Of a DNA stretch of 64,000 nt, positions 1 through 64,000 are shown piece by piece. Origin of the DNA: Alphaproteobacteria bacterium (GTDB lineage Bacteria; Pseudomonadota; Alphaproteobacteria; SP197). The notes under the pieces were generated by a model. The model was given only the letters and a program-made list of their open reading frames with translations. It was not told where the DNA came from and did not search any database. The stretch covers positions 3,872,001 to 3,936,000 of the forward strand of contig OZ245842.1 in the NCBI GenBank assembly GCA_965228895.1. The letters are read 5' to 3'. Within the stretch, counting starts at the first letter, position 1. The number at the start of each line of letters is the position of its first letter. Both the position numbers and the translations under genes were made by a program.

Positions 1-1088
1 TCCCAATAGAACTTGGCCTTGTCGGGATCGTAGTCGTGCTGCGGAATGTCGCGGCAATAGGTCGGCAGTCCCGGGTTGACCGGGAAGTCGTTGGCGACAA
101 CGCCGTGACCCAGCAACACATTGTCGACGAGATACTGGCGATCGACGCAATGCTTCATGGCCAGCCGGACATTCAGATCGCTGGTCGGCGCGCGATCGCA
201 CATCATATCCCAGATGAAGAACGAACCCGACGGCGTCGATACCACGTTGACGTTGGGATCCTGAGCCAACAGGCTGGCCAGACGCGGCTCGACACGCAAC
301 GTCATGTCGACATCGCCGGACTTCAACGCGTTGCCGCGCGACGCGTTGTCCGGAATGCCCTGGGTGACGAAGGTATCGACATGGCCGGCGCCTTCGTTCC
401 AGTAATTGCCGAACTTCTCGGTTACCGATTCACGGCCCGGCTCAAAATCGGTCAGACGATAGGGGCCCGTGCCGTTCACTGGATCGCCGTCGACCCAGCC
501 TTCGTGAACGATCGACGTGTGATAGTCGTGACCCATCAGAACCGGGAAGTCCGCATTGCCGGAGTTCAGCGTGATGACCAGGACATGATCGCCATCAGCC
601 TTCATGTCGACAATCGGCGACAGCAACGGCTTGGACGGTGACTCCGAGCCTTCCTTGATGTGCTCGTTGATCGAATAGATGGCATCGGCCGCCGTGAACG
701 GCTTGCCGTCATGGAACTCGACGCCTTCGCGCAGCTTGAAGGTCCAGACCTTGGCTTCTTCGGAGGATTCCCATTCGGTCGCCAGGTTCGGCACGACATT
801 CAGATCGCGGTCCAGGTTGGTCAGGCGATTATAGACCTGATAGGCCCGCTGAATGTCCGTCGAGTTGGTCATCTTGGTCGGATCGAAGGTCTCTTCGGCG
901 CCGGCATATTCCGGCGCAACAACCGCCGTGCCGCCCTTTTTGGGTTCAGCCGCGACACCTGCCGTCGACATCATGGTTGTGGCGGCAGCCGCCGTTACAC
1001 CCAGAGCACTGGCACGTCCGACAAATTCGCGACGCGACATTTTGCCGGCTTTGGCCTGCTCGAGGTACCAGTCTAGTTGTTTGGTCAT
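1..1088 (-). CDS. ABC transporter substrate-binding protein, family 5 (peptide/nickel-type), Tat-exported; 3' end outside window
   Basis: Not in ORF track; my translation of the minus strand: MTKQLDWYLEQAKAGKMSRREFVGRASALG...EPKKGG...VPNLATEWESSEEAKVWTFKLREGVEFHDGKPFTAAD. SRREF twin-arginine motif, SBP_bac_5 signature, GGGAG RBS upstream. Confidence 0.88.
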   Translation of the reverse strand, partial: MTKQLDWYLEQAKAGKMSRREFVGRASALGVTAAAATTMMSTAGVAAEPKKGGTAVVAPEYAGAEETFDPTKMTNSTDIQRAYQVYNRLTNLDRDLNVVPNLATEWESSEEAKVWTFKLREGVEFHDGKPFTAADAIYSINEHIKEGSESPSKPLLSPIVDMKADGDHVLVITLNSGNADFPVLMGHDYHTSIVHEGWVDGDPVNGTGPYRLTDFEPGRESVTEKFGNYWNEGAGHVDTFVTQGIPDNASRGNALKSGDVDMTLRVEPRLASLLAQDPNVNVVSTPSGSFFIWDMMCDRAPTSDLNVRLAMKHCVDRQYLVDNVLLGHGVVANDFPVNPGLPTYCRDIPQHDYDPDKAKFYW

Positions 1089-1338
1089 TCTCATCTCCCA
1101 GTCACGCTATTGGCGGCGCCGAGCGCCTCTTGTTGTCGCCGGTCGTCCCGCCGCTCCGCGCGAAGTCTAGCGGATCATCCGGAAAACGAAAGGCATTGCC
1201 AAAACAATTAGGATTGACCCGACCGCCGGTTTCTGGCCCGAAAACGACCGCAATTCCGCCAGTTTTGTATGGCGTGGTCATAACGCGCCGACGATCGATC
1301 AGGTTAGCCCGCACGATCATCTGAACAGCTATCGGTCA

Positions 1339-3048
1339 TCATCTGAGCATGTAGAGCTGTGCCAGCGCCAAGCGGTCAACCGGATCGCACCAGGCCCGTT
1401 CGCCGTCGACCGTGACGTCAAAGGTCTGGTTGTCGACCGTAATCTCCGGCAGCGCATCGTTCAGATGCATCGATGCCTTCGACAGCGTTCGCGTGCCGCC
1501 CAGCGGCAACAGCATGCGGCCAAGACCCAGCCGGCCGGCAAGGTCACCGTCGATGGCGCTGGGATGAACGAAGGTCGCCGACACGGCCTGTGGCGCCAGA
1601 CCATGGGCGCCCCACTGCTCGCGCAGGATAATCGGATCGGCGCCGGTGATGCTGGCCGCTGAATCGCCCATGGCCGCCCAGGCCGTGAAACCGCCCTTGA
1701 TTACGACGCTGGGTTTGATGCCGAAGAAGGCCGGCTTCCACAAAACGATATCAGCGAGCTTACCGGTTTCGAGCGAACCGACATGACGGTCGATGCCGAA
1801 CACCCGGGCCGCGTTGATTGTGTATTTGGAGAGGTATCGCAGGACGCGCCGGTTGTCGGCGCCGTCGATCGGCTCGCCGTCCAACGCACCGCGCTGATCG
1901 CGCATCTTGCTCGCCAACTGCCAGCAACGCGCGATCACCTCGTTGATGCGTCCCATGCCCTGGCTGTCGGAGCCGAACATGGAGATGGCGCCGATGTCGT
2001 GAAGAATATCCTCCGCAGCGATGGTCTGCGCGCGGATCCGGCTCTCGGCAAAGGCGACGTCCTCCGGCACATGCGGGCTCAGGTGATGCACCGTCATGGT
2101 CATGTCGAGATGTTCGTCGAACGTGTTGAGCGTGAAGGGATTGGTCGGGTTGGTCGATGACGGCAGGCAGTTGGCCTCGCCGTTGCAGCGGATGATGTCC
2201 GGCGCATGGCCGCCGCCTGCGCCTTCGGTGTGATACATGTGAATGGCGCGCCCGCCGATCGCCGCCATGGTGCTCTCGTAAAAGCCCGCTTCGTTCAGCG
2301 TGTCCGTGTGGATCTGGACCTGAAAGTCCATCTCGTCGGCGACCGAGAGACAGCAATCGATGGTCGCCGGCATCGCACCGTAATCCTCGTGGATCTTGAC
2401 GCCGATGGCGCCGCCGGCGATGTGGGCGCGGATGCCATCGGGATCATGACAACTGCCGCGTGTCAGAAAACCGAGATTCATCGGCATGGCGTCGCTTGCC
2501 TTGAGCATGTTACCGGTCGTCCAATCGCCACCGGAATCGACACCGAACAGAATACCGTGCCCACCGCCAATCATGGTCGTCAGGCCGGCCGACAGGGCGT
2601 GGCGCACAAGGGCCGGGCTCTTGTGATGGACGTGCACGTCGATGCCGCCGGGCGTTGCGATCAGCCCGTCGCCATGGGCCACCAGCGTCGCCGGCCCACA
2701 GATGAGATCGGGATGCACGCCATCCATGACCGCCGGATTGCCGGCCTTGCCAAGACCGACGATACGCCCTTCGCGCACGCCCAGATCGCCTTTGACGACA
2801 CCCAGCATCGGGTCGATGACCAACACGTTGTGGACAACGAGGTCCAGCGCGCCGTCTGCTTGACTGTGGCTCGCCTGAAAACCCATGGCATCGCGGAACG
2901 ACTTGCCGCCGCCGGTGGTGAGCTCCTCGCCCGGCACGCCGTGATCATGTTCGACCTCGGCGACCAGCGACGTGTTGGCAAGGCGCACGCGGTCGCCCTT
3001 GGTCGGCCCGTACATGGCGGCATAGGCCGCCCGTGTCATGACTGCCAT
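1339..3048 (-). CDS. ureC: Urease subunit alpha, divergent
   Basis: [53 protein letters not shown]; 569 aa. Confidence 0.92.
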
Positions 3049-3057
3049 GGTCCGCTC

Positions 3058-3759
3058 CTATGCGCCGTTGAACCCACGATCGCGTGCGCGGTCCAGGGCG
3101 GCGGCACGGACATCGGGATCGTGGACCGACCCGTTGGTCAGGTTGTTGAAACCGGAGACCCGCCCCTCGCCGCCAATCGCGACAAGATCGACGTCACGCG
3201 CTTGCCCCGGTTCGAACCGTTGCGCGGTGCCGGAAGGAATATCGAGACGTTTGCCAAAGGCCGCCTCACGATCGAACGAAAGCGCCGGGTTAACCTCGAA
3301 GAAGTGGAAGTGACTGCCGACCTGCACCGGCCGGTCGCCGGTATTCAGTACGCTAATGGTCGCTTTGTCGCGCCCAGCGTTCAGTTCGATATCGCCATCG
3401 GGCGTCACCACTTCACCGGCGCGCGCATCGTTGCCGTCGGCGAGTTTGTCACTGCCCGGTCGGATCGGGTCGTGCACGGTGATCAGCTTGGCACCGTCTG
3501 GGAACAGGCCTTCGACCATGATGACCGGCAGCAGTCGGGTAACGCCCGGCAGAACATCGTCGGTCGTCAGCAGCGTCGCGCCCCATCCCATCAGGTCTTT
3601 GACCGAACGGCCTTCCCGCGCGCCTTCCAGCAGCGCGTCGGCGATAAAGGCATGGGCCTCGGGGTGGTTGAGTTTAAGGCCCTTCTCCTTGCGCCGGCGC
3701 GCCATCTCGGCGGCGACAAAGATCGTCATGCGCTCCATCTCGGTCGGTGTCAGCATCAT
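3058..3759 (-). CDS. ureAB: Fused urease gamma/beta subunit
   Basis: N-terminal LTPTEMER...LNHPEA...[14 protein letters not shown] (gamma) followed by [19 protein letters not shown]...RFEPG (beta). Confidence 0.93.
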
Positions 3760-3808
3760 GGTCTCGCCACTCCCGTCATTGTTCCTCTATCTTAGGGCGA
3801 TAGCTCGC

Positions 3809-3943
3809 TAGAGCAGATCCCGTTTTGGTGGAATCGCTTCGCGATTCCGTCAAGACGGGTGAATCTGCTCTACTCATAAATCGAGAGCGGGCCATGGTTA
3901 GGTGGAACCGTCAAACGGTTCTACCTAACCATGGCCCGCTCTA
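3809..3943. repeat. Bipartite palindromic repeat (TAGAGC...GCTCTA family), copy 1
   Basis: Two long hairpins, 3809-3872 and 3883-3943; homologous copies at 19181-19318 and 48670-48808 in the opposite orientation. Confidence 0.9.
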
Positions 3944-3954
3944 GGGTGCACGCG

Positions 3955-4793
3955 ATGACAGACATGAAACAATTTGATCCAGGTGCCCAGAATGACTGGA
4001 TCTTCGACGCGGTGGCCCGAGACGGCGGTGCCATCGTTGAAGGCGTGCTGAATCGCGGTTTCTTTGCCGCGCTGCGCGACGAACTGGCCGGTTCGATCGA
4101 CGAAGCGCAGCCGGGAAGCCGGTCCGGCAACACACGTGTCGAGGGTTTTCACGGTGCCAACACCAAACGCATCTGCAGTCTGGCGCGCCGCTCGCCGGCC
4201 TTTGTCGACCTCATGCTGCACCCCCTGCTGCTTGCCTTCGCCGACCGCTTTCTACTGCCGGCCTGCAGCGACTACTGGCTCAACACCGGTCAGCTGATGA
4301 TCGTCGGCCCGGGTGAGCCGGCGCAGCGGCTGCATCGCGACGAAGGCAACTGGCCCTATCAGCCGTGGCCGGGACCGGAGGGACGGTGAGTTCCATGTGG
4401 GCGTTGTCGGACTTCACGGCTGAGGTCGGCGCGACCCGCGTGATACCGGGCAGCCATCTTTGGTCCGAACGCGATGAAGACGGCGATGACAGCGAGGCGG
4501 TCCAAGCCGTGATGCCGGCCGGCTCGGTCCTGCTTTATTCGGGCAAGGTCCGCCATGGCGCCGGCGCCAACCAAACGGCGGACACCTGGCGCTGGGGCCT
4601 TCATGTGAGCTACGTGGTCGGATGGCTGCGGCCGGAAGAAAACCACAACATGGCCGTGCCGATCGATACCGCACGGGATCTGCCGGAGCGCGCCCAGGCG
4701 CTGCTCGGTTACACATCGTATGTCCCCGACAAGGGCGGACGCTTGGGTCTGGTGGAGTTCGAGGATGCCGCGCTGGTGACGCGGGGGCCGTAG
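3955..4793 (+). pseudogene. Phytanoyl-CoA dioxygenase (PhyH) family Fe(II)/2OG oxygenase, frameshifted near 4381
   Basis: N-half (QRLHRDEG) in one frame; C-half (TVSSMWALSDFT...GATRVIPGSH...HGAGAN...WLRPEEN) in another; one base apparently missing at ccggag|gg|acggtg. Confidence 0.8.
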
Positions 4794-4802
4794 GCATCTG
4801 GA

Positions 4803-5753
4803 CTAGGCGCTCAGCGCGTCACCCCAGCGGTTACGGATGGCGGCTTCGACCATCTGCGGTGTCAATCCGCTCATCATCGTTCCCGTGGTCCGGGTGTCGT
4901 AATCCGGACCGCCGATCAGCTCGTCGATGGATTCCGGCGTTCTGACGACCAGACCGTTCGGCCCCCAAGGCCCGTAATGAATATCATTGGTCGGGCCGAA
5001 CAGGCCGACTGTCGGCCGGCCGGTGGCCGCCGCCAGATGCATCATGGCGGAATCGTTACCGACAAAAAGCCGGCAACGGCGCATCGCGGCAAACGTCGAC
5101 AGCACGTCGACACCCATGCCGTCGATCAACCGATCCCCTGGCACACCGTCAAAGATCGGCTGCGCGGTCGCACGCTCGTTTTCCGCGCCGACCAGAAGCA
5201 GCCGCGAACCCTCCAGCGCGCCGCCTGGCGCCAGCAGCCGGTTGGCCAACTCCACAAAGCTTTGCGCCGGCCAGATCTTGCCTGGCCAAGAGGCGCCCGG
5301 CGCAATCGCGACGATGTCACCGCCATCACCAACAAGTTCGTGGGCCCGCTCTTCGTGGGTGGCATTGGTCCAGACATAGGGATCAAGTGGCGGTGATCCG
5401 AGAACCGACGCGTTCATCACCACACGGTGAACCGGCGCGGTGTTCTTGGGCAGAACACGCCGTTCCTCGGCACGCAACACATAGGGCATGGCCGTGCGCC
5501 GAAGATCGACGACAACCCGCCAGCGCTGCCCAACGGTCTCACGCCAAAGATCAAACCAGTGCAATGAATGACGCCGTTTGCGAATGACGTGGATGCGCGC
5601 CAGGCGTGGCGCTGCCTCGAACACCTTGGCGGCGGGCGCACCGCAAGCGATCGTTACCGCGTCATCGGGGTAATCGTCGAGCAGCCGTTTCAACACGCCC
5701 GACGAAAGAATGGCATCGCCAATATATGTCGAGGTGATGAACAGGATGGCCAT
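4803..5753 (-). CDS. Glycosyltransferase family 9 (LPS heptosyltransferase-like)
   Basis: IGDAILS, APGASWPGKIWP, FVGNDSAMMHLAAA, GLFGPT motifs. Confidence 0.88.
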   Translation of the reverse strand: MAILFITSTYIGDAILSSGVLKRLLDDYPDDAVTIACGAPAAKVFEAAPRLARIHVIRKRRHSLHWFDLWRETVGQRWRVVVDLRRTAMPYVLRAEERRVLPKNTAPVHRVVMNASVLGSPPLDPYVWTNATHEERAHELVGDGGDIVAIAPGASWPGKIWPAQSFVELANRLLAPGGALEGSRLLLVGAENERATAQPIFDGVPGDRLIDGMGVDVLSTFAAMRRCRLFVGNDSAMMHLAAATGRPTVGLFGPTNDIHYGPWGPNGLVVRTPESIDELIGGPDYDTRTTGTMMSGLTPQMVEAAIRNRWGDALSA

Positions 5754-5783
5754 GATGTCGAAAGCGCAGCGTGACTGCTGGGG

Positions 5784-6170
5784 TCAGTACGCGGCGTAGG
5801 ACTTTTCTTCGGCGATGTCGGAACCCAGATGCTCGTTGATCTGCTTCTTCAGCGCCGCCCTCTGATCGTTCTCGACATAGACCGAGCGGGCGAGTTCGAC
5901 AAACCGGGCGTCGAAATTCTGCGAACGCTCGTGTTCGCGGATCTCGTCCTCGATCTCCCAAAGCCGTTCGTTGACCGCTTTCAAAGCGCGCTTGTTGTCA
6001 TCGATCACCGCGGACGGGTCGATGTGGCGTGATGCCGACAGTTCGAGTGTCGCTTTTTCACGCCGGATGTTCTCAAGCTTGGCGGGATCTAAGATCCGCT
6101 CTTCCTTGATCTCAAGGATCGTCAGCTTGTCCAACAGTTCCCCGGGCGAGACTTCCACGCTTATCCGCAC
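5784..6170 (-). CDS. DUF6165-like hypothetical protein
   Basis: VSPGELLDKLTILEIK...LWEIEDEIR...LARSVYVENDQRAALK...EEKSY; GTG start after GGAGG. Confidence 0.75.
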   Translation of the reverse strand: MRISVEVSPGELLDKLTILEIKEERILDPAKLENIRREKATLELSASRHIDPSAVIDDNKRALKAVNERLWEIEDEIREHERSQNFDARFVELARSVYVENDQRAALKKQINEHLGSDIAEEKSYAAY

Positions 6171-6359
6171 ATGTCCTCCATGGGCCGGCCCCAATTCAAG
6201 GGCGCATAAAGAGTGCGACGCACGCCTTAAGCTGTTGCCGGCAATGTTTCAAGGCGTCTGAAAGCTTGGAGTTCGCGGCAGGGCAAGGATGGGGTCGCGT
6301 ATCCCGGCCTCCTGTCGCTTATCTCGCGGGCCGGGGCACCGACCATGTTCGTTTTTGCA

Positions 6360-6494
6360 TCAGGCCTTACGGCCGCCAGCCTTTGTTTTCGGCTCGCCGG
6401 TCTCTTCGACCTGTCGACTGGATCCGCGCTTCTCGATCTTCTGCCAGTCTTTCATCAGTGACCAAACGACACCGCTCATCGGTCCACCAATCAT
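6360..6494 (-). CDS. Small protein (44 aa) divergent from LysR regulator
   Basis: AAAGGAGA RBS then ATG; MIGGPMSGVVWSLMKDWQKIEKRGSSRQVEETGEPKTKAGGRKA*; below ORF-track cutoff. Confidence 0.55.
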   Translation of the reverse strand: MIGGPMSGVVWSLMKDWQKIEKRGSSRQVEETGEPKTKAGGRKA

Positions 6495-6568
6495 TGTCAG
6501 TCTCCTTTCTTCAATCTGTTGTTTCCCTAAACGTGGCGCCGATACGGGCCTTGCGGGAGCCGCTAATT

Positions 6569-6580
6569 ACGGATATCCGT
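6569..6580. promoter_or_regulatory. Perfect 12-bp palindrome ACGGATATCCGT in divergent promoter region; candidate LysR site
   Basis: Lies between the small ORF start and the LysR start. Confidence 0.35.
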
Positions 6581-6621
6581 TATGCGTTTGTGGAAGGTCA
6601 GCTGGCAGGAGCGATACACAG

Positions 6622-7539
6622 ATGAATTGGGATGATCTGAAGATCCTGGATGCGGTTGCGGCGACGCGGAGCCTCTCAGCAGCCGCCAGAAAGCTCGGAT
6701 TCAGCCAGCCCAAGCTGTCGCGGCGCCTGCGCGCGCTTGAGGATACGGTCGGCGCGCGCCTGTTCGACCGCCTGCCCACGGGCTTGGCACCAACGCCGGC
6801 GGGCGAACGGCTGATCCCGCTGGTCGCCGAGATGGCGGTCGCCGCCGAAGCGGTCGAGCGCCAGGCCCCGTCGCTGCCGGAAGCCGCCACCGGAACGGTC
6901 AGGATTTCGGCGCTCGAGACCCTGTGCGTGTTCCTGGGCGAACATATGGATGAGCTGTGCGATATCGCGCCCGGCCTATCGTTCGAACTGATTACCAACC
7001 ATGCGGACGTCAGCCTGTCGCGGCGCGAGGCCGACCTTCTGATCCGGGCCTGCCTGCCCGATGGCGCCAGTCTGGTGTCGCGCCGTATCGCCGATCTGGC
7101 CTACGCGGTCTATGGCACCCATGACTATGTCTCGCGCCACCCTTCGGCGCAGTCGGACGCGATGTTCAGCGATTGCGCCTGGGTCGGCTTTGCCGAGGAT
7201 CGTCTCTTCTTTCCCGGCGCCAAGCGCTGGCTGGATGAACGCACAGACCGTGCGCCCCTGGTGCAGGTGACCGAGATCGGGTCGGCCCATGCCGCCGTCC
7301 GGTCCGGTATCGGCCTCGGCGTCCTGCCCTGCGTCACCGGCGACGCCGACCACGATCTCGTACGGCTGAGTGAGCCCATTCCGGAACTGATGGACAAACT
7401 GCATTTGCTGATACATCGCGACGTCCTGCGCGAACCGGCGGTCCGAACCGCGACCGACGCGCTCGCCACGGTCTTCAAACGTCATCGTTCGGTGCTGATG
7501 AGCGAGCTGGCGGAGAAGGCCCGCGTTCAAGCAGCCTAA
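6622..7539 (+). CDS. LysR family transcriptional regulator
   Basis: [43 protein letters not shown]; [11 protein letters not shown]; start trimmed to ATG 6622. Confidence 0.92.
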
Positions 7540-8642
7540 CAGGTGAGAACACCCCGCTCGACCTGATCGCGCTCGATGGATTCGAAGAGCGCGCGGAAAT
7601 TGCCTTCGCCGAACCCTTCATCGCCCTTGCGCTGAATGATCTCGAAGAAGATCGGGCCGATGACAGTCTTGGTGAAGATTTGCAACAAGACACCGCCGCC
7701 CGGCGAACCGTCGACAAGAATGCCGTGGCGCGCCAGGGCCTCGATATCTTCCGCGTGGCCCGGCAGACGCTCATCGGTCATGGCGTAATAGGTCTCCGGC
7801 GGCGGCGCCATGAAGTCGGTGCCGGCCGCTTCAAGCGCCTTCACCGTCGCGACGATATCGTCGGTGGCAAGAGCGATGTGCTGAATGCCCTCGCCGTGAT
7901 AGGCCTTGAGATATTCCTCGATCTGGCTCTTGTCGTCAGCGCTTTCGTTGATCGGGATGCGGATCTTGCCGCACGGGCTCGTCATCGCCTTGGATTTCAG
8001 CCCCGTCAGCTTGCCTTCGATGTCGAAGTAGCGGAGTTCGCGGAAGTTGAAGAGCCGCTCATAGAAGCCCGCCCAGTCGTCCATGCGGCCGCGGTGTACG
8101 TTATGGGTCAGGTGATCGACGCCGGCGAGACCGACACCTTTTGGCGCCCATACCGGATCGAGCGAGGCGCCGTCGATCGGCACGAAGTCGATGTCATAGA
8201 TCGACCCCTTCAAGCCATAGCGGTCGACCAGATAAATCAGGCTGCCGCCGATGCCCTCGATCGCCGGAATGTTGAGCTCCATCGGCCCGATGCGCGAGTC
8301 GACACCGCGCGCGCCCAACTCGATGGCGCGCGCGTAAGCCTTACCCGCATCGGCGACCCGAAGCGCCATGGCACAGGCGCTGGGACCATGAACTCTGGCG
8401 AACGACTGCGCGAAGCTGTCGGGCTCCGCGTTAACGATGAAATTGATGTCGCCCTGGCGCCACAACGTTACGTCCTTCGACCGATGGCGCGCGATGGCGC
8501 GAAAACCCAGTTGTTCGAAGAGCCTGGCAAGCTCGCGCGTATCCGGTGCGGTGTATTCGACAAACTCGAAACCGTTCGTTCCCATCGGGTTTTCGGCCGA
8601 GATACGGCCTGCCAATGCGTCAAAGCCCAGGGATGTGCTCAT
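7536..8642 (-). CDS. hppD: 4-hydroxyphenylpyruvate dioxygenase
   Basis: [61 protein letters not shown]. Confidence 0.97.
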
Positions 8643-9478
8643 GACAACCTCCGCAGCTTGCGGGCTTCTTCGAGACCGTTCCAGAACACCTGCACACCGT
8701 CCAACATCTGGCGCCCGGCGGTGATGAAGCTCTCCTCGTCGAAGTCCAGGGGGCCGAAATAGAGATCCTTCAACTCAGCCATCGTGTGCGCGGCGTGCTG
8801 GTCCTCGATCTTGTCGTGCCAGCGGAAGAAGCCGAGGTTGAGATCGAGGCCGGACCGTACCTTGAAACTTTCAAGACCGGCGATCAGCTGTTTCCAGAAA
8901 CCGGCGGCCGCCCAGTTCTCGACAGCAAAGCCGGCACCGGCGGAGACCGAAAAGTCGTCGCTGCCGTAGAGCCGGATCAACTCGTCGCAGAACGCCAGCG
9001 TCGCGGGCGTGCCGACCGACCGGCGGCCGAGATCGCCAAACCTCAAACCCAGCGGCGCGGCAAAGTGCAGCAGCCATTCGTAGTGGGCGGCGCGGAAACG
9101 GAAGGTGCCGCCATCGACCGTGCCTTCGATGCCGACGATGTCGGGGTCGACATCCTTGTCGGATGCCCCCTGCTTGTCTGTCTGCCGGGCGCGAAAGACG
9201 ACACCCAACTCATTGGCCAGGATCTCCTTGGCGGCCCGCATCTCTTCCACATTGGCCGCGTTGATGACGCGCTGGGTCTGGGCGATCAGAAATTGGTTCG
9301 AGAAGACAGAGAACTGCCGCGTGAAATCGACGACGTCATCGTGGCTCAGCTCGGCACGGGCGAACCACGCGCAATAGCGGTTGTCGGTGATCGCGGGATG
9401 GCTGAACAGTTCCGCCGCAAGGCGGTCCTGAAAAAGATCAAACGACGACACCGCGTTGCCTAAAGCTGCTTGGCTCAT
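8639..9478 (-). CDS. Heme-oxygenase-like diiron oxidase (HDO; CADD/PqqC/TenA fold)
   Basis: [10 protein letters not shown]-terminus; ligand pattern ILANE...AAH...AVE...WHDKIEDQH; VFWNGL C-terminus; ATGA overlap with hppD. Confidence 0.75.
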
Positions 9479-9634
9479 GCTCCCTACACTCCCTTCGGCG
9501 CGGCGCGCGCCGACCAGTTGCCCCTGTGCCTTCCAATATGGGCGCATGACCACGCGAAGTCCTTGCGATGTCTTGGACCTAAGCTCTTAGGTATGCAAAT
9601 ATCGTGCATGGAGTAATCATATCGAGACGATTTC

Positions 9635-10111
9635 ATGCACCCTGTTGACCTCGACCCCTTCGACGTCGCCATCTTGAACGCGCTCCAGGCCAACGCGCGG
9701 ATGTCGAGCGTGGCCATGGCGGATCAGGTCCACCTGTCGTCATCCCAGATCACCCGGCGCCTGAAGCGGCTGGAAGAAACCGGTGTCATCCGCCGTTATG
9801 CCGCATTGCTGGAACCGGCGGCGCTGGGGCTTGGTCTTATGGCCTTCACCAGTGTTTCCCTGGACGTTCAGACCAAGGACACCGCCCATGACTTTCATCA
9901 GGCGATGCTGAAACTGCCGGCGGTGCTGGAGTGTTACTCAACGACCGGCGACGCCGACTTCTTGATCAAGATCGTCAGCCGTGATCTCGCGAGCTTCTCC
10001 GATCTTCTGATGAACGACATCATGCCGCTGCCCCATGTGCGCAACGTGCGTTCCAGCATCGTGCTAAGCGAGTTGAAGAACACGACGACGCTGGAACTGA
10101 ATGACGTCTAG
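9635..10111 (+). CDS. Lrp/AsnC family regulator, divergent from HDO-hppD
   Basis: LDPFDVAILNALQANAR...LKRLEETGVIRRY...ECYSTTGDADFLIKIV. Confidence 0.95.
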   Translation: MHPVDLDPFDVAILNALQANARMSSVAMADQVHLSSSQITRRLKRLEETGVIRRYAALLEPAALGLGLMAFTSVSLDVQTKDTAHDFHQAMLKLPAVLECYSTTGDADFLIKIVSRDLASFSDLLMNDIMPLPHVRNVRSSIVLSELKNTTTLELNDV

Positions 10112-10136
10112 AGCGTCGCCTGTCTGTTTGGCATTA

Positions 10137-10205
10137 CCTGCCCACTCCCCCGCCCGGCCAACCATGGCAGCATCCTCGGGGTGGCCGGGCGGGGGAGTGG
10201 GCAGG
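10137..10205. repeat. GC-rich hairpin repeat (24-bp perfect stem), copy 1
   Basis: CCTGCCCACTCCCCCGCCCGGCCA-21 nt loop-TGGCCGGGCGGGGGAGTGGGCAGG; second copy at 28963-29030. Confidence 0.85.
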
Positions 10206-10241
10206 CCACGGACCGCGCGAGCGAGCAACAGCTTAGCGCGC

Positions 10242-10278
10242 ACAAAGAAGACGGGCCGGACGTTGCCGCCCGGCCCGT
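10242..10278 (-). terminator. Probable intrinsic terminator of the betaine-type SBP gene
   Basis: Minus strand: ACGGGCCGG...CCGGCCCGT hairpin followed by CTTCTTTGT. Confidence 0.55.
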
Positions 10279-10300
10279 GATCGCTCTTGTTTATGTGCCG

Positions 10301-11239
10301 TCAGGAACCGCCGGCCATCGCTTCGTCGACAAAGGGCTGCCAATAATCCTGGTTGGCATCGACCCATTCGCTGACGACGACCTCAAGGTCCTCGCCGTCG
10401 TTGTCGATACGGCCCATCAGCTCTTCCTGAATCTGGTTGTTCAGGTGATAGGTGTTGATGAAACGCCACGCTGTCGGCCACTGCTCTTCCATGCCGGGCC
10501 ATGCCGACTTGAAGACGCGCGGCTTCTGCAGGCTGTACTCGTTGACCACGTCCTCGGGCATCTCGACCCAGCCGTAGTCCTGGGTGAACAGCACCCAATG
10601 GGGCGACCAGAACATCATGACCAGCGGTGACTGGCGCTCCACCGCGCTGTTCAACTCGGCAACCAGCGCGCCTTCGCTGCCGGCGGGAATGGCGACGAAC
10701 GGAATGCCGGTACCCTCGATAATCTGTTCGGAACGGTTGCTCCAGTCAGCGGGATAGGAGACCAGACGCCCATCCGGCAGCGTCTCCGGCGTCGCGAACA
10801 GATCGGAGCAGCCGAGGAACGCATCCCAATCGGGCAGGCCCGGGCACAGTTCCTCGACATGGATCGGGTAGAGCCAGCCCTCACGCGCGTCGAGGCCGAC
10901 ATCACCGACATCGGCGACACTGCCGTCTTCCAGTTTGCTGGGGAAGTACTCGCCCAAATTGTTGTCCCACAGCTCCAGACCCAGATGGATCTGGCCGTCG
11001 GCGATGGCATTGGCCATCGGCAGCACGGCCGCCGTTACGTACTCCACGTTATAGCCCATGCGCTCCAGGATCTGCCCGGCGATGTGCGACGTGATGTGCT
11101 GACCGGTCCACTCGTTGATCCCGATGACGATCGGCTCATCGGATTCCGGTACGTTTTGTGCCTGTGCGCCGGTCGCAAGACCGATGGCAAGCGCGACGCC
11201 AGCCACGGCGCCCAAAAGCTTTCTGCCCAACAAACCCAT
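10301..11239 (-). CDS. Glycine betaine/TMAO-type ABC substrate-binding protein (ProX/TmoX-like)
   Basis: Signal peptide (AQA), PESDEPIVIGINEWTGQ, EGWLYP...CPGLPDW, FWSPHW; start at ATG 11239. Confidence 0.85.
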   Translation of the reverse strand: MGLLGRKLLGAVAGVALAIGLATGAQAQNVPESDEPIVIGINEWTGQHITSHIAGQILERMGYNVEYVTAAVLPMANAIADGQIHLGLELWDNNLGEYFPSKLEDGSVADVGDVGLDAREGWLYPIHVEELCPGLPDWDAFLGCSDLFATPETLPDGRLVSYPADWSNRSEQIIEGTGIPFVAIPAGSEGALVAELNSAVERQSPLVMMFWSPHWVLFTQDYGWVEMPEDVVNEYSLQKPRVFKSAWPGMEEQWPTAWRFINTYHLNNQIQEELMGRIDNDGEDLEVVVSEWVDANQDYWQPFVDEAMAGGS

Positions 11240-11373
11240 AACGTTTCCTCCCACTTCTTGCTTGTGACCTCTAAGTGCGTTCGCCCGCCTGCAACGTGCA
11301 TCGCGGACGCGACATGAAGTCATTCTAATCATGTGAAACGGGATTCAGAAACCCCGGCGCAGGCCAATCAGAC

Positions 11374-12324
11374 TTATCGCAGTGTCCTGAACCCATCGGC
11401 GACCTCAACCAGGGCCCGCGCAATGCCGGGCTCGCTGACCGCATGTCCGGCATCGGCGACGACGAGATAGCGGGCCTCCGGCCAGGCCCGCGCCAGCGCA
11501 TCCGCGCCGGAGGGTGGACAAACGACATCGTAGCGACCCTGGACGATCGCGCCGGGAATGGCGCGAAGAGGTTCGATTTGGCGCAGCAGCTGGTTCGGCT
11601 TCAGCCAAGCCTTGTTCGCGAAATAGTGACACTCCAGGCGCGCCAGGCTGAGCGCCTTTGTGTCGTCAGCGAAGTCGTCGACCAGCCCGGGATTGGGCAG
11701 CAGTGTCACGCAGGATCCCTCGTAGCGGGCCCAGGCCCGCGCCGCCGGCAGGTGAACCGCGGGATCCCGATCAAGCAGACGGCGGTGGTAGGCAGAAAGG
11801 AGATCACCGTGCTCGTCGTCAGGAATGGCCGCGAGAAAATCGCGCTCGGCTTCGGGGAAGAACCGGCCCATGCCATGCAAGAACCAATCGATGTCGCTAT
11901 CGCGGCACAGAAAGATGCCGCGCAGCATTAGGCTGATGCAGCGTTCGGGATGAGTCCCGGCGTAGGCCAGCGACAGCGTGCTGCCCCACGATCCGCCCGC
12001 GACATGCCAACGTTCGATGCCAAGCTGTTCGCGCAGACGCTCCATATCCGCGACCAGATGCCAAGTCGTGTTATCCGTCACATCAGCGTGGGGCGTTGAA
12101 CGGCCAACGCCGCGCTGGTGGAACAGCACGATGCGGTAGTGATCGGGGTCGAACAGGCGTCGGGCCTCAGGCGATGTCGGCGCGCCCGGCCCGCCATGAA
12201 CGTAAACGACCGGCACGCCATCGGGATTGCCTGCCTGATCCCACGCCATGGTGTGGCGATCATCCAACGGCAGCATGCCGGAGTCATAGGCCTCAATGGC
12301 CGGATAAGGCGTTTTCTGAGTCAT
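11374..12324 (-). CDS. pip: Proline iminopeptidase
   Basis: VHGGPG, QRGVGRSTP, GGSWGSTL, LRGIF, VQGRYDVVCP, DAGH. Confidence 0.95.
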   Translation of the reverse strand: MTQKTPYPAIEAYDSGMLPLDDRHTMAWDQAGNPDGVPVVYVHGGPGAPTSPEARRLFDPDHYRIVLFHQRGVGRSTPHADVTDNTTWHLVADMERLREQLGIERWHVAGGSWGSTLSLAYAGTHPERCISLMLRGIFLCRDSDIDWFLHGMGRFFPEAERDFLAAIPDDEHGDLLSAYHRRLLDRDPAVHLPAARAWARYEGSCVTLLPNPGLVDDFADDTKALSLARLECHYFANKAWLKPNQLLRQIEPLRAIPGAIVQGRYDVVCPPSGADALARAWPEARYLVVADAGHAVSEPGIARALVEVADGFRTLR

Positions 12325-12408
12325 CGGCGGCACCTCTACCACTAATTTGCGCCGATCCACGGCGAGACGGTAAAATGCCGCCAACAATCGGGGCACACCT
12401 TATAGCCA

Positions 12409-13350
12409 ATGATGCCGATCAGGTCCTATCTGGCTGACCGACGCCTGCAGCGGGCGCTTATCGCCGCCACTGGCGCGCTTGTCATCGTCGCCATCGTCAT
12501 CGTGCTCGCGACGACGTCACGCTGGCGCCATGTCACTGTGACGAGTACCCACCGGTTGCTGGCCCTCTATGAGTCCATGGACTACAGCCTGCAGCCGATC
12601 CGCCAAGACGGCAGCCCGGTGCCGCGCATCGATGTGCTCGCCATGCCCGACGACTGGGATACCCTGGCGTCGACAGACGACAAGAAACGCGGCTTCTTCA
12701 AGACGGTGCTGCCATTGGTCCTGCTGGCGAACCGCGGCATCGTCGAGGAACGCACGCGGATAGAAGCGCTCGAATCCGCCTATGCCGACAGCGGAACACT
12801 CAGTGGCAGCGACCTCGATTGGTTGCATGATCTCGCGAAACGCTACCGCTTGGATGTGGATGAGGACGATGAAACGGACACTCTGTTAAAGCGCCTGTTG
12901 ACGCGCGTTGATATCGTGCCGCCCTCCATGGCCTTGGCCCAGGCAGCGATCGAGAGCGGCTGGGGCGGCTCGCGGTTTGCCCTTGAGGGCAACGCGCTGT
13001 TCGGTCAATGGACGTGGGATGGCGAAGGTATGCGGCCGATGCAGGCAGATGCGGACGCGACCTACCGTGTGGCCAGCTTCAAGAACCTCCTGGAGTCGGT
13101 CGAAGCCTACATGCTGAACCTGAACAGTCAGGGCGCCTATGGCGACTTCCGGCGCATCCGCGCCGCCCAACGCGCCCAGGGCGACATTCCGGACGGCCTG
13201 ACACTCGCCACCACGTTGGTGCATTATTCGCAGGAAGGCGCCGTTTACCCCGCCAAGGTCGATAGCATCATTCGCGGCAACCAGCTCGCCCAACTCGATA
13301 ATGCGATTCTCGACAGCGGCGGCACGGGGCTGATCATCCAAACTCGCTAA
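12409..13350 (+). CDS. Bax-like glucosaminidase (GH73) domain protein, paralog 1
   Basis: N-terminal TM; KKRGFFKTVLP; ALAQAAIESGWGGSRFALEGNALFGQW; YMLNLN; HYS. Confidence 0.88.
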   Translation: MMPIRSYLADRRLQRALIAATGALVIVAIVIVLATTSRWRHVTVTSTHRLLALYESMDYSLQPIRQDGSPVPRIDVLAMPDDWDTLASTDDKKRGFFKTVLPLVLLANRGIVEERTRIEALESAYADSGTLSGSDLDWLHDLAKRYRLDVDEDDETDTLLKRLLTRVDIVPPSMALAQAAIESGWGGSRFALEGNALFGQWTWDGEGMRPMQADADATYRVASFKNLLESVEAYMLNLNSQGAYGDFRRIRAAQRAQGDIPDGLTLATTLVHYSQEGAVYPAKVDSIIRGNQLAQLDNAILDSGGTGLIIQTR

Positions 13351-13367
13351 GGCAGGGCGCGCAACCG

Positions 13368-14294
13368 ATGTCAGACGTAGCAAACCGACACAAGCGTTGG
13401 ACCAAGGTAGCGATCGTTGTCGCCGCCCTTATCGTCGTCCTGGCCGTTGTCGTCATTTATGAAGAAGAAACGTCGCGGTGGGAATCGGTCGAGGTCGATG
13501 GCACCGACGGCCTTCTCGCACTTTATGAGTCCAACGACTACATCCTCGCGGTGCTCGGCCGCGGCGACCCGGACGCGCCACGGATCAATGTCGTCGAGAT
13601 TCCAGCCGATTGGGCGGATGTCTCGGACGTCGACAAGAAAAAGGACGGTTTCATCCGCACCGTCTTGCCGCTTGTTCTGCTGACCAACCGCAACATCATG
13701 GATGATCGCAAGCGACTTATGGAACTGGACAAGACACTGTCCGGTGGCGGCTCGATCAGCGACGACGATCAGTCATGGCTGCAAGACCTTGCGACACAAT
13801 ACCGCGTTGATACGGAAGGGCAGGACGATGCCGCCTTGGTCAAGGCATTGTTGCCGCGCGTCGATATCGTGCCACCGTCCCTTGCCCTGGCGCAGGCAGC
13901 CGTTGAGAGCGGATGGGGCCAGTCGCGGTTCGCCCTCAATGGCAATGCGCTGTTTGGTCAGTGGACTTGGGGCGATGACGGCATCCAGGCTGAAGATTCT
14001 TCAAGCCGCGTCGCCAGCTTCGAACAGCTCATCGATTCGGTCGAGGCCTATATGCTGAACCTGAACAGCGAGGGCGCCTACGAATCGCTGCGCAACAAAC
14101 GCGCCGATCAACGGGCCCAAGGCGACCAGCCCGACGGTCTGACCCTCGCCGCGACCCTCGTGCACTATTCTGAGGAAGGCTCGGCCTATGCGGAGAAGAT
14201 CGAAGGCATGATCCGCGACGACAAACTGGCGCCGTTGGATACGGTCGTTCTCGACGATGACGAAATCGGGCTTCTGGTTCAAACGCGGGACTGA
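13368..14294 (+). CDS. Bax-like glucosaminidase (GH73) domain protein, paralog 2
   Basis: Same architecture: ALAQAAVESGWGQSRFALNGNALFGQW; YMLNLN. Confidence 0.88.
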   Translation: MSDVANRHKRWTKVAIVVAALIVVLAVVVIYEEETSRWESVEVDGTDGLLALYESNDYILAVLGRGDPDAPRINVVEIPADWADVSDVDKKKDGFIRTVLPLVLLTNRNIMDDRKRLMELDKTLSGGGSISDDDQSWLQDLATQYRVDTEGQDDAALVKALLPRVDIVPPSLALAQAAVESGWGQSRFALNGNALFGQWTWGDDGIQAEDSSSRVASFEQLIDSVEAYMLNLNSEGAYESLRNKRADQRAQGDQPDGLTLAATLVHYSEEGSAYAEKIEGMIRDDKLAPLDTVVLDDDEIGLLVQTRD

Positions 14295-14305
14295 CGTACG
14301 CCGCG

Positions 14306-15778
14306 TCACGCGCCGGGCGGCAGGGACTTCGCCGTCGTCTGGATGACGTCCCACGCCCGCATCACATGGTCGCGGGTCGTTGCGCGCGCACCGACAGAAA
14401 AACGGATGGCGTAGCGGCCACGCACCATGTTTTGGGTCACGTAGAGCGCGCCCGAATCATTCAGTTTTTGCAACAGACGTTCGTTCAGCGCGTCGAGGCG
14501 TACCTCTGCATCTTCGTCTGATTGATCGGCGAACAGGCGCGGTTTGTAGCGGAAGGAAAAGAGCGCCAGCGACCGGGCCGACGTAATCTCGAAATCCGGG
14601 TGCGCCGCGACCGCCTCGGCAAGCTCTTCGGTCCAGGCGATATGGTCGGCGATCATCGCCTTCAAACCCTCGGCACCGTAATAGCGCAACACGAACCACA
14701 GCTTGAGCGCGCGGAAGCGACGGCCCAGCGGCACACCCCAGTCGCGATAGTCAATGACGTCGCCGGTTTCCGCCGACGTCAGATAGGCCGGGTTGATCGC
14801 GAACGTACGCTGCAAGGCCGCGGGGTCGCGGACCCAATGGGCCGTGCAGTCGAAGTTGGTCAGCAGCCATTTATGCGGGTTCATGGCGATGCTGTCGACG
14901 GCGTCAACGCCCTCAATCATCCAGCGTTGATCTGGCAGCACCAGCGCTGAGCCCGCCCAGGCCGCATCGACATGAAGGAACAGGTTCTCGCGGCGGCAGA
15001 TCTGACCTATCGCCAACAGCGGATCGATACCGCCCGTGCCGGTCGTGCCCAAGGTGGCGACGACACACGCGGGCGTTATGCCCGCGGCGCGGTCGGCTGC
15101 GATCGCGTCGGCCAGCGCTTCCGGGCGCATCGCGAACCGATCGTCCGTCGTGATCTTTCGCACCGCTGCGCTGCCGTAGCCGGCGATCTTGGCGCCCTTC
15201 TCGATCGACGAGTGAGCTTCTTCGGAGACATAGACGGAGAGGCGCACGCCGTCGGCGCCAAGCGCTGTCAGGCCGACCTCGTTGGCCAGCCCATCGGTCA
15301 CGCGTTCGCGCGCCATCAACAGGGCGACGAGCGTAGCGTCGGACGCGGTCGACTGAATGACGCCCGCTAGCCCATCGGGCAGGCCCAGCAACTGGCGCAA
15401 CCAGTCGAGGACCCGTGTCTCCATTTCGGTCGCCGCGGGCGATGTTTGCCACAGCATGCATTGGGCGGCGAGGGTCGCTGTCAGCATCTCGGCCAAGATC
15501 GAGGGTGGACTGGCGTTCGCCGGAAAGTACGCAAAGAAGCTGGGATGCTGCCAATGGGTCACTCCAGGCAGAACAATACTCTTGAAGTCTTGCAGGATCG
15601 CGGCCATCGGCTCGCCAGTTTGCGGAGGCGCAGGAGGCAACTGGTCGGCAATTGCGCCAGGCGAAACCTGGGCGCGAACCGCATGGTCGCCGACTCCCGC
15701 CAGGTAGTCCGCCATCCAGTCGACCAAGGCGTGCGCCTCGCGCCGGAAGTCTTCGGTCTTCATGTCTTCGAACGACAT
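14306..15778 (-). CDS. PLP-dependent group II decarboxylase (aromatic L-amino acid decarboxylase-like)
   Basis: PGVTHWQHPSFFAYFP, SPAATEME, HVDAAWAG, NPHKW (PLP lysine), LGRRFRALKLWFV. Confidence 0.92.
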   Translation of the reverse strand: MSFEDMKTEDFRREAHALVDWMADYLAGVGDHAVRAQVSPGAIADQLPPAPPQTGEPMAAILQDFKSIVLPGVTHWQHPSFFAYFPANASPPSILAEMLTATLAAQCMLWQTSPAATEMETRVLDWLRQLLGLPDGLAGVIQSTASDATLVALLMARERVTDGLANEVGLTALGADGVRLSVYVSEEAHSSIEKGAKIAGYGSAAVRKITTDDRFAMRPEALADAIAADRAAGITPACVVATLGTTGTGGIDPLLAIGQICRRENLFLHVDAAWAGSALVLPDQRWMIEGVDAVDSIAMNPHKWLLTNFDCTAHWVRDPAALQRTFAINPAYLTSAETGDVIDYRDWGVPLGRRFRALKLWFVLRYYGAEGLKAMIADHIAWTEELAEAVAAHPDFEITSARSLALFSFRYKPRLFADQSDEDAEVRLDALNERLLQKLNDSGALYVTQNMVRGRYAIRFSVGARATTRDHVMRAWDVIQTTAKSLPPGA

Positions 15779-15919
15779 GCCAAATCCCCTTGTTCATGAG
15801 GCCGCTTGGATCGTCGGACAGGCTTTGTCCCGGTCAGCGCAACACACTTCATGGTCGCACGTCGCGCGTCACGCCTCTACACTGCCCTACCTGCCTTGTG
15901 TTTCGGGAGTTCCCGATCC

Positions 15920-16819
15920 TTGTCGTCTGCCAACCACGCGCCGAAGGGCCTGACGGGACCCTTGCTTGGCATCGTCTGCATTGCTGCGGCGGTTTTCCTG
16001 TTGTCGGCGTCGGACGCCATTATCAAGGCCCTGCGCGAAGAGCTGCCGACACTTGAGATCATCGCGATCCGCAGCGTGTTCGGCCTGGTGCCCGTTCTGA
16101 TTATCCTGCAGGTACAGCACGCCTGGTCGAGCCTGAAGACAAGGCGACCGGTCGCTCAGATCGTACGCGGCGTTTTGATCGTCATCTCCTACGCGCTATT
16201 TCTGGAAGCGCTCGCGGTCATGCCACTGGCGACCGCTGTCGCCTTGACCTTCTCGGCGCCCATCTTCGTCGCGGCGCTGTCGCCCCTGGTTTTGAAAGAG
16301 CAGGTCTCGATCAAGCGTTGGATCGGTGTCTTCATCGGTTTCGTCGGTGTGCTGGTCATCATGCAGCCGGGACCCGATACGTTCAGGCCGGATGCCCTCT
16401 TTCCGCTAGGCGCGGCCCTCGCCTATGCCAGCGCGTCGCTCTTGGCGCGACGGCTCGGCGCTACCGATCCGCCGGCGGCGACCGCCTTCTTTACCGGCGT
16501 GATGTTCTTCTTTGGCTCGGCGCCCTTCGTTGCCGCCGTGCCAAGTGTGTGGATTACGCCGACAACGGATCATCTTTTGTTGTTGGCGCTTTGCGGTTTC
16601 GTCGCCGGCACCGCGCACTTTTTGATCATTGCCGCCTATCGTCACGCCCAGGCATCAATGGTCGCACCGTTCGAGTACACCGCCCTGGTCTGGGCCGCGC
16701 TCTTCGGCCTTGTGTTCTACGACGAGCTGCCGGACTTCGTGACCTTCTGCGGCATCGCGCTGATCATCTCGGGCGGCCTATGGATTATCTATGGCGAGCG
16801 CAGGCGCTCAGTCGCCTGA
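15920..16819 (+). CDS. DMT/EamA family transporter
   Basis: About 10 TM; LKEQVSIKRW, APFEY motifs; TTG start after GGGAG (start uncertain). Confidence 0.88.
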   Translation: MSSANHAPKGLTGPLLGIVCIAAAVFLLSASDAIIKALREELPTLEIIAIRSVFGLVPVLIILQVQHAWSSLKTRRPVAQIVRGVLIVISYALFLEALAVMPLATAVALTFSAPIFVAALSPLVLKEQVSIKRWIGVFIGFVGVLVIMQPGPDTFRPDALFPLGAALAYASASLLARRLGATDPPAATAFFTGVMFFFGSAPFVAAVPSVWITPTTDHLLLLALCGFVAGTAHFLIIAAYRHAQASMVAPFEYTALVWAALFGLVFYDELPDFVTFCGIALIISGGLWIIYGERRRSVA

Positions 16820-17410
16820 ATCGCCGGTGACGTGGCGTTCCAGCAGGTCCATCCGGTCGACGCCGAAGAAGAGCTTGCCGCCCGCGACAAAACTCGGCAC
16901 GCCGAACAGGTCCTGGTCGACAGCTTCTTGGGTGTTGGCGTCGACAGCGGCCTTGTAGGCGGCATCTTCGGCTATCTCCGAAATCGGCCGTGGACCCAAG
17001 CCGACCTTGTCGGCCACCGCCTGCAGCGCGGTGAAATCCGAGATATCCATCGCTTCCGACCAGTACCCCGTCATCACCGCGCTGACGAAAGCTTCGGCCA
17101 GACCTCGCTCACCCGCATAGACGCACGCACGCAACGCCCGAGAGGGCCGCAAGGGGTAATCAGGGTGAGGCCGCAGCGGCAGACCATAGAGCGCGGCGTG
17201 ATCTTTTAGATCCTGTTCGTACCACGCGACCCGACCGGGACTTTGCTTGAGCGGCTGCATCCCGTCGATCAGGGTCATCAGGTTCGCCAGATGCAGCGGC
17301 CGCCAGACGACATCCGATCCTACGCGCCGTGCGAGATCACCGATGCGTTGGCTCGCCAGATAACACCAGGGGCTATGCACATCGAACCAGAAGGTGATGG
17401 CGGCGCTCAC
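16808..17410 (-). CDS. DsbA-like 2-hydroxychromene-2-carboxylate isomerase / GST-kappa family
   Basis: FWFDVHSPWCYLA, FGVPSF, FFGVDR. Confidence 0.88.
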   Translation of the reverse strand: MSAAITFWFDVHSPWCYLASQRIGDLARRVGSDVVWRPLHLANLMTLIDGMQPLKQSPGRVAWYEQDLKDHAALYGLPLRPHPDYPLRPSRALRACVYAGERGLAEAFVSAVMTGYWSEAMDISDFTALQAVADKVGLGPRPISEIAEDAAYKAAVDANTQEAVDQDLFGVPSFVAGGKLFFGVDRMDLLERHVTGDSGD

Positions 17411-18210
17411 GATGCCTTCGGCCAGATCAGTGGAAACGCCGGTGCATCCATGGGATCGCCGTGTTTAAGCGTGACATCGGGAAACGGTGGCGACGTCATG
17501 CCCGGGCGCTCGGCAAAGCTCGCGTCGTCGCCTACCCACCGCGACGAGAACGCGCGCCGGCGCGTGTCAAGCGATCGGTTGGGCGGCGCGCCATGCAAGG
17601 TGCGGAACGAGAAGGCGACCGCATCGCCCGGCTCCAACGCCCATCCCAGGATCTCATAGTCCTCGCGGTGACCGTCGATATCGGGCAGCGCCTCGAACGT
17701 GCCGTCGTCATAAAGCGGCGTCTTGTTGAAACGCTCGGGCGTGAAGAAACGGCCCCAGGCGTGGGACCCACCGACGAACTCAAGTGTCGTCTCGCGCGGC
17801 ACCGGGTCCAGCACCAGCCACAGGCTGCACGTCATCGCGCCGTCGACGCAGTAATAGGGCTGATCCTGATGCCATGGCGTCGCGATCGACGTGCCCGGCT
17901 CCTTGACCAGGACATGCTCGTGGAACAGGCGCGCTGTGGTCGAACCCATGAGCGCGGCGGCAACGCCGGATGCATCCGAGCCGAACAGGAACTCCCGGTA
18001 CTCAGGGATACGGTCCCAACTGCAGTAGTCGCCGAAGAAGCGGCGGCCCTCGTCATCGTCGTAGATGCGCGCGATCGGACTGGGCGCCGCCATGTTGGCC
18101 TCGATGCCGCGCTGCAAGGTCTCAACCCAGTCGGTGAACACGCCATAAAGCGGCACCGCGCCATCGCGGCGAAACGCGTCGACAACCTTGCTGTCCAGAT
18201 CGTACGCCAT
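17407..18210 (-). CDS. PhyH family Fe(II)/2OG dioxygenase
   Basis: TPWHQDQPYY, GSH, EPGDAVAF..TLHGA, RRAFSSRW; 4-nt overlap with downstream gene. Confidence 0.9.
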   Translation of the reverse strand: MAYDLDSKVVDAFRRDGAVPLYGVFTDWVETLQRGIEANMAAPSPIARIYDDDEGRRFFGDYCSWDRIPEYREFLFGSDASGVAAALMGSTTARLFHEHVLVKEPGTSIATPWHQDQPYYCVDGAMTCSLWLVLDPVPRETTLEFVGGSHAWGRFFTPERFNKTPLYDDGTFEALPDIDGHREDYEILGWALEPGDAVAFSFRTLHGAPPNRSLDTRRRAFSSRWVGDDASFAERPGMTSPPFPDVTLKHGDPMDAPAFPLIWPKAS

Positions 18211-18328
18211 CGCTTACCATCAATCAGATAGTCCAGAGCTTGGCAAGGCCAGTCCCTTCGCGCAAGCCGGTTGACGGGGCCGACCGGCGCCCTAACCTCG
18301 GCCTCTCACGTTTCCCCGGAGGTATCGC

Positions 18329-19183
18329 GTGGCGCAACAGCTCGAAGTCTTTCAATCCCTATGGGCGATGGAGCGGCGCGCACCCGACGGCAAGGAGTGG
18401 TCGCTGCCGGAGAAATTCCGCATGATCGCCGAGGGTGGTTATGACGGCCTCTCCATCGACATGGCGGCCAGCGACATTCCGACCGTCGAAGAAGCCCGGC
18501 CCCTGTTCAAGGAGTTCGGCCTGGAATGTCTGATCGTCGCTTTTCCGCACGAGGTCGAGGATCTTAAACCGGTCTACGACATGGCTCGTGAACTGGGTGC
18601 GCGCCTTGTCGCAATCAACGCCGTCACCTTTCCGTTCACGCCTGAGGAAGGCGCTGATTTCGTGCAGCGTTCCCTGGACCTTGCGCGGGAGAGTGGTGTT
18701 GAAGCGCATTTCGAGACCCATCGCCTGACATTGACCACCGACATGCTCTACACGATCCAGGTCATGGATCTGGTGCCGGAGATGGAGCTCGTCTGCGACC
18801 TCTCACACTTCGTTGTCGCGCGCGAGTTCATCGTGCCGCCCGATGACTTCCATGCCGAGCAAATCGACCGCGTCCTCAAACGCTGCGTCGGTCTACAAGG
18901 TCGGATCGCGACACGTGAACAGGTCCAGATTCAGCCGACGTTCGCCCAGCACAAGGCCTGGGTCGATCTGTTCTGGTCGTGGTGGGAACAGGGTTTTCGC
19001 TATTGGCGGGCGCGCAAAGGCCCGGACGCCATCATGAATTTCCTGTGTGAGTTGGGCCCGCCGCCTTACGCCATCACCAACGCCGATGGCAACGAGTTGT
19101 CGGACCGATGGGAGGATGCACAACAGTTCAAGGAGGGTATCCGCGCGCTGTGGGCGCGTCTGGAGGCGGACGGCTCCCCCTAG
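18329..19183 (+). CDS. Xylose-isomerase-like TIM barrel (sugar phosphate isomerase/epimerase family)
   Basis: QSLWAM, FETHR, DLSH, ELGPPPYAI. Confidence 0.75.
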   Translation: MAQQLEVFQSLWAMERRAPDGKEWSLPEKFRMIAEGGYDGLSIDMAASDIPTVEEARPLFKEFGLECLIVAFPHEVEDLKPVYDMARELGARLVAINAVTFPFTPEEGADFVQRSLDLARESGVEAHFETHRLTLTTDMLYTIQVMDLVPEMELVCDLSHFVVAREFIVPPDDFHAEQIDRVLKRCVGLQGRIATREQVQIQPTFAQHKAWVDLFWSWWEQGFRYWRARKGPDAIMNFLCELGPPPYAITNADGNELSDRWEDAQQFKEGIRALWARLEADGSP

Positions 19184-19318
19184 AGCGGATCATGGTCAGA
19201 TGGAACCGCTTGACGGTCCCATTTGACCATGTGAATCCGCTCTCCATCTGAGAGTAGAGCAGATTCACCTGCCTTGATGCTATCGCGAAGCGATTCCATC
19301 AAAACAGGGTCTGCTCTA
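19181..19318. repeat. Bipartite palindromic repeat, copy 2; fills the whole gap between convergent genes
   Basis: TAGAGCGGATC...GAATCCGCTCTC plus TAGAGCAGATTC...TCTGCTCTA; terminal TAG/CTA are the stop codons of both neighbours. Confidence 0.9.
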
Positions 19319-19690
19319 GTGCTGAGCATCGGCCTGCTGCAGGACCCAGCCGTTACCGTCGGGGTCGCTGAACATCGCAAAGCGGCCCCAGGGTGTGTCG
19401 CCGACCTCGGTGATTTCGACACCCTTGGCGGCTATGGCATCGCGGTCGGCCTCGATGTCATCGGAGTTCAAGACCAAACCTTGCACCGATCCCGCCGGCA
19501 TCTTGTCGAGCCAGGTCACCAGCGTCAGACTTGTCTCCGCCCCCTTCGGGCCGACCTGGACCCAGCGCTGGTCGGGGCCCATCGGGTTATCGCGTATGAC
19601 CTCGAAGCCAAGCGTATCGGCATAGAAGTCCCTGGCCGCGGCCTGGTCGGACACGGGCACGGAGATAATCGCAATGCGGTTGAGTGACAT
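19316..19690 (-). CDS. VOC/glyoxalase family protein
   Basis: VPVSDQAAARDFYADTLGF...PWGRFAMFSDPDGNGW. Confidence 0.9.
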   Translation of the reverse strand: MSLNRIAIISVPVSDQAAARDFYADTLGFEVIRDNPMGPDQRWVQVGPKGAETSLTLVTWLDKMPAGSVQGLVLNSDDIEADRDAIAAKGVEITEVGDTPWGRFAMFSDPDGNGWVLQQADAQH

Positions 19691-19771
19691 GGCTCTTTCC
19701 TTGGTCGGCGCTCTCCCCGACTATAGGCCATCCAGCTCACGCCACGACACCGCCTGCACAAGCCCCAGACC

Positions 19772-21319
19772 ATGACAACGCTTCCCACCGACGCCCAACG
19801 CATCGGCGCCTGCCTCGCCCACCACACCGCGCAGATGCCTGATGGCGAGGCGTGCGTGCATCACGACCGGCGCGTTTCGTTCAGCGAACTCCACGGCGAC
19901 GTCACGCGATGGTCGAAGGCATTGATGGCGGCCGGTGTCGAACCCGGCGACCGCGTCGCCATGCTGACGGCACCGTGCATCGAATGGCTGACGGTGATGC
20001 TCGCCGTGACCGACATCGGCGCGATCTGGCTCGGCTATCATCCGCGCTACCAGCCCCCGGAGTTCCGGCACGTCACGGATCTTGCCAGGCCAAAGGTCGT
20101 CGTCGCCTTTCGGAACATCCATGGCCGCGACTACAGCGAGGAACTGGATGGCATGAATGACGCAGCGTCGGGCGTCGAGAAACTGGTCGTGCTGGACGAC
20201 ACCGATGCCCTCCTGGCGGCCGGCGACGCTGTTGCCGACGACGCACTCGCACGTCGGCAGAACGCGGTTCAGCCGGACGACACCGCCATCATCATCTTTA
20301 CATCCGGCACCACGGGTCAGCCGAAAGGCGCGATGGTACGCCACCGCGCGCTGCTGACCGGCGCCAAGACCGAATCGGAACACTGGCCAGCGACACGTCC
20401 GCGCATCCTGCACATGATGCCGGTCAATCACATCGCCGGCGCCGGCATGGTCGGTGTCTTCGGTCTTTATGCCGGCGGCACGCTGGTGTTCCAGGATAGA
20501 TTCGAGGCCGGCGACATGCTGCGCCTGATCGAACAGGAGTCGATCAGCTTTCTGTTGGGCTCGCCGGTGCAGTTTCACATGATGGCCCACCACGGCGAGC
20601 TGGAACGCCGCGACCTCTCCAGCCTCGCTTACACGGTCTGGGGCGGCGCGCCGATGGCCAAGGACCTGATCGAACGTCTAAACCGGCTGCCCGGCCATCT
20701 ATGCACGGCCTTCGGCATGACCGAACTGGGTCTTTATGCCACCTATTCGGACCTCGACACGCCGTTGGATGTTCTCAGCGCCACCATCGGCCGGCCCCAT
20801 GCGGACTATGATATCCGCGTCGCCGATGCGGACGGTCGTATCGCCTCGGCCGGCGAGGAAGGTGAGATCCAGGCGCGCGGCGACTGGCTCTTCGCCGGTT
20901 ACTTCGGCAACCCCGAAGCGACCGCGGACGCCTATACGGCGGACGGCTGGTTTCGCACCGGCGACATCGTGAAAGTGTCGCCGGACGGCAACCTGGAGAT
21001 CGTCGGCCGTGTGAAGGAAATGTTCATTTCCGGCGGTTTCAACATCTACCCGCGCGAGGTCGAAATCGTTCTGGAAAGCCACACGGCGACCGGTCTGGTC
21101 GCCGTTCTCGGTGTGCCGGACGATACCTTTGGCGAGGTCGGCCACGCCTTTATCGAGCTTCTGCCAGGCCATGAGGTGAGCGCCGACGAGCTCAGCGCCT
21201 GGTGCCGCGATCACCTGGCCAACTACAAGGTGCCCAAAGTCTTCGACATCCGGCCTGAACTGCCGCGCCTGCCGATCGGCAAAATCGATAAGCAGGCGCT
21301 GAAAAGGATGCTGGACTAA
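19772..21319 (+). CDS. AMP-binding acyl-CoA synthetase
   Basis: FTSGTTGQPKG, FGMTE, GWFRTGD, GRVKEMFISGGFNIYPREVE, GKIDK. Confidence 0.93.
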   Translation: MTTLPTDAQRIGACLAHHTAQMPDGEACVHHDRRVSFSELHGDVTRWSKALMAAGVEPGDRVAMLTAPCIEWLTVMLAVTDIGAIWLGYHPRYQPPEFRHVTDLARPKVVVAFRNIHGRDYSEELDGMNDAASGVEKLVVLDDTDALLAAGDAVADDALARRQNAVQPDDTAIIIFTSGTTGQPKGAMVRHRALLTGAKTESEHWPATRPRILHMMPVNHIAGAGMVGVFGLYAGGTLVFQDRFEAGDMLRLIEQESISFLLGSPVQFHMMAHHGELERRDLSSLAYTVWGGAPMAKDLIERLNRLPGHLCTAFGMTELGLYATYSDLDTPLDVLSATIGRPHADYDIRVADADGRIASAGEEGEIQARGDWLFAGYFGNPEATADAYTADGWFRTGDIVKVSPDGNLEIVGRVKEMFISGGFNIYPREVEIVLESHTATGLVAVLGVPDDTFGEVGHAFIELLPGHEVSADELSAWCRDHLANYKVPKVFDIRPELPRLPIGKIDKQALKRMLD

Positions 21320-21371
21320 ACGAGAGAGGTCCCGTCGCTACCGTCTATTCCCCGGGAACCGGACACGGTGA

Positions 21372-21824
21372 CTAGCCAGTCTGCTTGCCCTTTTCGGGTA
21401 CCTCGTGGGCGACCATAATCCGCGAGACCGCGGCCACCGCCAGGCCGGTTGAGAGCCCGAACAAGAGAATGCCGCCGGCCGCCTCCAGGCTGCTCAAGAG
21501 TTGCCAGCGTTCGCTCAGCACGATGTCGCCATAACCCAATGTCGTGAACGTTACGGTCGAGAAATAGAGCGAATCCGTCATGTTGGGGAACTCGCCCAGG
21601 TGAATGTAGAGCGCGGCCCAAAGCCAGATCTCGATCGTGTGGGCGAACAACAGGCCCATCATGATGACGACCATGGTGATCGTCGCGCCGAAATAGAAAC
21701 TCGATTTGAGCCAAGCGCCAGCGTGACGGCGCAGGATACCGAGCAGGATGGCCATGGCGGCAATGTGGACGGCGACACAAAGCGCCACCATGCCCGAACC
21801 CAAGAGCAGTTGCTGAACCAGCAT
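21372..21824 (-). CDS. Small potassium channel family protein (Ion_trans_2)
   Basis: YFSTVTFTTLGYGD selectivity filter flanked by TM helices. Confidence 0.88.
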   Translation of the reverse strand: MLVQQLLLGSGMVALCVAVHIAAMAILLGILRRHAGAWLKSSFYFGATITMVVIMMGLLFAHTIEIWLWAALYIHLGEFPNMTDSLYFSTVTFTTLGYGDIVLSERWQLLSSLEAAGGILLFGLSTGLAVAAVSRIMVAHEVPEKGKQTG

Positions 21825-21926
21825 GGCGCATCATAAGGCGATGATGTCGCGTCCGTCATGCCCGGACTATCCACATGCATGGCAGGACTGTTTATCACTC
21901 AAAAGTCGTCCTATGCTTGTTCCGTC

Positions 21927-22889
21927 ATGACTGCGACACGCCCCAATGCCGTCCCGGTCCCGACCCGCGACGTCGCGCAGGCCAAGGCCGATATCGCCCA
22001 CGCGGGTTATGGGATCCTTGAAGGCGCGCTGGATGAGGCGACCACGACGGCGATCCGCGACCGGCTGTTGGATCAGGCGACAGCCGAGCGCGAGCGACAG
22101 GTCGATGTCAGCAACTCCGCGGTCGAACCCGACGACGATGTGAACCAGTGGGTCACCATGCTGCCCAACAAGGGGCCGATGTTCCGCGCGCTGATCAACA
22201 ATGACGGTTGTCTCGGCCTCGTGCGCTCCGTCCTGGGCGATGATGCCATCCTCTCGGAGTTCTCCGCCCACATCACCTGGCCGGGCAATAAGGAAATGGC
22301 GCTCCACACCGACCAGTGGTTCATGCCCCAGCCGGCCCTGCCCGGCGAACATCGCAACCGGGTCAGCGAGATCACCCGCGCCGAGCAGCCGTTCGGCGGG
22401 CCCGAGCCCGCCACATGGGCGATCAACGCGCCGGTCGTCACCAACGCCATGTGGGCGATCACCGATTTCACGCGCGAAAATGGCGCGACCCGCCTGGTGC
22501 CCAAAAGCCACCTTTCCGGCAACCATCCCGCGCCCGACACGGCCTATGACTGTGTCTTTGCCGAGGCACCGGCCGGCAGCCTGGTCGTGTGGGAAGGCCG
22601 GACCTGGCATGCGGCAAGCCTCAACACCGGCACGACGCCGCGCATGGGCATCACGACCCATTGGTGCGCGCCCTTCATGCGCCAGCTTCTGAACTTCACC
22701 TATGGCTTGCGGCCGGAGGTTGCCGCCGACCTCACCGAGCACGAACGTGCGGTGATGGGTTTCAAGATCTGGAGCACCTATGGCGCCACCGGTGACTTCA
22801 ACGCCACATGGGCGACACCTGGCGTTGAGAACCCGGGCGAGATGTCGACGCACGACGAGACGGACGTCTTCTCTATACCAGAGGACTAG
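21927..22889 (+). CDS. PhyH family Fe(II)/2OG dioxygenase
   Basis: ALHTDQW, MWAITDFTRENGATRLVPKSH, WHAA; start trimmed to ATG 21927. Confidence 0.85.
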   Translation: MTATRPNAVPVPTRDVAQAKADIAHAGYGILEGALDEATTTAIRDRLLDQATAERERQVDVSNSAVEPDDDVNQWVTMLPNKGPMFRALINNDGCLGLVRSVLGDDAILSEFSAHITWPGNKEMALHTDQWFMPQPALPGEHRNRVSEITRAEQPFGGPEPATWAINAPVVTNAMWAITDFTRENGATRLVPKSHLSGNHPAPDTAYDCVFAEAPAGSLVVWEGRTWHAASLNTGTTPRMGITTHWCAPFMRQLLNFTYGLRPEVAADLTEHERAVMGFKIWSTYGATGDFNATWATPGVENPGEMSTHDETDVFSIPED

Positions 22890-23081
22890 TCCGAAGGTGT
22901 TTGAGTCATACGATATAGACGAACGTAACGCTCCCTGAACCCCTACACTTCATCCTTGGTGGACACGTCGCGAACTGCCGTAGACGCAACGCGCATTGTG
23001 CGCAGGCGACTCATGGCCTGAGACGTAGCGCTTGAGCGTCGATCGGCAGAACCGCAGTCCGCCAAGGGAGCGCGTACAGTC

Positions 23082-23645
23082 ATGGACAGCGGATCGAAAG
23101 AGAGCACCTCAAAGATTGCTGCCGCTATTGCCGCCGCTTTCATGGTGACGACATCCACAGTGGCGTTGGCAGAGACCGGTGAGTCGCCACAAAGCCAGAA
23201 CACGACGGTTTCGATCATCATTCCTGAACGGGTCAGCGTCCGGGAAGTCGACGAAGTCAGCGCGGGCGCGTCGGCCCTCGCCAGCGACGAACAGGCTGCG
23301 GTCAATCTTTGCGTCTGGTCGCAGGGTGGCGCCGCTGACGCCTACCAGGTGACCGTGATTTCCGATACCGGCGACTACAAGCTGACCAACGCTGAGTCGT
23401 CTGGCGATGTCGACTTTACGGTGGAATGGCGAAACCAGGCGACCCAATCCAACGGCACAGCCGTTCCCTACAACACGGCAACGCCACTTGTGCCTTTAGC
23501 GCCAACGACGCCCACCTGTGGCGGAGATGGAAACAGCAATTCAACGATCGTTGTCGACATTGCCGAAGGTGATCTATCGCTTCAGAAGGCGAACGCGGCC
23601 GGTTATGATGCGACCCTGACCGTCACCGTGGCCGCCGCGCCCTGA
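23082..23645 (+). CDS. Secreted beta-rich protein resembling a chaperone-usher (Csu/SCPU- or CS1-like) pilin subunit
   Basis: Signal peptide (ALA), two Cys, alternating beta pattern, C-terminal GYDATLTVTV strand. Confidence 0.55.
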   Translation: MDSGSKESTSKIAAAIAAAFMVTTSTVALAETGESPQSQNTTVSIIIPERVSVREVDEVSAGASALASDEQAAVNLCVWSQGGAADAYQVTVISDTGDYKLTNAESSGDVDFTVEWRNQATQSNGTAVPYNTATPLVPLAPTTPTCGGDGNSNSTIVVDIAEGDLSLQKANAAGYDATLTVTVAAAP

Positions 23646-23733
23646 CCGATCCAGAAACACCACTCAACGTAGGTGATTCGCACATCGTGTTCATCGAAGC
23701 CGGATCATGTCCGACGCTCGAGATAGATGTGCG

Positions 23734-24981
23734 TTAGACGTCTTCCCAGGGGAAACTGTCCAGCCGTTCGGCGCCGTCCGCGGTGACAAGCACCTGGGTC
23801 TCCAGCTTGATGCACTCGCTGCCTTTTTCGCCGATCAGGCTCTCGACACATACCGTCATGTTTTCTTCGAAGTGGCCGTCATAGCCGTGCTCGAAGTCGG
23901 GATGCAGCAGCACCACCGGCCACTCGTCAGCCATGCCGACGCCGTGGACGGCGAGCGAATAACGATAGGGTTGGTGTTTCTCGGGGATGCGCCAGGACTT
24001 CTCATTGAATTCGCGGAAGCTGACGCCCGCTTTGACGAGCGCCAGGTTATGGTCGATCTGCTCGCGCGCGGTCAGATAGAGCTCGCGCTGGCGATTGGTC
24101 ATCGCAACGTGTCCGCACGTCCATGACCGCGAGAGATCGGCGCAATAGCCATAGGGCCCGATCATATCGGTGTCGAAGCTGATCATGTCGCCTTCCCGGC
24201 AGACATAGTCCGAACACTCGGCATACCAGGGATTGGTGTGCGGGCCGGCAAGCAACAGCCGCGTCTCCAGCCAGCCGCCGCCCGAGCGCGCGTTCTCGTG
24301 ATGCAGCTCGGCCCAGATCTCCTGTTCCGTCTTGCCCGGCAGCGAAGCCTCGTACATGCGCGCCATGCCGGCCTCGCAGACCCGGATCGTCCAACGCATC
24401 AGGTCCAGTTCATCGGCGCTCTTGATGGCGCGCGCGCGTTCGGTCAATTCCTGACCCTCGACATAGGTGTAGCCCAGGTCTTCCAGGGCCTTCAGGCCAG
24501 GCGGTTCGATCTTGTCAATGGCAAGACGCCGGTTGCCGCCGCCATGGGCGCGCATGAGCTCGTCGATTTCGCCGGCCCAGTGTTCGAGCCTTTCGTCGCC
24601 GCGGTCGCCGGCCGCCATGTAAATCCATGACGTCGCCCGGCGCACCTCGTCGACCGCGGCGATGCCATCGCTCAAATGTTCGGCGTCCTTGAACTCGAAC
24701 AGCACGGCGGGGCCGTCGGTGAAGATGAGCGCGTAGCGCACGGCGTTATGCAGCGCCCAAAGCTGCATGTTCGTGACATCGAGCGCGTAGTGAATGTTGA
24801 CGGGGTCATAAAGCAGGATCGCCGCGCAATCGTGCTTTGCGAGTTCGCCGCGCAAACGCCCCAGACGATAGGCGCGCGCGGCCTCCAGCGTCGACACAGG
24901 CAACGGACTTTTCAGCGGTTTGTCGGCGCCCTCTTCGTTCAGATAGGTCGCCTTGCGTGGGTCTTTGAAAACCTCGGCCAT
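23734..24981 (-). CDS. dddP: M24 metallopeptidase-fold protein, DMSP lyase DddP-like
   Basis: DPVNIHY...NMQLW..HN, WLETRLL..GPHTNPW, FDTD, DLSR, HGVGMADEWP, CVE, KLE resemble DddP signatures recalled from Roseobacter DddP. Confidence 0.65.
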   Translation of the reverse strand: MAEVFKDPRKATYLNEEGADKPLKSPLPVSTLEAARAYRLGRLRGELAKHDCAAILLYDPVNIHYALDVTNMQLWALHNAVRYALIFTDGPAVLFEFKDAEHLSDGIAAVDEVRRATSWIYMAAGDRGDERLEHWAGEIDELMRAHGGGNRRLAIDKIEPPGLKALEDLGYTYVEGQELTERARAIKSADELDLMRWTIRVCEAGMARMYEASLPGKTEQEIWAELHHENARSGGGWLETRLLLAGPHTNPWYAECSDYVCREGDMISFDTDMIGPYGYCADLSRSWTCGHVAMTNRQRELYLTAREQIDHNLALVKAGVSFREFNEKSWRIPEKHQPYRYSLAVHGVGMADEWPVVLLHPDFEHGYDGHFEENMTVCVESLIGEKGSECIKLETQVLVTADGAERLDSFPWEDV

Positions 24982-24986
24982 GACCT

Positions 24987-25775
24987 TCAGCCTGCCCTTC
25001 CGTAAAAGCCGATGCGCTCGGCTTCGCTGAACGCGACCCCGGCGTTCTCGTAATAGGAAAAGACAGCGATGATGCGGTCACGTCCACCCTCGACCGGCGT
25101 GACCCGATGCGCGGTGTTCTTGCCCTTGAAGACATTCAACGTGCCCGGCGCCAGCGGCAGCGTCATGACTCCCGGATCGCGGCCTTGAAGCAGGTCGGCG
25201 ACGCCGTCGTAGTTGGGATCGCAATCGGTACGCAAACCCTGGCGGTATTGGAAGTCGCCGCCCGACACCGGCGCCTGCAACAACAATGTCGTCGTGAACT
25301 CCGAACGGTCGAAGTGCCAATTGAGCGCCTCGCCCGCGTGATAGGCCATGACATTGGCGCACGCTAACGGATCGTCCATGGTGTAGAGCACCGGTTTTTC
25401 CATGACATCGGCCAGGAACGCCGCAAGCGGCGGCCATTCATAGATCCGGCAGACCAGGCTGTCGGGAATCTGGTCCGCGCACACCGTGTGGTTGACCGTC
25501 TCGAATTCCGTCAACGCCGGATGATCGCGCGCCAGGCCGTCGACTTCGGGCAGGAAGTAGATGTTGTGACGCCGGCTGTGGGTGAACGCGCGCTCGCGCA
25601 GCGTGGGCGTGACCTCCGTAACAATCCGCTCGAGAGCGTCCGGCCGAACCAGGCCTTCCAGATTGAACAAACCGTGGGTTTCGAGCTCGTCGCGGCAGCG
25701 GTCGACAAGCACGGCGTAGTCGTCAGATGCCATCCGGTCGAGCGGATATCGATTGAGATCAAGAATGTCGTGCAT
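24987..25775 (-). CDS. BesD/HalD-family 2OG-Fe(II) oxygenase (HxD hydroxylase type)
   Basis: LNWHFDRSEFTTTLLLQAP..GG.F, HRVTPV, RIIAVFSY, FYGR. Confidence 0.75.
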   Translation of the reverse strand: MHDILDLNRYPLDRMASDDYAVLVDRCRDELETHGLFNLEGLVRPDALERIVTEVTPTLRERAFTHSRRHNIYFLPEVDGLARDHPALTEFETVNHTVCADQIPDSLVCRIYEWPPLAAFLADVMEKPVLYTMDDPLACANVMAYHAGEALNWHFDRSEFTTTLLLQAPVSGGDFQYRQGLRTDCDPNYDGVADLLQGRDPGVMTLPLAPGTLNVFKGKNTAHRVTPVEGGRDRIIAVFSYYENAGVAFSEAERIGFYGRAG

Positions 25776-25901
25776 CGGGCGGGACCACCTTCTGAACGAG
25801 GGTCAAACGTCTAAGACCGCACACTATCGACGCTTGCCAGCGAACGTCCAATCATCGCGCCGCTGCAGTTTCATGCATGCGATTAATGAAAATGTCGACA
25901 C

Positions 25902-27089
25902 CTACCACCATGTGATCGGCGAATGGGTGATGATCTCGTTGTGGTCGTCATGGACGATCAGGTTTTGCTCGTGGGCGGCGGTGCCAACACCGTCGACATG
26001 CAGGAAGGCCTCGATACCCAGCACCATGCCGGCATCGAAGCGGTCGTCTTCGGCCGACATCTTCAGACCGATGTAAGGGTGTTCCCAATAGAGGCCGGTG
26101 CCGTGGCCATAGAGTGGCCATTGGTCGTTCATCTGGCTGCCGCCCTCGGCAAAACGCGCGCTCATCTCATCGCCAAGACGTGCGACGTCGTGCACCAGGA
26201 CGCCCGGTCTGATCGCCTCGATCACCGCGTCGACGATGGCAATGCAGTTCTCGATCAAGGCGCGCTGATCGCTGGTCGGCTTGCCGCCGGCGACCGCCGT
26301 GCGGCCGGGATCGAGCCAGTAGCCCTGATAGATGATACTGTCGAGCCAGCCGCGAACGAGGTCACCGGACTTCGGCACGTCGGTCGAGCAGCCGGTGAAG
26401 GGGTTGGTCGCCCAGCGCGAGATCTGCTCGCCATGGGCGACCGGTATCATTTGGCAGGTCGCGCCACGGCGCAGCAGGGTCGCCACCGCATCGGCAACCG
26501 AGTCGGCCTCGCTGGCGCCGCCGACCAGGCCGGTCATCAGCGCGTTGAGCGCCTCGGTCGCGATATCACCGGCCTCGCGGCACCGTTCCTGTTCCCGGGC
26601 GCTCTTGATGCGACGGGGCCGCTGCACCAGCAGATCGTCGACCGACCACGCGACGTCGGGTGCGGCCTCCTGCAGCATCGACCAGTAGCGCATGGGCAGA
26701 AAGTCGCTGCCGGTCAGCACAACATTGCGGGCGCCGGTCTGGGTCAGGCGGCGGCCGGTGGCGGCAATCGGGTTGGTGCTGCCCTCGACCCGGTCGGTCG
26801 CGATGAGCTCGCGCCGCGGGTCCGGCTCGTCGATGATCAGTTCGGGCACCTCGCCCGGCCTCATGATGACGGCGTACAGCGAACGGGCCGTGTTGAGCGG
26901 GTTGTCGACCTCCTGGCCGGAAGCGCATGAATAGTGGTTGGTCAGATAGAGCACATCGCCGCAGCGGTCGTAGCTGCCGCCGCCCTTGCCCCAGATCACC
27001 GCGGCGTCATAGCCGCCGTCACCGATCGCCCTGTTGACTGCTGCCCACCGGCTTTCGTACTCGTCGGGCGGAAACAATCCGCTTTCCAT
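25902..27089 (-). CDS. M24 family (Xaa-Pro peptidase/creatinase-like) hydrolase
   Basis: FPPDEYESR N-terminus, RRIKS, GYWLDPGRT, GHGTG, GMVLGIE, HEQ. Confidence 0.82.
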   Translation of the reverse strand: MESGLFPPDEYESRWAAVNRAIGDGGYDAAVIWGKGGGSYDRCGDVLYLTNHYSCASGQEVDNPLNTARSLYAVIMRPGEVPELIIDEPDPRRELIATDRVEGSTNPIAATGRRLTQTGARNVVLTGSDFLPMRYWSMLQEAAPDVAWSVDDLLVQRPRRIKSAREQERCREAGDIATEALNALMTGLVGGASEADSVADAVATLLRRGATCQMIPVAHGEQISRWATNPFTGCSTDVPKSGDLVRGWLDSIIYQGYWLDPGRTAVAGGKPTSDQRALIENCIAIVDAVIEAIRPGVLVHDVARLGDEMSARFAEGGSQMNDQWPLYGHGTGLYWEHPYIGLKMSAEDDRFDAGMVLGIEAFLHVDGVGTAAHEQNLIVHDDHNEIITHSPITWW

Positions 27090-27211
27090 GTACCTCTCCA
27101 TGCTGGGATCAACCAACGCTAGACGTTGAATCGGCCCGCGCCAAGCCGCCGGAGGCTTGGGATAGTGTCGAAGATGGCTTATCTAACAGAACGAAGACGG
27201 ATGGAGAGACC

Positions 27212-27889
27212 ATGTCCGACAACGCCCTGAACGACGACTTTTCAGCGCTGGCCGTCATGGACACCGCTGCCATGGACTGGCAGGCGAGCCCCAGCCCGTC
27301 GGTCTGGCGTAAACGTCTCGAGCTGAGCGGCCCGGCGGAGGCCGGCCGCGTCACGTCGATCGTACGCTATGACGCCGATAGCCGGTTTCACGAACACCCT
27401 CATCCCGACGGCGAGGAGATCTTTGTGCTGGAGGGTGTTTTTTCCGACGAGCACGGCGACTATCCGCCTGGTAGTTTTCTGCTGAACCCCGAAGGCTTCA
27501 ACCATGCGCCGCGCTCAAAAGACGGCTGCGTCCTGTTCGTGAAGCTGCGCCAATATCCCGGCCTCGACCGCAATCAGATCAAGGTCGACACGGCGAGCGC
27601 GCCCTGGCGTGCCGGCTCGGTCGACGGCATCAGTGTGCAGGACCTCTATCACGAGCCCGATCATCCCGAACGGATATCCCACGTACGTATCGAGCCAGGC
27701 ACCCAAGTGCCCGAACACGGCCACCTGTCAGGTGAAGAAGTCTTCGTGCTGGAGGGTGGTTACCACGACGAGCACGGCAGCTTTGGCGCCGGCAGTTGGG
27801 TGCGTTATCCCGCCGGCAGCCGCCACACGCCGGTGACCGACGGGGGATGCCGCCTTTACGTCAAGTCGGGGCATCTGGTCGATGCCTAG
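27212..27889 (+). CDS. ChrR-like double cupin domain protein
   Basis: HPHPDGEEIFVLEG and HGHLSGEEVFVLEG repeats; LFVKL. Confidence 0.88.
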   Translation: MSDNALNDDFSALAVMDTAAMDWQASPSPSVWRKRLELSGPAEAGRVTSIVRYDADSRFHEHPHPDGEEIFVLEGVFSDEHGDYPPGSFLLNPEGFNHAPRSKDGCVLFVKLRQYPGLDRNQIKVDTASAPWRAGSVDGISVQDLYHEPDHPERISHVRIEPGTQVPEHGHLSGEEVFVLEGGYHDEHGSFGAGSWVRYPAGSRHTPVTDGGCRLYVKSGHLVDA

Positions 27890-28934
27890 CCCGGCACTCA
27901 GGCGCGCCGAGGGCCCGGCCGTGTGGCATGGGCCTGAGATGGCGCAGCGCTCCGAGTGGTTGGTAGCGCTGTCCGATGACCACATCGCCGAGCTGGAAAC
28001 AGCGGCCACCGGCTTGCTGACCGAAGGCCGGGCGCTTGAAACCGTCGGCATTGACGATGTTTCCCTGCCCAGAGTCGACCCACTGCTGGCCGAGGTCACA
28101 TCCGAAGTTCTCAACGGGCGCGGCTTCGTCTTGCTGCGCGGCCTGCCGGTCGAGCGCTGGGACCTCGAGACGACGGCGGCGGCCTATTGGATGATCGGCA
28201 CGCGCCTGGGTCAGGCGGTATCGCAGAATGCCCAAGGCCATCTGCTGGGCCACGTGCGCGATCTGGGCAACGACCCGGATAGCCCGAAGACGCGCATCTA
28301 TACCACCCGCGCGGCCCAGGAGTTTCATACCGACAGTTGCGATATCGTCGGCCTGTTGTGCCTGAAACCCGCCGCCAAGGGCGGCGCCAGCAGCCTGGCC
28401 AGCTCGACCGCGATCTATAACGAGATCGCCGCCACGCGCCCTGACCTCGCCCACGTTTTGATGCAGCCTTTCACGGTCGACCGTAAGGGCGAGGTGCCGG
28501 ACGGCAAGGACCCGATCTATGACCTCGCCATCTTCCACGACTTCGCCGGCCATATCACGGCGATCTATGCCAGGAGTTTCATCCGCGCCGCGCAATCCAG
28601 ACCCGAAGTCGCACGCCTGACGGCCGCCCAGAACGAGGCCATGGACATGGTCGATGCGCTGGCCGCCAGCGATGCCTTTCGGTTCGACATGGACTTTCGC
28701 CCCGGCGACATGCAGTTCCTGCACAATCACCAGATCCTTCACGCGCGCACGGCCTATGACGACCACATCGACCCCGCGCATAAGCGTCATCTTCTGCGTC
28801 TGTGGATATCCGCGCGCTCGGGGCGGCCGTTGCCACCGGGTTTCGCGGAACGCTACGGGCCGCTCGATCAGGGCGCCGTACGCGGCGGCATCCGTGTTCC
28901 CGGTGTTAGACCCGTCGTCTCTCTGACGCCTTAG
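27882..28934 (+). CDS. TauD/TfdA family dioxygenase
   Basis: GRGFVLLRG, FHTDSCD, NHQILHAR, RHLLRLW; 8-nt overlap with cupin gene. Confidence 0.9.
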   Translation: MPSPALRRAEGPAVWHGPEMAQRSEWLVALSDDHIAELETAATGLLTEGRALETVGIDDVSLPRVDPLLAEVTSEVLNGRGFVLLRGLPVERWDLETTAAAYWMIGTRLGQAVSQNAQGHLLGHVRDLGNDPDSPKTRIYTTRAAQEFHTDSCDIVGLLCLKPAAKGGASSLASSTAIYNEIAATRPDLAHVLMQPFTVDRKGEVPDGKDPIYDLAIFHDFAGHITAIYARSFIRAAQSRPEVARLTAAQNEAMDMVDALAASDAFRFDMDFRPGDMQFLHNHQILHARTAYDDHIDPAHKRHLLRLWISARSGRPLPPGFAERYGPLDQGAVRGGIRVPGVRPVVSLTP

Positions 28935-28962
28935 ATCATATTCCGCTCACGCGAGAGCGGCG

Positions 28963-29030
28963 CCGGACCACTCCCCCGCCCGGCTACCCATGGCAGCATC
29001 CTCGGGGTGGCCGGGTGGGGCGTGGGCTGG
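28963..29030. repeat. GC-rich hairpin repeat, copy 2 (degenerate stem)
   Basis: CCACTCCCCCGCCCGGC...CCATGGCAGCATCCTCGGGGTGGCCGGG shared with 10137-10205. Confidence 0.8.
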
Positions 29031-29149
29031 TGATGCCACTAGACGGCGACGCCCTAAGCAACAAAAGCTCAGAGTTCCCATCGAATTCAACGGCCATCCG
29101 TTCCACAATGATGCGCGCGCGGGTTGCGCGCGATCACAGGGGGAACGGC

Positions 29150-29926
29150 ATGACAGGCAGACTTGACGGCAGATGCGCGATCGTAACGGGCGCGGGACGC
29201 GGTATCGGTGAGGCGATCGCGAAGGTCTTCGCACGAGAAGGCGCTGATGTGCTGGTGACGAACCGCCATGTCGGGCGCGGCGAAAAGACGACACGCGATA
29301 TTGTCGACGCGGGCGGCTCTGCGTCGTTTCTTCAAGTCGACGTCACCGACAGCGCGGCGGTCAAGGCGATGGCAGCCGAAGCGAAGAAGCGTTACGGGCG
29401 CATCGATATCCTGGCCCATAACGCCGGTATCTTCCCGTCAACGGAACTGACCAAGATGCGCGAGGATCAGTGGGACGAGGTCCTCGACACCAACCTGACG
29501 AGCGCCTACCGCGCGGTGAAAGCGTGCCTGCCGCAGATGATCAAGCAGAAGTACGGGCGGGTCGTCATCACCTCCTCGATCACCGGACCGCGCGTCGGTT
29601 ATCCCGGCTGGACCCACTATGGCGCCTCCAAGGCCGGTCTGAACGGCTTCATGCGCTCGGCCGCCCTGGAGGTCGCCAAGAACGGCATCACCATCAACGG
29701 CGTCGAGCCCGGCAACATTCGTGTCCGCCCGGCCACCACCGCCGCCGGTCGCGAGCATGAGGAGTCCATGAGCCCCGCCATCCCCATGGGCCACCTGGGC
29801 GAGCCCGAAGACATCGCCTATGCCGCCCTCTACCTCGCCAGCGACGAAGCCAAGTTCGTCACCGGCCAGACCATCATCGTCGACGGCGGCCAGATCCTGC
29901 CCGAAGCGCAGTCGGGGATTGCCTGA
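29150..29926 (+). CDS. Short-chain dehydrogenase/reductase (FabG-like)
   Basis: TGAGRGIG, HNAG, YGASK, VTGQTIIVDGG. Confidence 0.92.
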   Translation: MTGRLDGRCAIVTGAGRGIGEAIAKVFAREGADVLVTNRHVGRGEKTTRDIVDAGGSASFLQVDVTDSAAVKAMAAEAKKRYGRIDILAHNAGIFPSTELTKMREDQWDEVLDTNLTSAYRAVKACLPQMIKQKYGRVVITSSITGPRVGYPGWTHYGASKAGLNGFMRSAALEVAKNGITINGVEPGNIRVRPATTAAGREHEESMSPAIPMGHLGEPEDIAYAALYLASDEAKFVTGQTIIVDGGQILPEAQSGIA

Positions 29927-29935
29927 GCGCAAACA

Positions 29936-30841
29936 TCAGAGGCCCGAGAAATAGGCGCGCGCTGTCGCGGTGAAGGCGGCCATCACATCGGCGGACCGGC
30001 CGCGGCTGGGGCGTGCCAGGACGATATCCAACGGCGGCATCGGCTCCTTGATCGGCAGGCACGCGATCGCTTTACCGTCATAGGCGATGTCGCTTGCCGG
30101 GCGGGCGTAGAGCAACGAGAATCCGAGACCGTTGGCAACCGCACTCCTGACCAGTTCAAAGGACTGCGAGCGCAACGAGATCGCCGGCGCCAGGCCGCCG
30201 CGTTCCAGGATCGCCGCGAACAGCTCGCGCGTCGCCGGCCAATCGAGCTGGACGTAGCTGTCATCGGCGAGCGCCCGCAGACTGATACCTTCTTCGTTGG
30301 CGAGCGTATGGTCGCCGGATAACAGCACATAGGGCTCCAGGCTCGCCACGCGCTCCAGAACCAGACCGCGCTGGGCGAGGTTCATGTCGTAACAAAGCGC
30401 CAGATCGATCTCGGCATTCGCCAGGGCCGTGATGAGTTCATCGCCGCGCCCCTCCGATACCACGCACTCGATGTTCGGATGCTGGCGGCGCATCAGGCGC
30501 AGAAGCCCGGGCAGATAAAACGGCGCCAGGGTCTCGTAGCAGCCGAGCCGCAGCTCGCCCTCCAAGTCAGCGCCCAGTTCGCGCATGCGCCGGTCGGCCT
30601 CGTCGGCGCGGGCCAGAAGCTGGCGCACGATCAAGACGGCCTCGCGCCCGACCGAGGTGAGTTCGGTGCCGCGCGCGTGGCGGCGCACCAGAAGGGTAAA
30701 GCCCAGCATCTGCTCCAGCTTGTCGACGGCGCTCGCAATCGCCGGCTCCGAGATGTTGAGCGCCCGCGCGGCCTGGGCAATGCCGCCATGCTCGGCGACG
30801 GCGGAGAAGTAGGTCAGCTGTTTGAGCGTGAAATTGACCAT
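29936..30841 (-). CDS. LysR family regulator, divergent from Rieske oxygenase
   Basis: FTLKQLTYFSAVAEHGGIAQAARALNISEP HTH. Confidence 0.93.
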   Translation of the reverse strand: MVNFTLKQLTYFSAVAEHGGIAQAARALNISEPAIASAVDKLEQMLGFTLLVRRHARGTELTSVGREAVLIVRQLLARADEADRRMRELGADLEGELRLGCYETLAPFYLPGLLRLMRRQHPNIECVVSEGRGDELITALANAEIDLALCYDMNLAQRGLVLERVASLEPYVLLSGDHTLANEEGISLRALADDSYVQLDWPATRELFAAILERGGLAPAISLRSQSFELVRSAVANGLGFSLLYARPASDIAYDGKAIACLPIKEPMPPLDIVLARPSRGRSADVMAAFTATARAYFSGL

Positions 30842-30933
30842 ATCTAGTATAGTTTGTGAGACGACTAAATGTATTTTATATGACCTTGCGCGGCCCGTAC
30901 AATGGCGCCCAAGCCAAATGACGGGAAACGACC

Positions 30934-32085
30934 ATGGATAAGGCTGTCGATATGACCGGCGATGCCTACGCTGCGTTGAGCGCCATCGACGGACAACCGT
31001 TCGACGAGGCGCGCGCCCTGCCCCCGGCGATCTACACCTCGCCCGACTTCGTGAAGCTGGAGGAAGCCCATATCTTCGGGCGCGAATGGGTGTGTGTCGG
31101 TCGCGCGGAGTCGCTGGCCAAGGCGGGCGACTATCTGACCTTCGAACTGGCCGGCCAGCCGATCGTCGTTCTACGCGACGGCAAGAAGAACATCCGCGCC
31201 TATTCGAACGTCTGCCTGCACCGCATGAGCACCCTGCTCCACGGCAGCGGCAACACCCGCATGATCGTCTGCCCTTATCACGCCTGGAGCTATGGGCTGG
31301 ACGGCTCGCTGAAGAACGCGCCCTACATGGATCAAAGTCCCGGCTTCAGCAAAAAGAGCTGCAAGCTGCCGGATGTCCGCTCGGAAGTCTGGGAAGGCTG
31401 GATCTACGTCACCTTGAACCCGGACATCGAACCAGTGAGCAAGCGCCTGGCGAGCCTGAGCGAGAAGGTCACCGGACGCTACCGCATGGGCGACTATGTC
31501 GAGACATTTCGCGAGGAGCATGTCTGGAACACCAACTGGAAGGTCTTGGCCGAAAACTTCATGGAGAGCTATCACCTGTTCGCCCTGCACAAGGCGACGG
31601 TCGGGCCGTTCTCTAAGGTCGAGGAAATGGATTGTCCTGAGGGCGAACCGACCTTCAACTACCATTGGATTACCAAGGAGTCGGCGCTTGCCATCGGCAA
31701 CGCCCATCCCGACAACGATTATCTGGACGGCGAATGGCGGCGCACGACGGCGCTGATCACGATCTATCCCAGTCACATGATCACGCTAACGCCCGGTTAC
31801 TTCTGGTATCTGGTTCTGCGGCCACGCGGCGTCGATAAGGTCGACATCCTTTACGGCGGCGGCCTCGCCCGTCACTTCGTCGACGACGAAAAAGGCCAGA
31901 CCTACATGGCGGAGATGAAGACGCTGCTGGACGAGGTCAACGAGGAAGACCGCACCGGCGTCGAGCGCGTCTTCCGCGGCCTTAACGCGCCGCTCGCCCA
32001 ACCCGGGCGGCTGAGCCATCTGGAACGGCCGAACTATGAGTTCGGCCAGTACCTCGCGCGGCAGATCTGCGGTAACGTCGGCTGA
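30934..32085 (+). CDS. Rieske non-heme iron oxygenase alpha subunit (choline monooxygenase/GbcA/CntA-like group)
   Basis: CLHR...CPYH Rieske motif; NWKVLAENFMESYH...H mononuclear Fe site; C-terminal ED. Confidence 0.9.
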   Translation: MDKAVDMTGDAYAALSAIDGQPFDEARALPPAIYTSPDFVKLEEAHIFGREWVCVGRAESLAKAGDYLTFELAGQPIVVLRDGKKNIRAYSNVCLHRMSTLLHGSGNTRMIVCPYHAWSYGLDGSLKNAPYMDQSPGFSKKSCKLPDVRSEVWEGWIYVTLNPDIEPVSKRLASLSEKVTGRYRMGDYVETFREEHVWNTNWKVLAENFMESYHLFALHKATVGPFSKVEEMDCPEGEPTFNYHWITKESALAIGNAHPDNDYLDGEWRRTTALITIYPSHMITLTPGYFWYLVLRPRGVDKVDILYGGGLARHFVDDEKGQTYMAEMKTLLDEVNEEDRTGVERVFRGLNAPLAQPGRLSHLERPNYEFGQYLARQICGNVG

Positions 32086-32127
32086 TCCGGCATCACGACG
32101 ATGCCGCCGTAAACTGCTGCAGGTTGG

Positions 32128-34074
32128 ATGAGTTCAGAACGGCGACGATCGCTTAGACTGGCTGTCATTGGTGCTCTGTTGGTGTCGGCTGTGTTGGTTG
32201 TCGGCATCATACTCTGGCGTCAAGAGTCCGATCTTTCGACGATCACCGCGCCGACGATCGTTCTCACCGGCGAACGTGTCGCGTTGCTACGCGAGCGCAT
32301 GGAGACCGACCAGGATTTCGCCAGGGAGGTCGCCCACCTCGTCAAGAAGGCAGAGGATTTTCTCGAAATGCCGGTCCTCACGGAGGACTATGTCAATCCA
32401 AAGAAAAGCGACCATCCCATCCCACTCTATACGGCGCGCGAGGCGTTCGACCGCCTGACGACGCTGGCGCTTGCCTGGCAGTTAGAAGGCGACACACGGT
32501 TTGCGCAAAGAGCAAGGGACGAGGCCATTGCCATCGCGACCTTTACGACCTGGGACCCAAGCCCCTTTTTGACCGTCGCGGAGTACGCCGCCGCGCTATC
32601 GCTGGGTTACGACTGGACCCGCGACGCGTTTGCCGAGAACGACGTTCGCCTGGTGCATGAGGCCCTCATTGGCAAGGCGATCGCACCCGGTCTTGCCGCG
32701 TACAACGCTGCCGTCGACACCATGGAAGCAAGCTGGGTCCACCCACGGGGAGGCCATCCATCGTTCCAGACCTCAACGGATATCGCGGACGTCGTGTGGC
32801 CGGAAGAGACCTTTAACTGGAACATCGTCAACAACGGCGGCCTCGTTCTCGGCGCGCTTGTCCTTCTAGAGGAGCACCCGGACATTGCGGGCCGAGTCCT
32901 GGATCGTGCACGGGAGTCAGTGATGTTCGGATTTTCAGGTTACGAGCCGGACGGCGGTTGGGCGGAGGGGCCGGACTACTGGTCCTTCGCGACGCGCTAC
33001 GCCGCGCTGCTCACCTCAGCGCTTGAAGGCGTCACATTGAACGATCATGTGCCGCCGGACCTCACCGCTTTAACGGAGACCGGCGCATTCATCCTCTATG
33101 CCACCGGTCCCACAGGATTGGCCTTCAACTTCGGTGACAGTTCCACGCAACAATCGCGCACCGGCGTCGGCTGGCTTGCCGAACGGTTTGATCAGCCGGT
33201 TTACGCCTGGCTTGACGACCGGGTTCCGCCGGGCTCACGACTTGCTCTCGATGTGATTTGGGACGCGGCGTCGCCTGGCCAATCGCCAAGTGAACTCGAC
33301 CTGCCGCTCAACAGGCATTTCGAAGGAATCCATACGGCGTTTCTGAGGAGCAGTTGGGATGATCCCGACGCCATCTTCGTCGGCTTCAAGGGCGGCCACA
33401 ACGAAGGGCATCACATTCATCTCGACCTCGGCACATTTGTGCTCGATGGACTCGGCGAGCGATGGGCCATCGACCTGGGACCGGACGACTACGAACTCCC
33501 TGGCTATTTCGGTAACAAACGCTGGACCTACTACCGCACATCGACGGTGGGCCACAACACGCTCACGCTAAACGGCCAGAACCAGGATCTGGTGGTAGAA
33601 GTGCCGATCACGGCGTTCGGCGACGGCCAGGACTCTGCCTTCGCTATCGCCGACTTGTCGCCAGCCTACGGTATGCCAACGGGAAGCCTCGTCAGGGGGA
33701 TCGCATTGATCGACCGTAAGGCGGTCCTGGTGCAAGACGAGTTTGATCCTGATGTCACCGACAACATCGTTTGGTCGATGCATACAAGAGCCAACATTGC
33801 GCTCGACGGCAGGACGGCGACGCTGACACAGAACGGCAAGACCATGACGGCGACAATACTGGAGCCGGCGGAGGGCGTAGCGTTCTCGATGCGCTCGGCG
33901 CATCAAGACCCGCCGCAACAGCCCAACACGGGGGTCAACGTGTTGACCACCAACCTGGCATCAGGTGCGGAGATTGACCGGCTTGCGGTTCTCTTCAGCT
34001 TCGGCAAGGACGCGGAGTTGCCGCGCGTCCTCCCCTTCTCGGCGTGGTCCGAACCTAAAGACGCGGCGCCCTAG
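32128..34074 (+). CDS. Heparinase II/III-like polysaccharide lyase, N-terminally membrane-anchored
   Basis: FNWNIV, DGGWAEGPDYW, FNFGDS, HIHLDLGTFVLD, HNTLTLNG. Confidence 0.82.
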   Translation: MSSERRRSLRLAVIGALLVSAVLVVGIILWRQESDLSTITAPTIVLTGERVALLRERMETDQDFAREVAHLVKKAEDFLEMPVLTEDYVNPKKSDHPIPLYTAREAFDRLTTLALAWQLEGDTRFAQRARDEAIAIATFTTWDPSPFLTVAEYAAALSLGYDWTRDAFAENDVRLVHEALIGKAIAPGLAAYNAAVDTMEASWVHPRGGHPSFQTSTDIADVVWPEETFNWNIVNNGGLVLGALVLLEEHPDIAGRVLDRARESVMFGFSGYEPDGGWAEGPDYWSFATRYAALLTSALEGVTLNDHVPPDLTALTETGAFILYATGPTGLAFNFGDSSTQQSRTGVGWLAERFDQPVYAWLDDRVPPGSRLALDVIWDAASPGQSPSELDLPLNRHFEGIHTAFLRSSWDDPDAIFVGFKGGHNEGHHIHLDLGTFVLDGLGERWAIDLGPDDYELPGYFGNKRWTYYRTSTVGHNTLTLNGQNQDLVVEVPITAFGDGQDSAFAIADLSPAYGMPTGSLVRGIALIDRKAVLVQDEFDPDVTDNIVWSMHTRANIALDGRTATLTQNGKTMTATILEPAEGVAFSMRSAHQDPPQQPNTGVNVLTTNLASGAEIDRLAVLFSFGKDAELPRVLPFSAWSEPKDAAP

Positions 34075-34376
34075 TTTTCGTTCCGACAACGAAAAGCGAC
34101 GACTGCTACAAGGCCTTTTTTTTGGGCTTGTTATCGCCCGGGTCCGATGCGGTCGTTAAACTGATAAGTCGGTTCGCCTATACTTGGTGCCCTGTCTCGA
34201 CGTTGAGAGGCATCCCATTGCCATACTTTCTAACAAGAGCCACAGGTGTGGTCTGTCTTGAACATCACCAAGCCCATGATCCATGTTTCGTGCCGTAATG
34301 CGGAAGCGGCTACGTTCTCGGCCGCGAGAAATGCCGAATCCGCCGCGTTGGCCCCCATTAACCGGAGATAGAGGTA

Positions 34377-35711
34377 ATGACGCAGCAGTATAGTCGTCGC
34401 GGTTTCCTGACAGCGGCTTCGGCGACGCTGGCGGCACCGGCGATTGTCCGCGCGGCGACCGGCGACGTGGATGTCGTTATCGTTGGCGCCGGTTCCGCGG
34501 GCCTCGCCGCCGGTCATGCCCTCATTTCGGCAGGACTGACGGTCGCCATTCTCGAAGCGACCGGGCGAATCGGTGGACGGGCTTTTACCGACACCACGAC
34601 ATTTGGGCTGCCCTTTGACCGCGGCTGTTCGTGGTTGCACTCCTCCGACGTGAACCCCTACACGCCCTTGGCGCGCCAATGGGGCTACACCCTGGAGAGC
34701 CATGATGGCGCCGACGAGGCCGTGTTCGTCGGCCACCGTGAGCCGGACAGCGCGGAGTGGTCGGCCTATGATCGCGCATGGCGGGCAACCAGGGGCGGCC
34801 TGTCGGATGCCGGCCAGGACGGCCTCGACCTCCCGGCCTCTGACGTGGTGCCCCAAGGCATTCCGTGGGGCGGCAACAGCCAGACATGGATCGGCCCCAT
34901 GAGCATGGGCATGGACTTTGCCGATCTTTCACCGGTCGATTGGTGGTCGCTGGCGGACACCGAACCCAATCTCGAAGTTCTCGAAGGTTTCGGCACACTC
35001 GTCGCGCGCTACGGCGCAGATCTTCCTGTGACACTCAACGCGCCGGTCACGGCAATTGATCATGGCGCCAATCCGGTCAGGGTCGAAAGCGCTGCCGGCA
35101 CACTGACCGCGCGCGCCGTCATCGTGACGGTGTCGACCGGCGTCCTTGCGGCTGAGAAGGTTCGTTTTATGCCTGGCCTGCCCAATCGTGTGCTCGGCGG
35201 CATTGATGGCTTACCCATGGGTCTGCTCGCCAAAGTGCCGCTGCTGTTCGATGGCGCTCGGTTCGGTCTGAAGGCGAACGAGTGGTTGTCGTACAAGGTC
35301 CCTGAAACCATGCCCGCTGAAGCCTGCTTCTTCCTGACCTGGCCATTCAACACGGACCTCATGATCGGCCTGGTTGGCGGCGCGTTCGGTTGGGACCTCT
35401 CTGCAGCTGGCGACGATGTGGCAGTCGACTTCGCGCTCGGCGAGCTGCGTAAGATCTTCGGCGAGAAGGTCGATCAGCATTTCATCAAAGGCGGTTTCAC
35501 TAACTGGGCCAACGACCCGTGGATCCTGGGTGCCTACGCCTCCGAACGTCCGGGTCAGCACGGCGCGCGCGCAGCGCTGGGCGAACCGATCGACGGACGG
35601 CTGTTCCTGGCCGGCGAGGCGCTGGCCGGCCCCTATGCGGTCACCTGTGGCGGCGCCAACATGTCGGGCACCCGCGTCGCCGGCGACGTCATTCGCAGCT
35701 TGCAGGGGTAA
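34377..35711 (+). CDS. Tat-exported flavin monoamine oxidase family protein
   Basis: SRRGFL Tat motif; GAGSAG; EATGRIGGR; LFLAGEA. Confidence 0.88.
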   Translation: MTQQYSRRGFLTAASATLAAPAIVRAATGDVDVVIVGAGSAGLAAGHALISAGLTVAILEATGRIGGRAFTDTTTFGLPFDRGCSWLHSSDVNPYTPLARQWGYTLESHDGADEAVFVGHREPDSAEWSAYDRAWRATRGGLSDAGQDGLDLPASDVVPQGIPWGGNSQTWIGPMSMGMDFADLSPVDWWSLADTEPNLEVLEGFGTLVARYGADLPVTLNAPVTAIDHGANPVRVESAAGTLTARAVIVTVSTGVLAAEKVRFMPGLPNRVLGGIDGLPMGLLAKVPLLFDGARFGLKANEWLSYKVPETMPAEACFFLTWPFNTDLMIGLVGGAFGWDLSAAGDDVAVDFALGELRKIFGEKVDQHFIKGGFTNWANDPWILGAYASERPGQHGARAALGEPIDGRLFLAGEALAGPYAVTCGGANMSGTRVAGDVIRSLQG

Positions 35712-35842
35712 ATGTGGGGACTGAAGTGACCTGGTGAGAGCGGACCAGTTCCATCGTTGCGATGTATGATCAGCGTCCAGAAGCGGACGACAATGGCCTC
35801 GGATCTAACGCGCGTTTAGCGACCAAGCCCCCCTACGAGAAA

Positions 35843-35938
35843 CCGGGACCCATGAACACGGGACGTCGCCCTTAAGCACGCCCCGTGTTCATGTATCGAT
35901 GGGCCGTGTTCCTGGATCCCGGGTCAAGCCCGGGATGC
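35843..35938. repeat. REP-like palindromic element between convergent genes
   Basis: CATGAACACGGG/CCCGTGTTCATG and ATCCCGGG-TCAAG-CCCGGGAT hairpins. Confidence 0.6.
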
Positions 35939-35956
35939 GTCAGTGCAGTCTCAACG

Positions 35957-38551
<2,595 letters not shown>

Positions 38552-38588
38552 TCTTCGGAATCCCCTTTGGAGGCGAATTTCTTACCGA

Positions 38589-38618
38589 AGATATGGTGTT
38601 GTATTTATGCCACACAAG
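38589..38618 (-). promoter_or_regulatory. Probable RpoH (sigma32) promoter of clpB
   Basis: Minus strand CTTG-N18-CCATATCT, close to the alphaproteobacterial RpoH consensus. Confidence 0.6.
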
Positions 38619-38640
38619 GCCCGAAACACTGTTTCGGCCC
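38618..38640 (-). terminator. Hairpin downstream of DUF4167 gene
   Basis: Minus strand GGGCCGAAACAGTGTTTCGGGCC inverted repeat; no long U tract. Confidence 0.4.
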
Positions 38641-38681
38641 TACTTAAAGCACGAATTCCACGGGGACCGCGACGTCTGCCC

Positions 38682-39182
38682 TTAAGCCGCTGGTTGCGAT
38701 TCCTCAGGTTTTTTCCGCTTGCGCGTGCGGGTCGGCTTGGCCTCTGCGGGTTCAGCCTCTGCCGCTTCGGCGGCTTCGGCCGGCTTTTCAGCGGCTTCGA
38801 CCGTTTCAGCAGCCTGCTCCGCCTCAACCGGCTCGGCAGCACCGTTTCCAGCACGCTCCACAACGGCCTCGGCCGGCTCGTCTTGACGTTCCCGTTCCGC
38901 CCGCTCGCGCGCGGCCTCGGCCGCCCGTTCGTTGTTGGCGTTGACGATGCGGGTGTAGTGCTCGGCATGCTGCAGGTAGTTTTCTGCGGCTACACGATCG
39001 CCCGTGGACGACGCATCGCGCGCCAGGGCGGCATACTTTTCGGCAACCTGAGCGGCAGAACCGCGCACCTTTACATCAGGGCCGTTGCTATCGAAGGACT
39101 GATTACGGTTACCGCCACCACCACCGCGTCGTGAATGGTTACGGTTGTTGCGGGCTCGCTTGCCCGACCCTCCTGGTCTCAT
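38682..39182 (-). CDS. DUF4167 domain protein
   Basis: FDSNGPDVKVRG...EKY..LARDA...DRVAAENYLQHAEHY.RI; usual prmC-clpB position. Confidence 0.92.
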   Translation of the reverse strand: MRPGGSGKRARNNRNHSRRGGGGGNRNQSFDSNGPDVKVRGSAAQVAEKYAALARDASSTGDRVAAENYLQHAEHYTRIVNANNERAAEAARERAERERQDEPAEAVVERAGNGAAEPVEAEQAAETVEAAEKPAEAAEAAEAEPAEAKPTRTRKRKKPEESQPAA

Positions 39183-39428
39183 GCTTTTTTCACTCTCGCA
39201 CGGTCAGTGATGAAACGCTGCGTCAAACAAACGACATCCTTACGGAGGAAACTCTCCGTTTTGCTTATCTTTCGTCGCTGATGCAGTCAGATTCCGACGC
39301 AGGGTGGCGATCACCGCTTGCTCATCAACCAAAGCCCCTAGGCTTGGTTCCGCCGGTCTGTGCGAGGAGGACGGTATCCAACCAGCGCACGCTTTCCAAG
39401 CAGTTTTTTTCTTCCTGTCCCCAACCCG

Positions 39429-40280
39429 TTAACCTTTGAGAATCAGGCATCTCTCTCGATCGCCGAGGTCACGCCGCCGTTCGATGGCGGAAAGCCCACA
39501 ACGGCTCGCCAGCGCCTCAATGCCATCGGCCTGACCGGGCCCGTGTTCCAGGACGACGATACCCTGGTCAGCCAGGATCGGCCTTACCGGCTTCACGATC
39601 CGGCGATAGGCGTCCAGACCATCAGCCCCGCCGTCGAGCGCGGCGACCGGTTCCCACAAGGCAACCTCCGGCTCCAGTCCGGCGAGCGTCGCGGTCTCGA
39701 TATAGGGCGGATTTGACACCACGATGTCGAAGGGCCCGGTCAACCCGTTCGCCCAATCGCCCGACTGAAATGCCGCGCGATCGTCAAGCGAAAGACGTTT
39801 GGCGTTGTCGCGCGCCAGGGTCAACGCGTCATCGCTGGCATCAACACCCAGACCTGTGCTCGCCGACAGTTCATGCAGGAGTGTCAGCAACAAGCAACCG
39901 GTGCCGGTGCCCAGATCAAGCAGGCGCATCGGCTTCGAACGATTGGCGACATGATCGAGGACTGCCTCGATCAACGTTTCACTCTCGGGCCGCGGGCTCA
40001 GGACGGCGCGGCTGACACCGAAGTCCAGACTCCAAAACTCTTTCGTACCGAGGATCTGCGAGACCGGTTCGCGTGCCTCGCGTCGCGCAATCAGCCTATC
40101 GAAAGCATTTGCGTGGGCTTCGCCAAGCAGTTCATCGCTGTGGCCGATCAGGTGCGCGCGGTCGCAATCGAGCACGTGACAAAGCAATAACTCGGCATCG
40201 CGCTTGGGCGTCTCAACGCCGGCGTCATCAAGGCGTGGCACAGCCGCCGCAATCGACTGCCGGAGTGTTGGTTCCCTCAC
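39429..40280 (-). CDS. prmC: Release factor glutamine methyltransferase
   Basis: [26 protein letters not shown]. Confidence 0.96.
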
Positions 40281-41350
40281 GCCAGCTCGGCCAGTTGCGC
40301 GGCTTGGTCTTCGGCGGTCAGCGCGTCGACGATCTCGTCAAGCCCATCGCCGTTCAACAACTGTTCGAGTTTGTAGAGAGTCAGGTTGATGCGGTGATCG
40401 GTAACGCGCCCCTGCGGGAAGTTGTAGGTGCGGATGCGCTCGGAACGATCGCCGGACCCGACCTGGGAACGACGCGATTCCGCGCGCGCTTCGTCACGTT
40501 CGCGCCGTTCCTCTTCATACAGCCTTGAAAGCAGGATCTTCATCGCCTTGGCGCGGTTCTTGTGCTGCGACTTCTCGTCCTGTTGGGCGACGACAATGCC
40601 GGACGGGATATGCGTGATGCGCACCGCGCTGTCGGTCTTGTTGACGTGCTGGCCGCCGGCGCCGGATGCGCGGTAGGTATCGATCCTCAAGTCCTTGTCG
40701 TCGACATGCACGTCGACCTCCTCGGCCTCCGGCAGCACCGCAACGGTCGCGGCGGAGGTATGGATACGACCGCCAGACTCGGTCACCGGCACGCGCTGCA
40801 CGCGGTGCACGCCTGACTCGTACTTCATCCTGGCAAAGACATCCTGGCCGGAGATCAGCGCCTGGGCTTCCTTGTAGCCGCCAATGCCGATTTCACTGGC
40901 GTTCAGAAGCTCGAAACGCCAGCCGCGCGATTCCGCGTAGCGCTGGTACATGCGCAGGAGATCGGCGGCGAATAAAGCGGCTTCGTCGCCGCCGGTACCG
41001 GCACGGACTTCCAGGATGGCGTTGCGTTTATCGGCCTCGTCGCGCGGCAACAGCATAAGCTGCACCTTGCGCTCCAGCTCCGGCACACGTTCGGCCAGGC
41101 CCTCGCGCTCCTGGCGCGCCATCTCCTTCATCTCGGCATCGCTTTCGGCGGCGATCATCTCGTCGAGTTCGGCCACTTCGCTCTCGGCCGAACGCAGCTC
41201 CTCGACCGTCTGAACCAGCGCCGAAAGCTCCGCATACTCCTTCGATAGCTTGACGAATTCGTCGCTGTCGCCACCGGCCGCCTGGTTCAAGAGCTCGGCC
41301 AGTTCCTGGTGGCGCAACACCACGCGATCGAGTTTTTCCTGCAAACTCAC
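40277..41350 (-). CDS. prfA: Peptide chain release factor 1
   Basis: PVT anticodon-mimic motif, [22 protein letters not shown]. Confidence 0.98.
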
Positions 41351-42609
41351 GATTTTTCCTCTTCGTCCACCGGCAGGCGGAACAACGCCTTCAGAACCAC
41401 GTCGGCATGTTCGGCGGCCTTGGGATCGCGTGCCGCCAATTCGCGTAGCGCTTCGGAAGGATCGTGCAGCAACCTTCCGACAAGCCGCCGCGTCGCCTCG
41501 TCGCTTTCGACGCCGCCCAGTTCACGCAACAGTTCAAGGCGGATCGCTTCGAAGCGAGACCGAAGTGCCGCCACCGCCGGGGTCGCGCGCCGCTGGTCCC
41601 GATCACGCTGGAAAGCCGCCAGACTCTCATCGACGATCGCCCATGCCGCATCGGCTTCACCGGCGCGACCCGCGCGCCCGGCAAGCGCGATGCGTTCGAG
41701 GTCGTCGAGACCATAGAGAAACACATCGTCCAGCCGATCTATTTCCGGATCGGCCTCAGGCGGCACCGCCGCATCGACCACGAAGATTGGACGGTTGCGC
41801 CGGCGTTTCAAGGCCTGGCGCAGATCCGCATGGCTCAGCACATGACCGCCGGTGCCAACCGTCAGAATCACGATATCGGCGCCGACCAGATCATCGGCCA
41901 GGTTCGTCATGTCGTGCAGATCGGCCTTCAGACGCTGGGCGACCGGCCCGGCCATGGCGCGCGCGCGGTGGCTCAGACCCAGACGTGACAGGCCATGATT
42001 CAGCATCCGCTCGGCGATCAGCTCGCCGGCCTCACCGGCGCCGATCATCAGACCGGAGACGCGGCCGAGATCGCCGTGGATGTCGCGTGCGATTTCAACA
42101 GCGGCCGAGGCGATCGAAACCGGCCGTTCGCCGATTGCGGTTTCCGTTCTAACCCGCTTGGCCGCCGCATAGGCGGCCTGCAGCCGACGATCGAGCAGAG
42201 GGCCGATCATGTCGTGCTTGGCCGCGCGGCGATGGCTTTCCTTGACCTGGCCCAGCACCTGCGGTTCGCCGACGATCAGGCTGTCGAGCGACGCGGCGAC
42301 AGCGAACAACTGGCGCAACGCATCGTCGCCGCGTTTGACGTAGAGCGACGGCTCGACGGGTGCGCCGGCGCGCGTCTCCAAATGGGCCCGCACGGTGGCC
42401 GCCGCGGCATCCGGGTCGTCATGGGCGACATGCAACTCGATACGGTCGCAGGTCGACAACAGCATTGCTTCGTCGATGCCGGCCGACCGCATGGTCTCGT
42501 AGAACGCCGGCAGTTCCTGTTCGGTCACGAACAGACGTTCGCGCAGATCGAGCGATGCGGAGCGATGGTTGACCCCAACGGCCAGGTGGTGGCGCGCCAT
42601 GGTGGTCAC
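41347..42609 (-). CDS. hemA: Glutamyl-tRNA reductase
   Basis: GVNHRSA...[39 protein letters not shown]; start may be ATG 42600. Confidence 0.92.
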
Positions 42610-43853
42610 TAACTGAGCGCGCGCAGACCCTCGCTTACCCGGTCGATCGGGAGTTCGGTCTGCTCCCCGCTGTCGAGGTCGCGCAGCGTCGCAACGCCGC
42701 GGGCAAGTTCGTCGTCACCCATGATGACGGCAGCCCGCGCGTTGACTTTGTTGGCCCGCTGCATCTGTTTTTTCAGATTGCCGCGATAAGCCAACTCGAT
42801 GATCAGGCCCTGCCGGCGCAGGTCATGCGCCAGTTTTTGGGCAGAGGCGCCGGCGGTCTCGCCAACCGGCAGAATGGCATAAGGCCTCGGCAGCGCCGGC
42901 GGGTCGCCCGCCATCATGGCCAGACGTTCGATACCGCCGGCCCAACCGACACCCGGCGTGGCCGGACCACTCATTTGTTCCATCAACCCGTCGTAGCGCC
43001 CGCCGCCGATGACCGTGCCCTGGGCGCCCAGGTCCGCGGTCACGAACTCGAACGCCGTGTGGCAGTAGTAGTCGAGCCCGCGCACGATCTTCGGGTTGAG
43101 TTGATAGGCGATGCCGAGCGCGTCCAGTCCCGTCTTGACCGTATCGAAGAAGTCGGCGGCCCCCGGCGTCAGGTGATCGAAGATGACGGGCGCATCGGCA
43201 ACGATCCGCTTGTCGCCCTCATCCTTTGAGTCCAGCACACGCATGGGGTTGCGTTCCAAACGGTCGCGGCTGTCGTCGCTCAGGTCATCGCGATGGTCGT
43301 TTAGGAAATCGACCAGCGCCTCGCGGTACGCGGTACGGCTTGCCGCATCGCCCAGCGTGTTCAGCTCCAGGCGGGTCCGGTCGAGCACGTTCAGCATTTC
43401 CAAAACATCGGCGGCCATGGCGATCGCCTCTATATCACCGGTTGGCTCGGCAACCCCGAACAGCTCGACGCCGATCTGGTGGAACTGGCGCTGGCGACCC
43501 TTCTGCGGACGCTCGTATCGGAACATCGGCCCGGCATACCAAAGCTTCAGCGGCATCTGCTGCAAGAGGCCGTTGCTCAACACCGCGCGCGCGACCGATG
43601 CGGTGTTCTCGGGCCTGAGCGTGACGGTGTCGCCGCCGCGATCCTCGAACGTATACATCTCCTTGGTCACGACATCGCTGGTGTCGCCCAGGCTGCGCGA
43701 GAAGACGCCGGTGAACTCGAAGACCGGCGTACGGATTTCGCCATAGCCGTAGCGTTCCGCGACGGCGGCACAGGCATCGATGACACGATCCTGGCGCCGG
43801 CAGTCCTCTGGCAAGAGGTCGTGGGTGCCACGCACGGGCTGGAGTTTGGCCAC
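42609..43853 (-). CDS. hisS: Histidyl-tRNA synthetase
   Basis: [35 protein letters not shown]. Confidence 0.98.
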
Positions 43854-43882
43854 GGCAGATACGTCCGTTTCTTTAGGTTCGG

Positions 43883-45001
43883 CTATTCTGCGGCGTCTGC
43901 TTGCTCGCCGGCGCTCAGGGCTTCGGCCCTGCGTTCGACGAGCTCGACGATGTGCTCGACCATATCGCCGCTCGACACCTTGTGATCGGGGCTGCCCGCC
44001 ATATAGACCAGATGGTTACCCTTGCCGCCGCCTGTCAGGCCGATATCGGTCAGCATGGCCTCACCCGGTCCGTTGACGACGCAGCCGATGATCGAGACGG
44101 TCATCGGCACCTCGACATGGGCCAGGCGCTTCTCCAGCGCGGCGACCGTCTCGGTGACGTTGAACTGTTGGCGCGCGCAGGACGGGCACGCAATGATGTT
44201 AACGCCGCGCTGACGCAGGTTGAGCGCCTTCAGAAGCTCCCAGCCGACCTTCACCTCTTCGACCGGATCGGTCGCCAGGGAAACGCGGATGGTGTCGCCG
44301 ATGCCTTCCCAAAGCAGCATGCCGAGGCCGATTGACGACTTGACGGTACCGCCGATCAGACCGCCGGCTTCGGTAATGCCCAGGTGCAGCGGATAGTCGC
44401 AGGCTGCCGCCAGCTTGCGGTAGGCGCCTACGGCCAGCGGCACGTTCGACGCCTTGACCGAAATCTTGAAGTCCAGGAAGTCGTGGTCTTCCAGGATCTT
44501 CGCGTGATCCATGGCACTTTCGACCATGGCGTCCGGCGTTGGTCCGCCATACTTCTCCAACAGGTGCTTTTCCAAAGAGCCGGCGTTGACGCCGATACGC
44601 ATGGAACAGCCGTGATCCTTGGCCGCCTGCACGACCTCGCGCACGCGGTCGCTGGAGCCGATGTTGCCGGGATTGATGCGCAGGCACGCCGCACCGGCTT
44701 CCGCCGCTTCGATACCGCGGCGATAGTGGAAATGGATGTCGGCGACCAGTGGTACCGGCGCCTCGTAGACCAGCGATTTAAACGCCTTGGTCGACGCTTC
44801 GTCCGGGCACGACACGCGCACGATGTCGGCGCCGGCGATCGCCAGCGCGCTGATCTGTTCGGCCGTCGCATGCACGTCGCTGGTCAGGGTGTTGGTCATC
44901 GACTGCACCGTGATCGGTGCATCGCCACCCACTTCGACGCTGCCGACACGAATTTTGCGGCTTTTGCGCCGTGCCGGCCTGTCGGTGTCTTGATTTTGCA
45001 T
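43883..45001 (-). CDS. ispG: 4-hydroxy-3-methylbut-2-en-1-yl diphosphate synthase
   Basis: [38 protein letters not shown]. Confidence 0.97.
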
Positions 45002-45082
45002 GGTTTTCGGCCAGTCGCTCTGTCCGGGCCGCCCTGATAGCCCAGCGCCCGAGACCCGTAAAGTCAAACCGGTTGAGGCGCC

Positions 45083-46300
45083 CTATCGCGCTAGCAGGCT
45101 GTCAGGCTCCAGAAGGACGTCCTTGATGACCTCGCCCTGCTCGCCGAGCGGCCCGATCAACTCGCCGTCGACCCGCACTTCCAGGCCGCCCGCGTTACCG
45201 GTTTTCAGCAAGATGTCGCCGCTGTTGGGCACGCGATAACTATCGCCGGGCGACAACACGCGGGTCAGCAGAACCTGGTTGCCCGGGGCCTCGATCTGGA
45301 CCCAACTGGTTTCGACGGCGCGCAACTCGACACGAGAGTCCGTGTTCGTGCGCCCATAGACCCGGGGAACGTAGTCGTCGTCGCCCGTCACGGCCGCGGT
45401 TTCGGCCAGCCCGGCGCCATCCTCGACCGTCGCGATGACATCCGTCTCAGAGTCGGTCGGCGGCAACGTATCGGCTTCGGTCTCGATGGCGTCAATCGCA
45501 ACAGTTTCGGTTGACTCCGTCGGCTCGGGCTCGATCAGGGCCACCTGTTCTGAGCCGACGGCGCTGCCGGCGTTCTGCTCCGACGCACTTGCCACGTTCT
45601 CACGCGCGATCGCGACATCGCCGACCTCGGCGCCGGCCGACAAACCATCGTCGGCCACCGCATCGTCGGGCGCGCCATCGGCAAACAGGGTTTCGATGTC
45701 GTCGCTACCGACGCCAGTATCCTCGCCACCGGCCACGTCGGCGGTCGCCGCGTCGTCACTGCCCGCAACAGCCAGGGCGACGCCGTCATCGCTGGATGTC
45801 TCGGCCAGGAAGTCGGGCACGGGCGGTACGTGTTCCAGGTCGACAAGATCGCGCTCGCCGACCACGTACCACGCCGCAAGCGCCACGACGGTGACCAGCA
45901 TCGCAATAGCGATCATGCGTCCGGTCGGGCGACGCGTCTCGCTCGCGGGCACGGGAAAATAGAGGTTCTGGCGCGCCAGCACGCCGCCTGACTCGTCTTT
46001 GTACAGGCGGACCAGTTCTTCGCCATCCAGGCCCAGGTGCTTGCCATAGGTGCGCACAAAGCCGGCGACATAGGTCGGTCCCGGCAAATCGTCGAAACGG
46101 GCATCTTCGAGTGCTTGAAGGTAATCGAGGCGGATATGCAGCACTGCTGCGACATCTTCGAGCTCGAGACCTTTGGAGAGACGCGCCGATACCAGCTGGT
46201 CGGCAATGCGGCGCGGCGCCGTCTCCGCGTTCACGTCACGAAACGGCGTGACGTTGCTGTCGTCAGCCGTCGGATCGGCCCGTTCCGGTGTCTGTGTCAT
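45083..46300 (-). CDS. rodZ: RodZ-like cytoskeleton protein (HTH-TM-DUF4115)
   Basis: LQALE...YVAGFVRTYGKHLGLD; single TM; acidic linker; GNAGGL C-terminus; upstream of ispG. Confidence 0.88.
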   Translation of the reverse strand: MTQTPERADPTADDSNVTPFRDVNAETAPRRIADQLVSARLSKGLELEDVAAVLHIRLDYLQALEDARFDDLPGPTYVAGFVRTYGKHLGLDGEELVRLYKDESGGVLARQNLYFPVPASETRRPTGRMIAIAMLVTVVALAAWYVVGERDLVDLEHVPPVPDFLAETSSDDGVALAVAGSDDAATADVAGGEDTGVGSDDIETLFADGAPDDAVADDGLSAGAEVGDVAIARENVASASEQNAGSAVGSEQVALIEPEPTESTETVAIDAIETEADTLPPTDSETDVIATVEDGAGLAETAAVTGDDDYVPRVYGRTNTDSRVELRAVETSWVQIEAPGNQVLLTRVLSPGDSYRVPNSGDILLKTGNAGGLEVRVDGELIGPLGEQGEVIKDVLLEPDSLLAR

Positions 46301-46399
46301 GGCGCTGTCAAAACCCGACCGCAGGGCCCCTCGTCCCTGGAGATACGGTATCCAACCCTAGCATTGGCGCCAAATTGCGGCAAATCGTGAGGCGTCGAC

Positions 46400-47425
46400 T
46401 CAGGTTTCAAGCGCGGAGGCCGCCTGATTGACCAGTTCGGCCAGGATCTCGGCGGTCGGCTGTTCGGCCGTCACCAAACCAACGCTTTGACCGGCCATCA
46501 GCGAACCGGACTCGACATCGCCGTCGATCACGGCGCGGCGCAACGCCCCGGCCCAGAAATGCTCGATCTCGAGCTGGGCTGCCTTCTGGTCCAGTTCACC
46601 GCCGTCGAAGCGCTCGATGACCTCGCGCTGCTTGTCGAGAAACTCCTTCGTCGCCGCGTTGGTCAGCGCGCGCACCGGAATAACCGGAAAGCGCGGGTCA
46701 AGCTGAACCGACGGCTGGGCGTCGCGCGCGGCGGCACGGATAAAGCTGCGTTTGAAATCGCCGTGGGCGATTGACTCGGTGGCGCAGACGAACCGCGTGC
46801 CCAGCTGCACACCGACGGCGCCCATGGTGAGGTACGTGGCAATCGCCTCGCCCCGGCCGATGCCGCCGGCAACAAACACGGGCACGTCCTCGATATGCGG
46901 CAGAATCTCCTGGGCCAGCACGCCGGTGGCGACCGGACCGATATGGCCGCCGGCCTCCATGCCCTCAATGACGATCCCATCAATGCCGTCGCGGACCAGC
47001 TTGCGCGCGATGGCCAACGCCGGTGCGAAGCCAATCACCTTGGCACCGCGCGCCTTAACACGGGCGATGGTGTTCGATGACGGCAAACCACCGGCAAGCA
47101 CGATGTGGCTGACAGTGTGATCACCACAAACGTCGATCAGCGCGTCGAGATCGGGATGCATGGTGATGAGATTGACGCCGAAGGGTGCTCCCGTCAGGGC
47201 GCGTGTCGCCTCGATCTCAGCAGCCAGCAGATCCGGTGTCATGGCGCCGCAGGCGATTACGCCGAACCCACCGCCATTGGAAATTGCCGCCACCAGATTC
47301 CGCTCGGAAACCCAGGTCATGGCGCCGCCCATGATCGCGTGATCGACGCCCAGAAGATCGCGGCCGCGGGCCCAAAGCTGGTCGAGCCGAGCGCGACCTG
47401 GTGACGCTTTCAACAACCGGTTCAA
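46400..47425 (-). CDS. Nitronate monooxygenase / FabK-like flavin oxidoreductase
   Basis: GGAMTWVS, EGMEAGGH, AGGIG, QLGTRF, MAGQSVG. Confidence 0.9.
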   Translation of the reverse strand: MNRLLKASPGRARLDQLWARGRDLLGVDHAIMGGAMTWVSERNLVAAISNGGGFGVIACGAMTPDLLAAEIEATRALTGAPFGVNLITMHPDLDALIDVCGDHTVSHIVLAGGLPSSNTIARVKARGAKVIGFAPALAIARKLVRDGIDGIVIEGMEAGGHIGPVATGVLAQEILPHIEDVPVFVAGGIGRGEAIATYLTMGAVGVQLGTRFVCATESIAHGDFKRSFIRAAARDAQPSVQLDPRFPVIPVRALTNAATKEFLDKQREVIERFDGGELDQKAAQLEIEHFWAGALRRAVIDGDVESGSLMAGQSVGLVTAEQPTAEILAELVNQAASALET

Positions 47426-48642
47426 TCCACGTCCAGGCCGTAGGCCGTGTGAAGCGCGCGCAGCGCCAGCTCCAGGTAATCCTCGGAAATCAAAACACTG
47501 ATTTTGATTTCCGATGTCGAGATCAGTTGAATGTTGATGCCACGCCCGGCGAGCGCATCAAACATGGTGCGCGCGACACCGGCGTGACTGCGCATGCCGA
47601 CGCCGATCACAGAGACCTTCACCACGTTGGCATCCGGCGCGAAACGCTGCGCGCCCAGCTTGTCGTTATCTTTTTCGAGCAGATCGAGGGTGCGGTCCAA
47701 ATCGGACTTGGCGACGGTGAATGTCAGATCGGTGCGGTCGCCGTCCTCGGAGATGTTCTGGACGATCATGTCGACGTTGATGTTAGCGTCGGCTAAGGGC
47801 CCGAACAGGCTGGCAGCGACGCCGGGCCTATCCGGCAGGCCGATGATGGTGATTTTAGCGTCATCGCGGCTATAGGCGATGCCACTGACAACTTGTTGCT
47901 CCACGATTTCGTCCTCGTCGACGACAAGCGTGCCCGGCGTGTCGGTGAAGGTTGAGAGAACTTGCAACCGCACATGATGGTTCATGGCGGTAGCGACAGA
48001 CCGCGTGTGCAAGACCTTGGCGCCCTGGGACGCCAGTTCCAGCATTTCCTCATAGGTGATCTTATCGAGCTTGCGCGCCTTGGCAACGATCCGGGGATCG
48101 CACGTAAAGACGCCCTCGACATCGGTGAAGATGTCGCAGCGCTCTGCGCCCAGTGCGGCGGCCAGCGCCACGGCGCTCAAATCCGACCCGCCGCGGCCCA
48201 AGGTCGTCACGCGCCCGACGTCGCCGAGGCCTTGAAAACCGGTCACCACGGCGACTTGGCCGTTCGCCAGCCGCTCCTTCAACACACCTGTCTCGATGCG
48301 TTGGATACGGGCGGCGCCATAGACGTCGTCGGTCTGGACCGGAATCTGCCACCCCGTCCACGACCGGGCATCAATACCAAGCTGCTGCAGCGCAATCGCC
48401 ATCAGGCCGGCTGTGACCTGCTCGCCGCTGGAGACGACGGCATCGTATTCGCGCGCGTCGTGAACCGGCGCCATGGTGCGCACCAACTCGACCAGGCGGT
48501 TGGTCTCGCCGCCCATAGCCGACACAACGACCGCGACCTGGTCGCCCCGGTCGACGGCTTCTTTGACGCGTGTCGCGGCGTGGCGGATGCGATCGATACC
48601 GCCAACCGACGTCCCGCCGAATTTCTGAACGATGACGGCCAT
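47422..48642 (-). CDS. lysC: Aspartate kinase
   Basis: VQKFGGTSV, TLGRGGSD, two ACT domains, STSEIKIS. Confidence 0.97.
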   Translation of the reverse strand: MAVIVQKFGGTSVGGIDRIRHAATRVKEAVDRGDQVAVVVSAMGGETNRLVELVRTMAPVHDAREYDAVVSSGEQVTAGLMAIALQQLGIDARSWTGWQIPVQTDDVYGAARIQRIETGVLKERLANGQVAVVTGFQGLGDVGRVTTLGRGGSDLSAVALAAALGAERCDIFTDVEGVFTCDPRIVAKARKLDKITYEEMLELASQGAKVLHTRSVATAMNHHVRLQVLSTFTDTPGTLVVDEDEIVEQQVVSGIAYSRDDAKITIIGLPDRPGVAASLFGPLADANINVDMIVQNISEDGDRTDLTFTVAKSDLDRTLDLLEKDNDKLGAQRFAPDANVVKVSVIGVGMRSHAGVARTMFDALAGRGINIQLISTSEIKISVLISEDYLELALRALHTAYGLDVD

Positions 48643-48669
48643 GTCAGGTCTGTTTCATGGATCGGTTGC

Positions 48670-48808
48670 CAGAGCGGATCGTGGTTAGGTGGAACCGGGT
48701 ACCCGGTTCCACCTAACCACGTGAATCCGCTCTCCATCTATTGATAGAGCAGATTCACCCGTCTTGATGGAATCGCAAAGTGATTCCATCAAGACGGGAT
48801 CTGCTCTA
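48670..48808. repeat. Bipartite palindromic repeat, copy 3, in lysC/ubiG divergent promoter region
   Basis: AGAGCGGATC...GAATCCGCTCTC plus TAGAGCAGATTC...GATCTGCTCTA. Confidence 0.9.
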
Positions 48809-48859
48809 AGGCCGGAAATAGCGCTTCCCGGCCGGAAAGCGGCCCTACATACTCTCGCG

Positions 48860-49645
48860 ATGATAGCGAAGCAAGCCGTCGCCCCCGCACCCGGCAAACG
48901 GCCATCAACGGTCGATCCGAACGAAGTCGACCAGTTTGACGCCCTGGCCGACCGCTGGTGGGACCCGACGGGACCCTTCCGGCCCCTGCACCGACTGACG
49001 CCGGCCCGCCTTACCTATGTTCGTGACCGCATTGCCACACATTTTGGTCTGGAAACTGGCCGAAATGAGCCATTTTCCGGGCTGCGTGGCGTCGATATCG
49101 GCTGCGGCGGCGGCCTGGCCAGCGAACCCCTTACCCGTCTGGGCATGGCGATGACCGGTGTCGACGCCGGCGCGAACAACATCGGCGCCGCCCAGGCACA
49201 CGCCAAAGGCCAAGGCTTGGTCATCGATTATCGCTGCACAACGGCCGAGGACGTTGCCGCAAACGGAGAACGGTTCGACGTCGTTCTGGCCCTTGAAATC
49301 ATAGAACACGTGGCCGATCGGGGCGCTTTTGTCCGGGCTTGTTGCGAACTGGCAACACCTGGCGGCCTGATCATCCTGTCGACGCTCAACCGCACGGCGA
49401 AAGCCTTTGGCCTGGCTATCGTGGGCGCGGAGTATGTTTTGCGCTGGCTGCCGCGTGGCAGTCACGATTGGCGCAAGTTTGTTCGGCCATCGGAACTAGC
49501 CCGCGATCTGCGCACGGCCGGCGCCAAACCGACCGACACAAAAGGCCTCGTCTTCGATATTGTCGCCAACGAATGGCGGCTTGCCGGCGATCTCGACGTC
49601 AACTATTTCATGACCGCCGTTTTGGATGCCCATAATGGAAGCTGA
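48860..49645 (+). CDS. ubiG: Ubiquinone biosynthesis O-methyltransferase
   Basis: WWDPTGPFRPLH, DIGCGGGL, EIIEHV, STLNRT, LPRGSHDW; start trimmed to ATG 48860. Confidence 0.95.
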   Translation: MIAKQAVAPAPGKRPSTVDPNEVDQFDALADRWWDPTGPFRPLHRLTPARLTYVRDRIATHFGLETGRNEPFSGLRGVDIGCGGGLASEPLTRLGMAMTGVDAGANNIGAAQAHAKGQGLVIDYRCTTAEDVAANGERFDVVLALEIIEHVADRGAFVRACCELATPGGLIILSTLNRTAKAFGLAIVGAEYVLRWLPRGSHDWRKFVRPSELARDLRTAGAKPTDTKGLVFDIVANEWRLAGDLDVNYFMTAVLDAHNGS

Positions 49646-49775
49646 TACACGCAGATTGGCGTAACCGGGCCGAATATGTGACGATAGGCGGTTCTTGGGA
49701 CGTAGCAATTGTTGACGAGCCAGGGTGGTTCACCGATCGCGGGGCAAACGACAATCGGGGCATCTCGAGCAGGTC

Positions 49776-51983
49776 ATGGCCGTGGCGACAGTAGAGCAGG
49801 CTGATCTAAGGCGCAGGCGCGAACGGCGCACGATCTGCGCCATTGTCGCCATTTGGGGCTTGGCAATGGTGCTCATGCTGGGTGCCGTTGCCTGGCTCGA
49901 CGAACGCGCGGTGCGGCGCGAAGAAGCGACCTTTAATCACCAGCAATTCCTGGTGACGCAGATCGCCGCGCGCGCCATCCACGATCAGATCCAGAACATG
50001 GTGATCCGTCATGGCAACCTGCTCAGCCTGCAGGTCGCGACCTTGATGTCGAGCTCGACGGTGACGCCCGAGGCGCTCGCCCGTTTCATGGACGCCAATC
50101 GCAACTCGACGGAACTGTCTCTGCTCTTGTTTAACAGCTCAGGACAGCTACGCGCGGAATCCTCAACCAACATGCTGGCCGATCAGGACGTTCTGACCAG
50201 CCTGGGCATCTGGGCCCAGGAAGCGTGGGAAGCGCCGGCGCCCCAAGGCGATACACCGCCCGATGCCGCAATCTTCGCCGACATGCGACAGCGCTCGCTC
50301 GCCATTCGCTATCCGCTGCTCGACGGCACCAGCGTGGTTGGCGTGCTGGTCGTTGTCTTCGACCTGGACAATCTGATCGAGCGCTTTGTGACACCGCTGG
50401 AAGAAGGCCGCTTCGGCGCCAGCATCGTGCTCGCGAGCGATGGGTCGGTGGTCTACGACAAGGTAACCGAGAACATCGGGCGCAATGTCTTCGACGGCCT
50501 GCACGAAGGTTTCCCTGAACTGCTCAGGCTCGACGAAAAGCTTCTGTCGCAGTCGTCGGGCATGGACGAATACGACTTGCGCGGTCAGCCCGGCGGACAG
50601 GCCAAACGCATGCTGGTCGCCTGGAACAGCGTCGACCTAGGCGACGCCAGCATCGTCATCGCGCTTTCCTCACCCGACGCCCAGATTGCCGAGGCCCTGT
50701 CGGAACTGCGTCTGCAATACGTGCTGGCAGGTATCATCGTCGCGGTCGCCATGGTGATGCTCGGCGTCCTGGTACTGCGTTTGCGTCACACCGACTTGCG
50801 CGTCGCCGCCGACGAGTTGCAGCGTCAGGTCGACGTGAGAACCGGCGAACTGGAAGCCAGCGAGACCAAGTATCGGGCGCTGGTCGAAGCCTCGACCCAG
50901 GGCATCACCATCCGTCGCGATGGCAAATTTCTGTTTTCAAATCAAGCGTTTGCCGATATTCACGGCTATCAGAAACCCAGCGATGTCATGGCGCTTGAGT
51001 CCATCGACGATACGGTCGCGGAGGACGATCGCGACAAGCTGCACGAACTGCAGCGACGGTTCGTCCTGACTCATGAGACCGGTGCTTACGAATACCAGGG
51101 CCTGCGCAAGGATGGCAGCACGGTCTGGCTCGAAGCGCGCAACAGCACGGTGCCGTGGGAAGGCGAGGATGCCATGCAGTGCATCGTCGCCGACATCACC
51201 GAGCGCAAGCGCGCCGAGCAGGAGCTGATCTCCGCCAACGTCAATCTGGAGCAGGCCAACCAGGCGAAATCGGATTTCCTGTCGCGCATGAGCCATGAGT
51301 TGAGAACGCCGCTCAACGCCATCATCGGTTTTTCCGAGACCATGTTAAGCGAGGTCTTCGGACCGATCGGCTCCGACCGTTACCGCGACTATGTCAACGA
51401 CATCCACTACAGCGGCACGCACCTTCTGACCCTGATCAACGACGTCTTGGACGTCGCGCGCATCGAGCAGGGCGAGCTCAGGCTAAACGACGATATCGTC
51501 GACATCAGCGACATCGTGCGCACGTCGATCCGCCTGATGGAACCGATCGCAGCACGCGAGAGCATCGGGCTTGAAGTCGATATCGATGATGACCTGCCGA
51601 CCCTGCACGGCGATCGTCGCGCAGTCCGCCAGATCGTTTTCAACCTGTTGTCCAACGCGGTGAAGTTCACCGATAGTGGCGGCACCGTCACCGCCCATGT
51701 CTACCAGGCCCCGGGCGGCGAGATCACCGTGGTGGTTGAAGACACCGGCATCGGCATCCCGGCGACCGCACTCGCCAACATCACCGAGCCCTTTGTCCAG
51801 GCCGCCACTGGTGAGCGCCAATACCAGGGTTCCGGCCTTGGCCTGACCATCGTCAAGGCGCTGATCGAGATGCATGGCGGCACCTTGACGATAGACAGCC
51901 AGGAAGGCGAAGGCACCACAGTGACCGCCATCTTCCCCGCCGAGCGCGTCACCATGCCGGCAAGGAAATTGACCGCGACCTGA
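49776..51983 (+). CDS. Membrane sensor histidine kinase (Cache-like, PAS, HisKA, HATPase; PleC/DivJ-like H-box)
   Basis: 2 TM, PAS (RKDG...DITERK), MSHELRTPLNAIIGFS, NLLSNAVKFT, DTGIGI, GSGLGL. Confidence 0.93.
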   Translation: MAVATVEQADLRRRRERRTICAIVAIWGLAMVLMLGAVAWLDERAVRREEATFNHQQFLVTQIAARAIHDQIQNMVIRHGNLLSLQVATLMSSSTVTPEALARFMDANRNSTELSLLLFNSSGQLRAESSTNMLADQDVLTSLGIWAQEAWEAPAPQGDTPPDAAIFADMRQRSLAIRYPLLDGTSVVGVLVVVFDLDNLIERFVTPLEEGRFGASIVLASDGSVVYDKVTENIGRNVFDGLHEGFPELLRLDEKLLSQSSGMDEYDLRGQPGGQAKRMLVAWNSVDLGDASIVIALSSPDAQIAEALSELRLQYVLAGIIVAVAMVMLGVLVLRLRHTDLRVAADELQRQVDVRTGELEASETKYRALVEASTQGITIRRDGKFLFSNQAFADIHGYQKPSDVMALESIDDTVAEDDRDKLHELQRRFVLTHETGAYEYQGLRKDGSTVWLEARNSTVPWEGEDAMQCIVADITERKRAEQELISANVNLEQANQAKSDFLSRMSHELRTPLNAIIGFSETMLSEVFGPIGSDRYRDYVNDIHYSGTHLLTLINDVLDVARIEQGELRLNDDIVDISDIVRTSIRLMEPIAARESIGLEVDIDDDLPTLHGDRRAVRQIVFNLLSNAVKFTDSGGTVTAHVYQAPGGEITVVVEDTGIGIPATALANITEPFVQAATGERQYQGSGLGLTIVKALIEMHGGTLTIDSQEGEGTTVTAIFPAERVTMPARKLTAT

Positions 51984-52051
51984 TCGCCGTCCCATAAGGG
52001 CGCACGATTCCTCCCATCAGGGACAAGGCGACAAACCAGGCGGGGTAGACC

Positions 52052-53572
52052 ATGGACAAAATTGCAATCTTCGATCAGTTGGGCCTGAACGATCAGGACC
52101 TGCAGAACGACTACATGGCGGGCGGCGACCACGCGGTCACCAGCCCGATAGACGGCGCCGAACTGGCCCGCGTCAAGATGACATCACCGGATGATGTCGA
52201 CCGCATGGTCGCGCGGTCCGTCGAGGTTCAGCGCGCTTGGCGCAAGCTGACGCCGCCCCAGCGCGGCGAGGTGATCCGCCGCTTCGGCGACGAACTGCGC
52301 GCCCACAAGGATGCGCTTGGCGGCCTGGTCACGCTGGAAACCGGCAAGATCGTTGAAGAAGGCAAGGGCGAAGTGCAGGAGATGATCGACATCTGCGACT
52401 TCGCGCTTGGCCTGTCGCGCCAGCTCTATGGTCTCACCATCGCGTCGGAACGGCCCGGCCATCGCATGATGGAGACGTGGCACCCCCTGGGCGTTATCGG
52501 CTGTATCACCGCCTTCAACTTTCCCGTCGCCGTGTGGTCGTGGAACTTCTGCATCGCGGCGGTCTGCGGCAACACCATGGTGTGGAAGCCGTCGGAAAAG
52601 ACCCCGCTGACGGCGATCGCCTGCAAGCGCCTGTTGGGGCGTGCCGCCGATGCGTGTGACTTCGATGTGCCGTCGGACCTCGTCCAGATCGTCGTCGGCG
52701 CCCAGGAGGCCGGCGAACGTATGGTCGATAACCGCGACGTCGCGCTGGTCAGCGCCACCGGCAGCACGCGCATGGGATACGAGGTCGCGCCCCGCGTCGC
52801 CGGGCGCATGGGCCGTTACCTGCTGGAGCTGGGCGGCAACAACGCGGCCATCGTCGCGCCGACCGCCGATATCGATCTGACAGTACGCGGCATCGTGTTC
52901 TCGGCTGTCGGCACGGCAGGCCAGCGCTGCACCACACTGCGCCGTGTTATCGCCCACGACACCATCTATGACGCGCTGCTGACCCGTCTCAAGGCGGCCT
53001 ATGACAGCGTGCCCATCGGCAACCCCCTGGATGGCGGCAGCTTGGTCGGACCCATCATCGATGGGCGTTCGTTTCAGTCGATGCAGGCCGCGCTATCGCG
53101 CGCGATCGACGAAGGCGGGCGGATTCACGGCGGCGAGCGCGTGTTGGAGACCGAGTATCCCGGTGCCTATTACGTCAAGCCGGCGATCGCGGAGATGCCG
53201 TCGCAGACCGGCGTGGTCACCGAAGAGACCTTTGCGCCGATCCTATACACCATGCGCTACAGCGATTTCGCCGACGCCATCGCCATGCAGAACGACGTGC
53301 CCCAGGGCCTGTCATCCTGCGTCTTCACCAACGACCTTCGCGAAGCCGAAACCTTTGTCTCCGACGAAGGCAGTGATTGCGGCCTGGCCAATGTCAATAT
53401 CGGCCCGTCCGGTGCGGAAATCGGCGGCGCGTTCGGCGGCGAAAAGGATACCGGCGGCGGGCGCGAGTCCGGCTCCGATGCCTGGCGCGCCTACATGCGG
53501 CGCGCCACCAACACGGTCAACTTCTCGACGGAACTGCCGCTTGCCCAGGGTATCAGTTTCGATGTCGGCTGA
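52052..53572 (+). CDS. ALDH7/AmaB-like aldehyde dehydrogenase (piperideine-6-carboxylate dehydrogenase type)
   Basis: GEVQEMIDICDFALGLSRQLYG, LELGGNN, GQRCT, GGEKDTGGGRESGSDAW. Confidence 0.9.
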   Translation: MDKIAIFDQLGLNDQDLQNDYMAGGDHAVTSPIDGAELARVKMTSPDDVDRMVARSVEVQRAWRKLTPPQRGEVIRRFGDELRAHKDALGGLVTLETGKIVEEGKGEVQEMIDICDFALGLSRQLYGLTIASERPGHRMMETWHPLGVIGCITAFNFPVAVWSWNFCIAAVCGNTMVWKPSEKTPLTAIACKRLLGRAADACDFDVPSDLVQIVVGAQEAGERMVDNRDVALVSATGSTRMGYEVAPRVAGRMGRYLLELGGNNAAIVAPTADIDLTVRGIVFSAVGTAGQRCTTLRRVIAHDTIYDALLTRLKAAYDSVPIGNPLDGGSLVGPIIDGRSFQSMQAALSRAIDEGGRIHGGERVLETEYPGAYYVKPAIAEMPSQTGVVTEETFAPILYTMRYSDFADAIAMQNDVPQGLSSCVFTNDLREAETFVSDEGSDCGLANVNIGPSGAEIGGAFGGEKDTGGGRESGSDAWRAYMRRATNTVNFSTELPLAQGISFDVG

Positions 53573-53591
53573 GCCGGGCGGCGGTTAGCCG

Positions 53592-55379
53592 GTGACCGGC
53601 GACCAGATCGCAATCAGCGTCATCATCCTGGTAGCAGCAGCGCTGTTCATCTGGGGCCGCTGGCGCTACGACCTCGTCGCCTTTACCGCCTTGATTGCGG
53701 CCGTCTTGACCGGCGTGGTCAACAGCACGGCGGCCTTCGCCGGCTTCGGCCATCCCGCCGTCATCACGGTGCTGGCGGTGCTCGTCATCAGCCGCGGCCT
53801 GTTTAACTCCGGTGTCGTCGACATCATCGCGCGCACGGTCGTGCGCGCAAGCGCCAGTCCCTTCCTTCACGTCACCGTGCTGGCCGGTGTCGCGGCCTTT
53901 CTATCGGCGTTCATGAACAACGTCGCGGCGCTGGCGCTTTTGATGCCGGTCGCCCTGCAATCTTGCGCCAAGGTCGACCGCGCGCCGGCTCTGGTCTTGA
54001 TGCCGCTTTCCTTCGGCTCGATTCTGGGCGGCCTTGCAACACTGATCGGCACGCCACCCAACATCATCATTGCGTCCTATCGCGCCGAGAACCTGGGCGC
54101 AGGCTTCGGCATGTTCGACTTTACACCGGTCGGCGGTGTCGTCGCGGTGATCGGTGTTTTGTTCGTTGCGCTGGTGGGTTGGCGCCTGCTGCCCAAGGAC
54201 GTCAGAAGCCGCAATGTTCCCGCCGACCTGATCGCCATCGAAAACTACGTGACCGAAGCCAGCGTTGGCGAAGGTTCGAAGGCGATAGACCAACCGATCC
54301 ACGAGCTCGACGATACGCTGGAGGAACACGACACGCGGATCATCGGCCTGATCAGACAAGGCCGTCGCATCCTGAGTGCGGCGCGGCGCGAACACGTGCG
54401 CGAAGGCGACGTACTGATGCTTGAGGCAAGCCCCGAAGGTATCGCGGCCGCTGTCGCGGATCTGAAACTGGAACTGGTCGGCGACAAGGGTCAGGCAGCC
54501 GAACTCTTGACCGGCGCGAACGCCGTGATGGTCGAGGCCGTGGTTCAGCCACGCAGCCGGATCGAAGGCCACACGCCCAGCAGCCTGAGTCTGGGCCGCC
54601 AACACGATATCAATCTGTTGGCCGTATCACGCCAGGGCAGACCCCATCGCGGCCGCCTGCGCTCGTTCCGCTTCGAAGCCGGCGACGTTCTCCTGCTACA
54701 GGGCGAAAGCGAGGACATCCATACGGCGCTTGGCCGGCTCGGCTGTCTGCCTTTGACCATGCGCGAGGTTTCCATCGGCAAGCGCCGCATGATCCTGCCG
54801 GCCTTGGGTCTGTTCGTCGCCGCCGTCGCCGCCGCGGCGATGGGTCTTGTTGCCATCACCATCGCGTTTTCCGCCGTCATGATCGCCATGGTCTTGTTGC
54901 GCATGGTCAGCCTGCGCGAGCTCTATGACGCCGTCGACTGGCCCGTGCTGGTTTTGCTGGGCGCCATGATCCCGGTCGGCGGCGCGCTCGAGTCAACCGG
55001 CACGACAGCGCTCATCGCCAATGCCATCCTGTCTCTGGCGGGCGATCTCTCGCCGCTCATCCTGCTCGGCCTGGTTCTGGTCGTCACGATGACGCTGTCG
55101 GACATCATGAACAACGCAGCGACCGCCATCGTCATGGCGCCGATCGCCGTCGGCATCTCCAGCGCGTTGGGCGCCAACGCCGATCCGTTCTTGATGGCTG
55201 TCGCCATCGGCGCGTCCTGTGCGTTCCTGACACCCATCGGCCACCAGAACAACACGCTGATCATGGGTCCCGGCGGCTATCGGTTCGGCGACTACTGGCG
55301 CATGGGACTGCCGCTGGAGATCCTTATCGTTGTCGTTGCCGTGCCACTGATCTCGGTCGTCTGGCCCCTGGGAATCTGA
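53592..55379 (+). CDS. SLC13 family permease with TrkA-C domains
   Basis: SAFMNN, LIGTPPN, two internal TrkA-C domains, FLTPIGHQNN...GGYRFGDYWRMG. Confidence 0.9.
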   Translation: MTGDQIAISVIILVAAALFIWGRWRYDLVAFTALIAAVLTGVVNSTAAFAGFGHPAVITVLAVLVISRGLFNSGVVDIIARTVVRASASPFLHVTVLAGVAAFLSAFMNNVAALALLMPVALQSCAKVDRAPALVLMPLSFGSILGGLATLIGTPPNIIIASYRAENLGAGFGMFDFTPVGGVVAVIGVLFVALVGWRLLPKDVRSRNVPADLIAIENYVTEASVGEGSKAIDQPIHELDDTLEEHDTRIIGLIRQGRRILSAARREHVREGDVLMLEASPEGIAAAVADLKLELVGDKGQAAELLTGANAVMVEAVVQPRSRIEGHTPSSLSLGRQHDINLLAVSRQGRPHRGRLRSFRFEAGDVLLLQGESEDIHTALGRLGCLPLTMREVSIGKRRMILPALGLFVAAVAAAAMGLVAITIAFSAVMIAMVLLRMVSLRELYDAVDWPVLVLLGAMIPVGGALESTGTTALIANAILSLAGDLSPLILLGLVLVVTMTLSDIMNNAATAIVMAPIAVGISSALGANADPFLMAVAIGASCAFLTPIGHQNNTLIMGPGGYRFGDYWRMGLPLEILIVVVAVPLISVVWPLGI

Positions 55380-55382
55380 GTC

Positions 55383-56633
55383 ATGACACTCAACGTCCAG
55401 AGCGCTCTTGGCCTTGTTGTCCTGATCTTTATTGCCTGGCTCCTGGGCGGGGCCAGGAAGAAAGGTGCGCTCAAGATCGTCGCCGTCGGTGTCGGCCTCC
55501 AGTTCGTTCTGGCGCTGATTCTGCTGCTCATCAAACCGATACGCGATGCGCTCTCCTTGGTGACCGACGCCGTCGAAGCGATGGCGGCGGCGACCGAGGC
55601 CGGGACAACCCTGGTTTTCGGTTATCTGGGTGGCGGCGCGACACCGTTCGAGGTGAGCAATGCCGGGGCCATGTTCATCCTGGCGTTCCGCGGCCTACCG
55701 CTCATCCTCCTGGTCAGCGCGCTCAGCGCTCTGCTGACCCACTGGCGCATCCTGCCATGGATCATCCAGGCGATCAGTCGCGTCTTGGAGAAGAGCTTCG
55801 GCATCGGCGGCGCGGTCGGCCTGGCGACCGCCGCCAACATCTTTATCGGATCGGTCGAAGCACCGTTGTTTGTCCGTCCGTATCTGGCGCGTATGACACG
55901 CAGCGAACTCTTCGTCCTGATGGTTGGCGGCGCGGCAACCATCGCCGGAACGATGTTTGTCATCTATGCCACCATTCTGGGCGCCGCGGTATCAGACGCC
56001 GCCGGAAACCTACTCGTTGCCTCTGTCATGAGCGCGCCGGCGGCCATCATGGTCGGTCTGCTCATGCTGCCGGAGACCGAAGCCCAGACCAGCGGCCATG
56101 TCGCCGTGACCTCCGAGGCAAGCGGCGCCATGGACGCAATCGTCCAGGGCACCGAACAGGGCATCAAGATCGTGCTCGGCGTCATTGCCATGCTGATCGT
56201 GCTCGTCGCCCTGGTCAGTCTGGTCAATCAGATCCTCGGCCTATTCCCGGATGCCTGGGGCGCACCGTTGTCGTTGCAGCGCCTTCTGGGCTACGCGCTG
56301 GCGCCCCTGGCCTGGTTGCTCGGCATTCCGTGGGCGGAAGCGGAAACCGCCGGTCAGCTTCTCGGGACCCGGGTTATCTTGACCGAGTTCGTCGCCTATC
56401 TGGATCTGGCCGCCCTGCCCGCCGGCACGCTGACCGAACGCAGCGAGATCATCCTGACCTTCGCCATGTGCGGTTTCTCCAGTCTTGCCGCGCTCGGCAT
56501 CATCATCGGCGGCCTGTCGGCCATGGTGCCCAGCCGGCGCGCCGAGATCGTCGCGCTCGCGCCGCGCAGCATCCTGGCCGGCGTCATCGCGACATCCCTG
56601 ACCGGCTGCGTCGTCGGGGTTCTGATCTCCTAA
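55383..56633 (+). CDS. Concentrative nucleoside transporter (NupC/CNT family)
   Basis: ANIFIGSVEAPL, ATIAG, EFVAY, FAMCGF. Confidence 0.92.
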   Translation: MTLNVQSALGLVVLIFIAWLLGGARKKGALKIVAVGVGLQFVLALILLLIKPIRDALSLVTDAVEAMAAATEAGTTLVFGYLGGGATPFEVSNAGAMFILAFRGLPLILLVSALSALLTHWRILPWIIQAISRVLEKSFGIGGAVGLATAANIFIGSVEAPLFVRPYLARMTRSELFVLMVGGAATIAGTMFVIYATILGAAVSDAAGNLLVASVMSAPAAIMVGLLMLPETEAQTSGHVAVTSEASGAMDAIVQGTEQGIKIVLGVIAMLIVLVALVSLVNQILGLFPDAWGAPLSLQRLLGYALAPLAWLLGIPWAEAETAGQLLGTRVILTEFVAYLDLAALPAGTLTERSEIILTFAMCGFSSLAALGIIIGGLSAMVPSRRAEIVALAPRSILAGVIATSLTGCVVGVLIS

Positions 56634-56661
56634 ATCGACCGTTTGTTTGTTGGCCTTGCTC

Positions 56662-56704
56662 TTGACTCAATCGATATATCTAGATATCTAGAAATATCGA
56701 TTGA
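56662..56704 (+). promoter_or_regulatory. Promoter (-35 TTGACT) overlapped by a 38-bp near-perfect palindrome; probable ArsR operator
   Basis: TCAATCGATATATCTAGATATCTAGAAATATCGATTGA (56667-56704), one mismatched pair, AT-rich, just before RBS AAGGAG. Confidence 0.8.
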
Positions 56705-56720
56705 CCCGAAGGAGACCACC

Positions 56721-57125
56721 ATGCGTCTGCACATTTCGATGCAGGTTAAGGAATTCGACAAAGCCATCCGCTTCTACTCGGGCCTGTTCGGCCAGGCGCC
56801 GACGGTGACGCGCGACAACTACGCCAAGTGGGATGTCACCGACCCCAACGTCAACTTCGTCGTTGAAGCCCTGGGCAACGAAGTCCGCGTCGACCACCTG
56901 GGCATTCAAGCGGAGACCAAGGACGAACTGACGGTGCTGGCCGGGCGCATGCGCGAGAGCGGGCAGCCGTTCCTCGATGTCGAGAACGCGCAGTGCTGCT
57001 ACGCGGATCTCGACAAAGCCTGGGTCAAGGGCATGGCCGGCGAAAAATGGGAAGCCTTCTTCACCCACGGCCAGTCGGAGCAGGAATACGGCGAAGACCG
57101 CGAACACTTGCTTGATATCATGTGA
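56721..57125 (+). CDS. arsI: ArsI/CadI family VOC metalloenzyme (C-As lyase-like), copy 1
   Basis: RLH, YAKW...P.VNF, DHLGIQ, CCYA, WEAF; RBS AAGGAG. Confidence 0.8.
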   Translation: MRLHISMQVKEFDKAIRFYSGLFGQAPTVTRDNYAKWDVTDPNVNFVVEALGNEVRVDHLGIQAETKDELTVLAGRMRESGQPFLDVENAQCCYADLDKAWVKGMAGEKWEAFFTHGQSEQEYGEDREHLLDIM

Positions 57126-57168
57126 CGTCAACACCGTCACAGCCGATCACAAGCAAGGAAGTCATCAC

Positions 57169-57975
57169 GTGGAAACGAATCAAACCGATACCGTCGCTTC
57201 GAGCCAAGGACGTTTGTCCGGCAAGAACGCCATCGTCACCGGCGGCGCCGGCGGCATGGGCCGTGCCGCGTCCGTGCTGTTTGCGCGCGAGGGCGCTGCC
57301 GTCACGATCCTCGACATTCAGAAAGAAGCCGGTGAAGAGACAGTCGACGAGATCGAGCAAGCTGGTGGACGGGCGCAGTTCGTCGAGACCGATGTCACCG
57401 ACACCGGCCAGATCGTTCGTGCTTTCGACAAGGCAACCACGACTTACGGCGAACCGGACGTGTTGTTCAGTCACGCCGGCACCATCATCGTGAAACGTTT
57501 CCACGAAACGACGGACGATGACTACGACCGCCTGATGGCGATCAACGCCAAGTCGTCCTTTCTGTGCTGCCGCGAAGCGATCCGGCGCTTTCTCGACGCT
57601 GGCAGGCCCGGGTCGATCGTTATCACGTCGTCGATCGGCGGCGAAAAAGGTTTCGCTCTGGAAAGCGTCTACTGCATGTCGAAAGGCGCGGTGCTGCAGC
57701 TCGCACGCTCGATATCCAGTGAATACCGGGACCAGGGCATTCGCTGCAACGCGGTCTGTCCGGGTTTCGTGAAAACGGCGCATGGCCTGCGCGAAATCGA
57801 TGAACTCGATGGTCTGGGACAGACCTGGGAAGAGGCCGCGCTTGCCGAATCGCAAGTCCGTATCTGCGAGCCCGAGGAAGTCGCCGCGGCGGCGCTTTAT
57901 CTGGCCTCAGACGACGCGAGCTTCGTCAACGGCACAGCGCTCTATGTCGATAACGACTGGTACGCGAAAGGCTAA
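57169..57975 (+). CDS. Short-chain dehydrogenase/reductase within ars-type operon
   Basis: TGGAGGMG, SHAG, YCMSK, NAVCPG; GTG start after AAGGAAG. Confidence 0.9.
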   Translation: METNQTDTVASSQGRLSGKNAIVTGGAGGMGRAASVLFAREGAAVTILDIQKEAGEETVDEIEQAGGRAQFVETDVTDTGQIVRAFDKATTTYGEPDVLFSHAGTIIVKRFHETTDDDYDRLMAINAKSSFLCCREAIRRFLDAGRPGSIVITSSIGGEKGFALESVYCMSKGAVLQLARSISSEYRDQGIRCNAVCPGFVKTAHGLREIDELDGLGQTWEEAALAESQVRICEPEEVAAAALYLASDDASFVNGTALYVDNDWYAKG

Positions 57976-57998
57976 CCCATGCACATCCGGCAAACATT

Positions 57999-58253
57999 GT
58001 GAGTGAAGAAAGCGTCAGGGCGTTTGTGCTGCAGGCGCGCGACGACGAAACGCTCAAGGAATCCATGCGCCACGTCGGCTCATCCGATGACGTGGTCGCG
58101 CTTGCCGTCACAGCCGGTCACAGGTTTTCGGCCGACGACTTGGACAAGACCAACGTCGACCTGGCGGCCGAAGATCTGACGAAACTTGCCGTCCGCCGGG
58201 CCGGCTTCCGTGTCCAGCCTTATGGCGCGAAACACTGGTTCGGGTGGAAGTAG
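57999..58253 (+). CDS. Nif11-like leader peptide domain protein (possible RiPP precursor)
   Basis: MSEESVRAFV...DDETLKE...DDVVALAVTAGHRFSADDL...DLAAEDL matches the Nif11 (N11P) leader pattern; weak RBS. Confidence 0.72.
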   Translation: MSEESVRAFVLQARDDETLKESMRHVGSSDDVVALAVTAGHRFSADDLDKTNVDLAAEDLTKLAVRRAGFRVQPYGAKHWFGWK

Positions 58254-58298
58254 TAACTCTGGCCGCCAAAGCGTGGCCTCTGCCAATGGAGCATTTGA

Positions 58299-58619
58299 AT
58301 GTCGTTTCTTTCCCAACACTTTCCTGAGTTCACATCCACGCTTACGGAAATGGACAAGGTTTACGAACAACACCGAACGATCGACCACAAGACCGACGAG
58401 CTCATCCGTTTTGCCTTGTCGATCAAGGCGCGCTCCAAACCCTGTGTCCTCAAACACTTCAAGGGCGCGGTCGACGCCGGTGCCAACGAATACGATCTCG
58501 CCTATATCCTCGCTCTGGTGATGCGCGAGGCCGCCGGTGCCGACGACTGCTGGACCCACGATGTCATTGGCGACTGGCAGGAGGTCATTTCCGGCAAGCG
58601 CGGCTGCGGTTGTCCTTAG
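58299..58619 (+). CDS. Carboxymuconolactone decarboxylase/AhpD-like protein with four Cys
   Basis: IDHKTDELIRFALSIKARSKPCVLKHFKGAVDAGA CMD pattern; DDCW; C-terminal GCGC. Confidence 0.75.
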   Translation: MSFLSQHFPEFTSTLTEMDKVYEQHRTIDHKTDELIRFALSIKARSKPCVLKHFKGAVDAGANEYDLAYILALVMREAAGADDCWTHDVIGDWQEVISGKRGCGCP

Positions 58620-58629
58620 GAGGCATGTG

Positions 58630-59037
58630 ATGGGTGCTCTAGCGGAACAATGGGCGCAGTTGCGCGAGCTCTCGATGCGCGAGGACACGCTGGCGCTGGA
58701 AGAAGCAGCACAGGGTTTTGCCGCGGCGGGGTCGGAACCACGCCTGGAGGTGCTGCGTATCCTGATCCGCGCCGGCGAGGCCGGATTGACAATCGGCGAG
58801 GTACAAAACCGCGTGGGCTTTGCGTCCTCGACGCTGTTCCATCATCTGCGTTTCTTATCGTCGGCCGGCCTTATCGAACAGGTGAAGTCGGGCCGGACGG
58901 TGCACAACCGGGCGAACTTTGCCCGGATCGAATCGCTCGCGGCGTTCCTGCTGCACGAGTGCTGTTTCGAAGATCCCGAGTACGCACCCGACGGCAAGAC
59001 ACTCGGCTGTAAACCGCGCCGGCGTTCACAATCATGA
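58630..59037 (+). CDS. arsR: ArsR/SmtB family repressor (C-terminal CC type)
   Basis: EPRLEVLRILIRAG..GL.IG...SSTLFHHL..L..AGLI; ECC plus a further Cys; GGAGG RBS. Confidence 0.88.
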   Translation: MGALAEQWAQLRELSMREDTLALEEAAQGFAAAGSEPRLEVLRILIRAGEAGLTIGEVQNRVGFASSTLFHHLRFLSSAGLIEQVKSGRTVHNRANFARIESLAAFLLHECCFEDPEYAPDGKTLGCKPRRRSQS

Positions 59038-59056
59038 ACCCGAAAGGAGAAGACAC

Positions 59057-59497
59057 ATGAAACGGATCCACATGGGAATCGTCGTGACCGATTTCGACAA
59101 ATCGCTGAAGTTCTACTCGGACCTACTCGGCGCCAGCCCAACGCTGCTCAAGGACGGGTATGCGCGCTGGATGCTGGACGATCCCTGCGTCAACCTGAAC
59201 ATCAACGTTCAGGGTCCGGCGCCGGGCATCGATCATGTCGGTATCCAGGTCGACAGCGATGACGACGTTGCCGAAGCCGGCGAACGGTTGCGCGCCGCCG
59301 GTCATCTGGCAAAGGACGATAACGACTCGAACTGCGGCTACGCCGAACAGACCAAGGTGTGGGTCTCCGACCCCCAGGGCGTCGTGTGGGAGACCTTCCA
59401 CTCCAAGAAAGCCCTTGAGAACTATGGCGAAAATGATTTGCCCGACGACCTTATCGAAGAACTGCGCGACGGTGCCGGAGCCACAGCGCCGTCGTAG
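59057..59497 (+). CDS. ArsI/CadI family VOC metalloenzyme, copy 2 (CG instead of CC)
   Basis: KRIH, YARWMLDDPCVNL, DHVGIQV, NCGYAEQTKVWVSDPQGVVWETF; RBS AAGGAG. Confidence 0.8.
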   Translation: MKRIHMGIVVTDFDKSLKFYSDLLGASPTLLKDGYARWMLDDPCVNLNINVQGPAPGIDHVGIQVDSDDDVAEAGERLRAAGHLAKDDNDSNCGYAEQTKVWVSDPQGVVWETFHSKKALENYGENDLPDDLIEELRDGAGATAPS

Positions 59498-59682
59498 ACG
59501 AGCTGCCGGGCCGTAGAAATCCATCTGGGGCGAGCCGCGATAGGCGGCTTGCCCCAGATTGCCACAATCACACCATGGTCCAGCCGCCTTCCTGTGCCAT
59601 AAGATGGTCGGCGAAGGCATGGGGTCGCTGAAACCATCAAGACCCGCTGCAGTGCCTTCGCCGAAAATCGGGAGGGTTGGCG

Positions 59683-62600
59683 ATGACGGCACGTGGGTTG
59701 GCGACTGTCTGGTGTCTGGTACTTTTGGCCATGGGGCTATCGGGGCCGTATGCCCTGGCACAAGACACCAAGACACTTCCCAGCCTGGAGGTCACCGACC
59801 TCGCCGTCGATCCCGAGAGCGATCCCCCGCTCGCCTGCATCAGCTTCGATGAACGGCTTGCCGAGAGCGAAGGCCTCGACTGGAAGAGTTTCGTCCGCAT
59901 CGACCCGGACGCCGATATCGCCATCACGGCACGGCGCAACTTCCTGTGCCTTGAAGGTCTCAAACACGGTGAGCGTTATGACGTCACCCTGAAAGCGGGC
60001 CTGGCGGGCACCACCTCGGCGCTGGCCGAGGACGTGCCTCTGCAGATCGTCATGCCCGACCGCGCGCCGACCGTGTCCTTTGCCGCCGGCGACGATGTCT
60101 TGCCGCGCGTCGGCGTCCAGGGTCTGCCGGTCACCACGGTCAACGTCCCGATCCTCGTGTTGAAGGTGTTTCGCATCAACGAGCGCGCCGTCGCGGCGCG
60201 TGGCGGCAGCGACCTGCAGGGCGGCGAGGTCTATTCGTGGACCCTGGATGATCTCGAGAACGAGAGCGGCGAGCTCCTGTGGTCCGGCGAAATGGATATC
60301 GCCGGCACCATGAACAAGGACGTGCGCACCGCCATCCCCTTGAATGAGGTGATCGGCACCCTGGAGCCCGGTCTCTATGTCGCCACCGCCCTTGATGCCC
60401 GGCGCGCCGATGACGACTACCCGGCCTGGGAAAGCCAGCCCTTCATGGTCTCGAACCTGGGCGTGGCGACGGCGCTTGGCGATAGCGGTCTGGACGTCAC
60501 CGTGCGTTCGCTGGCCGATGCGACGCCGCTGGCCGGCGTGACCCTGGAACTGATCGCGCGCAACGACGCGGTGCTCGGCACCATCGTGACCGACGCCGAC
60601 GGGTATGCGCGCTTCGATCCCGGCATGGTGCGCGGCACGGGCGGCAATCGGCCCAAGCTGCTGACCGCGACCGACAGCGAGGGCGACTACGTCTATGTCG
60701 ACCTTGCCTCAGCCCCCATTGATCTCAGCGATCGCGGCGTCAGCGGCCGCGCGCCATCGGGCCCGCTGGACGCCTATCTCTATACTGAGCGCGGCATCTA
60801 TCGGCCCGGTGAGACCGCCCATATCACCGCCATTCTGCGTGACGAAAACGGCGCGGCGGCGTCGGACCTGCCGCTGACCTTCCGCGTGCTGCGCCCCGAC
60901 GGTCAGGAGGTCCTGCAACGCACTTCGGCTGACGACGAAGACGGCGGCCATCTGTTGACCCTCGATATCGCGGGCAACGCCTATACCGGCACCTGGACGG
61001 TCGAAGCCTATGTCGATCCGGATGGCGCGCGGGTCGGCCAGGTCAACTTCCTGGTCGACGACTTCGTGCCGCCGCGCATCGAGGTCGAGATGTCGGCATC
61101 GCCCGACGTGCTCTCGGTCAAGACGCCGGAAGCGACCGTCGATGTCGAGGCGCGGTTCCTCTACGGCAGCCCCGCCGGCAATCTGGCGGCCGAGCTCAGT
61201 CAGGTGGTCGCCAAGTCGGTTCACCCCTTCGCCGATCTCCAGGACTACTATTTCGGCCTGGCGGAAGAAAACGTGCTGCCGCGTCAGCTCGACGACATCG
61301 CGTTCACGACCGATGACGCCGGCCAAGCGAGCCTGGCGATCGCGGTACCGCCCGACGAGGGCGTTCAGTCCCCCGTCGAACTGCAATTGCGCGCGACCGT
61401 CTTCGATGTCGGCGGGCGACCCGTCAGCCGTGAGCTGACCTTACCCATCGTCCAGCAGCCGATGCTGCTCGGCATCCGGCCCAGTTTCGAGGACGATCGC
61501 GCACCATGGCGCCAACCCGCCGAATTTGATGTGATCGCTGTCGACTGGTCGGGCCAGCGCATCGACAAATCGGGCCTGCAGTGGGATCTCTTCCGCGAGC
61601 AGTATGACTGGGTCTGGTACGAGGACGACCAGTGGCAGTACCGCGGCGTTCTCTATGACCGTCATATCGCGGGTGGACGCTTCGACGCCGCCGCCGATAC
61701 CCCGGCCCGGATCGCCGCCGAAATCGACTGGGGCTGGTTCCGGCTCGAGGTCTATGATGCCGAAACAGGGATCGCCAGCAGCTACCGTTTCCGTGGCGGC
61801 TGGTCCTATGGCGTCGCCGGATCCGACGGCACGCCGGACGCGGTGACCGTTACCTTGTCCGAACAGGTCTATGCGCCCGGCGACACGGCCGCCGTCTTCG
61901 TTCAGCCGCCGTTCGATGCCGAAGTCGAGATTGCGGTCATGGATAGCGGCGTACGCGACATCATGCGTGTGGCGGTGCCCAAAGAAGGCATGGAGATCAG
62001 CCTGCCGATCGAGGCCACGTGGTCGCCCGGCGTCTACGTCGTCGCGACCGCCTATAACAAGACGCCGATGGCCGACGAACTGATTTCGCGGCGCGCCATC
62101 GGCGCGGTCTGGATGGCCGTCGAGGAACCCGACCAGCGCCTGACGGTGACGATCGATGCACCGGACTCGATCGAACCCACCCAGACACTGGCCGTCCCGA
62201 TCCAGGTGTCCGGTCAGGCCGCCGGCACGAAAGCTTTCGTGACCCTGGCCGCCGTTGATGACGGTATCCTGCAGCTGACGCGCTTCGACGCGCCAGACCC
62301 GGCGAGTTACCTGCTGGACCAACGCCGTCTGGGCGTCGATCTACGCGACATCTACGGCCGGCTGATCGACCCCAGCGCCTCGGCACTCGGTCAGCTGCGC
62401 TCCGGTGGCGACATGATGCGCGGCGCCGGCGTCGGCTCGCTGCCGCAACGCTCCAGCAAGGTCGTCTCGCTCTTCTCCGGCATTGTCGAAACCGATGCGG
62501 ACGGGCGCGCGGTCATCGAGCTCGACATCCCCGACTTCAACGGGCGGCTGAAACTGATGGCGGTCGCGTGGACCGTGGCCGGCGTCGGCGCGGCCGCCGT

Positions 62601-64000
62601 CGACATGACCGTTGCCGCACCCGTGGTGGCCGACCTCTCCCTGCCACGCTTCCTGGCGCCCGGTGACCGTGCCTGGGCGACACTTGCCGTCGACAATGTC
62701 AGCGGCACGCCCGGCCCGTACAGCTTCCAGGTCAACGCCGGTGGCGCCGTGACGATCATCGGCGCGAACCAGCAGAGCATCGATCTGGCGGTCGGCGACG
62801 GCACCGGTCTGCAATTCGAGCTGGTCGGCGACCATCTTGGCGTGGCGGACATCCAGCTCACCGTGACCGGTCCCGACGACTATCTGGAGGTGCGGTCGTG
62901 GGGCCTGACCGTGCGACCGGCGACACGCGCCGATGTCACGCGTGTCTCGATGACACTCGAGCCCGGCGCATCCGACAGTGTGAGTACATCGTTGTCAGAC
63001 GGTCTCTATCCAGAGTCCGTCGTTGCCACGATCGGCCTCAACACCGTGCCGGCGTTCGACGTCAAAGGTCTGCTCGATGAACTCGCCGCATACGGTTACG
63101 CCTGCGCCGAACAGACGACGAGCCGCGCCTTGCCCCTGCTCTATTTTACGAGCGACGGCATGCTGGGCCCGGATGATGTCATCGAGAACCTCACCACCCA
63201 CCACGATGTCGATGAGGCCGTGCGCAGCGTGCTCGCCATGCAGCGGCCCGACGGCACCTTCGGTTACTGGTGGTGGTACAATGACACCAATCTGTGGCTT
63301 TCGACCTATGTCATGGACTTTCTGGTCCGCGCGCGCGAACGCGGCGTCTTCGTGCCTGAATTCGGCTATGACCGCGGCATCAAGGCGCTGCAACGCGCCG
63401 TCGCCGATTGGCGCGACGAGTCCGGCGACCTCGCCTACGCCTATTATGTGCTCGCCAGAAGCGGCAACAGCGACCTCGCCGAGCTCGAGTACTTCGCCAC
63501 GACGCATTATGAGGACGAGTGGTTCCTGGACGAGGCCTTCATCGCCGCGTCGTTCGATCTGCTCGGCGATCCCGAACGGGCTGCCGAGGTCGCGGCCGGC
63601 ATCAACCCCAACTTGGAAGATCTGCAGAGTCACGAGTGGTCGTGGCGCTATCGTTCGGTTTTGACCGATCTCGCCGCCGCCACGGCGGTGCTCGGCGAGA
63701 GTCGGTCGATCCCGGCGGCCAAGGTCCTGAACCTCGCCCAGCTGACGTCGGAGGTCTATGCCACGCGCCGTTGGATCAGCACCCACGAGGAAGCCTGGAT
63801 GCTGCTGGCGGCACGCAGCCTTGACCGTTTCACCGGCGACGTCCGAGCGACACTCGGCGGCGAAACCATTGACCAGAGCCAGGGTTTGAGCCGCGATCTC
63901 GCCTGGCCGCCGGCAGGCGGGTCGCTCGACGTGGCCAACCAGGGCGACAAACCGCTCTACGCGACCGTCACCGTGCGCGGCTATCCGATGGAAGCGCCGC
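59683..64000 (+). CDS. Bacterial alpha-2-macroglobulin; 3' end outside window
   Basis: Not in ORF track; my frame +1 translation: MTARGLATVWCLVLLAMGLSGPYALAQD..., LCLEGLKHGERY, YLYTERGIYRPGE, LAAVDDGILQLT, PDFNGRLKLMAVAW, PRFLAPGD, thioester CAEQ at 63103-63114. Confidence 0.93.
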   Translation, partial: MTARGLATVWCLVLLAMGLSGPYALAQDTKTLPSLEVTDLAVDPESDPPLACISFDERLAESEGLDWKSFVRIDPDADIAITARRNFLCLEGLKHGERYDVTLKAGLAGTTSALAEDVPLQIVMPDRAPTVSFAAGDDVLPRVGVQGLPVTTVNVPILVLKVFRINERAVAARGGSDLQGGEVYSWTLDDLENESGELLWSGEMDIAGTMNKDVRTAIPLNEVIGTLEPGLYVATALDARRADDDYPAWESQPFMVSNLGVATALGDSGLDVTVRSLADATPLAGVTLELIARNDAVLGTIVTDADGYARFDPGMVRGTGGNRPKLLTATDSEGDYVYVDLASAPIDLSDRGVSGRAPSGPLDAYLYTERGIYRPGETAHITAILRDENGAAASDLPLTFRVLRPDGQEVLQRTSADDEDGGHLLTLDIAGNAYTGTWTVEAYVDPDGARVGQVNFLVDDFVPPRIEVEMSASPDVLSVKTPEATVDVEARFLYGSPAGNLAAELSQVVAKSVHPFADLQDYYFGLAEENVLPRQLDDIAFTTDDAGQASLAIAVPPDEGVQSPVELQLRATVFDVGGRPVSRELTLPIVQQPMLLGIRPSFEDDRAPWRQPAEFDVIAVDWSGQRIDKSGLQWDLFREQYDWVWYEDDQWQYRGVLYDRHIAGGRFDAAADTPARIAAEIDWGWFRLEVYDAETGIASSYRFRGGWSYGVAGSDGTPDAVTVTLSEQVYAPGDTAAVFVQPPFDAEVEIAVMDSGVRDIMRVAVPKEGMEISLPIEATWSPGVYVVATAYNKTPMADELISRRAIGAVWMAVEEPDQRLTVTIDAPDSIEPTQTLAVPIQVSGQAAGTKAFVTLAAVDDGILQLTRFDAPDPASYLLDQRRLGVDLRDIYGRLIDPSASALGQLRSGGDMMRGAGVGSLPQRSSKVVSLFSGIVETDADGRAVIELDIPDFNGRLKLMAVAWTVAGVGAAAVDMTVAAPVVADLSLPRFLAPGDRAWATLAVDNVSGTPGPYSFQVNAGGAVTIIGANQQSIDLAVGDGTGLQFELVGDHLGVADIQLTVTGPDDYLEVRSWGLTVRPATRADVTRVSMTLEPGASDSVSTSLSDGLYPESVVATIGLNTVPAFDVKGLLDELAAYGYACAEQTTSRALPLLYFTSDGMLGPDDVIENLTTHHDVDEAVRSVLAMQRPDGTFGYWWWYNDTNLWLSTYVMDFLVRARERGVFVPEFGYDRGIKALQRAVADWRDESGDLAYAYYVLARSGNSDLAELEYFATTHYEDEWFLDEAFIAASFDLLGDPERAAEVAAGINPNLEDLQSHEWSWRYRSVLTDLAAATAVLGESRSIPAAKVLNLAQLTSEVYATRRWISTHEEAWMLLAARSLDRFTGDVRATLGGETIDQSQGLSRDLAWPPAGGSLDVANQGDKPLYATVTVRGYPMEAP

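Follow-up and report, generated by a model that had tools for sequence, protein, structure and literature searches.

A fused-type urease paralog with a divergent active site, encoded apart from the urease accessory genes of an alphaproteobacterial genome

Introduction

The nickel ureases of K. aerogenes (UreABC) and Sporosarcina pasteurii are the canonical members of a family that, to our knowledge, is treated as a one-substrate enzyme, with every homolog annotated 'urease subunit alpha'. The Helicobacter ureases (H. pylori UreAB and H. mustelae UreA2B2) are encoded by two genes, with the gamma and beta subunits fused; the flap motif of the H. pylori enzyme has a cysteine, and UreA2B2 is independent of accessory proteins and encoded without accessory genes beside it. 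Mutant studies of the K. aerogenes enzyme found the flap cysteine to be dispensable, and its C319A, C319S, C319D, and C319Y variants are among the solved urease structures. In Bradyrhizobium sp. BTAi1, Pseudomonas syringae B728a, and Streptomyces, additional urease clusters in which ureA is fused to ureB group apart from the typical UreC of the same host, and horizontal transfer was suggested for them in a report that presents genomic data only (PMC2492869). This 2008 genomic note was all that our literature search returned on second or fused ureases and on homologs or paralogs of urease that act on other substrates, and no biochemical study of the two lineages called clades A and B below was found.

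Here we analyze ureAB and ureC, two genes near the start of a 64-kb stretch of alphaproteobacterial DNA (the window). They encode a urease-type enzyme from a non-canonical side branch, a satellite paralog descended from fused-type ureases. One uncultured alphaproteobacterial family has undergone a radiation of such paralogs, each with its own conserved active-site pattern, and a single, stripped-down ureEFGD cluster appears to serve them all. Weighing the sequence comparisons, we lean, with slightly better than even confidence, towards a functional nickel-dependent urease-family enzyme that is matured in trans by the UreE, UreF, UreG, and UreD proteins of the genome and acts most probably on urea.

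Results and discussion

Two intact genes encode a urease-type enzyme

The ureAB gene (3058-3759, minus strand) encodes a 233-residue protein (P0002) in which Pfam places Urease_gamma at residues 1-99 and Urease_beta at residues 115-210. The same protein scores 333 bits (cut-off 243) for the NCBIfam model NF009671, 'bifunctional urease subunit gamma/beta', and the gamma/beta fusion read in the initial annotation is therefore real. The ureC gene (1339-3048, minus strand) encodes the 569-residue alpha subunit (P0001), which passes the TIGR01792 equivalog of NCBIfam with 749.9 bits (cut-off 680), a score lower than those of canonical UreC in the named genomes checked, where four of five copies reached 963-983 bits and the fifth 854.

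That the pair is a redundant or decaying duplicate without a function of its own seems to us extremely improbable. The enzyme is one of two paralogs in its genome and the adjacent PhyH-family gene is a pseudogene in the window strain, but both reading frames are intact, here as well as in a second sequencing run from another study (17 substitutions in 2877 bases), and the catalytic residues are conserved in 41 sequences of its subclade. Moreover, ureAB and ureC are under purifying selection: compared with congeners, dN/dS was 0.046-0.058 for the two window genes (~0.05 for ureC), and values of 0.05-0.06 were obtained for ureAB against two congeners.

The window enzyme belongs to a clade of its own

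An earlier suggestion that this UreC might fall outside the ordinary ureases is upheld by phylogeny, which placed the window protein in a separate, well-supported clade A (SH-aLRT 100), within a subclade that we call A1. Clade B, represented by records titled Methyloversatilis universalis, Rhodopseudomonas, Bosea, Ancylobacter, and Hansschlegelia, is the sister of clade A and 63-68% identical to the window enzyme. It shares the gamma/beta fusion with the window enzyme and already has the shortened Gly-rich loop discussed below and the SDSQGMGR motif. The two lineages differ in other motifs (HEDWG, MVCHH, and GGSLGP... in clade B versus HEDYG, MTVHH, and GGGHGI... in the window enzyme), and Trp222, Cys319, and His321 (K. 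aerogenes numbering) are kept in 26 of 26 clade-B sequences, whereas the window enzyme lacks Trp222 and Cys319. Clade-B enzymes coexisted with a canonical urease in all five named genomes checked; in contrast, the source genome of the window has neither a canonical nor a clade-B UreC. It does contain a second paralog (C1:2812014-2814421), non-canonical, 64% identical, and assigned to clade A2, in which the pocket is altered in a different way.

Among ten genomes with A1, nine also had A2 as judged by motif and the tenth had two partial UreC matches, such that A1 was never the sole UreC; as many as three paralog types occurred together in one genome. By contrast with A1, a clade-A2 enzyme is the only UreC in five genomes (G003, G010, G014, G018, and G020), with ureG elsewhere in the genome, and another genome (G008) has a basal-A2 enzyme within a full E-F-AB-C-G-D cluster. 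A sample of 400 further genomes from across the class contained no A1 (E<=1e-262). All close homologs are metagenome-assembled records, each named 'urease subunit alpha'. A metagenome scan gave at least 74 clade-B loci and at least six others among the 80 matches listed; the protein library, clustered at 50% identity, was too coarse to separate the clades.

A conserved catalytic core within an altered pocket

An AF2 model of the window UreC (pTM 0.90) superimposed on 39 solved urease chains with TM scores of 0.92-0.93, the next-best fold being dihydroorotase at 0.44; pLDDT fell below 60 in the flap and the Gly-rich loop. Compared with the canonical nickel ureases, the enzyme has the same fold (TM 0.93), ~53% identity, and a match of 616 bits. 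The best solved match is 53% identical, and the solved structures include no enzyme from either clade A or clade B.

Alignment to K. aerogenes urease confirmed the full metal-ligand set that had been read from the HxH, KIHED (Lys), HTD, HTEG, and SDSQ (Asp) motifs. The ligands are H139, H141, K218, H247, H273, and D361, corresponding to K. aerogenes H134, H136, K217, H246, H272, and D360, and all six are invariant in 104 of 104 aligned sequences from every clade. The same is true of H219, G277, H320, R336, and M364 in K. aerogenes numbering, and D221 is kept in 103 of the 104. The catalytic residues of the window enzyme are H220, D222, H321, and R337, and the canonical enzymes have exactly the same metal ligands and the same His, Asp, and Arg residues for catalysis; over 41 A1 sequences, down to ~69% identity, the catalytic residues are invariant except for a single sequence with valine at D221. 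Roles of His219, Asp221, His320, and Arg336 in substrate binding or catalysis are described in PMC7433671, as is that of the Ala170-type loop carbonyl, a hydrogen-bond acceptor for a nitrogen of nickel-bound urea. By analogy, two nickel ions would be held in the window enzyme by the four histidines listed above, carbamylated K218, and D361; H220 would polarize the carbonyl of the substrate, a bridging hydroxide would attack it, and H321 of the flap, held by D222 and R337, would serve as the acid.

Around this core, the substrate-contacting segments do depart from the canonical sequence. V320 replaces the flap cysteine in MTVHH, Y223 replaces tryptophan in HEDYG (canonically HEDWG), and the Ala170-type loop, which reads GGGHGI... 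in place of GGGTGPA.GT.ATT, is four residues shorter in the K. aerogenes alignment. The SDSQGMGR motif, also listed as a deviation in the initial annotation, is present but not peculiar to the window enzyme: it is common to clade B and occurs in all 91 of the MVCHH/HEDWG homologs among the 120 homologs listed, and the homologs of this type that we inspected have a loop similar in length to the short loop of the window enzyme. Gly replaces Ala363, a change that clade B shares.

Other replacements are confined to particular subclades. In A1, the residue corresponding to T159 is His in 41 of 41 sequences, W222 is Tyr in 40 of 41, and C319 is Val, Ile, or Ala in all 41, none of which retains the flap cysteine. 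The A2 pattern is Leu or Ile for W222; Thr, Ser, or Asn for H321; and Ala for S361. Hence, the pocket-lining residues of the two paralogs in the source genome differ from the canonical ones and from each other, and each of the two patterns is a conserved feature of the clade concerned. Six of 12 fixed differences between A1 and clade B fell in active-site segments, where 1.8 were expected, a ~3-fold enrichment that is indicative only, as we defined the segments ourselves and the sequences are related. These comparisons support the view that the A1 changes in active-site segments are clade-specific and conserved.

Replacements of this kind, at T159, W222, and C319 in A1 and at W222, H321, and S361 in A2, together with the active-site enrichment just described, the presence of as many as three paralog types in a genome, and the rarity of A1, speak for a change of substrate. 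In this tentative and, in our judgment, rather unlikely alternative, the window enzyme would be a urease-fold nickel hydrolase of a clade that has specialized on small molecules resembling urea but distinct from it, with hydroxyurea, N-substituted ureas, N-carbamoyl compounds, guanidine-type molecules, and short amides as candidates; catalysis and UreEFGD maturation would be unchanged. Slightly more doubtful still is a statement about clade A as a whole, under which A1 and A2 would be nickel enzymes with a urease core, UreEFGD maturation, and pockets re-tuned for non-urea nitrogen compounds (N-substituted ureas and carbamoyl or guanidine-type compounds) through the shorter Ala170-type loop, the invariant His at GGG-T-G, the smaller side chains in place of Trp222 and Cys319, and the variable His321 position. 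If true, the urease fold would have its first activity on a substrate other than urea, and the coexistence of up to three paralog types with a single accessory cluster would be explained. Several observations weigh against a shifted substrate. First, the side chains that contact urea or its analogues are all unchanged, and the altered contacts involve backbone carbonyls or second-shell residues. Second, the short loop and A363G are common to clade B, which itself occurs in complete urease operons. Third, the flap cysteine that A1 has lost is the one that K. aerogenes urease can do without.

Accessory genes reside 116 kb away

As the initial annotation had noted, no ureDEFG genes flank the structural genes; there is no accessory gene anywhere in the 64-kb window. 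A search of the genome, however, revealed intact, consecutive ureE, ureF, ureG, and ureD genes (C1:3989974-3992591) without structural genes, 116 kb from ureAB-ureC. The ureG gene of this set (C1:3990824-3991411) is the only one in the genome and lies ~54 kb past the window end. Both UreE (180 bits; cut-off 162) and UreG (249 bits; cut-off 204) exceeded the thresholds of their models. Only 18 nt separate ureF from ureG, with no gene in between, whereas 47 of 75 clade-B loci have the complete order ureE-ureF-ureAB-ureC-ureG-ureD, with the structural genes between ureF and ureG. The accessory order in the source genome is therefore that of clade B minus the central structural genes, and the accessory proteins are 45-80% identical to their clade-B counterparts.

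Among 41 related genomes, UreC matches were found in 24, precisely those that had a single ureG each, and the remaining 17 had neither gene. In the same family, even canonical-type ureABC genes were unlinked from the single ureG. Because an intact ureE-F-G-D set lies 116 kb away, UreC and ureG co-occur, and canonical-type genes can also be unlinked, the lack of accessory neighbours does not imply independence from maturation proteins or a different metal, as had been proposed, and this holds whichever substrate the enzyme uses. We consider it very improbable that the window enzyme is accessory-independent or uses another metal in the manner of the iron urease UreA2B2 of Helicobacter mustelae. 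The two-gene architecture and the absence of accessory genes from the window fit such an enzyme, and the title of a solved-structure entry for UreA2B2 indicates that iron can be bound by the same ligands. Yet the source genome retains an intact ureEFGD set with no other client, these genes co-occur with the enzyme, and, for the gammaproteobacterial relatives of A1, a clade-B cluster containing ureG is found at a distance of 8 kb. Nor does the sequence point to Helicobacter: ureases of this genus are 48-50% identical to the window UreC, no closer than other solved ureases, and identity to H. mustelae UreB2 (3qga_C) is 48%, within the 46-53% range of solved ureases.

Under the preferred reading of a nickel enzyme matured in trans, the apoenzyme would most likely be activated by the single UreE/F/G/D set, through carbamylation of Lys218 and GTP-dependent insertion of nickel. 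A candidate nickel/cobalt transporter of the NicO family is encoded in the genome, and an arginase-family ureohydrolase gene lies 2 kb from ureE.

Source and identity of the substrate

The substrate of the window enzyme is most likely urea, and this urea is probably of intracellular origin because no urea ABC importer was found: neither UrtA nor urea carboxylase was detected above cut-off in the source genome. UrtA was also absent (E<=1e-60) from genomes in which UreC is of clade A only or of clade A plus the canonical type. Its absence where all UreC copies are of clade A can equally be cited in favor of a non-urea substrate.

Should all of the paralogs split urea, the family would provide a case of isozyme specialization with maturation in trans, which is relevant to urea cycling as read from metagenomes; should one of them have another substrate, its activity would be new among nickel enzymes, and organic nitrogen would have a new route.

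In assessing a nickel urease matured in trans, we counted the following points against it: the two altered paralogs, the active-site enrichment, the short Ala170-type loop, the fact that A1 is never the sole UreC, and the lack of UrtA and urea carboxylase.

Neighbouring genes

Downstream of ureC, a family-5 solute-binding protein (SBP_bac_5 in Pfam) is encoded at 3-1094 on the minus strand by a gene that runs past the window start (533 residues at full length), and its sequence carries an SRREFV twin-arginine motif. The ABC import system postulated next to the urease genes comes down to this one orphan protein, as no permease or ATPase gene follows it; a LysR regulator and an MttB-family gene do. 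A scan of 900-4100, which bears on co-transcription of the binding-protein gene, gave one promoter-like and one terminator-like site, neither above shuffled sequences, and an Rfam search at the gathering score over the window and contigs L007, L105, L141, and L037 (130,495 bases in all) had no matches to riboswitches or any other RNA element.

The best solved relatives of the binding protein, DppA, AapF, and NikA, are distant (E 1e-33 to 1e-25), and its best NCBIfam match, a nickel NikA-type model, scored 129 bits, far below the cut-off of 600; assignment of a ligand from kinship was rejected on these grounds. Binding proteins of 37-38% identity near gammaproteobacterial and clade-B loci were similarly not accepted as linkage, because the source genome itself encodes about nine paralogs at 38-42% identity, in addition to an orphan paralog at 76%.

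A Tat-signal family-5 binding protein and a PhyH gene do neighbour the urease genes as first described, but the latter is broken in the window strain. This PhyH-family 2-oxoglutarate/Fe(II) oxygenase gene (3931-4793, plus strand) is divergent from ureAB and falls into two reading frames (3931-4389 and 4365-4793) that match positions 3-122 and 124-210 of Pfam PhyH. Alignment to two congeners, in which the reading frame is intact (289 and 282 residues), located a 1-nt deletion near 4381; a T behind 4381 is present in sequencing run X2 and absent in X1. The solved relatives of the protein are fungal and bacterial natural-product oxygenases and provided no functional lead.

Both neighbours have a place in the shifted-substrate alternative, where a non-urea compound might be brought by the binding protein or freed by the oxygenase. 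Two congeners (95% identity) and contig L141 (76%) have ureAB, ureC, and the SBP gene in the same order as the window, and a 2-oxoglutarate oxygenase gene accompanies A1 in two lineages, of PhyH type in the window and of DIOX_N type in L105 and L141 (two copies, 77% identical). Arguing against this linkage, L105 and L141 belong to a single subclade, and the oxygenase association there counts as one event; the PhyH gene is disrupted; the binding protein has the many paralogs noted above; and the context of A1 is not conserved, as six genomes of genus g4 have the A1 genes among housekeeping genes.

A dispersed repeat element lies in the divergent gap between ureAB and the PhyH gene (3760-3930), which also takes in part of a long palindrome. 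A 20-mer of the repeat occurs in seven copies in the genome, and contig depth spikes at 3794-3920.

A urease pair with a complete catalytic set

Two closely spaced ORFs on the minus strand of the window encode ureAB, a fused gamma/beta urease subunit of 233 aa (3058-3759), and ureC, a urease alpha subunit of 569 aa (1339-3048). The UreAB protein matched Pfam Urease_gamma (residues 1-99), Pfam Urease_beta (residues 115-210), and the NCBIfam model 'bifunctional urease subunit gamma/beta' (333 bits, cut-off 243), and UreC passed the TIGR01792 equivalog (749.9 bits, cut-off 680). All urease motifs quoted in the initial annotation were present in the UreC translation, and the metal site was complete as claimed there: in an HMMER alignment to K. 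aerogenes urease (616 bits), the six ligands H139, H141, K218, H247, H273, and D361 were all aligned, and H220, D222, H321, and R337 corresponded to K. aerogenes H219, D221, H320, and R336. Catalytic and metal-binding residues are thus the same as in the canonical K. aerogenes enzyme, but the active-site loop GGGTGPAAGTHATTCTPG of K. aerogenes is 4 residues shorter in window UreC. The loop carbonyl is that of Ala167 in K. aerogenes or Ala170 in S. pasteurii and, according to PMC7433671, serves together with Ala366 O as hydrogen-bond acceptor for the urea nitrogen on Ni(2).

An AF2 model of window UreC (39-row alignment, pLDDT 84.8, pTM 0.90) superimposed on 39 solved urease chains with TM scores of 0.89-0.93 at 46-53% identity; dihydroorotase was the next-best fold (TM 0.44). 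Relative to two congeneric genomes, dN/dS was 0.046-0.051 for ureC and 0.053-0.058 for ureAB, values that place both under strong purifying selection.

A distinct clade with conserved pocket changes

The closest homologs of window UreC all came from metagenome-assembled genomes (MAGs) and were named 'urease subunit alpha'. Among the best 120 homologs at 90% clustering, 91 were about 570 aa long with HEDWG, MVCHH, and SDSQGMGR, and 29, counting the window's own entry, lacked Trp222 or a readable HED.G and had different flap sequences. The 570-aa homologs that we inspected had the loop GGSLGPITVGIDCGG, near the window's in length and 3-4 residues shorter than the canonical one.

We inferred a tree of 98 rows with IQ-TREE (quick mode, LG+G4, SH-aLRT as the sole support measure), taking three long-branch representatives for the outgroup. 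In this tree, a canonical clade of 7 rows (support 100) separated from a fused-type clade of 88 rows (support 100), itself composed of clade B (26 rows, support 98) and clade A (62 rows, support 98). Clade A comprised A1 (38 rows, with the window protein), A2 (22 rows, with a second paralog from the same genome), and two singletons. Because the tree places window UreC in A1, it lies outside the canonical clade and does not nest among ordinary ureases.

Active-site residues (K. aerogenes numbering) were tabulated across 104 aligned sequences, of which 7 were canonical, 26 belonged to B, 41 to A1, 22 to A2, and 5 elsewhere in A, with 3 distant ones. No variation was seen at the six metal ligands or at H219, G277, H320, R336, and M364; D221 varied in a single A1 sequence, which has V. 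Replacement of A363 by G and the shortened loop were common to all non-canonical clades and not peculiar to window UreC. Changes specific to A1 were T159 to H (41/41), W222 to Y (40/41), C319 to V, I, or A (41/41), and Q362 to M in 24/31 sequences of the HH subgroup, with Q retained in window UreC. A2 was marked by W222 to L or I (22/22), H321 to T, S, or N (22/22), and S361 to A (20/22), with Cys319 retained. Six of the 12 fixed A1-versus-B differences fell in active-site segments (83 of 569 positions; expected 1.8; hypergeometric p 0.004), an enrichment that is only indicative, as we defined the segments ourselves and the sequences are related. Tree and residue table together bear out a distinct clade with conserved, altered pocket segments.

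Clade B differs from the window pair in layout. We retrieved 79 genome loci with 8 kb of flanking sequence on each side; 75 were of clade-B type, with HEDWG and MVCHH, and 47 of these had the complete order ureE-ureF-ureAB-ureC-ureG-ureD; of the remainder, 8 had ureF only, 2 had no accessory gene, and the others ended at contig ends. The eight ureF-only loci (L043-L045, L047, L052-L055) read ureF-ureAB-ureC, with more than 3 kb downstream and no ureE, ureG, or ureD. A detached clade-B ureC in locus L121 (G023:C1:1812364-1827902) matched query residues 1-512 only, had a weaker ureC-like match nearby, and is possibly truncated or rearranged.

A 2008 paper describes additional urease clusters in which ureA and ureB are fused, in Bradyrhizobium BTAi1, P. 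syringae B728a, and Streptomyces, and gives no functional data (PMC2492869). A full-text literature search found no work on clades A or B, nor on any urease homolog acting on a substrate other than urea. In 5/5 named genomes checked, the clade-B cluster (808-836 bits) was accompanied by a higher-scoring UreC (854-983 bits), and phenotypes therefore cannot assign clade-B function.

A second paralog and a remote accessory cluster

The source genome (one contig, 5.53 Mb, 98.7% complete) had exactly two UreC genes above cut-off, the window copy and C1:2812712-2814421 (736 bits), and no canonical UreC. The search for a second ureABC proposed in the initial annotation thus yielded another non-canonical pair, also fused gamma/beta plus alpha (locus L007, G000:C1:2805001-2822000). 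Its subunits share 64% and 62% identity with the window pair, the alpha subunits align without a gap, and its pocket is altered differently (GGGFPGCWSVDSGG, HEDIG, MLCHS, SDAEGMGR). Within a stretch of genes at 5540-11937 of L007, it is flanked by those for a class-III aminotransferase, DUF6790, a GNAT acetyltransferase, and a Creatinase_N/M24 hydrolase whose best NCBIfam match was ectoine hydrolase DoeA (163 bits, far under the cut-off of 575). M24, aminotransferase, and SDR neighbors recurred next to A2 copies of another genus at 70-75% identity.

The window pair has no flanking ureD, ureE, ureF, or ureG, as first described. Four consecutive genes, ureE-ureF-ureG-ureD, lie without structural genes on the minus strand of locus L008 (G000:C1:3982001-3999000, 7974-10591), 116 kb from the window urease genes and about 54 kb past the window's end. 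They include the sole ureG (C1:3990824-3991411, 249 bits, cut-off 204), spaced 18 nt from ureF.

Several observations bear on the proposal that the window enzyme is accessory-independent or a UreA2B2-like iron enzyme. First, UreC matches (E<=1e-100) occurred in 24/41 related genomes, each with one ureG above cut-off, and the other 17 had neither gene. Second, we classified 38 fetched loci by motif and neighbors. A1 occurred in 10 genomes. A2 was the only UreC in G003, G010, G014, G018, and G020, whose ureG lay hundreds of kb off or on a different contig; G009, G012, and G015 had canonical-type ureABC with no accessory gene within 7 kb and one ureG per genome; and the only UreC of G008, a basal-A2 protein (HEDLG, MLCHN), sat within a complete E-F-AB-C-G-D cluster. 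Given these loci and the ureG counts, unlinked structural genes with one accessory cluster are the rule in the family. Third, three gammaproteobacterial MAGs carried an A1-type copy (flap MVAHR) and a clade-B copy adjoining ureG, two of the three with a third UreC copy; in G046 a single contig carries the A1-type and clade-B copies, separated by 8 kb. A fourth MAG, which may be incomplete, has an A2 copy, and no ureG was found in it. Finally, window UreC is an unremarkable 48% identical to UreB2. Taken together, these observations argue against such an enzyme. The initial annotation was right about a distinct, altered pocket but its step from missing neighbors to accessory independence fails.

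Urea or another substrate

We lean toward urea as the most likely substrate of the window enzyme. The full catalytic set and passing equivalog score would fit this assignment, UreEFGD in the source genome has no client other than the clade-A enzymes, and we count in its favor an arginase-family ureohydrolase gene 2 kb upstream of ureE (agmatinase model 118 bits, below cut-off). A NicO-family transporter candidate is also present; a profile search of the source genome returned no UrtA or urea carboxylase at cut-off.

A shifted specificity is a serious rival, though we judge it the less probable reading. It is favored by the coexistence, within one genome, of two or three paralog types that each have their own conserved pocket, by the second UreC that accompanies A1 (A2 in 9 of 10 genomes, two partial matches in G002), and by the rarity of A1, found in 0/400 other genomes sampled across the class (E<=1e-262). 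UrtA (E<=1e-60), moreover, was not found in genomes whose UreC copies are all of clade A or combine clade A with canonical ones; by contrast, G033 has UrtA beside its canonical urease. Two UrtA-like genes adjoin the clade-B cluster of G004 (locus L120, G004:C33:8873-17357); at 451 and 354 bits they fall slightly short of the cut-off of 492.75.

Gene context of A1 copies gives weak hints to substrate. The order ureAB-ureC-SBP5, where SBP5 is a family-5 solute-binding protein, recurred in two congeners and contig L141, whose UreC and binding protein are both 76% identical to the window's and which also has MttB and choline-sulfatase genes near or after the urease genes. In locus L105 a DIOX_N-type 2OG oxygenase gene lies immediately upstream of ureAB, and in L141 one is found 2.8 kb upstream; these oxygenases share 77% identity and come from loci of a single subclade. 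The A1 genes of six genus-g4 genomes are surrounded by housekeeping genes. On these points and hints together, we keep urea as most likely and shifted specificity as its rival.

Genes adjoining the window pair

The Tat-exported family-5 binding protein noted initially is present downstream of ureC on the same strand (244-nt gap, SRREFV twin-arginine motif), extending outside the window to 533 aa. The adjacent ABC system was not borne out: no permease or ATPase genes follow it, and a LysR regulator stands there instead. This LysR gene belongs to a block immediately beyond the start of the window (locus L009, G000:C1:3858001-3878000, 6582-12345) that goes on with an MttB-family methyltransferase lacking an in-frame stop, another LysR, a DAO-family oxidase, a choline-sulfatase-like gene, and a GMC oxidoreductase, and that suggests quaternary-amine or choline-sulfate catabolism. 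Paralogs of the binding protein in the source genome comprise one orphan at 76% and about nine at 38-42% identity.

Divergent from and upstream of ureAB is a PhyH-family 2OG oxygenase gene (3931-4793, plus strand), its family as first assigned, but split over two frames by one missing base near 4381. The gene is a single ORF of 289 or 282 aa in two congeners, and the extra T is present in contigs of sequencing run X2 (another study) and absent from run X1 (possibly the source sample); the window copy is therefore a strain-specific pseudogene.

Rfam gave no family match at gathering score in the window or in loci L007, L105, L141, and L037 (130,495 bases). The ureAB-PhyH intergenic region contains a short dispersed repeat with inverted ends (TAGAGCAGAT...) at 3805-3880, whose 20-mer has 7 copies genome-wide, the others at G000:C1:273443, 276886, 642086, 1370806, 2865252, and 2906951. 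Contig depth rises sharply, about 20-fold, over 3794-3920. A single-copy imperfect palindrome at 3884-3945, whose arms measure about 25 nt with one mismatch and each contain CCATGG, overlaps the start codon predicted for PhyH.

Follow-up and report, generated by a model that had tools for sequence, protein, structure and literature searches.

Described systems close to the locus analyzed here include the C-As lyase ArsI and the type-2 ArsR regulators. The roles of metal and substrate residues in ArsI are taken from passages of PMC6138428 and PMC12607644, those of the latter reporting a His-first metal triad for the Bacillus enzyme, an essential Gln103, and abolished activity upon loss of the second substrate Cys. 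For ArsR of the 6j05 type, passages of PMC11868830 place the As(III) site at Cys95/96/102 and describe a relative that lacks Cys102 and responds to methylarsenite alone. Relatives of both proteins are encoded in the window (the whole 64-kb stretch of DNA that was analyzed), within a cassette having the following features:

56632-59557, no strand assigned: whole cassette, with promoter/operator, six genes and terminal hairpin, ~2.9 kb
56662-56667, + strand: -35-like hexamer TTGACT, read in the sequence
56667-56704, no strand assigned: palindromic operator, presumed ArsR binding site, overlapping the spacer and -10 region
56721-57125, + strand: VOC1, ArsI/CadI-family metalloenzyme and candidate C-As lyase, 134 aa, with a vicinal Cys pair
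57169-57975, + strand: SDR, classical short-chain dehydrogenase/reductase, GTG start, 268 aa
57999-58253, + strand: Nif11-leader-like peptide, 84 aa, Cys-free, with a conserved C-terminal 15-mer
58299-58619, + strand: CMD, small four-Cys CMD/AhpD-fold protein, 106 aa (PF02627, 24.0 bits against a cut-off of 23)
58630-59037, + strand: ArsR/SmtB-family repressor with C-terminal Cys-Cys and a distal Cys, 135 aa
59057-59497, + strand: VOC2, ArsI/CadI-family paralogue of the 'Cys-Gly' subfamily, 146 aa
59523-59559, + strand: stem-loop, possible terminator without a U tract, 16-bp perfect stem, 26 nt past the VOC2 stop

The original prediction of six co-oriented, closely spaced genes behind a strong operator was borne out, as all six ORFs lie on the + strand at the expected place, separated by 43, 23, 45, 10 and 19 nt in gene order, with the palindrome present. 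Comparison of three species (this genome, G000, and two congeners, G001 and G002) gave Ka/Ks values of 0.03-0.24, and all six genes are under purifying selection. In both congeners, the nupC and alpha-2-macroglobulin genes lie 46 bp apart with no cassette between them, and window positions 55002-56631 and 59558-61010 align to these genomes at 87-88.6% DNA identity; because of these empty sites, 56632-59557 is a discrete cassette. The congeners' own copies align only over 56718-59488, at 72-73% identity, and sit at other locations. Transporter, aldehyde dehydrogenase and alpha-2-macroglobulin genes neighbor the window copy. The congener copies are located near genes for a 1-Cys peroxiredoxin and a rhodanese, and are flanked by those for a papain-like protease and an EamA exporter. 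The complete six-gene set occurred in 3 of 33 genomes of the order, all of one genus; the SDR/Nif11 linkage expected to recur elsewhere was seen in a single genus only.

Upstream of the genes, the -35-like region CTTGACTC is unchanged in the three species; the promoter is putative, because a sigma-70 consensus scan gave no full match. Directly behind TTGACT, the operator has two arms of 19 nt with 95% complementarity and is one of two long near-perfect palindromes in the window. Its 12-nt core CTAGATATCTAG is conserved in all three species and occurs once in the 5.5-Mb genome; the outer arms show a compensatory change. At the other end, the segment 59498-59590 folds at -47.4 kcal/mol (z -4.71), a stability reached by none of 200 shuffles; behind the cassette copies of G001 (z 0.81) and G002 (z -2.09), folding revealed no comparable hairpin.

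Both VOC products scored just under the curated cut-off of 116 bits for the ArsI_CadI_VOC model NF041414 (VOC1, 112.8; VOC2, 114.4), while a third paralogue elsewhere in the genome reached 121.9 bits. The best solved relatives of VOC1 are 5d4f and 5c4p (E 1.4e-22), with whose metal and substrate residues its His4, His59, Glu110 and Cys-Cys align; His5, His60 and Glu112 of VOC2 align with the same metal triad, and an Fe(II) triad is thus found in both. The vicinal Cys pair of VOC1 is kept in the congeners. In the second shell, VOC1 has the Tyr and Lys (Tyr38, Lys105), with Leu at the Gln103 position (Met in the congeners); VOC2 has the Tyr, Gln and Lys, with Gly for the second substrate Cys. 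The above-cut-off paralogue of this genome likewise lacks Gln at the Gln103 column. In the protein collection, C-G was found in 13 of 13 clusters closest to VOC2, and the 29 best alphaproteobacterial relatives all carry C-C; judged from sequence, VOC2 belongs to a separate conserved Cys-Gly subfamily.

The regulator passed the Pfam models HTH_5 (25.3 bits, cut-off 22) and HTH_20 (30.1, cut-off 27), consistent with a winged-helix domain. Its NCBIfam score for HTH_metalloreg was 45.8 bits, under the cut-off of 55, followed by the Rv2640c-type ArsR (42.6, cut-off 155). Among solved structures, 6j05 ('Transcriptional regulator ArsR', E 5.4e-10) matches best; the Cys pair aligns column for column with its Cys95/Cys96, and Tyr stands at the Cys102 position, so that the third ligand of type-2 ArsR is missing there. 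The pair is followed, 15 residues on, by a further Cys, and both congeners retain all three Cys. Its residue pattern places the regulator closest to the ArsR type with C-terminal Cys.

The CMD gene was the most constrained of the cassette (Ka/Ks 0.03-0.04). Across 20 diverse relatives, Cys49, His53, Cys84, Cys103 and Cys105 are invariant, as is Ser46, through which the AhpD CxxC reads SxxC (S-x-x-C-x-x-x-H, against C-x-x-C-x-x-x-H in 7y4r/3bey); the CxxC of AhpD-type peroxidases/disulfide reductases is therefore incomplete. Relatives are encoded in at least 490 stretches of a collection of 185,579 species genomes. A tally by hand of 51 loci from other phyla, covering up to three nearest ORFs each, revealed an ArsP_1 permease in 26, an ArsR-type HTH protein in 18 and Thioredoxin_3 in 14, with at least one of these in 34. 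When 14 CMD loci were scanned to ~5 kb, arsenic-specific models scored above cut-off in three (Acr3; ArsM; ArsF with ArsG). The nearer relatives adjoin an ArsR orthologue, a Cys-Gly VOC or a MIP channel, and a quick tree set the window CMD apart, in a branch of 16 of the 120 rows with support 99. This company of ars genes upholds the earlier view of CMD as a plausible ars component. Other surroundings also occurred: two redox contexts, namely lipoamide-dehydrogenase-like and GcvH-like genes in two Bacillota and a sulfide-oxidation cluster on a Bosea plasmid that is closed by a 31%-identical CMD, and, in L064 and L021, cation-diffusion transporters.

The SDR matched adh_short_C2 (200.8 bits) and adh_short (169.3 bits) in Pfam and no NCBIfam model at cut-off, its best solved match being the SDR 7djs (E 7.9e-43). 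The TGxxxGxG cofactor motif, catalytic Ser and YxxxK are conserved in the three species (Ka/Ks 0.16), whereas LCCR is not a conserved motif, because both congeners read LSCR. The nearest alphaproteobacterial relatives (49-57% identity) were found in 7 of 400 other genomes, adjoining amino-acid permeases in three of the seven, ethanolamine ammonia-lyase in one and an aminotransferase in one, which is compatible with small amino-alcohol substrates; VOC, CMD, ArsR or Nif11 genes were present at none of the seven loci.

The Nif11 peptide passed PF07862 (39.2 bits, cut-off 23.8) and TIGR03798 (39.9, cut-off 32.3) and has equal length in the three species (Ka/Ks 0.18-0.24). Its first ~60 residues align with cyanobacterial Nif11 RiPP precursors at 36-41% identity, and its C-terminus is common only to the two congeners' copies, P0196 (identical to the G002 copy) and P0122; across the four related sequences, conservation is highest in the C-terminal 15-mer. 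A Gly-Gly cleavage site is missing, and the presumed core is free of Cys, Ser and Thr. Neither a C39 peptidase match nor a second Nif11 gene was found in the genome, nor a known maturase, LanM or peptidase-transporter in the cassette. For both SDR and Nif11, no association with arsenic was seen at relatives' loci outside the genus.

In view of these residue patterns, the claims first made for the individual proteins fared unevenly. VOC1 does show the metal triad and vicinal Cys pair of the ArsI with CC that it was taken for, and the C-terminal CC sensing motif assigned to the regulator coincides with Cys95/Cys96 of 6j05. The CG of VOC2, read earlier as suited to As(III), instead means that one of the two substrate-binding Cys of ArsI has been lost, and the argument that five of six genes carry such Cys motifs fails, as the SDR pair is not conserved, VOC2 lacks one Cys and Nif11 has none.

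No exporter (ArsB, Acr3, ArsP, ArsK, ArsJ) or arsC is among the six genes, so the cassette is not a canonical ars operon. The absence of arsC, efflux, arsM and arsH holds for the cluster, as predicted, but the same genome carries an arsR-arsI-arsC-MIP channel operon at ~830 kb, and besides the cassette arsR-arsI adjacency occurs twice in this genome. Because this canonical operon with an aquaglyceroporin-type channel exists elsewhere, the missing efflux and reductase are less striking. Genome-wide searches gave nothing for Acr3 or ArsH, and for ArsM nothing above cut-off. Pairing of arsR with arsI is common in the class: among the 29 best alphaproteobacterial VOC loci, in other genera, ArsR lies next to VOC in 24, and none has CMD, SDR or Nif11 within 1.5 kb.

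Taken together, the reading that we tentatively favor, with slightly less than even confidence, is a cassette that moved horizontally, regulates itself and serves to detoxify trivalent arsenicals, most likely organic ones such as methylarsenite or aromatic arsenicals; it is probably an arsenical-derepressed variant of ars operons. An ars-type unit, comprising an ArsR-family repressor and a conserved palindromic operator, is present as originally proposed. The predicted inducer, co-transcription and enzymatic steps would fit together as follows. An ArsR dimer would sit on the palindrome over the promoter until released by an arsenical bound at its C-terminal Cys pair, to which the distal Cys may add a third ligand; the six genes would then be read as a single transcript. 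VOC1, with its metal triad and vicinal Cys pair, may cleave C-As bonds with O2 as ArsI does, and the resulting As(III) could exit via the MIP channel encoded by the arsR-arsI-arsC-MIP operon elsewhere in the genome. The four-Cys CMD may act as a thiol partner, either carrying the arsenical or keeping arsenical or enzyme thiols reduced. The proposed steps would fall to ArsR, VOC1, CMD and the MIP channel, and none to VOC2, SDR or Nif11. Counted in favor were the directly observed boundaries, gaps of at most 45 nt, the unique conserved palindrome and the Ka/Ks range, together with the 6j05 Cys-pair alignment, the VOC1 triad and Cys pair, and the ars company of the CMD family. Counted against were the sub-cut-off scores of both VOCs and, as a metalloregulator, of ArsR; Leu at Gln103 in VOC1, the missing Cys of VOC2 and Tyr at Cys102 in ArsR; the cadmium in the ArsI/CadI name; SDR and Nif11 without an arsenic link; and the redox contexts of some CMD loci.

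A bolder extension, which we regard as rather improbable, is that four-Cys CMD proteins are an undescribed, widespread arsenic-resistance component, serving as thiol reductase or carrier for organoarsenicals, and that the cassette is a complete route by which pentavalent methyl or aromatic arsenicals are first reduced and then cleaved. If so, CMD would feed ArsP-type exporters in anaerobes and the ArsI-like pair in the cassette, and the Cys-Gly VOC2 would rely on CMD for its missing thiol. The passages of PMC6138428 on the two-step pathway for pentavalent arsenicals name no enzyme for the reducing step, and no paper on a 'methylarsenate reductase' turned up in a literature search.

The ArsI/CadI family owes part of its name to a cadmium-induced protein. 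A broader thiophilic-metal response (Cd, Sb, Hg etc.) in the manner of CadI/Rv2640c, in which the regulator would sense a soft metal and the VOCs and four-Cys protein would bind or buffer it without C-As cleavage, was considered unlikely. It would suit the sole family model fitting both VOCs, the ArsI/CadI 'heavy metal resistance metalloenzyme', the Rv2640c-type second match of the regulator, the absence from each VOC of one residue reported essential for the lyase, and the cation-diffusion transporters beside CMD. However, the Cys pair of the regulator falls on the arsenite site of a solved ArsR, VOC1 retains the lyase triad and vicinal Cys pair, and where neighbors of the CMD family are specific they are Acr3, ArsM and ArsF/ArsG. 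Breakdown of complex organoarsenicals, such as fragments of arsenosugar, arsenocholine or arsenolipid, with the SDR oxidizing the organic part, CMD acting as thiol reductase or carrier and the VOCs cleaving C-As bonds, seems very unlikely. The SDR gene is indeed placed between an ArsI-like gene and that of an ars-type regulator; it is retained in all three species and evolves under purifying selection, and amino-alcohol substrates would be compatible with its relatives' neighbors. Yet no gene of the cassette codes for uptake, for a glycosidase or lipase, or for choline-type functions, the SDR link was seen in one genus only and at none of the seven relatives' loci, the SDR Cys pair is not conserved, and no SDR-organoarsenical link was found in the literature that could be searched. 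Neither cassette content nor SDR context points to the substrates named in the original prediction; of the undescribed organoarsenical-processing system it envisaged, the ars-type unit with VOC1, ArsR and CMD is supported, the complex substrates and the SDR/Nif11 link are not, and the five-of-six Cys argument fails.

A unit answering thiol, oxidant, electrophile or reactive-sulfur stress, in which the ArsR-family protein would be a Cys redox switch and the AhpD-fold, SDR and glyoxalase-fold proteins would detoxify peroxides, carbonyls or persulfides, is quite unlikely. These folds are classic parts of such responses, and the Bosea sulfide-oxidation cluster, the lipoamide-dehydrogenase-like and GcvH-like genes of the Bacillota loci, and the peroxiredoxin and rhodanese near the congener copies would agree with it. 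On the other hand, the canonical CxxC is SxxC in CMD, the regulator's only Cys are at the type-2 ArsR place and presumably none lies in the helices used by known persulfide sensors, and the peroxiredoxin-rhodanese region is kept by G000 without the cassette, marking it as ancestral flanks. Highly improbable is a small RiPP-like cluster, with a Nif11-type precursor tailored by Fe-dependent VOCs, SDR and CMD, and ArsR as a mere regulator. The Nif11 model match, the alignment of the first ~60 residues with cyanobacterial precursors, the conserved 15-mer, and the protease and EamA genes flanking the congener copies would fit, whereas the unsuitable core, the lack of a maturase in the cassette and of a C39 peptidase or second Nif11 gene in the genome, the missing protease and EamA genes beside the G000 copy, and the ars-type relatives of four of the six genes argue against it.

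Compared with known systems, the cassette shows common and differing features. Both VOCs match the ArsI C-As lyase (Bacillus sp. MD1; Thermomonospora curvata, 5c4p/5d4f) over full length (E 1e-20 to 1e-22) and, like the Bacillus enzyme, have His/His/Glu as their metal triad; VOC1 retains the Cys pair but has Leu at Gln103, VOC2 is Cys-Gly, both are slightly below the family cut-off, and lyase activity is here a prediction. The closest known regulators are the type-2 ArsR of Acidithiobacillus ferrooxidans (6j05) and, grouped with it, the two-Cys, methylarsenite-selective ArsR of Shewanella putrefaciens; the window regulator shares the Cys pair at the end of the C-terminal helix of 6j05, but has Tyr at Cys102, its third Cys 15 residues further on and an N-terminal extension of ~25 residues. 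Relative to Nif11-leader RiPP precursors of the prochlorosin type, the peptide is alike in its N-terminal ~60 residues, whereas it lacks Gly-Gly and a Cys-rich core and its core is more conserved than its leader. The CMD shares its core helices, including the His after the active-site motif, with the AhpD/CMD family (PF02627; 7y4r, 3bey), but has Ser for the first CxxC Cys and three extra invariant Cys (DDCW, C-terminal CxC). The same four-Cys family, at 65-70% identity, occurs in the ArsR-ArsP-type permease-thioredoxin-like-CMD clusters of anaerobic bacteria and archaea, which are known from genes alone and usually hold an ArsR-type regulator; in the branch of the window protein, the known neighbors are instead an ArsR orthologue, a MIP channel or a Cys-Gly VOC, with no ArsP or thioredoxin-like proteins among them. 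As in the arsR-arsI pairs and arsR-arsI-arsC-aquaglyceroporin operons of Alphaproteobacteria, ArsR adjoins an ArsI/CadI gene, whereas the cassette, without arsC, channel or pump, places its regulator fifth of six genes, has two VOC paralogues, and adds CMD, SDR and Nif11.

The six plus-strand genes of the original prediction, which had read this DNA as an arsenic-type operon, were confirmed on the sequence at their predicted positions, with gene assignments from Pfam and NCBIfam.

Features of the cassette (window 56632-59557)
56662-56667: -35-like box TTGACT, with the palindrome beginning immediately after it
56667-56704: palindrome with 19-nt arms, the presumed operator
56721-57125, + strand: VOC1, an ArsI/CadI-family VOC protein
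57169-57975, + strand: short-chain dehydrogenase/reductase (SDR), GTG start
57999-58253, + strand: Nif11-domain peptide
58299-58619, + strand: CMD, a small CMD/AhpD-fold protein
58630-59037, + strand: ArsR-family regulator
59057-59497, + strand: VOC2, a further ArsI/CadI-family VOC protein

The genes are separated by gaps of 43, 23, 45, 10, and 19 nt, in that order, and the terminator-like matches of the scan lie outside these gaps. In the genome of the window (G000), VOC2 is followed by a perfect hairpin of 16 bp, with no counterpart there in the two congener species (G001 and G002). Only one other palindrome of operator quality occurs in the whole 64-kb window, and the 12-nt core of the presumed operator has a single occurrence in the 5.53-Mb genome. 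Across the three species, the core and the -35-like box are identical, and one position of the outer arm is altered jointly on both arms. A sigma-70 consensus scan revealed no promoter-like site, and neither an Rfam match nor a tRNA was found in the window. Elsewhere in the window, an aspartokinase-like gene on the - strand (47422-48642) and a class-I methyltransferase gene on the + strand (48764-49645) diverge from a gap that contains a perfect palindrome of 42 nt (48680-48721), made of two 21-nt arms without a spacer.

The full six-gene set was also present in both congeners, at another site. In each of them the nupC and alpha-2-macroglobulin genes adjoin, 46 bp apart, and the alignment of these flanks with G000 (87-88.6%) ends at window position 56631 and resumes at 59558, indicating that 56632-59557 is an insertion in G000. 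Similarity of the cassette DNA itself to the congeners is confined to 56718-59488, at 72-73%. The congener cassettes lie between a papain-like (Peptidase_C1) protease gene encoding 619 aa, directly before them (L180 5824-7683 in one congener, L181 5257-7116 in the other), and an EamA transporter gene, directly after them (L180 10730-11644; L181 10164-11078). The block around them is syntenic to G000 at 4.93 Mb, where G000 has neither the cassette, nor the protease, nor that EamA gene; no orthologue of either flanking gene at a corresponding level was detected in G000. Since the cassette is more diverged than its flanks and the sites differ between species, sequence comparison suggests cassette exchange rather than simple vertical descent.

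Several neighbours were considered as further components. The upstream transporters were rejected because nupC and alpha-2-macroglobulin adjoin without the cassette in the congeners, the protease and EamA genes are not supported as they are missing from G000, and the methyltransferases beside the congener copies were rejected as ArsM, scoring 82-85 bits against 263 and matching in the SAM-binding core only. Three same-strand genes at window 52052-56633 are ancestral flank outside the cassette; they encode an aldehyde dehydrogenase, a transporter of CitMHS/DASS type carrying two TrkA_C domains, and a nucleoside transporter of the NupC type. The large bacterial alpha-2-macroglobulin gene (window 59677-63999, 3' open) encodes MG2, bMG3, bMG5, bMG6, bait-region, and A2M domains. 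Within the cassette, all six genes are under purifying selection across the three species, with Ka/Ks values, rough owing to Ks near saturation, of 0.03-0.04 for CMD, 0.06-0.07 for VOC2, 0.12-0.20 for VOC1, SDR, and ArsR, and 0.18-0.24 for Nif11.

For both VOC1 and VOC2, ArsI/CadI was the sole NCBIfam or Pfam model that fitted (112.8 and 114.4 bits, respectively, slightly below the curated cut-off of 116), and both matched the solved ArsI-type chains 5d4f and 5c4p with E values of 1e-20 to 1e-22. Two accounts of ArsI, a C-As lyase, give Gln8/His65/Glu117 as iron ligands (His5/His62/Glu115 in the Bacillus enzyme), Cys98/Cys99 as the substrate-binding pair, whose equivalent replaced by Ser abolishes activity, and Tyr38, Gln103, and Lys105 as essential (PMC6138428, PMC12607644). 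VOC1 has the His/His/Glu set, the Cys pair, Tyr, and Lys, with Leu (Met in the congeners) at the Gln103 position, and VOC2 has His/His/Glu, Tyr, Gln, and Lys, with the Cys pair reading Cys-Gly. His occupies the first ligand position in all four ArsI/CadI paralogues of G000. The Cys-Gly of VOC2 is common to all 13 of its closest protein clusters (48-100% identity) and is therefore no private mutation; in other genera of Alphaproteobacteria, the 29 best loci all had Cys-Cys. Of 401 genomes, 75 had a match, a count that takes in the unpublished genome G071, on which none of the other conclusions depends.

The best solved relative of the regulator was the ArsR 6j05, with which its Cys pair aligns. 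The 6j05-type As(III) site is reported to comprise Cys95/96/102, and a relative without Cys102 to respond to methylarsenite only (PMC11868830). In the regulator of the cassette, Tyr takes the place of Cys102, and a further Cys, 15 residues past the pair, is conserved. The SDR was a generic classical member of its family by NCBIfam and solved-structure comparison, and the LCCR motif that the original prediction had counted among the Cys motifs suited to As(III) reads LSCR in the congeners and was not upheld. The Nif11 peptide has a leader resembling cyanobacterial RiPP precursors and a conserved, Cys-free C-terminal 15-mer; its full-length relatives numbered only one among 1.84 billion representative proteins, with one more from a word-based search.

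Recurrence of the gene set was borne out in part, the whole set recurring in the two congeners. Within the order, the CMD gene turned up in 3 of the 33 genomes, all of the genus, and a search of 400 genomes from elsewhere in the class yielded none; SDR relatives (49-57% identity) occurred in seven of 400, none of them next to ars-type genes, and the Nif11 gene gave one weak match in 400.

In the CMD protein four Cys are invariant, and the CxxC motif of AhpD has Ser as its first residue. A protein search returned 879 relatives, and a scan of species genomes returned at least 490 stretches encoding one, the best 80 of which belonged to named lineages of anaerobes, among them Desulfobacterales, Clostridia, Anaerolineae, Spirochaetia, and Methanosarcina. 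Identity to the cassette CMD was 64-70% in these 80, except for L010 (88%), which is the same contig as that of G001. The family is strongly conserved, with 65-70% identity across an alphaproteobacterium, sulfate reducers, clostridia, and methanogens. In a quick tree, the branch containing the cassette CMD stood apart and comprised 16 of the 120 rows, with support 99. The branch motif occurred in 6 of the 162 loci examined, namely the three genus copies and three short metagenome contigs carrying a Cys-Gly VOC, a hydrolase fragment, CMD, and ArsR (76% identity) in L092, CMD and ArsR (60% identity) in L105, and a MIP channel and CMD in L093. The L092 fragment (342-728), an ORF that looks alpha/beta-hydrolase-like from its sequence and ends after 128 aa between the VOC and CMD, may be a gene remnant. 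The ESM Atlas yielded unnamed CMD clusters only, and a plasmid collection gave only three distant matches (22-31% identity). On one of these, the Bosea sp. AS-1 plasmid NZ_CP022371 (L182, 21414-35638), a 31%-identical CMD ends a sulfide-oxidation cluster with FAD oxidoreductase, Blh, two YeeE/YedE, and TauE genes. Structure prediction of CMD from an alignment (mean pLDDT 53.8, pTM 0.35) was too poor for a fold search. Some CMD and VOC2 relatives come from contigs of equal length (10177 and 3046) and may therefore lie on shared contigs. A complex prediction of VOC2 (13-row alignment) with CMD (20 rows) scored 0.00, which counts neither for nor against a complex.

The neighbourhoods of CMD relatives were tallied by hand on simple ORF calls, with a Pfam scan covering 150 of the 161 nearest ORFs in 51 of 54 full-flank loci, at most three ORFs per locus. 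An ArsP_1 permease was found in 26 of the 51 loci, an ArsR-type HTH in 18, and Thioredoxin_3 in 14; one or more of these occurred in 34 loci, and none in 17. A further NCBIfam scan, out to about 5 kb, took in 112 of 162 ORFs, the 112 coming from 14 loci; it passed over ORFs already scanned, a number of short ones, the remainder of L057, and the whole of L081. An arsenic-specific model scored above cut-off in three of the 14 loci, with Acr3 directly after the CMD gene in L021, ArsM in L042, and ArsF and ArsG behind an ArsC-like gene in L037. The order in L037 (4315-8820, a Desulfobacterales MAG) is ArsR, ArsP_1 permease, CMD, Fe-S protein, ArsC-like, ArsF-family nitroreductase subunit, and ArsG-family permease, which places a CMD family member within a cluster for aromatic arsenicals. 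In two others of the 14, lipoamide-dehydrogenase-like and GcvH-like genes were found instead. In these two Bacillota MAGs (L035 1663-6324, L057 1641-6324), a lipoamide-dehydrogenase/MerA-like gene, a GcvH-like fusion, a DGC-domain protein, and an ArsR-type regulator precede CMD, a set that looks like a thiol-redox module.

Further arsenic-type genes were detected elsewhere in G000. At about 830.1-832.3 kb (G000:C1; L090 7144-9301), directly after sdhCDAB, arsR and arsI form an operon with a MIP channel and an ArsC-like gene, the latter scoring 62 bits where the NCBIfam cut-offs are 174-215. The ArsI of this operon passes the curated cut-off with 121.9 bits and has a terminal Cys-Cys tail. A third unit of ArsR and an ArsI/CadI-type VOC (Cys-Cys) was located at about 3.183-3.186 Mb (G000:C1; L091), followed by GST-like and amidase genes on the - strand. 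Outside the cassette, the genome also had two ArsP_1 permeases and one weak match to the ArsB family, with no Acr3, no ArsH, and no above-cut-off ArsM match. Thus, the cassette is without pump or reductase, yet the cell is not.

From the observed anatomy, conservation, and residue patterns, we infer each biochemical step of a cassette derepressed by arsenicals, a reading that we favour tentatively and put at somewhat under an even chance. Trivalent arsenicals would release the repressor from the palindrome, the six genes would be transcribed together, VOC1 would act as an ArsI-like lyase, As(III) would leave through the MIP channel of the ~830-kb operon, and CMD would carry thiol-bound arsenicals or act as a thiol reductant; no step can be assigned to VOC2, the SDR, or the Nif11 peptide. 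A CadI-like soft-metal response would draw on the same ArsI/CadI match, and is unlikely beside the lyase residues of VOC1 and the 6j05-like regulator. More doubtful is a unit for thiol, oxidant, or sulfur stress, which recalls the CMD sets of the two Bacillota MAGs and has to be set against the Ser in the CxxC motif of CMD.

The route for complex organoarsenicals put forward in the original prediction appears improbable; the SDR, to which it gave oxidation of the organic moiety, has no conserved Cys pair, and its relatives in seven other genomes of the class do not lie next to ars-type genes. Least probable is a peptide-modifying cluster, suggested by the RiPP-like leader, given that neither a second Nif11 gene nor a C39 peptidase match was found in G000.

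Unexplained passengers in ars operons have repeatedly turned out to be new ars genes. The cassette offers two testable candidates, a four-Cys AhpD-fold family and a conserved ArsI paralogue minus one of the two substrate-binding Cys; the former, as a candidate ars component, is the broader lead. If CMD or VOC2 acts on arsenicals, an extra step would be added to the organoarsenical cycle, which bears on herbicide and feed-additive residues and marine arsenic turnover. The tight, unique operator-repressor pair could also find use in a biosensor. Failing all of this, the cassette would be an ordinary lineage-specific stress operon.

A literature search found no paper linking ArsI or organoarsenicals with an SDR, Nif11 with arsenic (judged by title and abstract), CMD with arsR (judged from listings), or AhpD with arsM and selenoproteins. 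Compared with known ars operons, the cassette is alike in its predicted working and in its arsR-arsI-type pair, itself common, and differs by the duplicated, diverged VOC, the CMD, the SDR, and the Nif11 peptide.

Follow-up and report, generated by a model that had tools for sequence, protein, structure and literature searches.

A Nif11 leader-like protein with a conserved cationic aromatic tail in an ArsR-ArsI-type operon of an alphaproteobacterial genus

Introduction

Among described systems, the closest to the small gene considered here are the N11P precursors, the prochlorosin-type family covered by the model TIGR03798 (Haft et al., 2010; PMC2887384). These precursors combine a leader of some 62 residues that is acidic and helical with a short C-terminal peptide; the mean suffix length of the family is given in Table 3 of that paper as 23, and the leaders are said there to resemble those of class II bacteriocins. 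A second point of reference is the Nif11 leader of MppE (PDB entry 9zn4), which a preprint (10.64898/2026.10.04.756588) describes as a bundle of four helices and, behind it, a disordered strip that carries an L(X)4L motif. According to the same preprint, the motif is formed by hydrophobic residues at leader positions -12, -7 and -4 and guides C39 peptidases, the bundle and this strip alike mediate protein-protein contacts, and a Nif11 leader guides a non-heme iron enzyme. Nif11 precursors are described as often being encoded far from their enzymes (preprint 10.64898/2026.10.04.756588; PMC2887384), and Nif11-like precursors are reported from TfuA-related clusters of Rhizobium and Ruegeria (PMC8120280). 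The third point of reference is provided by ArsR-ArsI operons, in which the ArsI protein is reported to carry an iron-binding triad, Gln8/His65/Glu117, together with the Cys98-Cys99 pair (PMC6138428). In the literature, judged partly from titles and the openings of abstracts, we found no ars operon with a Nif11 gene, and we found no description of a CMD protein combined with ArsR and ArsP.

The gene analysed here lies in a stretch of 64,000 nucleotides (hereafter, the window) of an alphaproteobacterial genome and encodes a protein of 84 aa. Its product shares with the N11P precursors a passing score on the family model, the acidic helical leader, the hydrophobic -12/-7/-4 residues and the short C-terminal peptide, but differs from them in several respects. 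The N11P core is variable, often rich in Cys, Ser or Gly, and paralogous, whereas the present one is conserved, single-copy and devoid of Cys, Ser and Thr. The N11P precursors constitute a cyanobacterial paralogue family, whereas the present gene belongs to an alphaproteobacterial ArsR/ArsI operon in a genome with no LanM, LanC or C39 exporter and no cyclodehydratase that could be assigned to the peptide as its own. With the MppE leader, the protein shares, as far as its predicted model shows, the four-helix bundle followed by the disordered L(X)4L strip, and in both cases the gene adjoins one for a non-heme iron enzyme; however, MppG, an Fe/alpha-KG hydroxylase, carries an RRE, whereas the host genome has no PqqD/RRE, and the iron enzymes at the present locus are small ArsI-type VOC proteins. 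ArsR-ArsI operons have in common with this locus the ArsI triad and Cys pair, found here in VOC1, and the succession of an ArsR and a VOC gene, but a Nif11 gene is present here and arsB/acr3, arsC and arsM are absent.

The gene and its operon

The host genome is a single contig of 5.53 Mb that is 98.7% complete, and a profile search of the whole genome returned one Nif11 match, the gene at 57999 (Table 1). Its GTG start aligns with the ATG of both congeneric orthologues, each of which also encodes 84 aa. By contrast, the gene call in the protein collection, P0001, encodes 75 aa and begins nine codons downstream of this GTG; given the match to the orthologue ATGs and the length of both orthologues, P0001 probably starts too late. 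The ORF is conserved: orthologues are present in two congeners, with a whole-gene dN/dS of 0.17-0.24, and on these sequence comparisons 57999..58253 is confirmed as a genuine protein-coding gene under purifying selection.

Table 1. Coordinates of the Nif11 gene, its segments and the surrounding operon, as positions in the window.
Feature	Coordinates	Strand	Description
Palindrome	56667..56704		38 bp, AT-rich, 19+19 nt, 95% complementary; 16 nt upstream of VOC1
VOC1, ArsI-like vicinal-oxygen-chelate protein, 134 aa	56721..57125	+	NF041414 ArsI_CadI_VOC 112.8 bits, narrowly below cut-off 116
Classical SDR oxidoreductase, 268 aa	57169..57975	+	adh_short_C2 201 bits, adh_short 170 bits
Nif11 gene, 84 aa	57999..58253	+	GTG start
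Nif11 bundle, residues 1-50	57999..58148	+	PF07862; acidic, helical, net charge -5
Acidic linker, residues 51-62	58149..58184	+	L(X)4L (L55, L60); net charge -2
Cationic aromatic tail, residues 63-84 and stop	58185..58253	+	LAVRRAGFRVQPYGAKHWFGWK; charge +5
AhpD/CMD-like Cys protein, 106 aa	58299..58619	+	PF02627 CMD 24 bits, gathering 23
ArsR/SmtB-family regulator, 135 aa from ATG 58630	58630..59037	+	HTH_20 30.1 bits; HTH_5 25.3 bits, gathering 22; NF033788 45.5 bits, below cut-off 55
VOC2, ArsI/CadI-like, 146 aa	59057..59497	+	NF041414 114.4 bits, cut-off 116

The Nif11 gene is the third of six tightly spaced genes on the same strand, in the order VOC1, SDR, Nif11, CMD, ArsR and VOC2. The same six-gene order recurs in all three genomes of the genus, the congener proteins being 72-89% identical, and in the congeners the SDR stop codon lies 3 nt before the Nif11 ATG. 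For the SDR gene of the host, read here from GTG 57169, an alternative start at GTG 57127 is possible. Palindromes that share the ATCTAGAT core of the one preceding VOC1 occupy the equivalent position ahead of the VOC1 orthologues in both congeners (G002 and G001), and the 38-bp palindrome is a candidate ArsR operator that may overlap the operon promoter. Within the operon, no internal promoter or terminator signals exceeded the shuffled expectation. The operon is probably under ArsR control.

The iron triad and Cys pair of VOC1 (Q8, H59 and E111; C92-C93) match the ArsI sites, as reported for that protein, at a constant offset of -6 (PMC6138428). VOC2 has a single Cys, in the motif NCGYA. The CMD protein carries the motifs RSKPCVLKH and GADDCWTHD and a C-terminal CxC, and the C-terminus of the ArsR protein carries a CC...C cluster. 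No efflux, reductase or methylase gene is found in the six-gene unit. The label of an arsenic operon, under which the locus had originally been placed, is nevertheless reasonable as far as sequence can tell, because of the ArsI residues of VOC1, the CC...C cluster of ArsR and the palindrome at the start of the operon.

A leader without the Gly-Gly site

The match to Pfam PF07862 (Nif11) spans residues 1-48 and covers the entire profile (1-48 of 48), with 39.2 bits against a gathering threshold of 23.8 (E 8.6e-10); for the orthologue of G002 the score is 47.8 bits. Against NCBIfam TIGR03798 (leader_Nif11), a curated model for 'Nif11-like leader peptide family RiPP precursor', the protein obtains 39.9 bits against a cut-off of 32.3 (E 3.6e-10), residues 1-62 aligning with positions 1-64 of 68 and the last four model positions remaining unmatched. 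The leader pattern recognized in the original prediction is thereby supported by both models.

An AF2 model built from a 28-row alignment places helices at residues 2-15, 17-25, 29-39 and 45-50, with pLDDT of about 77-84, and assigns pLDDT below 50 to residues 56-74 and 76-84; as modelled, the bundle is a set of four helices and the tail is disordered. The best sequence match in the PDB is the MppE leader, 9zn4 (sequence-profile E 9.1e-12), which is also the top row of a Foldseek search, with E 0.73 and TM 0.42-0.44, values that are not significant by themselves. When aligned with canonical leaders, L55, L60 and L63 occupy positions -12, -7 and -4, where the congeners have L, V and I, and V65-R66 take the Gly-Gly position and are followed by R-A-G. 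The original observation that the usual cleavage site is replaced thus stands, and V-R occurs in place of G-G in all four homologues, whereas G-G is carried by 24 of the 28 leader-only relatives described below.

Selection on the tail

The composition of residues 63-84 is as first described: the tail has a net charge of +5, one His and five aromatic residues, and contains no Cys, Ser or Thr. Across the four homologues, 15 of the 20 positions at residues 65-84 are invariant, compared to 19 of the 64 positions before them, and the consensus of this part reads VRRxGFRVxP[YF]G[AS]KHWFGWK. Conservation of the tail among homologues, which had been proposed as a check, is therefore evident. When all six frames of the whole genome were scanned, the tail motifs did not occur a second time.

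Nei-Gojobori estimates of dN/dS, obtained with our own script, are 0.12-0.26 for the bundle (residues 1-48), 0.24-0.84 for the linker (residues 49-63), which is the fastest-evolving part of the protein, and 0.03-0.07 for the tail (residues 64-84), with one pair not computable due to saturation of synonymous sites. The tail is the most constrained part of the protein and ranks among the most constrained segments of the operon, in which the Nif11 gene as a whole evolves fastest of the six (0.007-0.20 for the other five genes). Given that the tail combines such low dN/dS with saturated synonymous change, selection acts on the peptide itself. Conservation of the tail as a DNA or RNA signal was considered and is ruled out by the saturation of synonymous sites together with the lack of an Rfam match within 50-64 kb of the window. 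At the level of strains, comparison with a contig of a different sequencing run (98.6% identity across 801 bases) shows five differences within the ORF, all of which, on our reading of the codons, fall on synonymous third positions. A constrained, disordered, cationic aromatic tail of this kind points either to a RiPP core or to a short linear motif that binds a partner.

Distribution of the Nif11 gene and of its neighbours

The Nif11 gene is present in three of 41 related genomes, namely, those of the host and of both other species of its genus; no copy was found in the remaining 38. When 1.84 billion representatives were searched exhaustively with phmmer, 31 matches were obtained at E<=1e-3. 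The only full-length one, P0003, is 56% identical and corresponds to the G002 orthologue. Of the 30 partial matches, 28 were read, two long multidomain proteins having been left out; these 28 are RiPP-type precursors that align with the leader only, from residue 1 to about residue 64. A word-index search added P0002, a metagenomic protein of 89 aa that is 61% identical, has the same tail and is encoded on a contig of 636 bp. The full-length family therefore amounts to four sequences, with three genomic contexts, all from one genus. Among JGI metagenome contigs, 433 pattern matches included no relatives; the best score in the ESM Atlas was 0.80, with nothing beyond Nif11; and a comparison of residues 45-84 with longer proteins found the tail in none of 27 candidates, which is weak evidence.

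In the class at large, Nif11 domains occur in 20 of 401 genomes. At 17 of the 29 class Nif11 loci, on our reading of their frames, the leaders are canonical and acidic, end in G-G and often form arrays, and at least five loci (L130 and L136-L139) encode short Nif11 proteins without this site. Those of L130, L136, L138 and L139 are stand-alone proteins of about 57-65 aa that end at or soon after the domain, and none has the tail of the 84-aa protein. None of the 29 loci adjoins a homologue of VOC, SDR, CMD or ArsR.

The neighbouring families are far from being restricted in this way. The CMD family has 399 relatives in species-representative genomes, although among the 41 related genomes the CMD gene is confined to this genus. 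The 79 CMD loci kept outside the genus encode proteins that are 64-70% identical and occur in both bacteria and archaea, with hosts from Desulfobacterota, Bacillota, Chloroflexota, spirochaetes and methanogens. VOC1, SDR, Nif11 or VOC2 was found near CMD at none of these 79 loci, whereas in five of nine outside-genus loci that were scanned CMD is accompanied by ArsR, the ArsP_1 permease and/or small thioredoxins or thiol-redox genes. Of 401 genomes sampled from the class, 72 contain ArsI-like VOCs (a count that takes in the unpublished G063, on which nothing else here depends), and at 25 of the 29 class loci read an ArsR-like gene is adjacent to the ArsI-like VOC, with no SDR, Nif11 or CMD homologue at any of the 29. 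The SDR belongs to a large family, many members of which are 66-72% identical, and metagenomic relatives (P0035-P0043) reach 70-84% identity. With six candidates scored per genome, one other genome of 400 in the class had a match at E<=1e-85 (55% identity), and none of 400 in the phylum had one at E<=1e-95. Because the ArsR-VOC module is widespread, whereas SDR, Nif11 and CMD homologues are absent beside it at the 29 class loci read, the VOC1-SDR-Nif11-CMD block looks, from gene content, like a genus-specific addition to this common module.

Processing machinery in the host genome

The original prediction also held that the window contains no LanM, YcaO, radical SAM enzyme or peptidase-transporter. 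No match to any of these was found in the ORFs scanned, which comprised 50 greedily picked ORFs at 1-52 kb, nine ORFs at 52-59.5 kb and the 3' alpha-2-macroglobulin ORF. A search of the genome for RiPP maturases had also been suggested. No matches were found in the whole genome for Peptidase_C39 (PF03412), LanC-like, SPASM, PqqD/RRE or MbnB-type MNIO domains, each search being accompanied by positive controls in reference genomes. The best genome-wide scores for the N11P-type ABC exporter TIGR03797 and the N11P-type HlyD protein TIGR03794 were 302 bits against a cut-off of 709 and 51 bits against a cut-off of 156, respectively. The genome does contain three P450 genes, located at least 270 kb from the Nif11 gene, and one YcaO-TfuA pair, at a distance of 2.5 Mb.

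The YcaO-TfuA pair directly follows an ORF of 284 aa in which a 132-nt repeat occurs 4.7 times; this ORF has the appearance of a multi-core precursor belonging to the pair. All three genomes that carry the Nif11 gene have TfuA, as do four of the 38 that lack it. In view of this precursor and of the wider distribution, the pair was downgraded as a candidate maturase of the Nif11 protein. In another genome (G037), nine weak Nif11 matches surround the TfuA gene. A papain-like gene located upstream in G001 and G002 was considered as a source of a leader peptidase and is ruled out by the lack of a match in the host genome.

Possible functions of the 84-aa protein

The original prediction offered two alternatives, namely, a precursor modified in trans or by the flanking enzymes, and a Nif11 domain repurposed as a scaffold or accessory protein in arsenic handling. 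The analysis is compatible with both, but the weight moves towards the repurposed domain because the genome lacks the processing domains, the YcaO-TfuA pair has a precursor in cis, and the neighbouring families are widespread on their own. Our tentative preference, held at somewhat less than even odds of being correct, is that the 84-aa protein is a cytoplasmic accessory or adaptor protein of the arsenical-response operon, the bundle of which presents the tail to a partner or to the membrane. Under this reading, the protein would have kept the docking half of a Nif11 leader, that is, the four-helix bundle and the hydrophobic L(X)4L/-4 strip, and lost the processing half, comprising the Gly-Gly site, the C39 exporter and the maturase. 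The disordered, Arg/Lys/Trp-rich tail of 20 residues would be the working part, binding, as a short linear motif, either an operon protein or the inner membrane face, and the protein would be produced by co-transcription with the ArsI-like C-As lyase, the SDR, the AhpD-like protein, ArsR and the second VOC.

The accessory role is favoured because the neighbouring families work widely without the gene and no processing route is visible. The acidic N-terminus and the failure to find an exporter were counted for this reading, in which the protein would presumably stay in the cytoplasm, as was the existence in the class of Nif11 proteins (L130 and L136-L139) that lack G-G and are not obvious precursors. 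Several observations count against it. The protein passes TIGR03798, a curated precursor model; the succession of a bundle, a disordered strip and a short conserved C-terminal peptide is the exact layout of a precursor; Nif11 precursors can lie far from their enzymes; and the maturase searches cover named enzyme classes, so that a maturase of an unknown class may exist, with P450s and a YcaO-TfuA pair encoded elsewhere in the genome. Co-occurrence carries little weight, because it comes from four sequences and three contexts in one genus.

It is less likely, although far from negligible, that the protein is a non-canonical RiPP precursor, in which the leader guides one or more enzymes onto a Cys-free core of about 15-18 residues that begins after R66 or G69. 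Candidate enzymes are the ArsI-like Fe(II) dioxygenase, the SDR, the AhpD-like protein, a distant P450 and the YcaO-TfuA pair, the possible chemistry is hydroxylation, cross-linking or thioamidation, and a general protease cutting at the dibasic RR would release the product. The score above the TIGR03798 cut-off, the retention of the -12/-7/-4 residues and the extreme conservation of the tail all fit such a precursor, as does the length of the tail when set against the family mean suffix given in PMC2887384. The reported guidance of a non-heme iron enzyme by a Nif11 leader (preprint 10.64898/2026.10.04.756588) points the same way, as do the precursors described from TfuA clusters (PMC8120280), the weak matches in G037 and the presence of TfuA in every genome that holds the Nif11 gene.

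Cys-free cores occur among cyanobacterial Nif11 precursors, so that the composition of the tail is compatible with this reading. However, RRE/PqqD, C39, LanC, SPASM and MNIO are absent genome-wide; the YcaO-TfuA pair is remote, has its own precursor and exists in four genomes without the Nif11 gene; the families of the flanking enzymes are widespread without such a peptide; and the core of this single-copy gene is conserved, not variable. To our knowledge, none of the flanking VOC, SDR and CMD enzymes belongs to a class that acts as a primary RiPP maturase, and aromatic cross-linking of the tail, as suggested in the original prediction, is pure conjecture. A bolder variant, to which we give only a small chance, is a novel type of leader-guided pathway under ArsR control, in which the bundle would recruit the ArsI-like dioxygenase, the SDR and/or the AhpD-like protein, and the Cys-free, Trp/Tyr/Lys-rich core would be oxidised or cross-linked.

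An improbable alternative is an unmodified pro-peptide, in which the acidic bundle would mask a Trp/Arg-rich, membrane-active peptide until its release or exposure, the tail being a bacteriocin-like or membrane-targeting element. The opposed charges of the bundle and linker, on the one hand, and of the tail with its five aromatic residues, on the other, speak for it, and the tail may resemble Trp/Arg-rich antimicrobial peptides. The likeness of N11P leaders to those of class II bacteriocins, as stated in PMC2887384, can be added to this. Nevertheless, the protein has no signal peptide, the genome has neither a C39 exporter nor an N11P-type transporter above cut-off, the conserved six-gene unit contains no immunity-like gene, and the place of the gene inside a detoxification-type operon would be left unexplained.

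That the gene is what remains of a decaying RiPP precursor whose pathway was lost, carried in the operon as a functionless passenger, is hardly credible: although no other gene of the operon evolves as fast, and the Gly-Gly site has gone along with all processing genes, length and frame are kept in all four homologues, the tail has a very low dN/dS at saturated dS, and the strain differences are exclusively synonymous. Some explanation outside these four has a small chance of being the right one.

Implications

Nif11-type leaders are usually treated as markers of RiPP precursors, and recent work presents them as small folded docking domains. The 84-aa protein is a leader without a cleavage site or a known processing partner, yet it is under selection in a metalloid-response operon, within the narrow scope of four sequences and one genus. 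If the tail is modified, the enzymes involved would lie outside the known maturase classes, and this would amount to new RiPP chemistry switched on by arsenicals; should the new leader-guided pathway prove true, its product would found a new class of RiPPs or else serve in arsenical handling as a peptide-derived redox cofactor or ligand. If the tail is unmodified, the protein would clearly exemplify how the leader domain of a RiPP can be put to use again as an adaptor. Should the adaptor role hold, it would call for caution in genome mining that takes every TIGR03798 match for a precursor. The case offers a useful test of how a Nif11 leader behaves once its pathway is gone.

The AhpD/CMD-like protein

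The small AhpD/CMD-like protein encoded in the operon belongs to a very conserved family, for which 399 relatives were found; no curated model scores above its cut-off against it. Outside the genus, the loci retained for comparison encode proteins with 64-70% identity and range from methanogens to Desulfobacterota. Invariant features of the family are the motifs RSKPCVLKH and GADDCWTHD and a C-terminal CxC. Cys37, which is nearly invariant across the family, is replaced by Arg in this genus. Frequent neighbours of the AhpD/CMD-like genes are those for ArsR, an ArsP_1 permease and a Thioredoxin_3 protein, and it is the place of the thioredoxin gene in these clusters that the Nif11 gene occupies in this genus.

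Start of the Nif11 gene and the operon front

In the protein collection (entry P0001), the Nif11 gene is represented by a 75-aa product initiated at the second GTG, at position 58026 rather than 57999. We favour the 84-aa form starting at 57999, because it is supported by the alignment of the orthologues and by full coverage of the Pfam profile. Between the SDR stop codon and the Nif11 start, the window carries a 20-nt insertion compared to the two congeners.

Ahead of the operon, a palindrome stands out from otherwise GC-rich DNA, and its position is kept in both congeners; it probably serves as an ArsR operator. Further upstream, the gene content was read directly in one congener, G002 (see the table), and the ORFs preceding the operon in the other, G001 (locus L006), agree with these in size and position, the only properties compared. 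In the window, the operon is preceded by transporters, and a search of the window's genome found no match to the papain-like peptidase of G002.

Features discussed in this section and their coordinates
Feature	Position	Description
AhpD/CMD-like gene	window 58299-58619	small protein; relatives at loci L008-L086
Palindrome	window 56667-56704	38 bp, AT-rich, perfect centre; ahead of operon
G002 upstream genes	L005:875-4683	rhodanese, SAM methyltransferase, 619-aa papain-like peptidase/alpha-beta-hydrolase fusion
PhyH ORF pair	window 3931-4389, 4365-4793	overlapping; match N- and C-terminal halves of PhyH dioxygenase profile
Oxygenase cluster	window about 17400-29000	Fe/alpha-ketoglutarate type: three PhyH, one TauD, one HalD-like
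Repeat ORF and YcaO/TfuA	G000:C1 about 1355331-1358369 (L088:4332-7369)	window's genome, outside window
TfuA with Nif11-like ORFs	G037:C1 about 1054000-1092000 (L142, L150)	nine weak Nif11-like matches flanking TfuA

Other loci in the window and beyond

A frameshift or the splitting of one gene could explain the PhyH ORF pair. In the oxygenase cluster, the oxygenases are accompanied by two M24 peptidases and an AMP-binding enzyme, as well as a cupin and an SDR. The cluster appears to serve catabolism or tailoring, and it shows no RiPP hallmarks.

Elsewhere in the same genome, a 284-aa ORF without a Pfam match repeats a 132-nt unit 4.7 times (repeated sequence ...ASSRLAIDPGD...). This ORF is followed directly by YcaO (280 bits) and TfuA (163 bits) genes and preceded by an adenylate-cyclase/AAA/TPR regulator, and appears to encode a multi-core repeat precursor for backbone thioamidation. 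In G037, a genome from another family of the class, the Nif11-like ORFs around TfuA finish with ...LEKVAAG or ...LEQIAGG and then Ala/Val/Gly-rich cores, and this locus is predicted to be a multi-precursor thioamide-type cluster.
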